Of a stretch of 39,403 nt of DNA, positions 1-39,403 are shown piece by piece (within the stretch, counting starts at the first letter, position 1; every line of letters begins with the position of its first letter). A program made the position numbers and the translations under genes. Under the pieces are notes generated by a model. That model was given only the letters and a program-made list of their open reading frames with translations. It ran no database searches and was not told the origin of the DNA. Origin of the DNA: a virus; IMG/VR virus record IMGVR_UViG_3300031233_000002. The stretch is one strand, 5' to 3'.

Positions 1-127
1 AAGATACGGAAAATAAAATTTCCACGTTGTTAAATCGTGGCAAAGAGCATGATGTAGAGGCAGCGAGTCAAATTGAAGCTGCACAAGAGGAACGTCATAG
101 TGCCATTACACAAAAATATAAAACGGT
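1..127. repeat. Terminal direct repeat, left copy, identical to 39277..39403; signature of circular assembly or terminal redundancy
   Basis: Compared by eye: the 127 nt starting AAGATACGGAAAATAAAATTTCC and ending AAATATAAAACGGT occur at both window ends. Unit genome length is 39276 bp. Confidence 0.97.
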
Positions 128-1208
128 TGAAAAAAATTTAGTGGGAAAAGAGATTCCTCAAGATCACGCCGAAGCAATAAAAAGCAAATATGCTGAATTA
201 AATGGCATTATCAAATCTGGTGGAATGCAATCAAAGGAAGCGCGCCAAATTGGTGTTGATATTGATAACCTTGAAAAAAACAAGAATATGACCGCCAATG
301 AAGCCGTTGGCAAGCTTCAATCCGTCAAGCAATACGCTAGAGAAGCGCGTCAAAAAGCCTATGAACCCGGTATGAATCGTGAAGAACGAGATGAATGGAA
401 AGCGCGATATAATGAATTAGATGATAAAGTTGATGAGCTTAGTAAAACTCTGGAAGATAATATTCCGGCGGAAGATGCTGTACTATTAAAGGAAGCTAAC
501 AAAGGTTGGCGTAACGAAGTCGTACCACTACAGAAAAATACTATCTATCAACGTATTCGCCATTATGGTCAAATGCCTGACAATATCATGAAGTCACTTC
601 GTGGTAAGAATAAAGGAAATGTCATTCTTCGTAATATTATCCAAGGCGACCCTGAGATTGTTAAAAATGTTTTAGGACAACGTTATCGAACCCCGGCAGG
701 CAAACAAGAAATTCACGAAGCGGCTACCTCAGGTGACGCTAGAACAAATAGTTATATTGATAAACTACCCGAATTAAAACCATTGCTTGATCATCGTGAA
801 GCAGTAAACCAAGCGGTCGATGTCACTAAAAAACATATTGAAGATGCAACTCGCGCTTATGAAAAAGCCCGTGATTTTGAAAAAGAAGCTAAACAAAATG
901 CGACCTCCACATCTAACCAACATGTTCAATATGATAGAGAACGAGATAAATTACAGAGAAAACTTACTGATCATTATGATGAAGTCAAAGCTCTGCAAAA
1001 ACGCGCTCTTGAATTAGAAAAACAAATACCCGGCTTGCAGAAAGCGGCAATGCGCAAAAACCAAACATTAGCCCAGAAAAAAGCGGCTATGCAGGCACTT
1101 AAAGATGCAAAAAATGAGTACAAAGAAGCAAGTTATCGGCTACCATATGTAGGTAATATGATGAAAAAAGCCGTCATTAAAAGTTTAAAAACAATGAAGG
1201 GATTCTGA
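1..1208 (+). CDS. 3' portion of the wrap-around ORF that starts at 38304; large coiled-coil internal virion / ejection-type protein, 726 aa in total
   Basis: Frame 3 is open from the window edge (DTENKISTLLNRGK...) and matches the frame of 38304..39403 after subtracting 39276. The TTG start at 27 in the ORF track is an edge artefact. The protein is Lys/Glu/Gln-rich and helical, and sits between internal-virion-like genes and the fibre genes. Confidence 0.7.
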   Translation, partial: DTENKISTLLNRGKEHDVEAASQIEAAQEERHSAITQKYKTVEKNLVGKEIPQDHAEAIKSKYAELNGIIKSGGMQSKEARQIGVDIDNLEKNKNMTANEAVGKLQSVKQYAREARQKAYEPGMNREERDEWKARYNELDDKVDELSKTLEDNIPAEDAVLLKEANKGWRNEVVPLQKNTIYQRIRHYGQMPDNIMKSLRGKNKGNVILRNIIQGDPEIVKNVLGQRYRTPAGKQEIHEAATSGDARTNSYIDKLPELKPLLDHREAVNQAVDVTKKHIEDATRAYEKARDFEKEAKQNATSTSNQHVQYDRERDKLQRKLTDHYDEVKALQKRALELEKQIPGLQKAAMRKNQTLAQKKAAMQALKDAKNEYKEASYRLPYVGNMMKKAVIKSLKTMKGF

Positions 1209-3295
1209 TGCCAAATTATGTTCGCGGTGCAAGTCCTATCTGGTATTTCCCCAATGTAGTTGGCATGCAGCTTGATGATACGTATTGGGCTTTTTTCCTG
1301 ACGAATGACCTACCTTATTTGCCCCAAGCGGTTTATCAAGATTTCCAAGCCTTGACTGTGTGGGCGAATGCCAAGGTTCAATTTCAGCCGGACGGCACAT
1401 TACCCAATAACATCTTTTTTACTGAAGGGTTACCTTACCGTATTGAAATACGTAAAGGATTCACGCAACAAAGCCCTTTAATACGGCTAATTGAAAACTA
1501 CATTGCGGGTGAAAGCAGTGATGAGCCTGTGGATGATGCAGCTTCTAGTTTAGAAAACCAATTTACCAATTCACAGTTTAGCCAAGTCTATTTTACGACA
1601 CCAAATGTTATTACGGTGGCTGGAACATACAATATCGCGCCCGGTTGGTTTTTAGATTTAGTGGGTACAGGTACACCTACCTGTACGCTATCGCAATTAA
1701 ATTTTTCTGGCATAGATGGTAATGAAATACCGAATTACCCCCCCACAGGTCTTGAGGTTAATGCTACAGGATGGTCTAGTGTTACTTTGCGCCAGCGATT
1801 AAAAAACAATGGTGCGCTATGGACGGGTAAATTCGTAGCTATATCCGTGACAGGACAATCGGGAAATGTTCCGCAAAATATTCAAGTGCTTTATATTCCT
1901 AATTCACCGGGTTTACCTCAAACATTGTTACAAGGTACATTAACACCGGCTAGTTTTACCACCTTAGCCAATCCTACGTTAATTAGTATTCCATCTTCTA
2001 ATACGACGGATGCTAATGCTAATCCTCCTCCTTTTATTGATATAGCTTTTCAACTGCCAGCAACAGGTATTGTTCAGTTAACCAATTTCCAATTAACGGC
2101 TGATGCCAATGGTATTGTTCCTCTCTATCAGCAAGAAACGACAGAGCGCACGATTGATCATGAATTTAATGTTTATCGAAATTCCATTATTATTCAGCCA
2201 AAAAACTCTTTGCTAGCGGGTTGGAATTTTAGGCAAAATCCTTATCAATTTATTAATACATCAGCGACAGTAACATTAACTCCTACTCCTGTTTATGTGG
2301 CTGATCAAACAATTGCATCCTTTAGTGATAGTGGAAATGCAGTATTAAATATTACTCCTGGAAGTAGTACCATTCCTTTTGGTTGGTTGCAAATTACCGC
2401 ATTGAATAATACTGTCGGGCAATTAATGATATTACAATATATTGATGGCGCAACTATCCGCGGATGGTGGGATTTTTTTGTATCTGTATTAGTGCGAGCG
2501 CGACTTATCAATACCTCTGGCACTTCCAATATTAAATTAAAATGTGTTTTATTTACTTGTAATGCTATTCCCGCTATTCTTAGTGCAGGCGATCCTATTA
2601 CTGGATTTAATGCCGTGGGTGATCCTGTTTTTGCTCCGGCTTATACTGCCAGAACCCCTATGAGCAATACAGCTTTTCAAAATTCTCCTGCGTACCCATT
2701 ACAAAATAATTTTGACCCCTTTGAGGCGGGAAATGTTTGTCCTGCTATGGCATTCAATAAAATTAATTTAGGTATTATTCCTAGTAGTGTGTCTTTTGCT
2801 ACCTTGGGAGTCATGCTTTATACGGTGGGCAATTTAACATTGGGGGATTCTATTTTGTTGCAATCAGCAGCACTCGTACCCAATGAATTTGCTATTGATG
2901 ATTCACCAAAAACATTTGATGAAGTCTTGCGTCAATGCCAATACTACTATGAAAAATCTTATGATGTCCTTTCTCTGCCGGGAACAGTCACGCTTCTTAA
3001 TGCACCTACTTGTCAATTATCCTCGACGGTGGCAGAAGGATATGGATTGGATAGACCATTTAAAGTAACAAAAAGATCAGCCAGTGGAAGCGTTCCTACT
3101 GTGACATGGTATTCCACCTTAGATGGTTCCATTAATAATATTTCATTTGGCAACCCACCTGCTTCTAATGATGTTGTTTTATCTACTTCATATAACGGAA
3201 CGAATTCTACGGGTATTCCAACTTTTACGACTCCTTTGGGAATTGGTATTGTGTTATCAGCACAATGGACAGCAGACGCACGTTTAGGTGTGTAA
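1208..3295 (+). CDS. Tail fibre / tail spike candidate, 695 aa
   Basis: Long ORF whose ATG overlaps the upstream stop (TGATG). It is Thr/Asn/Pro/Gly-rich and beta-type in composition. It lies just after the internal virion proteins and before the small fibre paralogs. No catalytic motif recognised. Confidence 0.5.
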   Translation: MPNYVRGASPIWYFPNVVGMQLDDTYWAFFLTNDLPYLPQAVYQDFQALTVWANAKVQFQPDGTLPNNIFFTEGLPYRIEIRKGFTQQSPLIRLIENYIAGESSDEPVDDAASSLENQFTNSQFSQVYFTTPNVITVAGTYNIAPGWFLDLVGTGTPTCTLSQLNFSGIDGNEIPNYPPTGLEVNATGWSSVTLRQRLKNNGALWTGKFVAISVTGQSGNVPQNIQVLYIPNSPGLPQTLLQGTLTPASFTTLANPTLISIPSSNTTDANANPPPFIDIAFQLPATGIVQLTNFQLTADANGIVPLYQQETTERTIDHEFNVYRNSIIIQPKNSLLAGWNFRQNPYQFINTSATVTLTPTPVYVADQTIASFSDSGNAVLNITPGSSTIPFGWLQITALNNTVGQLMILQYIDGATIRGWWDFFVSVLVRARLINTSGTSNIKLKCVLFTCNAIPAILSAGDPITGFNAVGDPVFAPAYTARTPMSNTAFQNSPAYPLQNNFDPFEAGNVCPAMAFNKINLGIIPSSVSFATLGVMLYTVGNLTLGDSILLQSAALVPNEFAIDDSPKTFDEVLRQCQYYYEKSYDVLSLPGTVTLLNAPTCQLSSTVAEGYGLDRPFKVTKRSASGSVPTVTWYSTLDGSINNISFGNPPASNDVVLSTSYNGTNSTGIPTFTTPLGIGIVLSAQWTADARLGV

Positions 3296-3344
3296 AGTGA
3301 TCGTATGGATTTTTATAATTGCACTTTGAGAGGATAATGAAATT

Positions 3345-3677
3345 ATGACTGAAATAACCGACTTATCTAGAAACACAAAGATAGCGTCTGATTTAACGCC
3401 GCAGTTTGCATTAGCCGCAACGACTCCTTTGAGTTATACGGTTCCGGGCGATTCCTCCAAACAATATGAAGCAGAATTTTCATTTCCTTCAACTGCTAGT
3501 GTATGGGTTGGATATAATACAACTCCTACGATTCCAACGGCTGGAACTATGACAGTGAATGCAAGAAGCACCCGAAATCCCACGTGCTGGTGGGTACGCG
3601 GAGGAGACGTATTAACTTTCATTAGCACAGCCATTGTAACGGATTGTGGAATAGCTCTTTATTATGTTAAGGCTTAA
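3345..3677 (+). CDS. Hypothetical structural protein, 110 aa
   Basis: ORF with RBS GAGAGGA upstream, beta-rich composition, located in the fibre block. Confidence 0.5.
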   Translation: MTEITDLSRNTKIASDLTPQFALAATTPLSYTVPGDSSKQYEAEFSFPSTASVWVGYNTTPTIPTAGTMTVNARSTRNPTCWWVRGGDVLTFISTAIVTDCGIALYYVKA

Positions 3678-3697
3678 GTTTCATTGGGAAATTAAGT

Positions 3698-4153
3698 ATG
3701 ACAACTAATACACTCAAAATTAGTGAGATGCAACAATCCGCCCTAGCTAATGGTGATAATCTAGCTGGGATTCGCGCGGGTGAAAACTACCAATTAACAG
3801 AAAATAATGAAAGTGGCTATACTCCTATGCCACTGCAAGTGGTGACAGCATTAACTTTCCAGATGGCATCCAATAATGGTTATGTAGCTAATAATGTTAG
3901 TCCTATACAATTTACTCTTCCCCTCACATTCGCTGTGGGAGATGAGATAGCGGTTTCGAATGTAAATGGTGGATTTACCATTCTACAAAATGCAGGACAA
4001 AATATTATATTTGGAAATAAGCTTACTGGTGTAGGAGTAGTAGGCCATATTTCCTCAACAGCCGTAGGTGACCAGATATTATTAAAAGGCATTGTTGCTA
4101 ATACGACTTTGCAAGTGTGGGGTGCGCCACAAGGTAATTTAACTTACGTTTAA
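3698..4153 (+). CDS. Small fibre / receptor-binding paralog 1, 151 aa, ending ...GNLTYV
   Basis: Its C-terminal ~95 aa align by eye with 4169..4708: NGY(V/I)(A/S)NN..FTLP.T.A(V/I)G..(I/V)AV...GG(F/W)TI....Q.I.FG.....IVANTT..V..AP.GNLTYV. Confidence 0.55.
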   Translation: MTTNTLKISEMQQSALANGDNLAGIRAGENYQLTENNESGYTPMPLQVVTALTFQMASNNGYVANNVSPIQFTLPLTFAVGDEIAVSNVNGGFTILQNAGQNIIFGNKLTGVGVVGHISSTAVGDQILLKGIVANTTLQVWGAPQGNLTYV

Positions 4154-4168
4154 GGGAGAATAAATTTC

Positions 4169-4708
4169 ATGGCAACTAACAATAGTTTTAATCGAATAGC
4201 TGTCAGTGACGGACTCTATAGTCCTGCATCAACAGTAGGAACAGGAAATCCAAATGGAGCGGTAGCAGGGACAAAAGGCGATTTCTTTTTTGATACGTCA
4301 GGAGCCATCGGATATACATGTACTACTACAGGTAATACCACGGGTGCCGTATGGACTGCTGATGCGTCTGCGACTTCTTCTTTTACTTGGCAAAATACAA
4401 CTACTACTACTCAAGCAATGGCCGTCCAGAATGGATATATTTCAAATAATGCAGCCCTGACTACTTTTACTTTACCTACAACTGGTGCAATAGGACAGCG
4501 AGTAGCAGTTGAAGGGGCTGGAGCCGGTGGCTGGACAATTGTTTATGGCACCGGACAATTAATTCATTTTGGTACTATAACCACTACTACGACTACCGGC
4601 AGTCTGTCTTCAACTAATCAATATGATGGTTGTGAATTAATATGTATTGTTGCGAACACTACCTGGAAAGTGAAAGCTGCTCCAAATGGAAATCTCACTT
4701 ACGTATAA
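4169..4708 (+). CDS. Small fibre / receptor-binding paralog 2, 179 aa, ending ...GNLTYV
   Basis: Same C-terminal module as 3698..4153. The N-terminus MATNN is shared with 4719..6239. It carries a GDFFFDTSG..YTCTTTG...AVW motif typical of fibre proteins. Confidence 0.55.
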   Translation: MATNNSFNRIAVSDGLYSPASTVGTGNPNGAVAGTKGDFFFDTSGAIGYTCTTTGNTTGAVWTADASATSSFTWQNTTTTTQAMAVQNGYISNNAALTTFTLPTTGAIGQRVAVEGAGAGGWTIVYGTGQLIHFGTITTTTTTGSLSSTNQYDGCELICIVANTTWKVKAAPNGNLTYV

Positions 4709-4718
4709 GGGATAAGTA

Positions 4719-6239
4719 ATGGCAACCAACAATAATATTAATAATAATACTGACCTCCGTTTGAATACAATGGTGGGGATTAATGCTGGTAATACATCTA
4801 TCACCGGAGCCGCCAACGTTGCAGTTGGTTCCAATGCTTTAAATGGACTAACTACTGGCACTAATAATGTGGCCATTGGTTATAATGGGTTAACTTCATT
4901 ACTGACAGGAAGCCAAAATAGTGGAGTAGGATATAACTTTGCGCCCGCACTACTCTCTGGCAGTTCCAATATTTTCTTTGGATGGGGAGCGGGAAGTTCC
5001 TATACGAATGCCGAAAGTAGCAATATATTAGTGAATAATGCTGGGGTTGTAGGTGAAAATAATACCCTTCGTATCAGTGTTACTGGAACAGGTTCCCAAC
5101 AGATTAGCAGGGCATTTATAGGTGGTATTTATAATGTCGCCCCAAGTGGTACTTATCAGTTTTCTTTGATAGGTAGTAACGATCAGGTTTTTGGAAGTAT
5201 GACAGCCCCATCAGGAGGCACTTATCCATCAGCTACTTTCAGTGGTACTCAGTCGGAAACTGGTTGGACAGTACAAACCCCCACTACTGGATTTTCAATT
5301 ACCTTAAGCGGCTCTGTCCATTGGACACCGTTAAATCCAGCAGGAACACTTGCTAGTGGCACAATTACGATGCCAACTGGGGTTGCTAATTTACGTTGTC
5401 TAGTTTCAACTACTCAAGCTATTACATCACTTACTGTAAATCCAGACGCAGGACATAGTATTTTAGGTGCGCCAAATTACCTCGCGGCTGGTTCATCATT
5501 TGAAATGATTTATGATGCTGCGATAACAACATGGTTGCCCTATGCTAGCGCTGGCAATAGCCCGGGTCGTTTATTGAATATTCAGGCTTTTGAAACCGCA
5601 GGTACTTTCACCTATACGCCGACTCATGGTATGGGTTCCATTGTTTATGATATGAGTGGTGCTGGCGGTGGCTCAGGTGGCGCTGCGGCCACCACAGGCT
5701 CTTGGAATGCTACAGCAGGTGGTGGGGGTGGTAATCGCATTACAGGTAAATTAACCGCCGCACAAGTAGGTACAACCGCTTCATTGATTATAGGAACTGG
5801 TGGAACAGCAGGTGCTGCCGGTAATAATAACGGTGGGAATGGGGGGGCAACTATATTTTCACCTGCCTCGGGTAGTATTGTTGCGAATGGAGGAATGGGT
5901 AGTTTGGGTTCTGCTGTTTATGCAGGTCCCGGGTTTAACTTTCTTCCTCCCGCAGCCGGTGGTGCAGTATCTGGTACTACGTCGGGAACTATTTATTCCA
6001 ATCAAGGTGGTCAATCAGGCGGAATTGCATTGCAAGGTGGTTCGACTGCGGCAGGATATAGTGGATTTGGTGGTAATTCCAATTATGGCGCGGGTGGAGC
6101 GCCACTAGCCGGAGGGGCGGGAGCAGGAAATGCAGCAACAGGTAACGGTTCAGGAGGGGGTGGCTGTGTGGCAATCTCATCTAATGAAGCAGGAGCGCCG
6201 GGTGCTTCCGGTTGGATGTTTATTTATGAATATGAATAA
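4719..6239 (+). CDS. Tail fibre protein with N-terminal NxAxG-type repeats and a Gly-rich C-terminal domain, 506 aa
   Basis: Repeats such as NVAVGSNAL, NVAIGYNGL and NSGVGYNF near the N-terminus. The C-terminal ~190 aa are dominated by GGG / GxGG runs, as in glycine-rich phage fibre domains. This is the last gene of the structural operon. Confidence 0.65.
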   Translation: MATNNNINNNTDLRLNTMVGINAGNTSITGAANVAVGSNALNGLTTGTNNVAIGYNGLTSLLTGSQNSGVGYNFAPALLSGSSNIFFGWGAGSSYTNAESSNILVNNAGVVGENNTLRISVTGTGSQQISRAFIGGIYNVAPSGTYQFSLIGSNDQVFGSMTAPSGGTYPSATFSGTQSETGWTVQTPTTGFSITLSGSVHWTPLNPAGTLASGTITMPTGVANLRCLVSTTQAITSLTVNPDAGHSILGAPNYLAAGSSFEMIYDAAITTWLPYASAGNSPGRLLNIQAFETAGTFTYTPTHGMGSIVYDMSGAGGGSGGAAATTGSWNATAGGGGGNRITGKLTAAQVGTTASLIIGTGGTAGAAGNNNGGNGGATIFSPASGSIVANGGMGSLGSAVYAGPGFNFLPPAAGGAVSGTTSGTIYSNQGGQSGGIALQGGSTAAGYSGFGGNSNYGAGGAPLAGGAGAGNAATGNGSGGGGCVAISSNEAGAPGASGWMFIYEYE

Positions 6240-6266
6240 TCTTAGAATTAAGATTTGAATTTTTTA
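6238..6266. terminator. AT-rich hairpin plus T-run between convergent operons; candidate bidirectional terminator
   Basis: AATCTTA-GAAT-TAAGATT forms a 7-bp perfect stem, followed by TGAATTTTTT. It lies between the fibre stop (6239) and the end of the leftward genes. Confidence 0.35.
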
Positions 6267-6351
6267 CCGTAAAAATAAATATGATAAATCATTTTTCCTA
6301 ATTCAAATAAAAATATAATCAATCCAGAAAAAAGAAAAGCTAAAAAATATT

Positions 6352-6570
6352 TCATTTATGATGCACAGAAATATTTACACCATTAATAGAATTAATATCA
6401 TCTTGATGTTCGGACTCATTGATAATATTGAAAGTGACGTGAAGTTTTTTATCTTTGATACAGACGGTGATAGTACCGTCTGAATTCTTGGGAGCTTTCC
6501 AAATGACAGTGGATTCTCTTAGAATATCCAGCGCAATAATTTCAGTTCTTGGTTGATTAACCCCTGCCAC
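6352..6570 (-). CDS. Hypothetical protein, 72 aa
   Basis: ORF with a GTG start that overlaps the upstream gene by 14 nt. Confidence 0.4.
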   Translation of the reverse strand: MAGVNQPRTEIIALDILRESTVIWKAPKNSDGTITVCIKDKKLHVTFNIINESEHQDDINSINGVNISVHHK

Positions 6571-6778
6571 TTCTACCTCGGTCTAAAACTCTATCGGCTT
6601 TACTATCAATTTTAGCTTTAGTGGAGCTGGAGATTTTACCTTTGTGTTCCATTTCGCTGGCGCGGGCTTTTGCATTAGCAGCATGAGATTTTGAATTAAG
6701 CGGGTACTTTCTCTCCTTCGGCATTCCAAATTCTTTCTTAGGAATTTTATTACGTTCTTTAGAAGTTAATTTACCCAT
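6557..6778 (-). CDS. Small basic protein, 73 aa, with a KYPLNSKSHAANAKARAS motif
   Basis: ORF. The motif (R/K)KYP(I/L)...H..NA.AR recalls a widespread small phage protein family, possibly DUF6582-like. Not verified. Confidence 0.45.
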   Translation of the reverse strand: MGKLTSKERNKIPKKEFGMPKERKYPLNSKSHAANAKARASEMEHKGKISSSTKAKIDSKADRVLDRGRSGRG

Positions 6779-6954
6779 TAGTCATCACTATCCGAATAGC
6801 GTTCCGTTTCAGTTCTTCCATATTTACCAGTCATACAAGCTTTACTTTTTTCAGCACTGATATTACGGTTCTCACGTCCCGGCACGGCTTCATTCGTGCG
6901 CTTGTCGTCAGGAAACCATTTATAACCGTCCATATTAGAACGTTTATCATACAT
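6778..6954 (-). CDS. Hypothetical small protein, 58 aa, below the ORF-track cutoff
   Basis: Hand translation gives MYDKRSNMDGYKWFPDDKRTNEAVPGRENR...SDSDD. GAGGA RBS upstream. Its stop overlaps the next start (TAATG). Confidence 0.35.
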   Translation of the reverse strand: MYDKRSNMDGYKWFPDDKRTNEAVPGRENRNISAEKSKACMTGKYGRTETERYSDSDD

Positions 6955-7014
6955 AAAATAGTCCTCATAAAAATCCCCGCGCCGCCTTAATGATACAGCG
7001 CAGGGAAAACTTTT

Positions 7015-7218
7015 TTAATAGCGGTTATTTTTAGGCATATCCGCGCCGGGCTGAGTAGCGCGTTTTGCACCCTTCATTTCAACAGGGAATTTCTTGGTAT
7101 TGGCAAGATCAGACATATCGTTATAACCCATATCTCTGTTCATCGAGTCAACATTTTCTGCTTGGATATTATCCTTCAAACTGTAATTTTCGCCTCTTAC
7201 TTGTTTGACTTCTGACAT
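7015..7218 (-). CDS. Hypothetical protein, 67 aa
   Basis: ORF with AAGGAGA RBS (plus-strand TCTCCTT at 7224-7230). Confidence 0.45.
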   Translation of the reverse strand: MSEVKQVRGENYSLKDNIQAENVDSMNRDMGYNDMSDLANTKKFPVEMKGAKRATQPGADMPKNNRY

Positions 7219-7234
7219 AATATTTCTCCTTAAA

Positions 7235-7816
7235 TTATTTAGTGCGCCAATTGGTAGGGGAAACGCCTAGAAAAATGGTAGTCGCCGCCGCCGCAACCGC
7301 TATAGACGCGTTCACGCCAAGAGCATTGATAGTATCGCCCACTGCTGGGAAAACATTAAGGCTATTAGCAGAAGTATTAGTAACAGTAACTGATTGACCG
7401 GCGACATTGGCGGGAAGAATAACTGAATCTCCCGTAGTTACTACAGTGGATACTGTATTAAAGCCGGGGGTTAATGGAGTTGCCCCGGTTTGGCCGCCGC
7501 CAGCTAAAGCAGTTAAGCCGTCATTGATTGATTGCCCCATCGGCTCAAGTGAAGTGAAATCTTGGGATATCTGAAACCAATAATTAACACCACCTAGCGT
7601 ATTACCATCCGCATCTTGTGTACCACCCACATTAATCAACACATTATCGGTTTGTAACCACTGGAACGCGCCATTATTAGCGGCTTCAATATTGGTTTCT
7701 TGTGCAGTGATATATCCGGGTGCAGAGACTTCGCCAATGGTGTCGGGAGAAGTTGCAGTGATTGAAACTATACCGGGGTTTTCGCTCCATGCGCGATTAA
7801 TCGAGATTATTGGCAC
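7235..7816 (-). CDS. Fibre-like / virion-associated protein, 193 aa, encoded apart from the structural operon
   Basis: The C-terminal segment GDSVILPANVAGQSVTVTNTSANSLNVFPAVGDTINALG...W resembles the LP....G..V.V......(F/T)(I/V).P..G..I module in 3698, 4169 and 4719. RBS AAGGAG. Confidence 0.45.
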   Translation of the reverse strand: MPIISINRAWSENPGIVSITATSPDTIGEVSAPGYITAQETNIEAANNGAFQWLQTDNVLINVGGTQDADGNTLGGVNYWFQISQDFTSLEPMGQSINDGLTALAGGGQTGATPLTPGFNTVSTVVTTGDSVILPANVAGQSVTVTNTSANSLNVFPAVGDTINALGVNASIAVAAAATTIFLGVSPTNWRTK

Positions 7817-7976
7817 TTTTTAATACTCCTTAATAAATGCAACAGACAAAAGTTTACCTATTGTATAACACATTTAATACAAGGGGATAGGGGAGAATTT
7901 CGATTTTAAAGGAAGTGGAACTAGGGTAAATTAGCAATCGCCAGACCATTAATCTACCCTATAAGGACGTTTCTCA

Positions 7977-8369
7977 GTGAAGAGAATACCAAAAAACCGC
8001 CGCAACTCGCAACAAAAAGAAGGTGCTTTCCTTTTACTCCCTCATAAAATAATAAATCATCCAGAGTTCTTAATCATGAATTGGGCTTCTCAAGCTTTAT
8101 TAATTCATATAGGTAGCTTTCATAATGGAAGCAATAATGGTGATATTTCAATACCACATTCAATAATGAAATTAAGGGGATGGTCAAAAGGTTCATTAGC
8201 TGATGCTAAAAATGAATTACTAGAATACGACTGGATAAGATTAACCAGACAAGGTGGCAAAACTAAAATACCTTCACTTTATGCTTTAAGTTGGAAACCT
8301 ATAGATGCTGATGTTAAACCATGCAAATTAGATATTAATGTTTCTAGCTATCGCCTTCGCAAGTTATGA
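7977..8369 (+). CDS. Winged-helix DNA-binding protein, 130 aa; candidate iteron-binding protein
   Basis: GTG start with AAGGA RBS. The pattern LLLPHKIINHPEF...NGSNNGDISIPHSIMKLRGWSKGSLADAKNELLEYDWIRLTRQGG resembles wHTH proteins of islands, plasmids and phages. Four iterons lie immediately downstream. Confidence 0.5.
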   Translation: MKRIPKNRRNSQQKEGAFLLLPHKIINHPEFLIMNWASQALLIHIGSFHNGSNNGDISIPHSIMKLRGWSKGSLADAKNELLEYDWIRLTRQGGKTKIPSLYALSWKPIDADVKPCKLDINVSSYRLRKL

Positions 8370-8408
8370 ATTTTTTACATAACCTTTGGTATATATCTAT
8401 AAAGGGGT

Positions 8409-8538
8409 CTAAATAGCGACCTCAGAAATAATTAAAAAGTCCATAATAGACCTAAATAGCGACCTATTATTACAAAAAAATGATTATTAAAATTACAATA
8501 GCCCTATATAGCGACCTGTCTGTCCTAAATAGCGACCT
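8409..8538. repeat. Four direct 14-bp iterons CTA(A/T)ATAGCGACCT
   Basis: Copies at 8409-8422, 8452-8465, 8504-8517 (CTATATAGCGACCT) and 8525-8538. Start-to-start spacings are 43, 52 and 21 bp, roughly 4, 5 and 2 helical turns. Confidence 0.85.
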
Positions 8539-8565
8539 GAAAATTTAATTTAAAAGGAAACTTTA

Positions 8566-8766
8566 ATGATCGAAATTGAAGAAAAATATGAATACAAACT
8601 TGACTACATTATTTTTAATGATGATGAATTACTTATAGAAAAATGTCCCATAGAACATTTTGAATATACGATTAAATGGTTAAAAACTAGAGCTAAAGAA
8701 TTACAAGAATTGCTAATAATAAAAAAATATTTAGATAAAAACTATGAGAAAGAAGAAGATGATTAA
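8566..8766 (+). CDS. Hypothetical acidic protein, 66 aa
   Basis: ORF with AAAGGAAA RBS, directly downstream of the iteron cluster. Confidence 0.5.
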   Translation: MIEIEEKYEYKLDYIIFNDDELLIEKCPIEHFEYTIKWLKTRAKELQELLIIKKYLDKNYEKEEDD

Positions 8767-8848
8767 ATGGAACACCCGCATTACTAACCTAGAGGGAAAA
8801 TAACACGGGCAACCATTCTGTCAACATAAGGATATATTCACGGCAAAA

Positions 8849-9421
8849 TTATAGTACACGCTGATAGGCATTGTATAGTTGTTCGTGGAAATCTGGCAGT
8901 TTTTGCAGGCATTGTAAAAGAATTTCACAATCGGCTAAGGCTCTGTGCGCCCCCTCATAATCAACGCCGTAATCTCTGGCAATATCCCGAAGTTTAAGAC
9001 CTGAACTATTCCAGTAGAAGTTTGACTTGGTGCAGAGCCATTTTATATGTAAGCTTCTTTCTCTTAAAAATTCATTAGCTTCAATGAATTTCCTATCAAA
9101 AGGGGCATTATGGGCTATTACGATATCAGAATCTGCTAACAATAAATTTATTAAACCTAAAAAAGTTTCTTGTAGAACAGGATTAATTTTTTTGCAGGAT
9201 TCAATGTCGATATTATTGATATGCGCTACAGGGTTAAATTCAGCATAAAGCAATCCTGCACCTTTGAATAAAACTGACTGAGTAGGAACGTTATACTGAA
9301 TGACACCAATTTCTAACAACGAATGAAGCCGGGAGTCTAAACCCCCGGTTTCTGTATCCAGTATCAGAATGTTTTCAATTTCACTTTTGCTTTCCGCTAA
9401 AGGCTTTCTTTCGGTGTTCAT
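8849..9421 (-). CDS. DEDDh (DnaQ-like) 3'-5' exonuclease, 190 aa
   Basis: ExoI LILDTETGG, ExoII IAHNAPFDRKF and ExoIII HRALADCEIL motifs, in the correct order and spacing. Confidence 0.8.
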   Translation of the reverse strand: MNTERKPLAESKSEIENILILDTETGGLDSRLHSLLEIGVIQYNVPTQSVLFKGAGLLYAEFNPVAHINNIDIESCKKINPVLQETFLGLINLLLADSDIVIAHNAPFDRKFIEANEFLRERSLHIKWLCTKSNFYWNSSGLKLRDIARDYGVDYEGAHRALADCEILLQCLQKLPDFHEQLYNAYQRVL

Positions 9422-10496
9422 ATAATTCCTTGAGTTGTTCCTGTAAATTTTCAGGACATTCTCTTATAAGATCAGCCGCAATGTAAAGCGCATCTAGTGT
9501 ATTTGCGCTTAATATTTGCTTTTTAATGTCTTTAAAGGCTTGAGGAAGGGCGTTTTGTTCCTCCTCTAATAGCTTTTCAGCTTGTTGCTCGTCAGCTATT
9601 TCGGCTTTGGTGGTTTCAATAGCTGCTGCAATAGTTTCAGCTTTCGCCGCTTTACCATTGGCTTTCTTGGCCTCTAAAATCGCTTTAACGCTATCGGCAG
9701 CTTGCGTGTTTTCGCCCATATCGAAAAATTGCTCGCGGGAGGCCATACCATCTTTAAGCGATTTATAGATGGCACCAAGGTCGATAACTTCCTCAACAAT
9801 TGTAGCTTCCATTTTATGCTTCAATCGTTTTTCCAGTTCCGGTATTCCAATACCAAACTCAGCAAAGAGAGTAACCATTTTTCGAATACGATCAGCCAGG
9901 GGTTCTTTGGAACTTTTTAGGGTCTTATTGCATTGCTCCTCGGCAGCTTCTCGTATATCGCCGGGGATGACAGCAAAGATGCAGGCACGTTTGCGGCGCG
10001 CCCCCATGTTAGCAATAAGTTCATAGATATCTCGCTCACTGGTAAGCATCTTTGCGCCTTTCTTGGTATCGACAATATGGTTAACGGTAAAGATTTTTTC
10101 ATCCTCCGCGCCAGTTTGTTTGTCAATGGCATAGGCTTTGGCCACTGAAAAGCCCTGACTACGGCTTATTTCAATCACCCCTGTTTTGATATGCCCCCAA
10201 TTCTGCGCCAATACCTCGGCTAGTCGGATACTTGCCCCACGAACCATTGTGCCGCCTTTGGGATAGGCATAGAACGCCATTTCCGCTAAATGGATACGCT
10301 GGCATGAAGTCATAATATTAGCGAATGACTGATTCACGTTACGTGGAAAGCGTTGCGCCACAATGAAAGGAGCTTGCGCCTCGGCTATGGCGCGTGATTG
10401 TTCAATCTGAACTAATTCAGATGGCAACGCATTGGCTGGCAGTGTTTCAAAGCCATAATCACTAGCAACAGATAATTCTTGTCGTGGGTCACTCAT
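9381..10496 (-). CDS. Candidate single-strand annealing / recombination protein, family unresolved, 371 aa
   Basis: Sits between the PD-(D/E)XK nuclease and the DEDDh exonuclease in one operon. The N-terminal ~250 aa look globular and the C-terminal tail is an acidic coiled coil. I could not match RecT, Red-beta or Erf motifs by eye. Confidence 0.45.
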   Translation of the reverse strand: MSDPRQELSVASDYGFETLPANALPSELVQIEQSRAIAEAQAPFIVAQRFPRNVNQSFANIMTSCQRIHLAEMAFYAYPKGGTMVRGASIRLAEVLAQNWGHIKTGVIEISRSQGFSVAKAYAIDKQTGAEDEKIFTVNHIVDTKKGAKMLTSERDIYELIANMGARRKRACIFAVIPGDIREAAEEQCNKTLKSSKEPLADRIRKMVTLFAEFGIGIPELEKRLKHKMEATIVEEVIDLGAIYKSLKDGMASREQFFDMGENTQAADSVKAILEAKKANGKAAKAETIAAAIETTKAEIADEQQAEKLLEEEQNALPQAFKDIKKQILSANTLDALYIAADLIRECPENLQEQLKELYEHRKKAFSGKQK

Positions 10497-10499
10497 GTT

Positions 10500-11393
10500 T
10501 TATACTCCGGGTTTAGCCCAAGCGGGCACTGAAATTGTGTTGGTAGGATAGGCAGGCCATAAATTTTTACTCATGCACTGCTTGATACCGATAAGGGCTT
10601 CTTTAAATTCATTGTTACCCTGCTTTAAGGCGGCTTCATCAATGGGATAAGGCACTGAGCAAAAGGGAGGTTCTTTCTCTATCGGTAAGTCAATAAAATG
10701 GCGCATATCAATCCCAATTGACTTAAGCCCTAGATGAATCATTGCCATTTGAATGTGATAACCTTCGTTATAGAAATCACGTTGAAAGGAATGAAAACTT
10801 GCATCCTTTGTGGTCTTTAAATCAACTATGAAATTATCGTGCCAAATATCAGGACGGCATTTGCATAGTAAGCCCGTGTCCTCATCTACCCAATAAATCG
10901 ACTTCTCATAGCGCGCCCCTTCAATCAATTCACGGGTTTCCTCGTCAGCTAAAAGAGATTTGTGCATCAGCTTTAACTCATCTAAATCGGATTTTGAGAT
11001 AGCCGTTTTTCCAAGGGCGAAGGCTTTAAAGGATTTAATCGCGTCTGCACGTTTCGCTTTTTCAGCAGCTAGAGCGACCTTAGCTTTGGCATACGCTTCT
11101 TTGCCAACAGCAGCGACTTTTGGTAATTCTGGCAGCTTTGGGGGCTTCTCCATCTTGACGACATATTCACGGTCAAACTTTTCAGGCTCTAAGACCATGG
11201 CATGAAACGCCGTGCCTAAATCCATTTGAGCCGTAGCCTCTTTTGCTACATATTCAGGGTTTAAATATCTGTGCCAAAACTTCTTTGGGCATTTCTTAAA
11301 CTCTTTAATCGCTGAACGGGATATCCCCGCACTGGCGTGATATTCCGCATTCGATATATCAACGACACCCCGGTACTCTCTTTTTTCACTCAT
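10500..11393 (-). CDS. PD-(D/E)XK nuclease, RecE / DUF3799-like exonuclease, 297 aa
   Basis: Motifs LGTAFHAMVLEPEKF, then RPDIWHDNFIVDLKTTKDAS, then YHIQMAM match the D...(D/E)xK core and the Q.xxY of this family. Confidence 0.7.
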   Translation of the reverse strand: MSEKREYRGVVDISNAEYHASAGISRSAIKEFKKCPKKFWHRYLNPEYVAKEATAQMDLGTAFHAMVLEPEKFDREYVVKMEKPPKLPELPKVAAVGKEAYAKAKVALAAEKAKRADAIKSFKAFALGKTAISKSDLDELKLMHKSLLADEETRELIEGARYEKSIYWVDEDTGLLCKCRPDIWHDNFIVDLKTTKDASFHSFQRDFYNEGYHIQMAMIHLGLKSIGIDMRHFIDLPIEKEPPFCSVPYPIDEAALKQGNNEFKEALIGIKQCMSKNLWPAYPTNTISVPAWAKPGV

Positions 11394-11415
11394 TGGTCAA
11401 TCCTCTAGGTTAATG

Positions 11416-11670
11416 TTACGGTTTAAAATGGAATGTTATATCTTTGGGAAACCAGTCTGGTCTTAGATCATGTGGTTTCACCCCAAAATACCGGGCGAAG
11501 GCTACCACAGCCGTCACTCGTATTTTGGTCAAGCCATGAAGCCAGCGCGAAATATCGCCCGGGTCTTCATTTATCTCACGCGCCATATGACGAATGGATT
11601 CATGCTTTGCTAATACTTCCCTGATTTTTTGCTGTGATTTTTCTAATTGCTCTTTTGTCATTGCTGCCAT
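11416..11670 (-). CDS. XRE / Cro-CI-type HTH transcriptional regulator, 84 aa from ATG 11670
   Basis: HTH-like segment MAREINEDPGDISRWLHGLTKIRVTAVVAFARYFGV. First gene of the leftward operon, next to a palindromic operator. AGGAG lies 11 nt upstream of ATG 11670; the GTG at 11682 has no spacing to an RBS. Confidence 0.6.
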   Translation of the reverse strand: MAAMTKEQLEKSQQKIREVLAKHESIRHMAREINEDPGDISRWLHGLTKIRVTAVVAFARYFGVKPHDLRPDWFPKDITFHFKP

Positions 11671-11700
11671 ATTGTCTTTCACTCCTAATAATCTGTGGTT

Positions 11701-11729
11701 ATCATACCTTCAAAATGTTGTTGAGTCAA
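11701..11729 (-). promoter_or_regulatory. Leftward sigma70-like promoter TTGACT-N17-TATGAT
   Basis: On the minus strand the -35 is at 11729-11724 and the -10 at 11706-11701, with exact 17-nt spacing. The -35 is embedded in the palindrome GTTGAGTCAAC (11720-11730). Confidence 0.45.
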
Positions 11730-11745
11730 CACAAGTAGAAAAGTA

Positions 11746-11774
11746 TTGCATTCTCTCAACAGGACATTTATAAT
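11746..11774 (+). promoter_or_regulatory. Rightward sigma70-like promoter TTGCAT-N17-TATAAT
   Basis: -35 at 11746-11751, perfect -10 at 11769-11774, 17-nt spacer. TCAAC motifs flank it at 11756-60, 11780-84 and 11786-90. Confidence 0.5.
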
Positions 11775-11805
11775 TTGCGTCAACTTCAACAAAGGAGCAT
11801 ACCAA

Positions 11806-12918
11806 GTGAATAATCAATTAACGACAGATGATTTTATTGACTCTCAATTAAAGCAATTCAATGTGACAGATCAAGCAATTCAGAAACTAAAAGACGAATA
11901 CTTTGATTTGAATATTAAAGGCATTGACGACAAGGAAGGCTACAATGTTGTCAAAGCAGCGCGATTGCATGTTAGATCATTCCGCACCGAGCTTGAAGAA
12001 AAGCGCAAAGAGTTAGTTGAAAACCCCATGCGTATCAAGCAGGCCATTGACAATGAAGCCAAACGCCGCCGCGAGCAGCTAGAAGAAATTGAATCCCACC
12101 TAAAAGAAAAAGAATTGGAATATGAGCTAGAAGTTAAGCGGTTGAAGGATGAGCAAGATAGACTTGAACGTGAGCGCGTAAAAGAATTAGAAATTCGTAC
12201 CCAAAAAAGAATTCAACAACTTTATTTAACTGGATTCCAATTAAATGGCGCAATTTATCAAGCAATTTATATTAATCATATCAGTGAATATTCCTTAGAT
12301 TTTATTAAAGATAGCGATGATAAAACATGGGAACATTCATTTAATTTAGATGTAGTTCGATTCGAAGAATTCAAAAAACAGAAAGAAGAAAAAGCTTTAG
12401 CCGAAGCCGAAGAAAAACGCATAGCCGAGATTGCCAGACAGGAAATAGCAAAACAACGTCAAGAGGAAGCCGATAGACAAGCTCAAAAGATAAGAGAGCA
12501 GCATGAGTTTGAACAAAAAGTCAAACAAGAAGAATTTGAAAACCAACAACAGTTATTAGCGAAACAAAAAGCACAATTAGATGAAGAACAAAAACTTTTG
12601 AAAGCAGCGCAAGTGGAAGCGGCTAAAGAAAATGAAAAGCTTAAAATTGAGAATGCAAAATTAGTTGAGGCGCAAAAAAATCTGGAAGCGGTTAAACCAA
12701 AATCTAAAATTAAAAAGCCAAAGAAAGATGATGAGCCAATTTTAAGTTTGTACGATGAATGTATAAGAGAATGGGAAATCCTTGTTCCAGAAAAATTTAA
12801 AGATTGTTGCGAATGGGAAGATATAGCTCTTATCTTTAAAATATTTACTGAAAAATGTGCGAAGCATTGTCTAGACTTAGACTTCAAGCAAGCAGCATTG
12901 AAGTTAGTGGAGAAATAA
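11806..12918 (+). CDS. Coiled-coil protein, 370 aa from GTG 11806; function unknown
   Basis: AAAGGAG RBS 8 nt upstream of GTG 11806. The TTG at 11746 in the ORF track coincides with the -35 hexamer. Long Glu/Lys/Gln heptad-like stretches. Confidence 0.6.
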   Translation: MNNQLTTDDFIDSQLKQFNVTDQAIQKLKDEYFDLNIKGIDDKEGYNVVKAARLHVRSFRTELEEKRKELVENPMRIKQAIDNEAKRRREQLEEIESHLKEKELEYELEVKRLKDEQDRLERERVKELEIRTQKRIQQLYLTGFQLNGAIYQAIYINHISEYSLDFIKDSDDKTWEHSFNLDVVRFEEFKKQKEEKALAEAEEKRIAEIARQEIAKQRQEEADRQAQKIREQHEFEQKVKQEEFENQQQLLAKQKAQLDEEQKLLKAAQVEAAKENEKLKIENAKLVEAQKNLEAVKPKSKIKKPKKDDEPILSLYDECIREWEILVPEKFKDCCEWEDIALIFKIFTEKCAKHCLDLDFKQAALKLVEK

Positions 12919-12919
12919 A

Positions 12920-13546
12920 ATGAGTAACTTTTGGGATAATTTGGCATGTAAAAAACATGGAAATAATTATGATATTTATTGCGTTGAATGTTTTGCAATA
13001 GTCAATTCATATGGTTTAAATCCAAATATAAAGGAAAAAATTTTCTTTTGTGATGAACATAATTGGAGAAGTACAAAAAGAACATGTCCTTTTCATCCTA
13101 ATTTATCAACAAGATTTGTTTTTGAAAAAGGCAATCCACAAAATTTTAAACGCATAAAGGAAACCAAAATGAAAACCAAACCATTCAATTTAGAAGAAGC
13201 GTTAGCCGGAAAACCTTGTGTAACTCGCGAAGGTAAAAAAGTTTTACAAGTTCATCGTTGGAAAAATGGCTACATTGCATACGTTCTTGAAGAAGATAAT
13301 GGAATGTTTTCAATTGATCAATGTGGTAAATACAAAAACCAACATGCTCCTCATTTAGATTTATTCATGCTAGTTGAGCCGCAGGTTTATTGCATTGGTC
13401 TTATGGAAATAAATTATGATCAAAGAATAAAATGTACGGGTGCTTATTTAAAAGAAAGATTTGACAAAATATATGATCGGGAAACATTTATGAAAATCAT
13501 TGAATTCACCTTAGACGAAGATGAATTTAAGGAAGTGGAGTCATGA
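12920..13546 (+). CDS. Hypothetical protein, 208 aa, with a Cys/His-rich N-terminal region
   Basis: ORF containing CKKH..C.EC...C.EH....CPFH. The second half (KPFNLEEALAGKPCVTREGKKV...) resembles a common phage domain of unknown function. Confidence 0.55.
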   Translation: MSNFWDNLACKKHGNNYDIYCVECFAIVNSYGLNPNIKEKIFFCDEHNWRSTKRTCPFHPNLSTRFVFEKGNPQNFKRIKETKMKTKPFNLEEALAGKPCVTREGKKVLQVHRWKNGYIAYVLEEDNGMFSIDQCGKYKNQHAPHLDLFMLVEPQVYCIGLMEINYDQRIKCTGAYLKERFDKIYDRETFMKIIEFTLDEDEFKEVES

Positions 13547-13953
13547 AAATTGATATTCGTAAAGTAAAAAAAACGCATCCATTCACTCAGGCGTTTGATT
13601 ATTACTATGAGTTTAGCGTGGATGGTACGCCTATATTTTTTCTTAGCACAAGTTTGTTTGAACAAGGTGAATTAGAAATTGTGGCAGGCTTGGAGAAGCT
13701 AGCGAATCATATTGAAAAACTTCCCACGTTGCCCTACCCATTTAATGATAAACAATTGGAGCATAAAAAAAATGAGACTTCTAAAGAAATTTGGGTGGTA
13801 TCAATTCCCTGTTCTAAGAACTATAAGGGCTTACCACTGAAAGACTTTAGAGCGTTTGACGATTATGATTTGGCGCAACGCTTTATTGAAACGAATATGG
13901 GTGCGGAGTTGCACCTGTCTAAAATTGACCTTTATGAGAAGAAAAATTTATGA
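13543..13953 (+). CDS. Hypothetical protein, 136 aa
   Basis: ORF with ATGA start/stop overlap with the upstream gene. Confidence 0.55.
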   Translation: MKIDIRKVKKTHPFTQAFDYYYEFSVDGTPIFFLSTSLFEQGELEIVAGLEKLANHIEKLPTLPYPFNDKQLEHKKNETSKEIWVVSIPCSKNYKGLPLKDFRAFDDYDLAQRFIETNMGAELHLSKIDLYEKKNL

Positions 13954-14243
13954 ATGATAAATGTGAGAACTGTGAATCAGAATTTACGGACTTAGAACAA
14001 AAGTCAAAAGAACAAGATGGTGCTAAAATTTGGTATTGTTATGAGTGCATCGGAGATGGTGAATTTACGGAGCATGGAAATTATGTACGCTTGGTTAATT
14101 TTTTAAAAGAAATTGTGAATATTGAAAAAATTAACATTCCTAAAGGCTATTCTTTGCAAAATAAAGCTATTTATTTGCTCAATTCTATTGGAGAAATAGA
14201 TTATTTTAAATGTCATGAATGTCAAAAGAAAATTAAACTTTAA
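13950..14243 (+). CDS. Zinc-ribbon protein, 97 aa
   Basis: CENC...CYEC...CHEC motifs. ATGA overlap with the upstream gene. Confidence 0.55.
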   Translation: MNDKCENCESEFTDLEQKSKEQDGAKIWYCYECIGDGEFTEHGNYVRLVNFLKEIVNIEKINIPKGYSLQNKAIYLLNSIGEIDYFKCHECQKKIKL

Positions 14244-14314
14244 TACATTATTCCAGTTATAACTATTACTGGAAATATGACCATTACCTTTTACTCAAAC
14301 TTAAGGAAAAACTG

Positions 14315-14569
14315 ATGCAAAAATCACTACCTATTACGATTGACCTTTTAACAGTCGATGGAGACCGTAACCCAGTTGATGGCATTTTGCAATTCAATTT
14401 AGGAGGCAAGAAGTACTTTAGTATGGAAACGCAATTTTTGCGCCGTGCAACTGCGCCAGAGATTGCTAATGCCCTGCTAGAACACAACCAGTATCTAATT
14501 GACTCCTTCATGAAAAAGCAGCGCGAGCTTTTGGACGCCTCCAAAAATGATAGGGAGATGGCACAATGA
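14315..14569 (+). CDS. Hypothetical protein, 84 aa
   Basis: ORF with AAGGAAAA RBS. Confidence 0.5.
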   Translation: MQKSLPITIDLLTVDGDRNPVDGILQFNLGGKKYFSMETQFLRRATAPEIANALLEHNQYLIDSFMKKQRELLDASKNDREMAQ

Positions 14570-14808
14570 ATGAGCTTAAAGATGATAATTTGCAGATAAC
14601 TTTTATTAAACAATTTGTGAATAATGAATATTTACTCTTATTCAAAACTTTAACACGATGGTTGCCTATTTCAGCCGAAGATATAGGAAACACAGCCAAT
14701 CCTACGGCCGTTTTAAATATATCATCCATTAGAGCATTGCGTGATTTTTTAAGTAATTTACTACCTGAAATGGAGACAAATAAAGATGAGCATGACCAAA
14801 ATTGGTAA
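14566..14808 (+). CDS. Hypothetical protein, 80 aa
   Basis: ORF with ATGA overlap. Confidence 0.5.
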   Translation: MNELKDDNLQITFIKQFVNNEYLLLFKTLTRWLPISAEDIGNTANPTAVLNISSIRALRDFLSNLLPEMETNKDEHDQNW

Positions 14809-15100
14809 CATTCCCGCGTTATTTTTAATTTTAGGCCAAAGCAATCGTGGTCAATTTCAAATGGGTTTCCGTAGCCAAGGTGACACGATTAAACTTAATG
14901 CCGTGGATAATACCAAGTTTGGTGATGAATACCCTAGCTGCTACATTGAAGCCGATGAAATACAAAAACTACTCGAATTTTTAAAATCTAACTATCAAGG
15001 ATTAATACATGACGGACGAACAGAAAGCGCAAGAAATGGAGAAATTGTCAAAGAAGGCTATTTACTTAGCAGGGAAATTGTTCCAGACAATGAATGCTAA
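14786..15100 (+). CDS. Hypothetical protein, 104 aa
   Basis: ORF. Its 3' end overlaps 15009..15299 by 92 nt, so one of the two boundaries is uncertain. Confidence 0.4.
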   Translation: MSMTKIGNIPALFLILGQSNRGQFQMGFRSQGDTIKLNAVDNTKFGDEYPSCYIEADEIQKLLEFLKSNYQGLIHDGRTESARNGEIVKEGYLLSREIVPDNEC

Positions 15101-15299
15101 GATCAATCATTTTAATAACACCATGGGAAAAGAGGAAGCTGGGTATATTGCCATGATCACACTCGGCGTTTTCTTGAAAAAAATGACAAAATGGATGTTT
15201 AAGGATATGCCACTTGATATGCAAAAAGAATTCATTACTGACATTGCTAAAGAAGCTAATACAATTTTAGACAAAGAATTTAAGGATGGCTTGCAATGA
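15009..15299 (+). CDS. Hypothetical protein, 96 aa; alternative start ATG 15090
   Basis: AAGGA RBS 8 nt upstream of 15009 and a helical-looking N-terminus MTDEQKAQEMEKL. Starting at 15090 would give only an 11-nt overlap. Confidence 0.45.
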   Translation: MTDEQKAQEMEKLSKKAIYLAGKLFQTMNAKINHFNNTMGKEEAGYIAMITLGVFLKKMTKWMFKDMPLDMQKEFITDIAKEANTILDKEFKDGLQ

Positions 15300-15676
15300 C
15301 ACAGGAAGAAATTTTGAAACTTTACACTAGCTTTGAAACATCCACAAAACTGAAAGAATTAGGCTTCGACTATCCTGACAATTACCAATGCTGGTATCAA
15401 TTTGATGGTGATATTGACCCTAGAATAGCCAACAAACTCCGGGGTTATCTGCATCCCGGCGAAAATCTTTGCGAGGCATATAATGCGGAATTCTTGATTG
15501 ATAAACTTCCTAATGGTGCTTACATAAAAAAATGTGAAGATTCTTATTCAGTAAATTATGATAAATTTTTTGAGCATGATGGATTTTATAATACTTTTCA
15601 CTCTATCTTAGTTGAAGCAATAGCTTGGTTTATTATAGGGGAAATACGAGAAAAAAGGATGGAAGTACCAAAATGA
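15296..15676 (+). CDS. Hypothetical protein, 126 aa
   Basis: ORF with ATGA overlap. Confidence 0.55.
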   Translation: MTQEEILKLYTSFETSTKLKELGFDYPDNYQCWYQFDGDIDPRIANKLRGYLHPGENLCEAYNAEFLIDKLPNGAYIKKCEDSYSVNYDKFFEHDGFYNTFHSILVEAIAWFIIGEIREKRMEVPK

Positions 15677-15957
15677 CCATACTTGGCTGGATAAGTAAAG
15701 ACTACGATACTAAAGATTGTAAGCTGATTTATAGGGTAAAGTCAGATAAGCCCGTCTCACACCGTGAAATATTCTCATTTGATGACTTTGGTTCGTGGGT
15801 CACATGTCATTCAATTGGATGCAGGAAGATTGAAACGGTTTATGGTGACACGCCATATTCGTTCTACGAGGTAACGGGTGAGGTAACTGACGTACACAAT
15901 AAAGTTAGCACCCCCAAAAAAACCAAAGAATGGCGCAGGATTATAGGAATTCGATAA
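15673..15957 (+). CDS. Hypothetical protein, 94 aa from ATG 15673
   Basis: ATGA overlap with the stop of 15296..15676. The upstream TTG start at 15625 is less likely. Confidence 0.5.
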   Translation: MTILGWISKDYDTKDCKLIYRVKSDKPVSHREIFSFDDFGSWVTCHSIGCRKIETVYGDTPYSFYEVTGEVTDVHNKVSTPKKTKEWRRIIGIR

Positions 15958-16292
15958 TGAAATTCACAAAACTAAAAAATTGGTTTAGCCCAGCTATTAA
16001 GATAGCTTCCGTACCATGTCGAGAAATTCCGTATCCTAGTAATTACAAAGACATTATAAATACTTCCCAATTCAGAGAGGCGATTCAAAATTATTCTGAT
16101 TATTGGGAAATGTTAGGTTATAAAAAAGAACAAATAATGCCTTTTGTTATTCGACATTCAGTATTTCTTTCATTGATGGATGAATTTTTTATTAAGACTG
16201 AGACACAATATGACCGTAACAGTAATATGATATTTAGTTATGGTGCAGTCAATGTGCTAGCCATTCCAGATAGGTTTTTTGTACTATTATGA
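15957..16292 (+). CDS. Hypothetical protein, 111 aa from ATG 15957
   Basis: TAATG overlap with the upstream stop. N-terminus MKFTKLKNWF. Confidence 0.5.
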   Translation: MKFTKLKNWFSPAIKIASVPCREIPYPSNYKDIINTSQFREAIQNYSDYWEMLGYKKEQIMPFVIRHSVFLSLMDEFFIKTETQYDRNSNMIFSYGAVNVLAIPDRFFVLL

Positions 16293-16327
16293 AAAATTTT
16301 CAACAATGATAAGAGAGTAGTGCTGGT

Positions 16328-16540
16328 ATGAAAATTCAAAAATTAATAGTTGCCCCCACTTATTTTGATCAGGTTATTTGTCAGGGCGATATTTTGGAAA
16401 TTGCCTACTTAACGCTATTAGTTAAGTTGTGCTTTTTTAGACAAGGTAGATGGATTCTAGGGGTGCAGTTATTGAATGAACGAAAAGGCAAGAATGAAGC
16501 CGCACCAGAAACATTATTGATACGGCCTCCCTTGATTTAG
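16328..16540 (+). CDS. Doubtful hypothetical ORF, 70 aa
   Basis: ORF only. Weak RBS and an odd hydrophobic composition. Confidence 0.25.
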   Translation: MKIQKLIVAPTYFDQVICQGDILEIAYLTLLVKLCFFRQGRWILGVQLLNERKGKNEAAPETLLIRPPLI

Positions 16541-16771
16541 CATTCTTTCTTTTCGCCCTTCATGCCTTTCTTCTTGGCTTTTTTCTTACCCATGGCTTCG
16601 ATTCCTTAAGGTTAATTTACATACAAGAAATTACTTTTTAACAAAGGATTGACAATTTAGCAAGAAGATATTAATGGTACAAAATTGATCATATTGTATA
16701 CTTAATATTCTTTTATGAAATCCCCTATTTTTTAAGGTTCAAATAACACTCTGATTGACTTACCCATAGGG

Positions 16772-16780
16772 TTATCCACA
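16772..16780 (+). promoter_or_regulatory. Consensus DnaA box TTATCCACA
   Basis: Exact 9-mer match, in the 323-bp intergenic region upstream of the replication module. Confidence 0.4.
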
Positions 16781-16801
16781 GAAACTGTTTGTAACTTTTT
16801 T

Positions 16802-16817
16802 GTTCCACGCGTGAAAC
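16802..16817. promoter_or_regulatory. Near-perfect 16-bp palindrome GTTCCACGCGTGAAAC; candidate operator
   Basis: 7 of 8 positions pair around an ACGCGT centre. It lies about 45 bp upstream of the wHTH gene at 16864. Confidence 0.3.
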
Positions 16818-16863
16818 ATTTTAATAATATTACAAAAATATTTAAAAGAGGTAAAAAAACAAA

Positions 16864-17151
16864 ATGAACAATAACATTTCAGTAGCAATTTTATCAGAAG
16901 AATTAGCAAAATCTATTTGGGTAGATTATCACGATAAAAATATCACTTTGCTTACAAGGGAAATATTAGCGAAAAATTATAATTTGACCTATCGCAGAAT
17001 CAATAAGGCCATAAAAATTTTAAAAGACAAAGGTCTTGTTTATTTTATACATACAAGTAATGAAAGCGGACTATTGAATCCACAAGAGATATTTTTTTAT
17101 CAAGGTAAAAGATATCAGGATGAAAAAAAAGAGGAAAGGGTAATAAAATGA
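16864..17151 (+). CDS. Small winged-helix DNA-binding protein, 95 aa
   Basis: LTREILAKNYNLTYRRINKAIKILKDKGLVYF is a MarR/GntR-like wHTH pattern. RBS AGAGGTAAAAA. Confidence 0.5.
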   Translation: MNNNISVAILSEELAKSIWVDYHDKNITLLTREILAKNYNLTYRRINKAIKILKDKGLVYFIHTSNESGLLNPQEIFFYQGKRYQDEKKEERVIK

Positions 17152-17291
17152 AGTAGTATTCTAAGTTTACTCCCGCCAGCAAAGCTCTAACTTTAGGCAG
17201 GCGGGTTCAATTCCATTTAACAGGTAGTGCAATTTTAAGGGATTTTAAAGGAATCTCAAGCTTTTTTGCACTCCGCGAAGGAGAAATTTTA

Positions 17292-18086
17292 ATGCAACAT
17301 CATTTTGATATTGAACTAGCAAAAGAATATGGCATGAACGTAGCAGTATTTCTGGATAATCTTTCCTTTTGGATCGTTAAAAATCAGGCAAATAATAAAC
17401 ATTGTCATGATGGCAGATATTGGACTTATAACTCAGTAGATGCCTTTGTTGAACTGTTTCCTTATTGGTCAAAAAAACAAATAGAAGGTATGCTTTCAAA
17501 GTGTAAAGAATTCGGTCTAATTCAAACAGGTAACTACAATCTTACACCATATGACCGGACAAATTGGTACGCTTTAACTGATTTTGGACATAAGTTATTG
17601 AATGTACCCATTTCCCCAAAAGGGGAAATGGAAATCCTAGAAAACGGAAATCAATTTCCTCAAAAGGGGAAACCTATACCAGATACTAAACCAGATACTA
17701 ACCATATATTAAATACTCCCCAAACCCCTCTTTCTAAAAATGATATTGAGCTACCCACATGGTTGCCCAAAAATGATTGGAAAGATTTTGTCGAACACCG
17801 AAAATACATCAAAGCCCCGCTCAGCGACAACGCAGCCAAGCGCGCCATTAAATCCTTGGAGAGCTTGAGGCACAAAGGGCACAATATCTCCAAGGTGATT
17901 GACCAGAGCATTGTGAATGGCTGGAAAGGTTTATTTGCCGTTAAGACCACCGAGCATAGCGCACCACAGAAAAAAATGACCAAATCAGAAATTCATTGGA
18001 ATTCCGTCAAAGGCTCACTAAAAGGAACAAAATATGACCCAGAATGTAACCCTTCACTCGACCCATTCCACAAAGGCTCTTATTGA
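17292..18086 (+). CDS. Replication initiator / replisome organiser, lambda O-like role, 264 aa
   Basis: N-terminal wHTH pattern (AVFLDNLSFWI...GRYWTYNSVDAFVELFPYWSKKQIEGMLSKCKEFGLI...DRTNWYALT). C-terminal LPTWLPKNDWKDFVEHRKYIKAPLSD...ESLRHKGHNISKVIDQSIVNGWKGLF is typical of phage replication proteins. Repeats occupy the linker. Confidence 0.6.
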   Translation: MQHHFDIELAKEYGMNVAVFLDNLSFWIVKNQANNKHCHDGRYWTYNSVDAFVELFPYWSKKQIEGMLSKCKEFGLIQTGNYNLTPYDRTNWYALTDFGHKLLNVPISPKGEMEILENGNQFPQKGKPIPDTKPDTNHILNTPQTPLSKNDIELPTWLPKNDWKDFVEHRKYIKAPLSDNAAKRAIKSLESLRHKGHNISKVIDQSIVNGWKGLFAVKTTEHSAPQKKMTKSEIHWNSVKGSLKGTKYDPECNPSLDPFHKGSY

Positions 18087-18636
18087 TTTTTTATTTGTAA
18101 GGCTTGCTGGCATGTACGGTTATTCATGGACTTCTATGCACCCGGACAGTGCATCATGGGAAGTAATGAAAGATACATGGGCTTTTCATATAAAAAACTA
18201 TTCTGCGGATGTTTTAGCAAAGGCTATGGAAGATTTAGTTAATTTGGGGGAAGAATTTCCTCCCAATTTAATTAAATTTGTAAAATTATGTAATAAACAT
18301 TCTGGAATACCTACCGAAGAAGAATGTTACAAAGCCGCATTGAAAAGAGATTTTGAGTTATCTCTAACCCAACAATGTTTCGATAAAATTGGCGATTGGA
18401 AGTTTAAAACCTCAAATGAAAAAGATTTACGCAAAGACTTCCATGAAGTCTACATTGAAGAAATAGCAAATTTTTATCGTAATCATGGAAAAGAAAAATC
18501 AATTGAGCATGATGAACCCACCTATACCGAAGAAAAGAAAAATTTTGAGGGCATAAAAACTCAAATGCCCGATGACCTAAGAGAATTAACCAAAAAAATG
18601 GAAGAAAAAGCCTTACTCTACAGGAAGAAAAAATAA
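18034..18636 (+). CDS. Lambda P-like replication protein; candidate helicase loader, 200 aa
   Basis: LIDFLFVRLAGMYGYSW...WEVMKDTWAFHIKNYSADVLAKAMEDLVNLGEEFPPNLIKFVKLC parallels the N-terminal lambda P pattern (..FP....W..af......v..g.......FlPSPGqFV.WC). It follows the O-like gene. Confidence 0.5.
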   Translation: MTQNVTLHSTHSTKALIDFLFVRLAGMYGYSWTSMHPDSASWEVMKDTWAFHIKNYSADVLAKAMEDLVNLGEEFPPNLIKFVKLCNKHSGIPTEEECYKAALKRDFELSLTQQCFDKIGDWKFKTSNEKDLRKDFHEVYIEEIANFYRNHGKEKSIEHDEPTYTEEKKNFEGIKTQMPDDLRELTKKMEEKALLYRKKK

Positions 18637-19061
18637 TGACCCCCATTGACGAAAACAAGATGGATAATCTTATCAAGCTGCAAGAGGGATTGCGGTTAAA
18701 ACCCTACACGGACACCACAGGCAATCTTAGCATTGGCTATGGACGCAACCTTACCCGAGATGGGATTAGCCAAGCCGAAGCCACTATGATGTTTCAGGAT
18801 GATGTTGCGTCCGTGGAGCGTGAGCTTTCTTTGAATGCGCCATGGTACACGCAATTGAATGACGCTAGACAATCTGTATTAATTAACATCACGTACAATG
18901 AGGGTATTGGTGGTTTAATGCAATTCAAGGACATGCTGCGCGCGCTGGAAGCTGGAAATTTTGAGGAAGCTTCCAAGCAGCTACTGGACAGTCTAGCTGA
19001 CAAACAGTTACCATCCCGCTACAACAAATTGGCGTATATCTTAGAAACGGGTATTTTGTAA
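18636..19061 (+). CDS. Endolysin, GH24 T4-type lysozyme, 141 aa
   Basis: LIKLQEGLRLKPYTDTTGNLSIGYGRNL carries the Glu...Asp...Thr catalytic arrangement, and the rest of the fold signature is present (NITYNEGIGGL). Confidence 0.85.
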   Translation: MTPIDENKMDNLIKLQEGLRLKPYTDTTGNLSIGYGRNLTRDGISQAEATMMFQDDVASVERELSLNAPWYTQLNDARQSVLINITYNEGIGGLMQFKDMLRALEAGNFEEASKQLLDSLADKQLPSRYNKLAYILETGIL

Positions 19062-19077
19062 TCAGGGAGTTCAGAAA

Positions 19078-19290
19078 ATGAGTTTTGAAACCGCAGCAAA
19101 AGATGTTGCAGCAAAAGCGAAAGGTTATGCGGAGAAATTCCTAGGTTGGCTGGAACAGCATTTCGAAGATAAGAGCGAAACGACCACCAAAGCCAATTCT
19201 AGCCCCGTGACGGCTTCTAAATCGCAAGCGGGTACGTCAACCCCTCCCGCGCCTCCGCCAACGCCTCCTAGCTCTCCTGCTGCGTCTTGA
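19078..19290 (+). CDS. Hypothetical protein, 70 aa, with a Pro/Ser/Thr-rich tail
   Basis: ORF with GGGAG RBS, ending in PPAPPPTPPSSPAAS. Confidence 0.45.
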   Translation: MSFETAAKDVAAKAKGYAEKFLGWLEQHFEDKSETTTKANSSPVTASKSQAGTSTPPAPPPTPPSSPAAS

Positions 19291-19380
19291 ATGCGGATAT
19301 TGTTTTATGGTTTGTGGTGACATTGCATTGGCTGAACGAAAACACGGTACGAAGCGACTAGCCACTTACCACCAGTTTAT

Positions 19381-19454
19381 TGCGGAATAGAGAAAAAGTA
19401 TCTCGTGAGTCTCATAAGCTCAAGTTATCGGTGCAATTCCGGTTTCCGCTACCA
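19381..19454 (+). tRNA. tRNA-like gene with anticodon CAT (Met or Ile2 type), encoded CCA, non-canonical D and T loops
   Basis: Hand-folded cloverleaf. Acceptor 19382-87 pairs with 19444-49 (6 bp, with a U1xU72 mismatch). D stem GAGA/TCTC. Anticodon stem TGAGT/GCTCA with loop CTCATAA. T stem ATCGG/CCGGT with G53-C61 and loop TGCAATT. A73 then CCA. It lacks G18G19 and has G55. Confidence 0.5.
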
Positions 19455-19461
19455 GTTTAAT

Positions 19462-19601
19462 GCTGACACAAGCACCATTGGAGTTGGTGCAGGGTTCGTG
19501 TGCAGACACTCCCTCCCTTGGCTATTGCACGATGCTAGCTATGACAAATGCAATGTCTGCTGAAAGGGTAGTGGGTTCGAATCCCACATGTCGGCTTACC
19601 A
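19462..19601 (+). ncRNA. tRNA-like structured RNA: canonical acceptor, D-arm and T-arm frame with about 80 nt of extra hairpins in place of a normal anticodon/variable region
   Basis: Acceptor GCTGACA (19462-68) pairs with TGTCGGC (19589-95). D arm GCAC-N11-GTGC (19472-90). T arm GTGGG-TTCGAAT-CCCAC (19571-87), a perfect consensus. Internal hairpins at 19491-19514 and 19515-19568. No 7-nt anticodon loop found. Confidence 0.3.
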
Positions 19602-19621
19602 TTTACTACTAATATGGTGGT

Positions 19622-19867
19622 TTAGGATGATTTTTGGTTAGTGGCTGCAACTTGCTTTTTAACAATATTTACCCAACCACGGCATTCTTTAAGGTCGATT
19701 ACGTATGCTTTTGCTCGAACGTCATCAGGTGTTTTGGTTGTTAACGCTCTGGTTTGCAATGCTGGCAGAGGAGGTAATGTTACTACGGGACAATCATAAG
19801 CTAACGGCACAGCTTTCGGAGTGCATGAGCATAGTAATAGTACAACCCCTATGAAAATGATTTTCAT
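19622..19867 (-). CDS. Outer-membrane spanin (Rz1-like lipoprotein), 81 aa
   Basis: Signal peptide with lipobox-like LLLCSC, a Pro-rich mature part (VVTLPPLPAL), and an ATGA overlap with the upstream i-spanin gene. Confidence 0.6.
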   Translation of the reverse strand: MKIIFIGVVLLLCSCTPKAVPLAYDCPVVTLPPLPALQTRALTTKTPDDVRAKAYVIDLKECRGWVNIVKKQVAATNQKSS

Positions 19868-20184
19868 TTATGTTTTGCCTTTTTGCTTTGCGCCTCTAAT
19901 ACCATCCAGTCCATTGCCTTTTGGCACTCTGGCGAAACCGTCTGTTTTTCAATGGTCTGAATATGATTAGACAGTAAAACCTCCTGACTGTCGGCTTTCT
20001 TTTGGGCGGTAGCTGCTTGTGCTATTGCTAAAGTGGATTGCGCCTTGAGCGAAATTATCTGCGCTGCATTTTGTTCTACTTCAGTAGTCAATATTGTTAT
20101 TTCATGTTTTTGCCCAGCAAATACCAGCAAAGCAACAATGAAAATTCCCCCAGCAGTTAATCCTAAAATTCCTGTTAAATTCAT
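19864..20184 (-). CDS. Inner-membrane spanin (Rz-like), 106 aa
   Basis: N-terminal TM segment GILGLTAGGIFIVALLVFAG followed by a coiled-coil periplasmic domain. Adjacent to the lipoprotein partner. Confidence 0.6.
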   Translation of the reverse strand: MNLTGILGLTAGGIFIVALLVFAGQKHEITILTTEVEQNAAQIISLKAQSTLAIAQAATAQKKADSQEVLLSNHIQTIEKQTVSPECQKAMDWMVLEAQSKKAKHK

Positions 20185-20489
20185 TGTTCGCCCTTTTCAT
20201 TATTGTCAAATCTTGCCAATGGCTGCGAGGTGTCTTTTATCCGCATGTTCATGCTAAATGCTACCGCTATAACACTTATTCCCGTAGCATAATCTGTAGG
20301 CGACCAAGGATGCCCAAGATTGGCGGCTACTTCCGACAAGTGATCATAATAAATAAAACTCAGAGCCATCCACACGCGCCCTGAATCATAAGTACTATTA
20401 TCTTTCCCTGTCAAAATATCATGAATTAACTTCACTACGCCATTAACGAGGCGATTGAATAATGACAGGGGGGTAATCGAGCTATTCAT
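20181..20489 (-). CDS. Membrane protein, holin candidate, 102 aa
   Basis: Hydrophobic segments VWMALSFIYY and GISVIAVAFSMNM. Immediately upstream of the spanins. No family recognised. Confidence 0.35.
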   Translation of the reverse strand: MNSSITPLSLFNRLVNGVVKLIHDILTGKDNSTYDSGRVWMALSFIYYDHLSEVAANLGHPWSPTDYATGISVIAVAFSMNMRIKDTSQPLARFDNNEKGEQ

Positions 20490-20635
20490 GTGAGCCTGTA
20501 GTTTTCTGTTAGTACCAATAAATAATCAATATAGACAATCAGCGTAGCTATCCCCATGAGCAATAGCAAGAGCAATGCGCTCTTAAACATCCAACCAAAA
20601 AAATCTTCAATCATTTCTTTTGTAATCCTTTTCAT
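20486..20635 (-). CDS. Single-TM micro-protein, 49 aa; holin / antiholin candidate
   Basis: Hand translation gives MKRITKEMIEDFFGWMFKSALLLLLLMGIATLIVYIDYLLVLTENYRLT. ATGA overlap with the next gene. Below the ORF-track cutoff. Confidence 0.35.
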   Translation of the reverse strand: MKRITKEMIEDFFGWMFKSALLLLLLMGIATLIVYIDYLLVLTENYRLT

Positions 20636-20638
20636 CGT

Positions 20639-20848
20639 TCAATCATCCTCATAAGGTGGTTTATATTCTAACTTGTACTTCGCCTCAATTTCTCTGGAGA
20701 GCATAATTAATGCAATGCTTTTTTGATCATTGGACTGACTTTTTTTATAAATATCCAGTCGCTTTTGTATGTGGTGCAATATCTCTTGTATCACCTCTTT
20801 TTGCTTTTTGGTATAACCCTTCTTTTCATCCCGAGCAAAATAATTCAT
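20639..20848 (-). CDS. Hypothetical protein, 69 aa
   Basis: ORF. Its ATG overlaps the stop of an upstream 33-aa acidic micro-ORF. Confidence 0.45.
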   Translation of the reverse strand: MNYFARDEKKGYTKKQKEVIQEILHHIQKRLDIYKKSQSNDQKSIALIMLSREIEAKYKLEYKPPYEDD

Positions 20849-20945
20849 CTGATAAACCCTATTTCATCTTCATACGTTAATTCCTCAAGAGCATCCTCGT
20901 AATAGGATGTTTCTTCGTGGTCTTGCGTGTAGTCATCCTCTTCCA

Positions 20946-21209
20946 TTATTTTATCCTCGGTAAAAATTTAGGGGGTGGTAAAATCTTTTTAGGTGAAGGT
21001 TGTCGGTGAGAAACTTCTTTTCTATCGGGAGCATCTAAATAACGGCTAGCACCTTTTTTCTTTTCCTCCTCCAACCACATCAAAGCTTCTCTTATTTTTA
21101 TGATAATCTTCTCCATCTCAAAAGTTTCAATAGACCGTTCGGCAAATTCTAATGCCCCTCTCAAGCCTAATTCTATTTCTTGATCGTGTGAGGTGCGGTA
21201 ATGGGTCAT
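20946..21209 (-). CDS. Hypothetical protein, 87 aa
   Basis: ORF with ATGA overlap with paralog H. Confidence 0.45.
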   Translation of the reverse strand: MTHYRTSHDQEIELGLRGALEFAERSIETFEMEKIIIKIREALMWLEEEKKKGASRYLDAPDRKEVSHRQPSPKKILPPPKFLPRIK

Positions 21210-21394
21210 GGCTTATCCTCGAAATATTTCACTAAATTTTCTAAGGACTCAGCAATTCTTTTAAGTTGCTCTACTTTAGCAATCTCCCATATTTCTTTAA
21301 CTTTTACAGGCAATTCTCTCGCAATTCTAGAATCTAAAGCTTCATAAAGTTTTTCAGTAGCTTTGAATTCTTTTATTTGTTCAACCGTTTTCAT
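21206..21394 (-). CDS. MKTVEEIK-family paralog H, 62 aa
   Basis: N-terminus MKTVEQIKEFK. Its start is embedded in the C-terminal NENG* codons of paralog G. Confidence 0.6.
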   Translation of the reverse strand: MKTVEQIKEFKATEKLYEALDSRIARELPVKVKEIWEIAKVEQLKRIAESLENLVKYFEDKP

Positions 21395-21551
21395 TTAACG
21401 TATCCTCGGAGTCGATGAATTCTAAAATTTCTTCAAACGCTTCTTGTTTAGCATCATAAAATCTATAACTATCATCATATTTCTTTTTTCTAGCTCTACA
21501 AAGAATTGATTGTCCTATTGCAAAGTCTTTTATCTGCTCGGCGGTTTTCAT
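21381..21551 (-). CDS. MKTVEEIK-family paralog G, 56 aa from ATG 21551
   Basis: MKTAEQIKDF...ILEFIDSEDTLNENG. AAAGGA RBS upstream of 21551. The longer track start at 21581 is unlikely. Confidence 0.6.
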   Translation of the reverse strand: MKTAEQIKDFAIGQSILCRARKKKYDDSYRFYDAKQEAFEEILEFIDSEDTLNENG

Positions 21552-21717
21552 TCGATAAATCCTTTGAGTTAATAAAATCAATCATCATTTCCATGCACTT
21601 AGCTCTAACCATATATCTGACCGTGCTCTCTAAATCAATATCTGTATTTCTTTCAGAATTTTTGTAAAACGCTAATTGCGTTAAGCAAAATTCTTTTATT
21701 TCTTCATTGCTTCTCAT
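21496..21717 (-). CDS. MKTVEEIK-family paralog F, 73 aa, C-terminally extended
   Basis: MRSNEEIKEFC...MIDFINSKDLSNEN, then 15 further residues because the usual TGA inside the next gene's codons 4-5 is absent. Confidence 0.55.
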   Translation of the reverse strand: MRSNEEIKEFCLTQLAFYKNSERNTDIDLESTVRYMVRAKCMEMMIDFINSKDLSNENRRADKRLCNRTINSL

Positions 21718-21883
21718 TCGGGGCTTCCTCGATGAAGTTTAATATTGCGCTGCATTGATCATGGCAACCTTGTTGATAATATTTTTCCTCTTTTAATTTG
21801 CGTTTAACATAATCAGCAATAATTCTCATTGCTAGATTCTGTTCTTTCATAATGAATTGCTTGATTTCTTCAACTGTTTTCAT
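21704..21883 (-). CDS. MKTVEEIK-family paralog E, 59 aa from ATG 21883
   Basis: MKTVEEIKQFI...LNFIEEAPNEKQ. Its start is embedded in the NENS* codons of paralog D. Confidence 0.6.
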   Translation of the reverse strand: MKTVEEIKQFIMKEQNLAMRIIADYVKRKLKEEKYYQQGCHDQCSAILNFIEEAPNEKQ

Positions 21884-22043
21884 TGATATCATCCAGTAAG
21901 TAATTCAATTCGTCATAAGCACCTAGATCATAAGAGTAACCTTGATTGTTTGTGCCGCAAAGTTTTTGCGTTTCTTTCATATTCTCTAAGAGAGTTTCTT
22001 TGCGCTCGGCAATTATCTCTAGGATTTCTTCAACTGTTTTCAT
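21870..22043 (-). CDS. MKTVEEIK-family paralog D, 57 aa from ATG 22043
   Basis: MKTVEEILEII...LNYLLDDINENS. TGATG overlap with the stop of gene C. Confidence 0.6.
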   Translation of the reverse strand: MKTVEEILEIIAERKETLLENMKETQKLCGTNNQGYSYDLGAYDELNYLLDDINENS

Positions 22044-22366
22044 CATATAAAGCACCTTATTAATCTGTTGTATTTTTCTTTTGTGTCATGTCCATCCCAT
22101 TTGTATAACTTATCCGTTGGAAGTCTTGATAAAAGATTTTTTTCAGAATCATGAAAGTGCCACGTCATTTGAAGTTCACCTTTCTCAATAACAAGAACTG
22201 TGCGCCAGTCATCTTCCCAATCATCACCCACATGTTCAGCTACAAAAACGCGAAAGTTAGGATAAGCTATGTCTCTTATAAAATTGGCTAAAGCAGCAAT
22301 GCACTTATTTCTTTCGCCATAGGCTTCATCTTTAATTTTAATTAATTCTTCAACTGTCTTGGTCAT
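22043..22366 (-). CDS. Protein with the MKTVEE-type N-terminal module fused to an unrelated domain carrying a WDGH motif, 107 aa from ATG 22366
   Basis: MTKTVEELIKIK, then ...DDWEDDWRTVLVIEKGELQMTWHFHD...YKWDGHDTKEKYNRL. ATGA overlap with the upstream micro-ORF. Confidence 0.55.
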   Translation of the reverse strand: MTKTVEELIKIKDEAYGERNKCIAALANFIRDIAYPNFRVFVAEHVGDDWEDDWRTVLVIEKGELQMTWHFHDSEKNLLSRLPTDKLYKWDGHDTKEKYNRLIRCFI

Positions 22367-22521
22367 GTCAATATCAATCCCGCTATTAAACACAAAAGTA
22401 AAATTACAATAATAACAAAATTCAATATCTCTAAATAATCGTTATAGTGAGTAGTTGTATAACGGTCTAATGCAATATGCACTATCATTAAGACCAACAT
22501 AAAAACATTAAATAGCTTCAT
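22363..22521 (-). CDS. Membrane micro-protein, 52 aa
   Basis: Hand translation gives MKLFNVFMLVLMIVHIALDRYTTTHYNDYLEILNFVIIVILLLCLIAGLILT. ATGA overlaps at both ends. Confidence 0.35.
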   Translation of the reverse strand: MKLFNVFMLVLMIVHIALDRYTTTHYNDYLEILNFVIIVILLLCLIAGLILT

Positions 22522-22709
22522 TCGCCTATTTCCTCACTGTATTTGACCATGGCTTGAAAATAAGCTCTTACCCTTCCATTTTCGCATGACCAATATTGAA
22601 AGCCGCCTAAAGGTTGCCAACCATCGTCTATTAAGGCGTTAACTTTATCTTCTAAATTTTTACAACTTTCATTTGAACCGGCAATGGCATACTTAATTAT
22701 CTTCTGCAT
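22518..22709 (-). CDS. DUF1737-like small phage protein, 63 aa
   Basis: The pattern KY.I.......LEDKVNALIDDGWQPLGG......YFQAMVKY matches my recollection of DUF1737. Confidence 0.55.
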   Translation of the reverse strand: MQKIIKYAIAGSNESCKNLEDKVNALIDDGWQPLGGFQYWSCENGRVRAYFQAMVKYSEEIGE

Positions 22710-22869
22710 ACATCACCATTGGTTGACAATACAATATTATTTTTTCCCCTATCTGCAAAGTTAAGCTTCCAAAAGGTTGCCAACCTTGATTAATAAAAAA
22801 CTTTGTATCACTAATTACTGCTAATTTGTCATCGCCATTTATTATTGTATAATCAATTATCTTTTGCAT
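22693..22869 (-). CDS. Second DUF1737-like paralog, 58 aa, below the ORF-track cutoff
   Basis: Hand translation gives MQKIIDYTIINGDDKLAVISDTKFFINQGWQPFGSLTLQIGEKIILYCQPMVMYAEDN. It has the same MQKII start and GWQP core as 22518..22709, and a 17-nt overlap with it. Confidence 0.45.
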   Translation of the reverse strand: MQKIIDYTIINGDDKLAVISDTKFFINQGWQPFGSLTLQIGEKIILYCQPMVMYAEDN

Positions 22870-23041
22870 CGCTGGCCTCTTTATTTTCCATCAAATTAAC
22901 TATCTCTCTATCCAGATCAGCTAACATTGTCCATTGGCCAAATAAAGCTGTTTTTGACATCTTCCTTATTAGAAGCCTTACTTCATTCATAGCGTTGCAG
23001 TAACTATTTTCGCTCATACAATGTTCATGATGATGTGTCAT
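22853..23041 (-). CDS. Hypothetical protein, 62 aa from ATG 23041
   Basis: MTHHHEHCMSENSYC... Its start is embedded in the C-terminal codons of paralog B. Its own C-terminus AKDN* overlaps the MQKII start of the next gene. Confidence 0.45.
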   Translation of the reverse strand: MTHHHEHCMSENSYCNAMNEVRLLIRKMSKTALFGQWTMLADLDREIVNLMENKEASDAKDN

Positions 23042-23207
23042 TCGCGTCCTCGCTGTCGATGTAGTCAAGTAATTTATTAAAATTATCAATAATTATTAAA
23101 GCATGATCTTTATCTTTCGTTAATTTGTATTTTGCGTTTACGAATCTATTCTGCTCTCTTGTTATTGTAAGATGTATATATTCTTTGACTTGCTCAATCG
23201 TTTTCAA
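23025..23207 (-). CDS. MKTVEEIK-family paralog B, 60 aa from TTG 23207
   Basis: (M)KTIEQVKEYI...LLDYIDSEDANDTSS. TTG overlaps the upstream TGA (TTTTGAAAACG) and GGAG lies 11 nt upstream. Same length as paralog A. Confidence 0.55.
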   Translation of the reverse strand: MKTIEQVKEYIHLTITREQNRFVNAKYKLTKDKDHALIIIDNFNKLLDYIDSEDANDTSS

Positions 23208-23383
23208 AATATAATCTCCGTACAATAATGGGTTGTAAATTCTTTACAATATGAAAATTTACCTTTGCATTCGCAACATTCATCCTCGCCGTTTTCAGGC
23301 CATTCCCAACAATCAGAAAAAACATAACCACAGTGAGGGCAAGCAAAATTATCTTCTCTGAATTCATGATCAATCGTCTTCAT
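23204..23383 (-). CDS. Zinc-ribbon protein, 59 aa from ATG 23383
   Basis: MKTIDHEFREDNFACPHCGYVFSDCWEWPENGEDECCECKGKF. The track start at 23455 would overlap the upstream micro-ORF by 86 nt. Confidence 0.5.
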   Translation of the reverse strand: MKTIDHEFREDNFACPHCGYVFSDCWEWPENGEDECCECKGKFSYCKEFTTHYCTEIIF

Positions 23384-23513
23384 AAGGGAAATATTTCCTT
23401 TTTTTACAAGAATTACATTCAATATATTTGCATCTTGCTCCAACATGATTGTCAAAAATAGAATCCCAATTATGACCTACAAAAAAACATAAGATTTTTT
23501 TAATCATTTTCAT
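23370..23513 (-). CDS. Cys-rich micro-protein, 47 aa, DUF1660-like pattern
   Basis: Hand translation gives MKMIKKILCFFVGHNWDSIFDNHVGARCKYIECNSCKKRKYFPYEDD. The motif LC...GH.W...C..C recalls DUF1660. Overlaps genes on both sides. Confidence 0.4.
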   Translation of the reverse strand: MKMIKKILCFFVGHNWDSIFDNHVGARCKYIECNSCKKRKYFPYEDD

Positions 23514-23583
23514 TTTTCTTTCTCCGGCGGCTCAGGAAGCGGTTGCCAATGGGATATTGGCATATCAAACTTTCCTCGTATGT

Positions 23584-23754
23584 TCATGTGGGCTGCTCCA
23601 ATAATATTTTTTTAACTTCTTCCAGAATATTATTTATCTCTTGGATGGAATAAATCGTAACTTCAATACAATTTCCATAGGCTACTTCAAGTTTAATAGC
23701 TCGATCTCCACCTATTACTAATGGCTTTAATTTAATTAGTTTTAGTTCACGCAT
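23584..23754 (-). CDS. Hypothetical protein, 56 aa from ATG 23754
   Basis: GAGGA RBS 8 nt upstream of ATG 23754. N-terminus MRELKLIKLKPLVIGGDRAIKLEV. Confidence 0.4.
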   Translation of the reverse strand: MRELKLIKLKPLVIGGDRAIKLEVAYGNCIEVTIYSIQEINNILEEVKKILLEQPT

Positions 23755-23884
23755 CGGGATGTTCCTCAGTTTCAAATCCTTCACAAAATTCGTGTTGGTC
23801 GCACGTATCACAACCAAGAAAGCAATCGTCCCATTGACAACGCCTCGTTATAATTTCTCCTCCACAACCTTTATGGATTAGCAT
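23747..23884 (-). CDS. Cys-rich micro-protein, 45 aa
   Basis: Hand translation gives MLIHKGCGGEIITRRCQWDDCFLGCDTCDQHEFCEGFETEEHPDA. Its start lies inside the last codons of paralog A and its stop overlaps the next ATG. Confidence 0.35.
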   Translation of the reverse strand: MLIHKGCGGEIITRRCQWDDCFLGCDTCDQHEFCEGFETEEHPDA

Positions 23885-24053
23885 TAGCTTTGTCCTCATC
23901 CGAGTCAATGTAGTCCATTAAATCTTTATAAATTGTAGTTTTATCAAAATGTCTTATTCTTTGATCATTTGTTAACTCTGTATCTTTCGCCCATGCAAGG
24001 TGATACTGCGCCTTTTCTTCAATAAACTTTTTAACTTGCTCTAGGGTTTTCAT
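23871..24053 (-). CDS. MKTVEEIK-family paralog A, 60 aa from ATG 24053
   Basis: MKTLEQVKKFI...LMDYIDSDEDKANANP. AAGGAG RBS. ATGA overlap with the upstream micro-ORF. Confidence 0.6.
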   Translation of the reverse strand: MKTLEQVKKFIEEKAQYHLAWAKDTELTNDQRIRHFDKTTIYKDLMDYIDSDEDKANANP

Positions 24054-24211
24054 TTTTTCTCCTTGCACCAACTACAAAACATGATTAATAAAGCCACTAC
24101 AACACCGCAGTATATAATATCTTTAAACACTCCTTGGACGCCTATATCAACATCAATTTTCCACACCCCTAGCACCAGCATAAAAACGAAATATTTGGCT
24201 GAATTGCTCAT
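24050..24211 (-). CDS. Membrane micro-protein, 53 aa
   Basis: Hand translation gives MSNSAKYFVFMLVLGVWKIDVDIGVQGVFKDIIYCGVVVALLIMFCSWCKEKK. ATGA overlaps at both ends. Confidence 0.35.
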   Translation of the reverse strand: MSNSAKYFVFMLVLGVWKIDVDIGVQGVFKDIIYCGVVVALLIMFCSWCKEKK

Positions 24212-24293
24212 TTATATATCCCGCATCTAAGACAATGCCATTGACGATATGTTATTTGTATCCATTTATGACCGTTAACCAAACATATATAAT

Positions 24294-24470
24294 TCATTTT
24301 TTAAATACCTTATTCGTAATTAACACGTAGTGATCACCATTGTACTTAATAAGCCACTGCGGGAAGCCTAGGAATCCGCAGTGGGGAAGTATTTCTATTT
24401 TTTTGTAGGGAAGTTGTTTAGCTACTCTATTAGCTTCCGCTTTGGTTCTAAAGCATTTGATAACGTCCAT
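24294..24470 (-). CDS. Hypothetical small protein, 58 aa
   Basis: Hand translation gives MDVIKCFRTKAEANRVAKQLPYKKIEILPHCGFLGFPQWLIKYNGDHYVLITNKVFKK. It starts directly after the upstream stop. Confidence 0.35.
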   Translation of the reverse strand: MDVIKCFRTKAEANRVAKQLPYKKIEILPHCGFLGFPQWLIKYNGDHYVLITNKVFKK

Positions 24471-24665
24471 TTAGTAATACCTCTTGGGTAAGTTGGGTTT
24501 CCCTACGTTTGTACCGCGATATTTAATGGCACATGTTGCATGTTGCGTGCGCCATTGGCGTTTGTCTTGGCCTATTTCATTTTCGGGGATGCGCTCAAAG
24601 TGACCCGCACCGGGTTCAACGTACTGTCCGCACCGATAACACTTACCACCGTAACTATTTCGCAT
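24471..24665 (-). CDS. Small Cys/His protein, 64 aa from ATG 24665
   Basis: MRNSYGGKCYRCGQYVEPGAGHFERI...HATC. Its ATG is embedded in the upstream gene's last codons. Confidence 0.45.
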   Translation of the reverse strand: MRNSYGGKCYRCGQYVEPGAGHFERIPENEIGQDKRQWRTQHATCAIKYRGTNVGKPNLPKRYY

Positions 24666-24855
24666 TGCGATACCTCGCAAGATCAAGGGGTTTCCAGTCC
24701 TCACCAGCTAGAGCAAGTCCATAAGACAAGCTATACCCTACCAATAAAGGCAGCATGTAAAAGGTATTGTAAAACCTCCACATCAAATAAACGAAGGTGA
24801 ATGTGGATAGTAGGGCTAGCATAGATAATATGTCGCACAAGGTATGTCTGATCAT
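24655..24855 (-). CDS. Membrane protein, 66 aa
   Basis: Two hydrophobic segments. Preceded by the conserved leader TTTAACCTAGAGGAG. Confidence 0.4.
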   Translation of the reverse strand: MIRHTLCDILSMLALLSTFTFVYLMWRFYNTFYMLPLLVGYSLSYGLALAGEDWKPLDLARYRNAK

Positions 24856-24883
24856 GGGGTTTAACTCCTCTAGGTTAAAGTAA

Positions 24884-24899
24884 GCCCCCTTGCGGGGGC
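24884..24899 (-). terminator. GC-rich hairpin with a GCAA tetraloop just after the DUF932 stop; attenuator, terminator or mRNA-stabilising element
   Basis: Minus-strand GCCCCC-GCAA-GGGGGC, a 6-bp G/C stem, followed by TTACTTTAA, which is a poor U-tract. It lies inside an otherwise AT-rich operon. Confidence 0.4.
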
Positions 24900-24906
24900 A
24901 GTTTGG

Positions 24907-25764
24907 TTAGGCACTCTTTAGCTTTCTCATTTCCTCTGTCAGCGTCCACAAGGCGCGGTTAAGCTTTGTGTTTTCGTCAATGCTATTCACGGCGCGCATA
25001 CTCGTTCGTCTGTGACGACCGTTAGCATCCCGTGTCCAACCTGATTGACCACCTTTGATAATGTTCTCTTGAGCAATATTAAACGTGGTGAATAGGTCTG
25101 TGGCACCTACTTCCTGACGTCTACGAGCGCGGATTAATTGCTGCGGTTCAATCGCTGCACCCATATTGTCGCCTTCCTCAAAGCGGATAGCGTGAGCGGC
25201 ACGGGCAAACGCCAATTGTTCCTCTGGCTGTAATCGAATCTCGCTCATTTCTTGCGCTGCCTCTAGCATGTGTGTAGCAGAATCCATGACTTCGTAGCTA
25301 CCTTGAATCACGTTATCAATGATATTGCCTTGGTGGCGTACTCTGACCTCCTCATATTTATTGCCAGCCATCAAGCCATTAGTGCAGATCAAACGGAAAA
25401 CCCCTGCTATCAATTTATAGGAGGAAAGACCGTCATGACTATTGATCAACACCAATTCAGGATACAAACCGCCCGAAACAGGTCTAGCGTCAACGTGACG
25501 AAAGCGCATTAAGTGTTTAGTGAAGCCTATCTTGTTTTCAAGGCGCGCCCGTGATTGAGTCACATATACAGGTTGAAAGCCTTCACCCATCAAGCCCTTG
25601 ACCACCTCTATAGTAGAAATGTGTGTGTAACGGTCTGAAACGTGTTGCGCGCCATGTTCAGCAAATACAGACGGGGCTAACTCGTGAATACGGTCTAAGC
25701 TCAATGGAGCTAATGATTGAATATCTCTGCGAAAACTAATTGCATCAGCTTTACTAAACATCAT
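24907..25764 (-). CDS. DUF932-family protein, 285 aa from ATG 25764
   Basis: Motifs YTHISTIEVV, GFTKHLMRFRH, LVLINSHDGLSSYKLIAGVFRLICTNGLM and the overall size match my recollection of DUF932 (phage/plasmid-like protein). AGAGGA RBS 8 nt upstream of ATG 25764. Confidence 0.7.
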   Translation of the reverse strand: MMFSKADAISFRRDIQSLAPLSLDRIHELAPSVFAEHGAQHVSDRYTHISTIEVVKGLMGEGFQPVYVTQSRARLENKIGFTKHLMRFRHVDARPVSGGLYPELVLINSHDGLSSYKLIAGVFRLICTNGLMAGNKYEEVRVRHQGNIIDNVIQGSYEVMDSATHMLEAAQEMSEIRLQPEEQLAFARAAHAIRFEEGDNMGAAIEPQQLIRARRRQEVGATDLFTTFNIAQENIIKGGQSGWTRDANGRHRRTSMRAVNSIDENTKLNRALWTLTEEMRKLKSA

Positions 25765-25824
25765 AAATAATTCCTCTAGGTTAATGTAACGTTCAAACGT
25801 TAGACAATCCAACGTTGTAACAAC

Positions 25825-25853
25825 AGAATATATTTTTTAGTGGGGGTTGTCAA
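25825..25853 (-). promoter_or_regulatory. Leftward sigma70-like promoter TTGACA-N17-TATTCT (or N15-TATATT)
   Basis: On the minus strand there is a perfect -35 at 25853-25848. The context GTGTTGACAAC resembles that of the other leftward promoter, GTGTTGACTCAAC. Confidence 0.35.
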
Positions 25854-25865
25854 CACTAAAGTTAA

Positions 25866-25904
25866 AGGTAATTAACCTATTTATCAAAAAAGGGTTAATT
25901 ACCT
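25866..25904. promoter_or_regulatory. Perfect 12-bp inverted repeat AGGTAATTAACC / GGTTAATTACCT with a 15-bp spacer, in the divergent control region
   Basis: 25866-25877 is the exact reverse complement of 25893-25904. It lies just upstream of the leftward -35. Confidence 0.6.
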
Positions 25905-25978
25905 AAAAAGTTTCACTCTATGTATTTATAATGATAGTATACTTAATATACTGCCATTTTTTATTTAAGGGAATATCA

Positions 25979-26128
25979 ATGACTTTCGCGCCAAAGGTAG
26001 GTGTACTCTGGTTGAGCGTGCTTTATTTGCTAATGACTCATGTTGTACATGTTCCCTTTGATATGTTCATTTGCATTATTCTAGCGGTGTTTATGATTAT
26101 AACTTTGTTTGTGGACATTCCGGCTTAA
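25979..26128 (+). CDS. Two-TM micro-protein, 49 aa from ATG 25979
   Basis: AAGGGA RBS. MTFAPKVGVLWLSVLYLLMTHVVHVPFDMFICIILAVFMIITLFVDIPA. Confidence 0.35.
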   Translation: MTFAPKVGVLWLSVLYLLMTHVVHVPFDMFICIILAVFMIITLFVDIPA

Positions 26129-26167
26129 CGTGTGTACATTAATTGCACCTATAAGGGGTAGGTTAAT

Positions 26168-26548
26168 ATGAGCTTTAACCGCCGTCTTAAACCAAATCTC
26201 GGACAACCAGAATATAAACCTACTATTCATGAACGTGAAAAAGTCATGAATTTAGTGTTAGCGGGGTATACCCAAGATGAGATTGCTGAATACTATGATT
26301 GTGATGTAAGAACCATTCGTAAGCATTTTGAAAATGAGCTTGATAAAACCATGCGACACCGTGGTAGTCGAGTTGCCAATAAACTGTATAAAGTAGCTAT
26401 GAGCGGGGATGTAAAAGCGTTAGAGCTATATTTGAAATGTAAGTTACAATGGCATAATTATAAGCCCCCCGAAAAAGACGATAAGCTCGACCAAGTAACA
26501 TCATTATTACAGACTCTTGTTGATCAAAACAAGAACAAAACTGAATGA
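26168..26548 (+). CDS. Terminase small subunit candidate, 126 aa
   Basis: HTH segment LAGYTQDEIAEYYDCDVRTIRKHF and a position immediately upstream of TerL. Confidence 0.6.
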   Translation: MSFNRRLKPNLGQPEYKPTIHEREKVMNLVLAGYTQDEIAEYYDCDVRTIRKHFENELDKTMRHRGSRVANKLYKVAMSGDVKALELYLKCKLQWHNYKPPEKDDKLDQVTSLLQTLVDQNKNKTE

Positions 26549-26566
26549 GGTTGCACGTAGAACATT

Positions 26567-28123
26567 ATGGCAGCTAGCCCACAATTGACCGATGAATTGA
26601 TCAACAATCTTAAGGATTTAAGATGGTTTGCTGAGAAGTTTTTCTATATTTCAGTGAAAGGCGCGGATGATGATGAAACCGCGCTAATACCTTTTAAGTT
26701 TAACACCGCGCAAATCTATTTACACAATAAGCTAGAGGCACAACTCAAAGCCACTGGGCGTGTGCGTGCGATTATCTGTAAAGGTAGGCAACAAGGCGTT
26801 AGTACGATGGTATCCGCAAGATTCTTTCACAAAGTTATAACTCGCAAGGGCTACAAAACTTTCATTATGACGCACCATGACTCAGCGACTAATAACCTAT
26901 TTAACATGGTCAAGACGTACTTTGATAACTTGCCGCCGGGGTTGTGTCCTTATCCTGACAGACTCAACACGACTGAAATGTACTTCGATGTTTTCAAGGG
27001 TGGCTACAAGGTAGGCACGGCAGGCAGCAAAAAGGTAGGACGCTCTGATACTATTCAATTGCTGCATGGTTCAGAGGCGGGGCTTTGGGATAACACGGAA
27101 GAACATGCGACCGGGATTTTTCAAACCGTTGCGGACGTGGCGGGCACGGAAATTATCATTGAGAGTACTGCGCAGGGTATCGGCAATTGGTATCATAAAG
27201 AATGGGTTGCTGCGGTCGCGGGTGAATCTGAGTACATGGCTATATTCATTCCGTGGTACTGGCAGGCTGAATATACAGCCAGTGCAGAAGGGATGGAATT
27301 AACACAGGATGAGCGCGGTTTCATGCGCGCCTACTCTGCGGATGGTTTGACAATAGAGCATCTTGCATGGCGCAGGAATAAAATGCGTAACATGTCAAAA
27401 GACCCCGAACGCGCACTCGAATTATTTAGTCAAGAGTATCCATTTAATGCTAATGATGCGTTTCTTAATCCAGTTAAAAACACATTTATTCCTAGCAAAT
27501 ATGTTACCGCAGCGCGCAAACGCAAACTCAAAAGCGAATCAGGCATTGTGATAGGAGTTGACCCGGCTGACGATAAAGACGGTAGTGACCGCACAGCTAT
27601 TATCTTTCGCCAAGGGCGCAAGGCATGGAATCTTAAAACTTACCGTAATCACAACACTATGCACATTTGCGGTAAGCTGGTTAACATGATTAAGAAATAC
27701 GACCCAGTGAAAGTCTTTGTTGACTGTATTGGTATAGGTAAGGGCATAGTCGATAGAATGCAGGAAATGGGATATACACAGGTTGAAGGGATTAACGTGG
27801 CTCTAGACGCGCATGATAAAGAACACTTTACAGATCGTAGAGCGGAATTATGGAACGCTTGCGCCGACTGGCTCATGCAGGATATGCCCGTGGAAATTCC
27901 TGACAGTGATGAGTTACAGTCTGATTTATGCAGCGTGGGTTATGATGAGGATAGCTCTGGTAGATTACGTATCGAATCCAAAAAATCATTACGCAAACGT
28001 GGTATGCCAAGCCCAGACTGCGCTGACGCACTATTGCACACATTCGCAGCAGGCTATTACACTACCACCAAACTTAATCCAGTAAAAACACTACCTGTAC
28101 ATGCGAGGGGCAAGTTTATCTGA
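26567..28123 (+). CDS. Terminase large subunit, 518 aa
   Basis: Walker-A-like ICKGRQQGVST. ATPase coupling region HGSEAG. C-terminal RNase-H-like nuclease acidic motifs (IGVDPADDKDGSDRTA, VDCIGIGKG, PDCADAL). Confidence 0.85.
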   Translation: MAASPQLTDELINNLKDLRWFAEKFFYISVKGADDDETALIPFKFNTAQIYLHNKLEAQLKATGRVRAIICKGRQQGVSTMVSARFFHKVITRKGYKTFIMTHHDSATNNLFNMVKTYFDNLPPGLCPYPDRLNTTEMYFDVFKGGYKVGTAGSKKVGRSDTIQLLHGSEAGLWDNTEEHATGIFQTVADVAGTEIIIESTAQGIGNWYHKEWVAAVAGESEYMAIFIPWYWQAEYTASAEGMELTQDERGFMRAYSADGLTIEHLAWRRNKMRNMSKDPERALELFSQEYPFNANDAFLNPVKNTFIPSKYVTAARKRKLKSESGIVIGVDPADDKDGSDRTAIIFRQGRKAWNLKTYRNHNTMHICGKLVNMIKKYDPVKVFVDCIGIGKGIVDRMQEMGYTQVEGINVALDAHDKEHFTDRRAELWNACADWLMQDMPVEIPDSDELQSDLCSVGYDEDSSGRLRIESKKSLRKRGMPSPDCADALLHTFAAGYYTTTKLNPVKTLPVHARGKFI

Positions 28124-28168
28124 TAATATAACAATCAAATCATTTCGTTACATGGAAGGGTTAAGTGA

Positions 28169-30319
28169 ATGGATAGACCGGAATATACGACTGATAGTCC
28201 CAAAGCTCAAAAGTTACGACAACATGTCAAAAGATGGCGTGATGCGTGGCGCGAAAATGATAAGCATTACCATTACATGATGAGTTTTGTCATGGGCGAT
28301 CAATGGGATCAGGACGAATTAGATAATTTTACGAAACGTAACAAGCAAGGTCTGACATTCAACAAGCTTGCGCCACTCGCTAACTATGTGATGGGGCAGC
28401 AACAACAAAATACTCCCAGCTTAAAATTAGAGGCAACTGATGATACGCCTCAGCCAGTAGTTGCTATTCGTCAAGCCATCGTATTAGATATCCTATTAAA
28501 TTCTGATGCGAAATCCATTACCCAGAATTCATTTTTTCAAAAAACAGTAGGTGGTTATGGTGCTTATCGTGTAGGTACGGATTATGATAATGATTATAAT
28601 TTTGATCAAGTAATGAAATTATATGACTTTGTTGACCCTACTAAATGCTTTTGGTCTTTAGACTGTGAACACAAAAACAAAATTGACAGCATGATTTCTG
28701 GCTATACCGTCAAGATGAGCCGCAAGAAAGTGCGCGCTTTGTGGGGTAGAGAAGTTGAATCAAATATTGGTATAGATCAGCAAGACAACGGCGCGAATGT
28801 ATCAGTTGATGATCAGACGGATATGCCGTTAGAATTTTGGGATGATGAATCAGTTACGATTCTTTATGTGTATGAACGAAAATATAAGCCTTTTACGCTA
28901 TGTGAATTATCCAACGGGAAAGCTTTACCTAAAAAAGAAGTGGATGCCTTACCTACATTTGAAGTCGATGGTAAAGAGTTTATTGATTACAATGGCGAAC
29001 CTGTCAGAGTAGTGCGAACCCGAAAAGTATCGCGCTATAAGGTAGTAAATTCAATTTGGGCAGGTGATTATAAGATCGATGAGGTGCCATTTCATAGTCA
29101 ATACTCTCCTATCATTTTTGAAGATCAGCGTTCTTACTATGATAAGAAAGGGCGCCAGATTACACGCTCATTTTTTGCCAATGCAAAGGATGCGCAACGT
29201 TATTTAAACTATATCAAAACGCAAAATGCTTATCTCCTAACTGTATTTCGCTATGATCAATTCCTTATATCGAAAGAGAATGCGCGTGGCACTGATACTA
29301 AGCAAATATGGGCTGACCCGACTGTCATTTTAGGCGCGCTCTATTATGATGAAGCCAAGTCTGGCAATATTCCACAGCAATTAAAACCACCGGAAATATC
29401 ACAGTCTTTGATGCAGCAATATGATAGTACGCTGAATGATTTATCTTCTAGTACTGGAATATATGGCACGCAGTTAGGCCAAGGCGGTCAAGAAGTCTCT
29501 GGCGACGCAATAGATTCACGGCGCGAGACCGCTAGTTATAATACTCAAACACTATTCACTTCATCAAATCAAGCCTTGTGGGCTTGTGGCCTGATAGTAG
29601 ATGATGCCATACCCCGTATTTATGATACTGAGCGCAAACTACGATTAAATATGCCAGACACGGGCGAGCAAACCATTACTATTAATAAACAAGGCGATGA
29701 GTACGGCGAAAACTTTGAAAATGATATTACCAAAGGGCGTTATAAATTACGGTTATTGCCCGGTAAATCTGTAGAAGGCCAAAAGCGGGAAGATCAAGAA
29801 ACTATCGAGCTTATCCTACAAAAGAATCCTGAAACATTTAATCTGGTAGCTGACTTATTTATCGAAACACTGGAAAACTCGAAGTCTATTGAAATTAGAA
29901 ACCGCCTGCGAGCCGCCCTAGTACCACCTGAGATTATTGAAGCAGGTAAGACTGGCAAACCGATACCACCCAAAGACCCACCTCCAAATCCTGAATTATT
30001 AAAAATCCAGCTTGAGATGATGAAAGCGCAACAAGATTTTACATTAGGTCAGCAAAAACTCATGCAAGAGCAGCACAAGATCGAGTCTCAGTCTCGCAAA
30101 GACGGTACTGATGCTGCCATTCAGTTAGGTCAATTACACCAACAAAGTGCTGAGCTTGAAGCGCGCTATGTGGAAACTGAGAAGAAACTACAGGCAGAGT
30201 TTGCCCGTATTCACGCCGATACCACACAAGGCCACCATGATAATTTAGCCAAGATTCTCACTCACAACACAGGCTTTTTGGACAAACCCAAAGAGGCTAA
30301 ACCAACTTCTAAAAAATAG
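28169..30319 (+). CDS. Portal protein with a long C-terminal helical (barrel-like) extension, 716 aa
   Basis: Size and position after TerL. The last ~130 aa are a Gln/Glu/Lys coiled coil, reminiscent of P22-type portals. Confidence 0.8.
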   Translation: MDRPEYTTDSPKAQKLRQHVKRWRDAWRENDKHYHYMMSFVMGDQWDQDELDNFTKRNKQGLTFNKLAPLANYVMGQQQQNTPSLKLEATDDTPQPVVAIRQAIVLDILLNSDAKSITQNSFFQKTVGGYGAYRVGTDYDNDYNFDQVMKLYDFVDPTKCFWSLDCEHKNKIDSMISGYTVKMSRKKVRALWGREVESNIGIDQQDNGANVSVDDQTDMPLEFWDDESVTILYVYERKYKPFTLCELSNGKALPKKEVDALPTFEVDGKEFIDYNGEPVRVVRTRKVSRYKVVNSIWAGDYKIDEVPFHSQYSPIIFEDQRSYYDKKGRQITRSFFANAKDAQRYLNYIKTQNAYLLTVFRYDQFLISKENARGTDTKQIWADPTVILGALYYDEAKSGNIPQQLKPPEISQSLMQQYDSTLNDLSSSTGIYGTQLGQGGQEVSGDAIDSRRETASYNTQTLFTSSNQALWACGLIVDDAIPRIYDTERKLRLNMPDTGEQTITINKQGDEYGENFENDITKGRYKLRLLPGKSVEGQKREDQETIELILQKNPETFNLVADLFIETLENSKSIEIRNRLRAALVPPEIIEAGKTGKPIPPKDPPPNPELLKIQLEMMKAQQDFTLGQQKLMQEQHKIESQSRKDGTDAAIQLGQLHQQSAELEARYVETEKKLQAEFARIHADTTQGHHDNLAKILTHNTGFLDKPKEAKPTSKK

Positions 30320-30331
30320 AGTTAACCATTT

Positions 30332-31372
30332 ATGCCAAAAGTATTACAAAAGATTGACGATAATGATTTAGCGAATGAATTGGGTACGGTACCCACTGGC
30401 GAGGATATGATTGCATCCAGTGAAGATGGTGATACACCAGCAGAACAGAGCAAATCGACTAAAAATACGCGCACCGGGTTGCGTGGTGCATTGAAAAAGT
30501 CTGTTTTACACACGCCACAACCGCGCCAGAATGCCGATGATTATGGATATGACGATAAAGGCAACAAAGAACCCGATGAAGAAGTAGACCCAACCGATAT
30601 TATTGACAATAAAGACCCGGATGATGATGAAGAACCCGATAACACAGATCAAGCTGCCAAAATTGATGAATATGGCAATGAAATAGTTCCAAAAGAAGAA
30701 AAGATGTACCCCGAATCAGAGGTCAATAAGATGATTCGTGAGCGTTTGGCTCGCGGCAATCATGGTCAAGCACCTACAGCGGCAGAAGTCGCCAAGGTAA
30801 CGGAACAAGTCACACAAACTATGGATTCTGATTCAACTGAGGCTGATTGGGAGCGCGAACTAAGCAAAGTCGTTGATAAGATTGTAACGAACAAGTTGCA
30901 AGCTAAAGAACAAGAGCGAGTTCAATCACAACGTCAAGCCGATGAGGCAAAATGGCGTGAACAAGAAAGCCGTGTGCAGGCAGAATTTGAAGAAAAGTTT
31001 ACAACAGGCATGGACAGGTATTCAGACTTTAAAACCGTGGTAAGTGATAAGCCCATTACGGATGCTATCATGGTGGGTATTCGTGGAATGCCAAACCCGG
31101 CAGCGTTTTTATATGCAGCGTGTAAGCAACAACCCAAAGAAATAGAACGCATTGCTGGCATTCAGGATTTCCCTACACAAATGCTGGAATTGGGCAGACT
31201 GGATGAAAAAATTCGTAAAGCGAACAATGTGACCAAATCAAGTAGACCACTATCTAATCATAAAGGTGATGTTAGTGATAAATTTGACGAATTACCAAAA
31301 TTTGATGTAGACAGTGCCATTGAGAAAGATGCCCGTGTTAAACTAAATCAACGTCAAGGCAAGCGGCGTTAA
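30332..31372 (+). CDS. Scaffolding protein candidate, 346 aa
   Basis: Highly acidic, helical, low-complexity protein with a basic C-terminus (QRQGKRR), located between the portal and capsid genes. Confidence 0.6.
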   Translation: MPKVLQKIDDNDLANELGTVPTGEDMIASSEDGDTPAEQSKSTKNTRTGLRGALKKSVLHTPQPRQNADDYGYDDKGNKEPDEEVDPTDIIDNKDPDDDEEPDNTDQAAKIDEYGNEIVPKEEKMYPESEVNKMIRERLARGNHGQAPTAAEVAKVTEQVTQTMDSDSTEADWERELSKVVDKIVTNKLQAKEQERVQSQRQADEAKWREQESRVQAEFEEKFTTGMDRYSDFKTVVSDKPITDAIMVGIRGMPNPAAFLYAACKQQPKEIERIAGIQDFPTQMLELGRLDEKIRKANNVTKSSRPLSNHKGDVSDKFDELPKFDVDSAIEKDARVKLNQRQGKRR

Positions 31373-31401
31373 TCGTTTATTAACTTAAGGAGTACAATCT
31401 C

Positions 31402-31548
31402 ATGGTAGCACCATTAAATAGTAAGCCAACGAAGTTACCCGGTGAATCGGAAGCGGATTATCAAAAACGTTTAAAAAATCCTACTGATAAAACTGCAAAT
31501 AAAGCGCCTGAGAAAACTGATCAACATGATCCTGCCAGTTCAAAGTAA
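31402..31548 (+). CDS. Hypothetical small protein, 48 aa
   Basis: Strong AAGGAG RBS 8 nt upstream. MVAPLNSKPTKLPGESEADYQKRLKN... Below the ORF-track cutoff. Confidence 0.4.
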   Translation: MVAPLNSKPTKLPGESEADYQKRLKNPTDKTANKAPEKTDQHDPASSK

Positions 31549-31552
31549 GTTA

Positions 31553-31580
31553 TTGCAAATAAAATACAACAGGGTAGAAT
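31553..31580 (+). promoter_or_regulatory. Candidate sigma70-like promoter TTGCAA-N16-TAGAAT ahead of the capsid gene
   Basis: Hexamers at 31553-58 and 31575-80. This would give a leader of about 170 nt containing two hairpins. Confidence 0.3.
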
Positions 31581-31753
31581 TAAATTCATCAATCGGTGTG
31601 TATTGTGGTAAGGGATTGCCGCCGAGTCTCTAGAGTTTTTAAGAAATGAATTTTTAGTTTTACCCTGCGTGTATTTATCCGTCCGCACGGAAATGTAAAT
31701 AGACAGTGACATTTTGTCACCAACCTAAATCATTTTCCGGAGATGGATGCACC

Positions 31754-32992
31754 ATGGCAAATTTATTTCAAACCACTAAATACGTTTTAAACGAAGTCTT
31801 TGTTCGCTACGTCAACTATTTAAACCTCGCAAAAGTTTCTAATCGTAATATTGAAGAAGATTTCCGCACGTTAAAATATGTGACCGGGCAAACGCTTAAT
31901 TATCGTTTAGAAGAACGTTATGAAGGGGGCGAAGGTGCATCCGCTAAAACCGAAGCGGTAGTGCAAATCGTTAGACCACTTTCTATTACCAAGCAATTTC
32001 ATACGATGGTAGGTTTCACAGGTTTTGATTTAACGTTTAATCGTGCCCGTGATAAACCATTCTTGGATATGATGTTAAACCCTCGCGCCAAAACCCTTGC
32101 AAATAAAGTGGAAAAGTTTATTGCTGATACCTTCCAGACTCAGATTTATCAAGCAGTCGGGACGCCGGGTGTGCCAATTGATTTTGGTACCATTACAATG
32201 GCTGATGCTTATATGACTGAACTTGGCATTCCCGAAGATGGAAACCGTTATGTAGCAATCCGTCCGACTACCAACGCTTTATTATCTACTTCGCTAGCCA
32301 CTATCTTTAACAATACCGTGAATACGGGCGCGTTAATGGATGGTTTCATAGGTCACTTATCTGGGTTTGATTTCTTCAAGTCAAACTTCATGCGCCGTCA
32401 CACGGCTGGTGTGGGTGGTGGTACGGCAGTCACACCTCCAACTGGTTTCTTGGATGGAGGACAGATTGCCAATGGCCCAATCACGGGTGGTAATACATTC
32501 GTATTAAATGGCGTCTTATCTAATCAATTGGTATTCCGTTTAGGGGATATTTTAGAAATTGATGACGCGAATTTAGTTTATATGATTAACCCACTGAACT
32601 ATGAGCCTTTAGAACAACGCGCTCAATTCGTGGTAACAGCCGATGCCATCTCAACAGGTACAACGGTTACGGTTAATGTAAATCCAACTATTGTGACTAC
32701 TGGGGCGCGCCGTAATATTAGCGCTCCCATTCCTAATGGTGCGCAAGTCTGGTTAAGTCAAAGTTTTAACCGTACTCTTGCATTTCATAATCAGGCTATT
32801 GTCTTTGCGGCTCCTCCTCTCACAGAATTACGTGGTGGGGTGGAAGCGGCTACAACCTTTTCTAACTTATACAAAATGTCTATTACCTACTCATTGGGTG
32901 CGGATATCAGAAATTACGAACAACTTGATCGTTTGGATATCGCGTGCGGTGTCGCAATCAATCCAGAGTTTGCCGTGATTATAAGATCGTAA
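31754..32992 (+). CDS. Major capsid protein, P22-coat-like, 412 aa from ATG 31754
   Basis: GGAGATGG RBS. Overall pattern (GFIGHLSGFDFFKS, GDILEIDD..., VFAAPPL, ...PEFAVIIRS) and position after the scaffold. A strong terminator follows. The GTG at 31706 lies inside a leader hairpin. Confidence 0.75.
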   Translation: MANLFQTTKYVLNEVFVRYVNYLNLAKVSNRNIEEDFRTLKYVTGQTLNYRLEERYEGGEGASAKTEAVVQIVRPLSITKQFHTMVGFTGFDLTFNRARDKPFLDMMLNPRAKTLANKVEKFIADTFQTQIYQAVGTPGVPIDFGTITMADAYMTELGIPEDGNRYVAIRPTTNALLSTSLATIFNNTVNTGALMDGFIGHLSGFDFFKSNFMRRHTAGVGGGTAVTPPTGFLDGGQIANGPITGGNTFVLNGVLSNQLVFRLGDILEIDDANLVYMINPLNYEPLEQRAQFVVTADAISTGTTVTVNVNPTIVTTGARRNISAPIPNGAQVWLSQSFNRTLAFHNQAIVFAAPPLTELRGGVEAATTFSNLYKMSITYSLGADIRNYEQLDRLDIACGVAINPEFAVIIRS

Positions 32993-33013
32993 AGGGTAGA
33001 TAATAAAATTGAT

Positions 33014-33052
33014 GGGAAATTCCTGTATCATGTATAGGATTTCCCCTTTTTA
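33014..33052 (+). terminator. Rho-independent terminator after the capsid gene
   Basis: GGGAAATTCCT (33014-24) pairs with AGGATTTCCC (33036-45), 10 bp with one bulge, followed by CTTTTTAT. Confidence 0.6.
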
Positions 33053-33073
33053 TATACATAAGGACTTCCTCAT

Positions 33074-33427
33074 ATGAAGAAAACGACACAAATACCCTAT
33101 AATGGAAAATGGATTAATCCAAAACACCTACGCGCATTCGTATATAAATTAAACAAATTACAGCAGACAGGATTTGATCAATTATTATGCGAAAATCATC
33201 GTGAATATATTGATGCACTGAATAAAGGGTGGTTTCATTCAAAAGAAGATGCCAAAGCCGCGCATAGTTTAGACGATGATAATGCAATGGAAGATGATTC
33301 TGAAATTTCCGATGATGGTTCAGAGGATATTGAAACCGTTCAAGATAAATTAGCTTCTGACAATTCCATGTTATCTACCTTGTTAGGCGGCAAGAAAAAA
33401 CGCTCATTTAAATCCGACAAGGAATAA
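33074..33427 (+). CDS. Hypothetical acidic protein, 117 aa
   Basis: ORF with AAGGA RBS and a C-terminal Asp/Glu/Ser-rich region. Confidence 0.5.
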   Translation: MKKTTQIPYNGKWINPKHLRAFVYKLNKLQQTGFDQLLCENHREYIDALNKGWFHSKEDAKAAHSLDDDNAMEDDSEISDDGSEDIETVQDKLASDNSMLSTLLGGKKKRSFKSDKE

Positions 33428-33433
33428 TGCGCT

Positions 33434-34168
33434 ATGCCAAATGTTTACAATGAATCGGTCAAAGAGTTTGTTAATGACTTTTATTCATTGATAAGCTCGC
33501 ATAGCCCGACCGTTCCCTTGCATGGGTGGGATACGGCAACGGGTGTGAAAGTCATGAACCGTTTATTAAGATCATATAGCGGTACAGCACTCATGATCAC
33601 TATTCCCAAGAAAATTCATTTTCCTATTGAGAATGGTACACAGTTTATTAACTTTGCCGCACCCGGCTTTACTGACCCTATCCCCGATGTTACCGAAGGC
33701 CGATTGGCTGAGATTCAAAACTTGTGGCTTAATCTTGATGGGGTTGACTATCCCATGGAAGTCATTAACCGTAATGTGTTCTATAGCACGGCGAAGTATT
33801 TTCCAATGCAAAGTTTGCCTTTAGTTGGCATTATTGATAATCAAACGAATTACACCAATCTTGAAATATGGCCGGGTGCATCTCAGTTCTATGAATTATG
33901 GATTTATGGGAAATTTGAACTAGCCTATATTTCTGAATCAATGGATATGAGTACACTTCCTGATTATTTTCTATTGTTCTTTGAATATGCGTGTGCCAAG
34001 TACACGGCATTCCACAAAGGGCGAGCTAAATCATGGACAAAGGAATTGGAAGATACCTATGAAGGGCTACGCTCTGATATTGTAGCCATTAGTCCAATCA
34101 ATTTGGTAATTAAGCAAAGCAACGACAATATGTTAAATGGTGCGTATCGCGTTCGTGCGGGGATATAG
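33434..34168 (+). CDS. Head-tail adaptor / tail tubular A-type candidate, 244 aa
   Basis: Called on position and size only: first gene of the tail block, directly before the 606-aa hub candidate. Confidence 0.35.
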   Translation: MPNVYNESVKEFVNDFYSLISSHSPTVPLHGWDTATGVKVMNRLLRSYSGTALMITIPKKIHFPIENGTQFINFAAPGFTDPIPDVTEGRLAEIQNLWLNLDGVDYPMEVINRNVFYSTAKYFPMQSLPLVGIIDNQTNYTNLEIWPGASQFYELWIYGKFELAYISESMDMSTLPDYFLLFFEYACAKYTAFHKGRAKSWTKELEDTYEGLRSDIVAISPINLVIKQSNDNMLNGAYRVRAGI

Positions 34169-34173
34169 CCCCT

Positions 34174-35994
34174 ATGCCAGTCGTTGACCTTCCGATAATT
34201 ACCTACTTCGACACGGCACGTTTTAAGCAGTTTAATCCTACCGATGCCGTCAATTGGACACTCAACCAAAGTGAGCTTGGCAAAAAGAAAGTCGCCATGT
34301 ACCCTGAGATGGGCAGGCGGCACGTTCGTTATTTAAATGAGAATAAGCTGGTCTTTGGTGCTGAACCCCGCAATGAAGTAAAAACCATTAACTACTCATA
34401 TTATGTAGTGGCTAATTCCATTATTCGCGTAGATAACAATTTCAATGAAACGGTTATTACCATTCCTGTAGAGCTAACCACACAGGCGGGTGATATATTC
34501 TTTGATTTTATTGTTAATGGTTCAATTGTTTATGCCTGCTTTGCTGATGGTCAGCACCTTTATATTTACCGGGAAGATACGCAAGAGTTTGGTATCGCTA
34601 CGACAACGCACATCAATCCGCTTTATATTAAAGTGTTTGGAAGTCGATTATTATTAGGTAGTCCTACTAGCGCCGCTTTCTTTCTGTCTCAAATATTATT
34701 GGGCGACCCAACACAACCATTCAATACTTTTTTAGCAAATGTCATGGTCAATACTGGTTCAGTACCGAATGTCTTTGCGCAAGAAGTCGATTTAATCAGG
34801 CAGTTTGCCGTTAAGGATAATACACTTTACATATTCACTGCATTTAGTATAGGTATATGGAGTGATACGCCTTCGGCAGTCACTGATGATACTGGTACAA
34901 CAACCACTTTTCCTTTCAAGAAAAACTCTTCTGCGCAATGTAATGTAGGACTAGCTGATAATGCTGCTAATACTGTAGATACCAGCTTTGATTATATCGC
35001 ATGGCTAGGCCAGTATAAAAATGGCTTGGTCCAACCCATGCGAATGAAAGGCAATACCCCGGAAGTGATGCAAGGGGAAGCTATGGATGTTTTATTACAA
35101 CGACTCACGAATCGGCAAAAGCTATCACCTAATAACACGATTATTTATGATGGGTTTTTATATGAATATGAGAATCGTATTTTCTATCGGCTTTCTGGTG
35201 GTTTATTCGATCCTACTGGTTTTCTGGATAAGATCACAGACAGTTTTTCTACCCAGTTTAATTTCAGATTAGAAAAGTGGAGTCGATGTGCTGAATTAAA
35301 TGGTGGACGTTCGCGTATTCGAAAGCATCTTTACTTTGCCAATCGCCATTTAGTTACGGTGTTAGGGGATGGTACTGTTTATGATATGGCAGGCCAGTAC
35401 TATGTGAATGAAAGACGCAATCCTGCACAAGCTAATGCACAGGCGATTGATGCTTATATCGTTGAACCGTTTCGGCAAGAAGCCGTTACACCGCTTATCA
35501 ATGTAGATCATTTTGAACCTGATGATGTTACCAATTCAGAATTTGAAACACAGTATGTTGAAATAGATTTTGTGTTTGGCGAATCGTTTATTAACTATAG
35601 TGATGAGCCATTCGAAAATACCACATTCATTATTGCGGAAAATGAAGGGGCAGATAGCAAGCCCATTTATATTATTGCGGAAAATAGTGTGGAAGGCGAA
35701 CCTGTTTTTATCATTACCGAAGATGGTAATTTTCCCACGACAGAAAGCCCTACCTATAACACGCTATTTAAACCGCATATTGAATTATACTGGTCGGATG
35801 ACGGTGGAATTACCTTTGCCTCCGCCGATGTACGCGAGTTTTCGGTGCAAGGCCAATATCAATGGCGTATGCGCTGGTATGAATTAGGTACGTCACGAAA
35901 TCGCTGTTATAAACTAGTATGTGTTAGCCCTGTGCCAATTGTGGTATTGGGAGGCTGGATGAGCGGACATAGGATATCAGGCGGTGCTGACTAG
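34174..35994 (+). CDS. Tail hub / nozzle candidate (P22 gp10 or T7 gp12-like role), 606 aa
   Basis: Position and size. The C-terminal motif YWSDDGGITF...GQYQWRMRWYELGTSRNRCYKL resembles the conserved end of podovirus tail-hub proteins as I recall it. Confidence 0.45.
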   Translation: MPVVDLPIITYFDTARFKQFNPTDAVNWTLNQSELGKKKVAMYPEMGRRHVRYLNENKLVFGAEPRNEVKTINYSYYVVANSIIRVDNNFNETVITIPVELTTQAGDIFFDFIVNGSIVYACFADGQHLYIYREDTQEFGIATTTHINPLYIKVFGSRLLLGSPTSAAFFLSQILLGDPTQPFNTFLANVMVNTGSVPNVFAQEVDLIRQFAVKDNTLYIFTAFSIGIWSDTPSAVTDDTGTTTTFPFKKNSSAQCNVGLADNAANTVDTSFDYIAWLGQYKNGLVQPMRMKGNTPEVMQGEAMDVLLQRLTNRQKLSPNNTIIYDGFLYEYENRIFYRLSGGLFDPTGFLDKITDSFSTQFNFRLEKWSRCAELNGGRSRIRKHLYFANRHLVTVLGDGTVYDMAGQYYVNERRNPAQANAQAIDAYIVEPFRQEAVTPLINVDHFEPDDVTNSEFETQYVEIDFVFGESFINYSDEPFENTTFIIAENEGADSKPIYIIAENSVEGEPVFIITEDGNFPTTESPTYNTLFKPHIELYWSDDGGITFASADVREFSVQGQYQWRMRWYELGTSRNRCYKLVCVSPVPIVVLGGWMSGHRISGGAD

Positions 35995-36151
35995 AGCAGA
36001 TCAGGTAACATTTGATGAAGTTGAAACATTGCCATGGAAAGATTATGGCACATTTTTAGGAATATTAGTGGACGTATTCAACACTGACTTGGATAATATA
36101 GAATCACAATTGAATGCATTGTCGACTCGAATAACCGCTTTGGGAGGATAG
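35984..36151 (+). CDS. Possible small protein, 55 aa, GTG start
   Basis: Hand translation gives (M)LTRADQVTFDEVETLPWKDYGTFLGILVDVFNTDLDNIESQLNALSTRITALGG. It fills the 160-nt gap between neighbouring genes. Confidence 0.3.
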   Translation: MLTRADQVTFDEVETLPWKDYGTFLGILVDVFNTDLDNIESQLNALSTRITALGG

Positions 36152-36155
36152 GATT

Positions 36156-36791
36156 ATGGCAGGAGCAGCAGCAGGATTAGCAGGATTAGCCGCTTATCCC
36201 TTTGGTACAAAAGCCATTGATAGCTTTTTGCATCCTGAAAAAGCCTTTCAAGCGGCAGAAGATCAATCCCAAAAATACTATGTTGATGCGCAAGGGAAGT
36301 TACAGCCGATTGTGAATAATGGCATCAGCCAGTTTCAACGGTTGAATGGTCAAGCCGATGCGCTAGGTAATCCCGTACAGCTTGAAAATCAGTGGAATCA
36401 GGCGTACACACAATCCCCGCAAGCCGCACAAGCCATTGCTTCTGCCAAAGCCACAGGGCTTGATTCTGCCGCCAGCCAAGGGCTTTTAGGCAGTAGTGCG
36501 GCTCTTGAAAATATTCAAAAGTCAGCCGCAAACATTGGTCAAAATGATCGTCAAAACTATTTGAATGACCTCATGCAAAAATATTTAGCCAGTGTGGGTA
36601 TAGGTCAAAATCTCTATGGTGTCGGAGCAAATGCTGCGGGGCAGCAAAGCACGAATGCGGTGAATCAAGGTAATACACAAGCAGGACTTGCTTATGGCGA
36701 ACAAAAAGCACCCGGCGATATTCTAGGTAATATTCTAGGTAAAGCTGCCAATGCTGGTATTAACTATGCAACAGGTGGAGTAATGAAATAA
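36156..36791 (+). CDS. Internal virion / ejection protein candidate, 211 aa
   Basis: Ala/Gly/Gln/Asn-rich protein in the block between the hub and the fibres. Confidence 0.4.
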   Translation: MAGAAAGLAGLAAYPFGTKAIDSFLHPEKAFQAAEDQSQKYYVDAQGKLQPIVNNGISQFQRLNGQADALGNPVQLENQWNQAYTQSPQAAQAIASAKATGLDSAASQGLLGSSAALENIQKSAANIGQNDRQNYLNDLMQKYLASVGIGQNLYGVGANAAGQQSTNAVNQGNTQAGLAYGEQKAPGDILGNILGKAANAGINYATGGVMK

Positions 36792-38302
36792 TGGCAGCCT
36801 CAGGAACAGGAATACCATTATCAGGTGGCACGGGAATGGATGCCTTTGACCAAGGCTTTAAGACCATGCAGAGTGCGATTGATTCGATTCGTCAAAATCA
36901 ATATCGTACAGGTACGCTCGCAGTCGCACAGCAAGAATTACAGCAAAAGCAAACTATGCTACCTGCAATGCTGCAAAAGTATGCTGATGAACATGAATTA
37001 AATCCTTATCAAAGAGATTTATTAAAAGCTCAAGCCAATGAAGCGGTAGCGCGCGCTAATAAAGAAGGTGCAAGTTCGGGTATTTTAAATGAATTTATGA
37101 AGTCACTTCATGATGGTACGCCTAGTAATCAAAATCCTACACCAAAAGTCGAAAACACCGGCGAAGGAAATTATGGAATTAAAGACTCTAATAAAGCACA
37201 TTTTGGTAATCCTAATGCCACTCAAGGCGGCGATGAAGGTTTAATCAATGTAAATGCTCAAGGTGGTATAATTGACCCGCGCGCTCAAGAGCACCCACCC
37301 ATAAATGCAGCACAGGCCAACGCGCCAAGTGCTAATCCAATGAATATGCCTAATAATCCTGACACTATTCAGAATTCCAGTTTAATGCCAGATAATGAAG
37401 CGCAGCAAAATCCTGATGATAATGCACCTGCATTACCTCCAAGAATTGCAAATGCCGCATCGCAACAATTAACAAATCCTAACGCGCAAGCCGCGCCAAA
37501 TGGACAAACTGGACAAATACAGGATAATCAACAATTAACACAGGAAAAGAAATATCCCACTAAAATTGGTGAAACGGTGGTTATTCAAAAACCTATTCGA
37601 AGTACAAAATGGGATAATTTTCCTAAAATGGAAGGTTTGCCAGATTTTACACCTAAGAAAGAAACTATTGCCGATGGCGTAGTCAGAACTACGTATCCCG
37701 GCAGTGGCATGATTACTTTGACCAAAGAAGCTCCGAGTTTTGAAGAAAAACAAGAAATAGCCCAAAAGAACCGTAGTGACCTTGCTTATCAGCAAGAAAA
37801 AGCGCGTGCCGATTTACAAGATGAAAGACAATCAAAGCAAGAACATCAACAAGCTTTAAAAGAAGGTGACAAAATTGTAGCTGAAACACGGCCTATTGTT
37901 GATACCATTGATTTATTGAAAAGAGCTATAAAAATACAGGAAGATAATCCTAATTCTACAGGTTGGGTGAAAGGGGCAGAAGGTAGAACAGGGCTGTCTC
38001 AAGATAAAGCTACCTCTGCTTTAAATGAAATATTCGGAAAAATTCAAGCTGCTACGGCACATTTAGGCGGTAGGCAAGGTGGTGTTGGTACGTTGAATTG
38101 GGCGGATAGGATTAAAGCGTCAACATTTAAATCCCCAGAATGGAATTTAGCAAATCTTAGAGAAGGATTAGCAGAAGCTGAGAATCAGGTTGCTACCCGG
38201 AAAGACCTTTATGAAACCCGCACCAAAGAAAAATTCCCTTTGGGTAGTAGTGGTAAACATTTTGTAGTAAATCCTAAAACGGGTTTATTAGAGGAAAAAT
38301 AG
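36791..38302 (+). CDS. Internal virion / ejection protein candidate, 503 aa
   Basis: TAATG overlap with the upstream gene. Long Gln/Asn/Pro-rich disordered middle segment. Called on position. Confidence 0.4.
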   Translation: MAASGTGIPLSGGTGMDAFDQGFKTMQSAIDSIRQNQYRTGTLAVAQQELQQKQTMLPAMLQKYADEHELNPYQRDLLKAQANEAVARANKEGASSGILNEFMKSLHDGTPSNQNPTPKVENTGEGNYGIKDSNKAHFGNPNATQGGDEGLINVNAQGGIIDPRAQEHPPINAAQANAPSANPMNMPNNPDTIQNSSLMPDNEAQQNPDDNAPALPPRIANAASQQLTNPNAQAAPNGQTGQIQDNQQLTQEKKYPTKIGETVVIQKPIRSTKWDNFPKMEGLPDFTPKKETIADGVVRTTYPGSGMITLTKEAPSFEEKQEIAQKNRSDLAYQQEKARADLQDERQSKQEHQQALKEGDKIVAETRPIVDTIDLLKRAIKIQEDNPNSTGWVKGAEGRTGLSQDKATSALNEIFGKIQAATAHLGGRQGGVGTLNWADRIKASTFKSPEWNLANLREGLAEAENQVATRKDLYETRTKEKFPLGSSGKHFVVNPKTGLLEEK

Positions 38303-38303
38303 A

Positions 38304-39403
38304 ATGCCTCATACGGTCACACTTCCTAATAATGATACGGCTGAATTTCCTGATAATTGGTCACAGGAACAAATTCAAGCTTCTATTGATAAACACTTAG
38401 GGATTGATAGAAGTACTCAACCAACAATCAATACAAATGCACCAAACCAAGGTGGAGTAAGTGGTGATTTTCGTTCAGGATGGGATAAAACTAAAGATGC
38501 TACTAGAATTGCTACAAATGATTTACTTTCTTTACCCGGTAAAGCGAATGATTTAGCAAATAAGGTAGTGAATGCTGCGCCTTCTGAAATCTCAGGTGCA
38601 TTAATGGGTGGGAACATACGTGGCGCAGCAAATGTTGCTGTCGGTTTAGGAGAAATAGGGAGAGCTATTACAAATATTCCCAATACTGCCGAGGAATATT
38701 TGAAACACTTACGCCTATTACCAGAAGATCATAAAGATCGTATGCCACATTTTGAAACCTTTGGAGGGGAAAATGCGGTTAAAGAATTACTAGGTAAGTC
38801 TCAGCCGGGGGATGCTTTATTGCAAAATGCTATTCCTTTAGTTGGTGCAGGAAAGTTATTAAGTATTCCCATAAAAGCGGGCAAGAAAGTTATTGATAAT
38901 CAACTTCTCGGCACAGATAAAAATGCTGCTTTACGAGATAAATTTCAGATTCCTATTCTGCAACAACAAGCCAAAACGAGTGCGGAAGAATATGAAAAAG
39001 CGAAGTCAGAACACGATATTGCAGTAAAAAATGCAAAGCAGGGTATTAGAGGTGCTGACCCTGATTTATTATTAAATGAGATGAATGCCAAAAAAGAAAG
39101 AGCAGAGCAGCTAGCGCGTGATGCCCAAGGTCTTGAGCATCAAATTAATAATGTCCCTTCTACGACTGATAAAACGCATATTGAAGATGCTGCTAAAGCG
39201 ACTATGGCACGACAAGAGGCCGAAAAAGGCATTGATACGGCGCAAGCAGTACATGAATCGACAAAACAGACTGTTAAAGATACGGAAAATAAAATTTCCA
39301 CGTTGTTAAATCGTGGCAAAGAGCATGATGTAGAGGCAGCGAGTCAAATTGAAGCTGCACAAGAGGAACGTCATAGTGCCATTACACAAAAATATAAAAC
39401 GGT
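38304..39403 (+). CDS. 5' portion of the wrap-around ORF that continues at 1..1208
   Basis: ATG at 38304, 2 nt after the upstream stop. There is no stop before the window end, and the frame is continuous with 1..1208 through the 127-bp repeat. This ORF is absent from the track because it has no stop. Confidence 0.7.
   Translation, partial: MPHTVTLPNNDTAEFPDNWSQEQIQASIDKHLGIDRSTQPTINTNAPNQGGVSGDFRSGWDKTKDATRIATNDLLSLPGKANDLANKVVNAAPSEISGALMGGNIRGAANVAVGLGEIGRAITNIPNTAEEYLKHLRLLPEDHKDRMPHFETFGGENAVKELLGKSQPGDALLQNAIPLVGAGKLLSIPIKAGKKVIDNQLLGTDKNAALRDKFQIPILQQQAKTSAEEYEKAKSEHDIAVKNAKQGIRGADPDLLLNEMNAKKERAEQLARDAQGLEHQINNVPSTTDKTHIEDAAKATMARQEAEKGIDTAQAVHESTKQTVKDTENKISTLLNRGKEHDVEAASQIEAAQEERHSAITQKYKT
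39277..39403. repeat. Terminal direct repeat, right copy, identical to 1..127
   Basis: Compared by eye. Confidence 0.97.

Follow-up and report, generated by a model that had tools for sequence, protein, structure and literature searches.

The viral DNA analysed here, a stretch of 39,403 nt that we call the window, carries on its minus strand seven members (A, B, D, E, F, G, and H) of a protein family of about 55 residues, and profile searches show this family to be real, undescribed, and restricted to viral contexts. We give slightly better than even credence to the overall view that these genes form a translationally coupled family of helical hairpins, expanded through tandem duplication and cassette exchange, whose products would act as accessory modulators with variable targets. 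A preliminary description of the window had listed eight related genes; all of its open reading frames (ORFs) were recovered with the same coordinates and translations (8/8), and the similarity extends beyond the gene starts, but the family members number seven, as C is of another kind:

Member A, 23871..24053, minus strand, 60 aa; external-only profile E = 8e-15, full length
Member B, 23025..23207, minus strand, 60 aa, TTG start; external-only profile E = 6.5e-14
C, 22043..22366, minus strand, 107 aa; WDGH-domain protein
Member D, 21870..22043, minus strand, 57 aa; external profile E = 8e-6, full length
Member E, 21704..21883, minus strand, 59 aa; external profile E = 2e-11
Member F, 21496..21717, minus strand, 73 aa; external profile E = 1.6e-7
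Member G, 21381..21551, minus strand, 56 aa, canonical; external profile E = 6e-14
Member H, 21206..21394, minus strand, 62 aa; external profile E = 5e-4, N-terminus only

The external profile, built solely from sequences outside this phage and searched against 756 ORFs, aligns along the whole of A, B, D, E, F, and G (E 8e-15 to 8e-6), which bears out the proposed paralogy. When the profile was trimmed of its first 12 residues, the matches to G, B, A, and E remained significant (2.6e-10 to 6e-4), that to F was marginal (0.096), and those to D and H were not significant. The start pattern ATGAAAACNNNNGARSARRT (at most one mismatch) occurs six times in the window, always on the minus strand at array gene starts, against 0.01 in shuffles. 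The conserved N-terminus comprises the first 11 residues, MKTxEQ[IV]KE[FY][IL], and the C-terminus reads [IL]L[DE][FY]IDSE[DE]; the center is far more variable than these ends, as had been noticed by eye. Among 1.84 billion protein clusters we found 56 family representatives at E <= 1e-3, all of 46-63 aa and matched end to end, some sub-lineages keeping conserved centers. Homologues come from six or more independent types of viral contig, and all contexts examined were phages, viral contigs, or prophage-like elements. The family has no consistent match in Pfam, NCBIfam, PADLOC, or the PDB, in keeping with the earlier failure to recognize it.

Members D to H are strictly consecutive, with overlaps of 14, 14, 56, and 14 nt, and Zn-ribbon and membrane micro-ORFs lie between this block and A and B, both as first described. 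Repeats are detectable in the DNA at the gene starts only (21-32 nt), and Tandem Repeats Finder reported none. A is an isolated copy and a full member, the motifs at both of its ends being canonical; its start overlaps the stop of an upstream membrane ORF (ATGA), and the Zn-ribbon gene downstream of it has GAGGA 9 nt before its ATG. B, also a full member, has GGAG 8 nt upstream of a TTG start that overlaps the stop of the preceding Zn-ribbon ORF (TTGA); the JGI call of the same protein, P0002, has L as its first residue. D, with a canonical N-terminus and a degenerate C-terminal motif (LLDDINENS), is a separate conserved lineage of its own, and E has the variant motif ILNFIEEAPNEKQ. F begins MRSNEEIKEF and runs 19 residues beyond the usual end, overlapping G by 56 nt, because the start of G (GCC GAG) lacks the embedded TGA. 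H combines a canonical N-terminus (N-terminal external profile E = 2e-5; the full profile covers its N-terminal 12 residues only) with Pro29 in mid-sequence and a C-terminus, LVKYFEDKP, that resembles a shortened ILEFIDSEDKP. It ends in GAGGATAAGCCATGA like G-type members, and its 3' end also resembles that of the member at 5704-6009 in the related phage L002. From the N-terminal match and the shortened motif with its G-type ending, H is probably a diverged member.

C had been described as the N-terminal family module fused to a different domain. C begins with ~12 residues, MTKTVEELIKIK, that look like the family start, and its codons 3-7 are identical in 14 of 15 nt to codons 2-6 of D and E. 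The N-terminal family profile gave only E = 4.3, the full external profile no match at E <= 1, and the A4 profile none at E <= 10. C carries the WDGH motif (KWDGHD) and matches Pfam WDGH (PF25311) over residues 13-103 with E = 2.9e-4 and 21.5 bits, short of the gathering cut-off of 27, and phrog_16023 with E = 4e-9; in tblastn searches, Xanthomonas and Streptomyces phage proteins align from residue 14-16 onward (E = 1e-7 to 3e-4). Since the family profiles miss C and the WDGH domain matches it, we rejected it as an eighth member. The N-termini of other WDGH proteins are unrelated to that of C, whose first 12 residues are closer to the hairpin-family start, and it is possible that these 12 codons are of chimeric origin.

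Consecutive copies are joined by a fixed overlap of 14 nt (ATGAAAACnGTTGA), and two junction features illustrate how start and end signals are superimposed:

D/E overlap, 21870..21883, minus strand, 14 nt, ATGAAAACAGTTGA, read from sequence
DNA of the G C-terminal motif, 21405..21419, minus strand, TTCATCGACTCCGAG(GA), encoding FIDSE

The stop codon of D lies inside the E codons for MKTV(E), and the D tail NENS, with its stop, is the same DNA in another frame. Equivalent overlaps join E to F (21704-21717) and G to H (21381-21394), and the 14-nt overlap is found also in L001 (10001-10014) and L014. GAGG within the FIDSE codons of G stands 9 nt upstream of the H ATG, and these codons thus double as the predicted Shine-Dalgarno site of H. 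The SE[DE] codons generally take the form GAGGA or TCGGAG, 4-10 nt upstream of the following ATG; counted from the sequences, a Shine-Dalgarno-like tetramer lies in that interval in 16/19 members, and the overlap is absent in D, the L002 members 2084-2254 and 4778-4945, and L013. Over the 19 members, the 9-codon C-terminal motif has a GC3 of 0.54, compared with 0.30 for the N-terminal motif and 0.24 for the remainder of the genes. GAG is preferred over GAA in the C-terminal motif (p = 0.003), and Fisher tests for ATC, GAC, TTC, and GAG gave p = 1e-4 to 7e-3, values that the shared ancestry of the members makes optimistic; part of the bias could stem from the use of accuracy-optimal codons where residues are conserved. 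Junction RNA showed no structure (z about 0). The spacing of these signals shows array genes packed for what would be translational coupling. The preliminary description took IDSED and the acidic/Asn tail as protein features, which is not purely so: the SE[DE] codons contain a Shine-Dalgarno site, and the NENS/NENG tail is the following gene's MKTVE in another frame, so the C-terminal motif is partly, and the Asn/Glu tail wholly, constrained at the DNA level.

Two related uncultivated phages carry similar numbers of copies (6-7 in L001, 7 in L002/L003). Between the window and L002, ordinary genes share 70-75% DNA identity, whereas the ends of positional orthologues in the hairpin family are 92-97% identical over 31-45 nt and their centers are at shuffle level. 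Member E and its counterpart at L002 5262-5420, for example, are identical at 33/36 nt of the 5' end and 25/27 nt of the 3' motif, with a center identity of 0.44 versus 0.46 for shuffles. Synonymous differences in identical codons are likewise rarer in the ends than in control genes (8/39 vs 148/292, p = 5e-4). The pair of G and L002 5704-6009, at about 43% overall protein identity, is explained by gradual divergence. Chimeras of modules also occur: the C-terminal motif is doubled in P0008, L002 4615-4794 carries just the N-terminal module, and a Zn-ribbon is fused to a hairpin in L009. Phage copies sampled from two other datasets were 100% identical, so that no cassette turnover was seen at the population level.

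Tandem duplication is the simplest account of the local expansion proposed earlier, an account drawn from the fixed 14-nt junction, and the family would have grown as units were duplicated together with their overlap. We infer, from three positional-orthologue pairs only, that recombination keeps the 30-45-nt conserved ends alike between phages and that the centers are consequently exchanged or replaced as cassettes; for the diverged centers of positional orthologues, cassette replacement would be no worse an explanation than fast point mutation. D is the only lineage with orthologue DNA for estimating dN/dS, which against P0009 and P0036 is 0.06-0.17 with near-saturated synonymous sites (pS 0.56-0.81) and indicates strong purifying selection. 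Continuous arms-race evolution, the rapid divergence suggested in the preliminary description, is thus not demonstrated. That interpretation is therefore supported in part: paralogy, novelty, expansion, and the variable center stand, and its readings of C, the tail, the arms race, and the early operon are unsupported or call for correction.

An AlphaFold2 model of G from a 57-sequence alignment (mean pLDDT 87.1, pTM 0.68) predicts a two-helix hairpin, whose helices span residues 4-25 and 30-47 and whose acidic tail is disordered, and the hydrophobic positions follow a helical pattern. The conserved termini lie adjacent at the open end of the model as a "clasp" of the first 11 residues, the last helical turn, and the acidic stub, with the distal half and the turn, at the closed end, made up of the ~30 hypervariable residues. 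H modeled from its single sequence gave one long helix (pTM 0.45) and is uninformative. Foldseek returned nothing informative for a fold as generic as the two-helix hairpin. Two-helix hairpins usually dimerise into four-helix bundles, and by analogy each copy is probably dimeric. In the weakest step of the scheme, each copy would be a small soluble binding protein, the clasp supplying the fold, self-association, or a common partner, and the variable distal surface presenting a different host (or phage) protein target for each paralogue. The paralogues together may act on the infected cell as accessory modulators. Net charge in the centers runs from -8 to +7, which speaks against a single nucleic-acid-like ligand shared by all.

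A role in anti-defence or host takeover is pure conjecture at this stage, and we consider it unlikely, though worth weighing, that the paralogues inhibit host immunity proteins, a different one each, and that the centers diverge fast by positive selection. The multiple copies, the hypervariable centers, unrelated even between positional orthologues, and the exclusively viral contexts suit such an arsenal, as does the location among other small accessory ORFs of the operon (Zn-ribbons, DUF1737, WDGH), the family standing alongside Lar, DUF551, and YopX in relatives. Against it, the sole testable lineage, D, is strongly purifying, several other sub-lineages retain their centers, and no member matches Pfam, anti-defence families included, or consistently PADLOC. 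Moreover, the recognizable anti-defence genes of relatives (Acb2/Tad1-hairpin and Tad2-like) lie in a different operon, adjoining recombination genes. In the window, the leftward operon with recombination genes is elsewhere (7235-11393), and the array lies between the lysis and terminase modules. That the array operon is early was an assumption, with a sigma-70-like consensus match upstream of the first gene as its only support, and such sites were no commoner in our scan than in shuffles.

We regard as rather improbable a second alternative, in which the conserved unit is the DNA junction itself (a Shine-Dalgarno site, an A-rich start, and an embedded stop linking otherwise unrelated mini-genes, with the ends serving as coupling signals and recombination homology arms) and the protein family is largely a by-product. 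The GC3 bias and internal Shine-Dalgarno site of the C-terminal motif and the scarcity of synonymous changes in the ends are consistent with this, as are the single-module chimeras (C, L002 4615-4794, and the L009 fusion) and similar overlapped starts in non-family genes of the operon, such as ATGCAAAAGATAATTGA (DUF1737-like) and an MPKTIEQ start in L002. However, both motifs are kept in one ORF beside non-family neighbors (A, B, and the L006 and L013 copies), the GC3 of the N-terminal motif is ordinary, and paralogues differ freely at its synonymous sites (ACC/ACG/ACA, GAG/GAA, CAA/CAG). The helical pattern of hydrophobic positions and the high-confidence model, in which both motifs are predicted to be in contact, also count against this alternative.

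Cyanobactin- and prochlorosin-type precursor genes have conserved flanks around hypervariable core cassettes, and the array resembles them formally, with several tandem copies of near-identical DNA flanks round unrelated cores. A RiPP-like or cassette-type natural product precursor, with recognition sequences flanking the core, is nonetheless highly improbable in this phage context: the window proteins scanned include no modifying enzyme, protease, or exporter, the centers are helical and charged and contain little Cys (2%), Ser, or Thr, and the entire protein is modeled with confidence as a hairpin fold. Starts alike by chance, or non-coding ORF artefacts, have virtually no probability, as only small ORF size speaks for them and they are refuted by the excess of start matches, the full-length profile matches from independent sequences, a dN/dS well below 1, and homologues in independent viral contig types.

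The coupled hairpin family that we favor has several partial counterparts. The only library family matched by more than one member is phrog_37106 of PHROGs v4 (3/57, best E = 3.4e-5); a few relatives are probably already in phage genome collections under this entry, which has no annotation and which most members, including all seven of the window, fall short of matching. Rop/Rom of ColE1 plasmids is a helical hairpin of 63 aa with a disordered acidic C-terminal tail, and its dimer is a four-helix bundle. It shares with our model of G the size class and the predicted order of helix, tight turn, helix, and short acidic unstructured tail, but Rop is single-copy, plasmid-borne, and without hypervariability, and has no sequence or profile similarity to the family (hhalign probability 0.2%), so the comparison would be an analogy of shape only. 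Lambdoid and P22-like phages have nin/ea-type clusters of small accessory ORFs with paralogous mini-genes. The array is like these in its dense, overlapping, translationally coupled small ORFs, in the co-occurrence of DUF1737, DUF551, Lar, YopX, and Zn-ribbon proteins, and in mosaic exchange among related phages; it differs in that each genome has 6-8 copies of a single family, joined by a fixed 14-nt overlap, in the unusually sharp contrast of conserved ends and hypervariable center within single genes, and in an operon placed between the lysis and terminase modules.

All eight minus-strand ORFs of the preliminary description are present in the window, D to H being consecutive:

23871-24053, minus strand, A
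23025-23207, minus strand, B (TTG start)
22043-22366, minus strand, C
21870-22043, minus strand, D
21704-21883, minus strand, E
21496-21717, minus strand, F
21381-21551, minus strand, G
21206-21394, minus strand, H

The common start pattern occurs six times, always at the start of one of these genes, against 0.01 occurrences expected from shuffled sequences. Similarity past the start was borne out for most copies by BLASTP and by profile search, but not for C, and H is recognized by the external profile through its N-terminus only. Pairwise BLASTP gave end-to-end alignments for A-B, A-G, B-G, F-G, D-E and E-G, and a profile built solely from sequences outside the window phage, searched against 756 ORFs, matched A, G, B, E, F and D along their whole length (E = 8e-15 to 8e-6). 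The N-terminal motif M-K-T-x-E-[QE]-[IV]-[KR]-[EKQD]-[FY]-[IL] is found in A, B, D, E, G and H and is weakened in F (MRSNEEIKEF). An external profile of the N-terminus only returned E-values of 1.6e-6 for B, 2.8e-6 for A, 2.9e-6 for G and 2.1e-5 for H, with weaker values for E (4.9e-5), F (4.8e-3), D (0.12) and C (4.3). About 45 residues past the start, A, B, G, F (MIDFINSKD) and E (ILNFIEEAP) carry the C-terminal motif [IL]-L-[DE]-[FY]-I-[DN]-S-[ED]-[DE], which is degenerate in D (LLDDINENS) and H (LVKYFEDKP) and absent from C. Without its first 12 residues the profile detected G (2.6e-10), B (7.9e-9), A (5.5e-6) and E (6.3e-4), F being marginal (0.096) and D and H not significant. The ending of H (GAGGATAAGCCATGA) looks, from its sequence, like a shortened ILEFIDSEDKP of G-type members. 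Lengths are 56-62 aa for A, B, D, E, G and H, and 73 aa for F.

ORF C was rejected as a family member, being unrecognized by the family profile, outside the family length at 107 aa and devoid of the C-terminal motif. It had been described as the N-terminal module of the family placed on another domain, but is another kind of protein: its residues 13-103 align with the WDGH domain PF25311, at a score below the gathering cut-off (21.5 bits against 27; E = 2.9e-4; 85 of 97 profile positions), and phrog_16023 (E = 4e-9), and the WDGH motif is present. Alignments to phage homologues (tblastn, E = 1e-7) begin at residue 14-16, and the N-termini of these homologues are unrelated. The start of C may be of recombinational origin because its first codons resemble those of D and E (14 of 15 nt identical).

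When 1.84 billion cluster representatives were searched exhaustively with HMMER (E <= 1e-3), 56 representatives of the hairpin family, as we call these proteins, were recovered, with essentially end-to-end matches. All are 46-63 aa long except two database proteins, P0008 (101 aa) and P0004, which is the read-through form F itself. The family design is MKT[IVAL]EQ[VI][KR]E[FY][IL], then about 30 residues without column conservation (the centre), then [EK][IL]L[DE][FY]IDSE[DE] followed by 0-8 more residues. In every context examined the gene lay in a phage genome, on a viral contig or within a prophage-like element of a bacterial contig. The family is rare: IMG/VR yielded one locus only, tblastn with two strong members detected none in GenBank phages, and a scan of representative genomes of 185,579 bacterial and archaeal species, made with the peptide MKTIEQVK only, found no relative. 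Pfam, NCBIfam, PADLOC and PDB sequences gave no consistent match, and no HMM of a defence or anti-defence family (Pfam, including Acb2_Tad1_hairpin, Tad2-like and Lar; PADLOC) matched several members in common. Scans of 57 individual sequences produced unrelated single matches in Pfam and PADLOC (E 8e-4 to 5e-2) and scattered single matches in NCBIfam, the PDB profile search had no match at E below 0.5, and three members touched phrog_37106, which has no known function. We found no papers containing the motif strings of the family. These results show that the small proteins form a real and undescribed family, of which the window genome has seven copies.

In the AlphaFold2 model made with the 57-sequence alignment, G folds into a hairpin of two helices (residues 4-25 and 30-47; mean pLDDT 87) with an unstructured acidic tail; H, modeled on its single sequence, gave an uninformative result, one long helix (pTM 0.45). 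The hairpin fold is thus confidently predicted for G. The conserved N- and C-terminal motifs would then be adjacent at the hairpin's open end, forming a clasp, and the hypervariable residues would make up its distal half and turn. Foldseek searches of PDB and BFVD had no match at E below 0.5, returning generic hairpins and uncharacterized viral proteins only.

Neighboring consecutive copies share exactly 14 nt (ATGAAAACnGTTGA): the TGA stop of one gene falls within codons 4-5 (V-E) of the next, and its 'NEN[SG]' tail is the MKTV(E) of the following gene in another reading frame. The same overlap occurs in two other phage contigs. F and G overlap by 56 nt (21496-21551), codons 4-5 of G being GCC GAG, not GTT GAA; F reaches 73 aa because this start of G lacks the TGA at which the preceding gene would normally stop, and its 19 extra residues (RRADKRLCNRTINSL) are an alternative frame of G. 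The SE[DE] codons read nGAGGA or TCGGAG, and by manual count these Shine-Dalgarno-like codons lie 4-10 nt before the next ATG in 16 of 19 members from three phages, alike whether or not the downstream gene belongs to the family. GC3 is 0.54 in the nine-codon C-terminal motif, against 0.24 in the rest of the same genes and 0.30 in the N-terminal motif, and GAG, GAC, ATC and TTC are significantly in excess in the C-terminal motif. Relatives in the L009 lineage have NGDK as their motif, yet the DNA (AATGGAGAT) still gives GGAG ahead of the next ATG; in a single case, L006, a gap follows the hairpin gene, no coupled downstream gene is apparent and SED is absent. These patterns show tight predicted translational coupling and an apparent dual use of the C-terminal motif, as protein and as mRNA signal. 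The N-terminal motif is conserved as protein because its synonymous sites vary freely among paralogues. RNA structure gating the coupling was rejected, the eight junctions folding at z -0.56 to +0.61.

Two related phages, L001 and L002/L003, have the genome layout of the window and 6-7 members each, and more distant phage types have one or two. We infer that the family expanded by tandem duplication. Ordinary homologous genes of the window and L002 share 70-75% DNA identity. For three positional orthologue pairs (A/L002 1598, E/L002 5262 and G/L002 5704) identity is 30-33 of 36 nt at the 5' end and, in the 3' motif, 25 of 27 nt for the E and G pairs and 16 of 27 for A/L002 1598; the centres of positional orthologues resemble each other at the level of shuffled sequences. 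Synonymous differences in identical codons number 8 of 39 in the ends versus 148 of 292 in control genes (p = 5e-4). On these alignments the gene ends show mosaic conservation between phages. Proteins with one module or with extra modules also exist, namely P0008, L002 4615-4794 and a Zn-ribbon fusion in L009. P0008 (L002 5704-6009, 101 aa) consists of a complete hairpin, about 35 unrelated residues and a second C-terminal motif (VLEFIDSEDKP), and looks like a partial internal duplication or a recombination product of neighboring copies. Near-identical ends, shuffle-level centres and chimeric proteins together suggest recombination in the ends with replacement of the centres as cassettes, and such cassette exchange through the conserved ends probably took place. 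The D lineage is clearly stable, which runs counter to simple continuous turnover, with dN/dS of 0.06-0.17 and synonymous sites near saturation; other sub-lineages likewise keep their centres. Between the window and L002, a 57-aa ORF (23584-23757; L002 2817-2987) has synonymous differences in 4 of 28 identical codons, compared with about 50% in other shared genes, which suggests that the two lineages exchanged this segment recently.

Diversification of the DGR type was rejected, there being no template copy and the centres differing in length (19-56 aa). Self-BLAST of the array against the whole window found only the 5' gene ends repeated and no second copy of any centre; a DGR-like template or silent donor cassettes are excluded because no centre is copied elsewhere in the genome. 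The 21 larger ORFs of the window that were scanned include no reverse transcriptase.

The window is an essentially complete ~39.4-kb genome of an uncultivated tailed phage with P22-like portal and coat. Public assemblies contain the same phage sequence in 56 blocks, mostly ~39-kb contigs. Two of these copies (L007 and L008) are 100% identical to the window over the studied region (4-6 kb), an unusually high clonality for an environmental phage. Megablast of the region against 50,697 GenBank phages gave no match, and the portal and large terminase are at most 24.5% and 40% identical, respectively, to their nearest GenBank phage relatives. No portal relative or related prophage was present in the representative bacterial genomes searched. 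The nearest large terminases, at 40% identity, belong to Pseudoalteromonas and Vibrio phages, which hints at a possible gammaproteobacterial host. The features surrounding the hairpin genes are:

26168 onward, divergent from the hairpin-gene operon, terminase and structural genes
~25812 to 19864, minus strand, densely packed operon with the hairpin genes
24907-25812, minus strand, DUF932 gene
23204-23455, 23370-23513, 23747-23908 and 24471-24704, Cys-rich (CxxC) Zn-ribbon-like micro-ORFs, interleaved with A and B
22518-22709 and 22693-22869, adjacent, overlapping DUF1737-like paralogues (MQKIIKY.../MQKIIDY...GWQP[LF]GG)
19381-19454, plus strand, tRNA-Met (CAT anticodon; ARAGORN and Rfam agree), in the gap separating the lysis module from the end of the hairpin-gene operon
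11746-19061, convergent with the hairpin-gene operon, replication-lysis operon
8849-9421, minus strand, RNase_T homologue

The Rfam scan returned the tRNA only, and Tandem Repeats Finder detected no repeats. Other products of the hairpin-gene operon are a DUF932 protein, several Zn-ribbon micro-proteins, the two DUF1737-like paralogues, of which one has a weak DUF1737 match (E = 4e-4), and the putative WDGH-domain protein. The paralogues' start, ATGCAAAAGATAATTGA, embeds the stop of the preceding gene, as in the hairpin genes. Calling the operon 'early' was not upheld: its sole basis is a match to a sigma-70-like consensus that lies upstream of the DUF932 gene, and the scan's site count did not exceed that of shuffled sequences. 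Directly downstream of that gene, a perfect 6-bp all-GC stem-loop with a weak T-tract (24884-24899, GCCCCCGCAAGGGGGC) could be a terminator or processing site between it and the small-ORF operon. The 20-24 kb stretch, the bulk of the operon, has a GC content of 0.34 against ~0.41 elsewhere and a strongly negative GC skew. It is one of two AT-rich blocks (12000-17000 and 20000-24000, GC 0.34-0.36) whose GC and AT skews are opposite. Small ORFs fill both, on the plus strand in the first and the minus strand in the second; no hairpin-family members were found in 12000-17000. A Zn-ribbon is fused to a hairpin module in L009 (10155-10451) and a Zn-ribbon ORF directly precedes a hairpin gene in L014; with the interleaving in the window, these arrangements may reflect a functional link. 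In L001/L002, anti-defence genes of the Acb2/Tad1-hairpin or Tad2-like kind come after an RNase_T-type exonuclease gene.

A uniform role as DNA mimics or nucleic-acid-binding proteins was rejected as unlikely because the net charge of the centres runs from -8 to +7. The preliminary description tentatively read the array as host-takeover or anti-defence genes under arms-race selection. An anti-defence function is still conceivable; the sole selection test, on the D lineage, points to purifying, not diversifying, selection. We infer that the hairpin proteins are small binders, with the clasp serving fold or association and the variable distal surface target specificity. It is a long shot, in our judgment, that the array is a library of such binders on one scaffold, diversified by cassette exchange between phages, each hairpin having a different host target. 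The conserved 30-45-nt gene ends would then act as homology arms, letting centres swap between co-infecting phages and between paralogues; each target would be a different host defence or housekeeping protein; and the conserved C-terminal codons would keep each newly inserted cassette translationally coupled to its neighbor. If true, cassette exchange through conserved ends would be a simple, enzyme-independent way of diversifying a phage binder repertoire.

The family is a clean example of a conserved 'protein motif' that partly works at the mRNA level, as a Shine-Dalgarno site and as the overlapped start and stop of adjoining genes, and it counsels caution when motifs are interpreted in densely packed phage operons. 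New inhibitors of bacterial immunity and of host machinery come mainly from small phage accessory proteins, most of which are orphans that offer no handle for study. The hairpin family has a clear search signature and a confident fold prediction, and three related phages each encode six to eight diverged copies; sub-lineages whose centres are conserved permit selection tests, and the sharp split between conserved ends and variable centre suggests which surface bears specificity. In shape, the predicted G hairpin is like Rop of ColE1, with no similarity to Rop/Rom by hhalign (probability 0.2%, 4 aligned columns) and no Rop among the 22 Foldseek PDB matches listed. Red/RecT-type single-strand-annealing recombinases have a minimum homology length of about 30-45 nt, and the window phage and its relatives carry recombination genes of their own.
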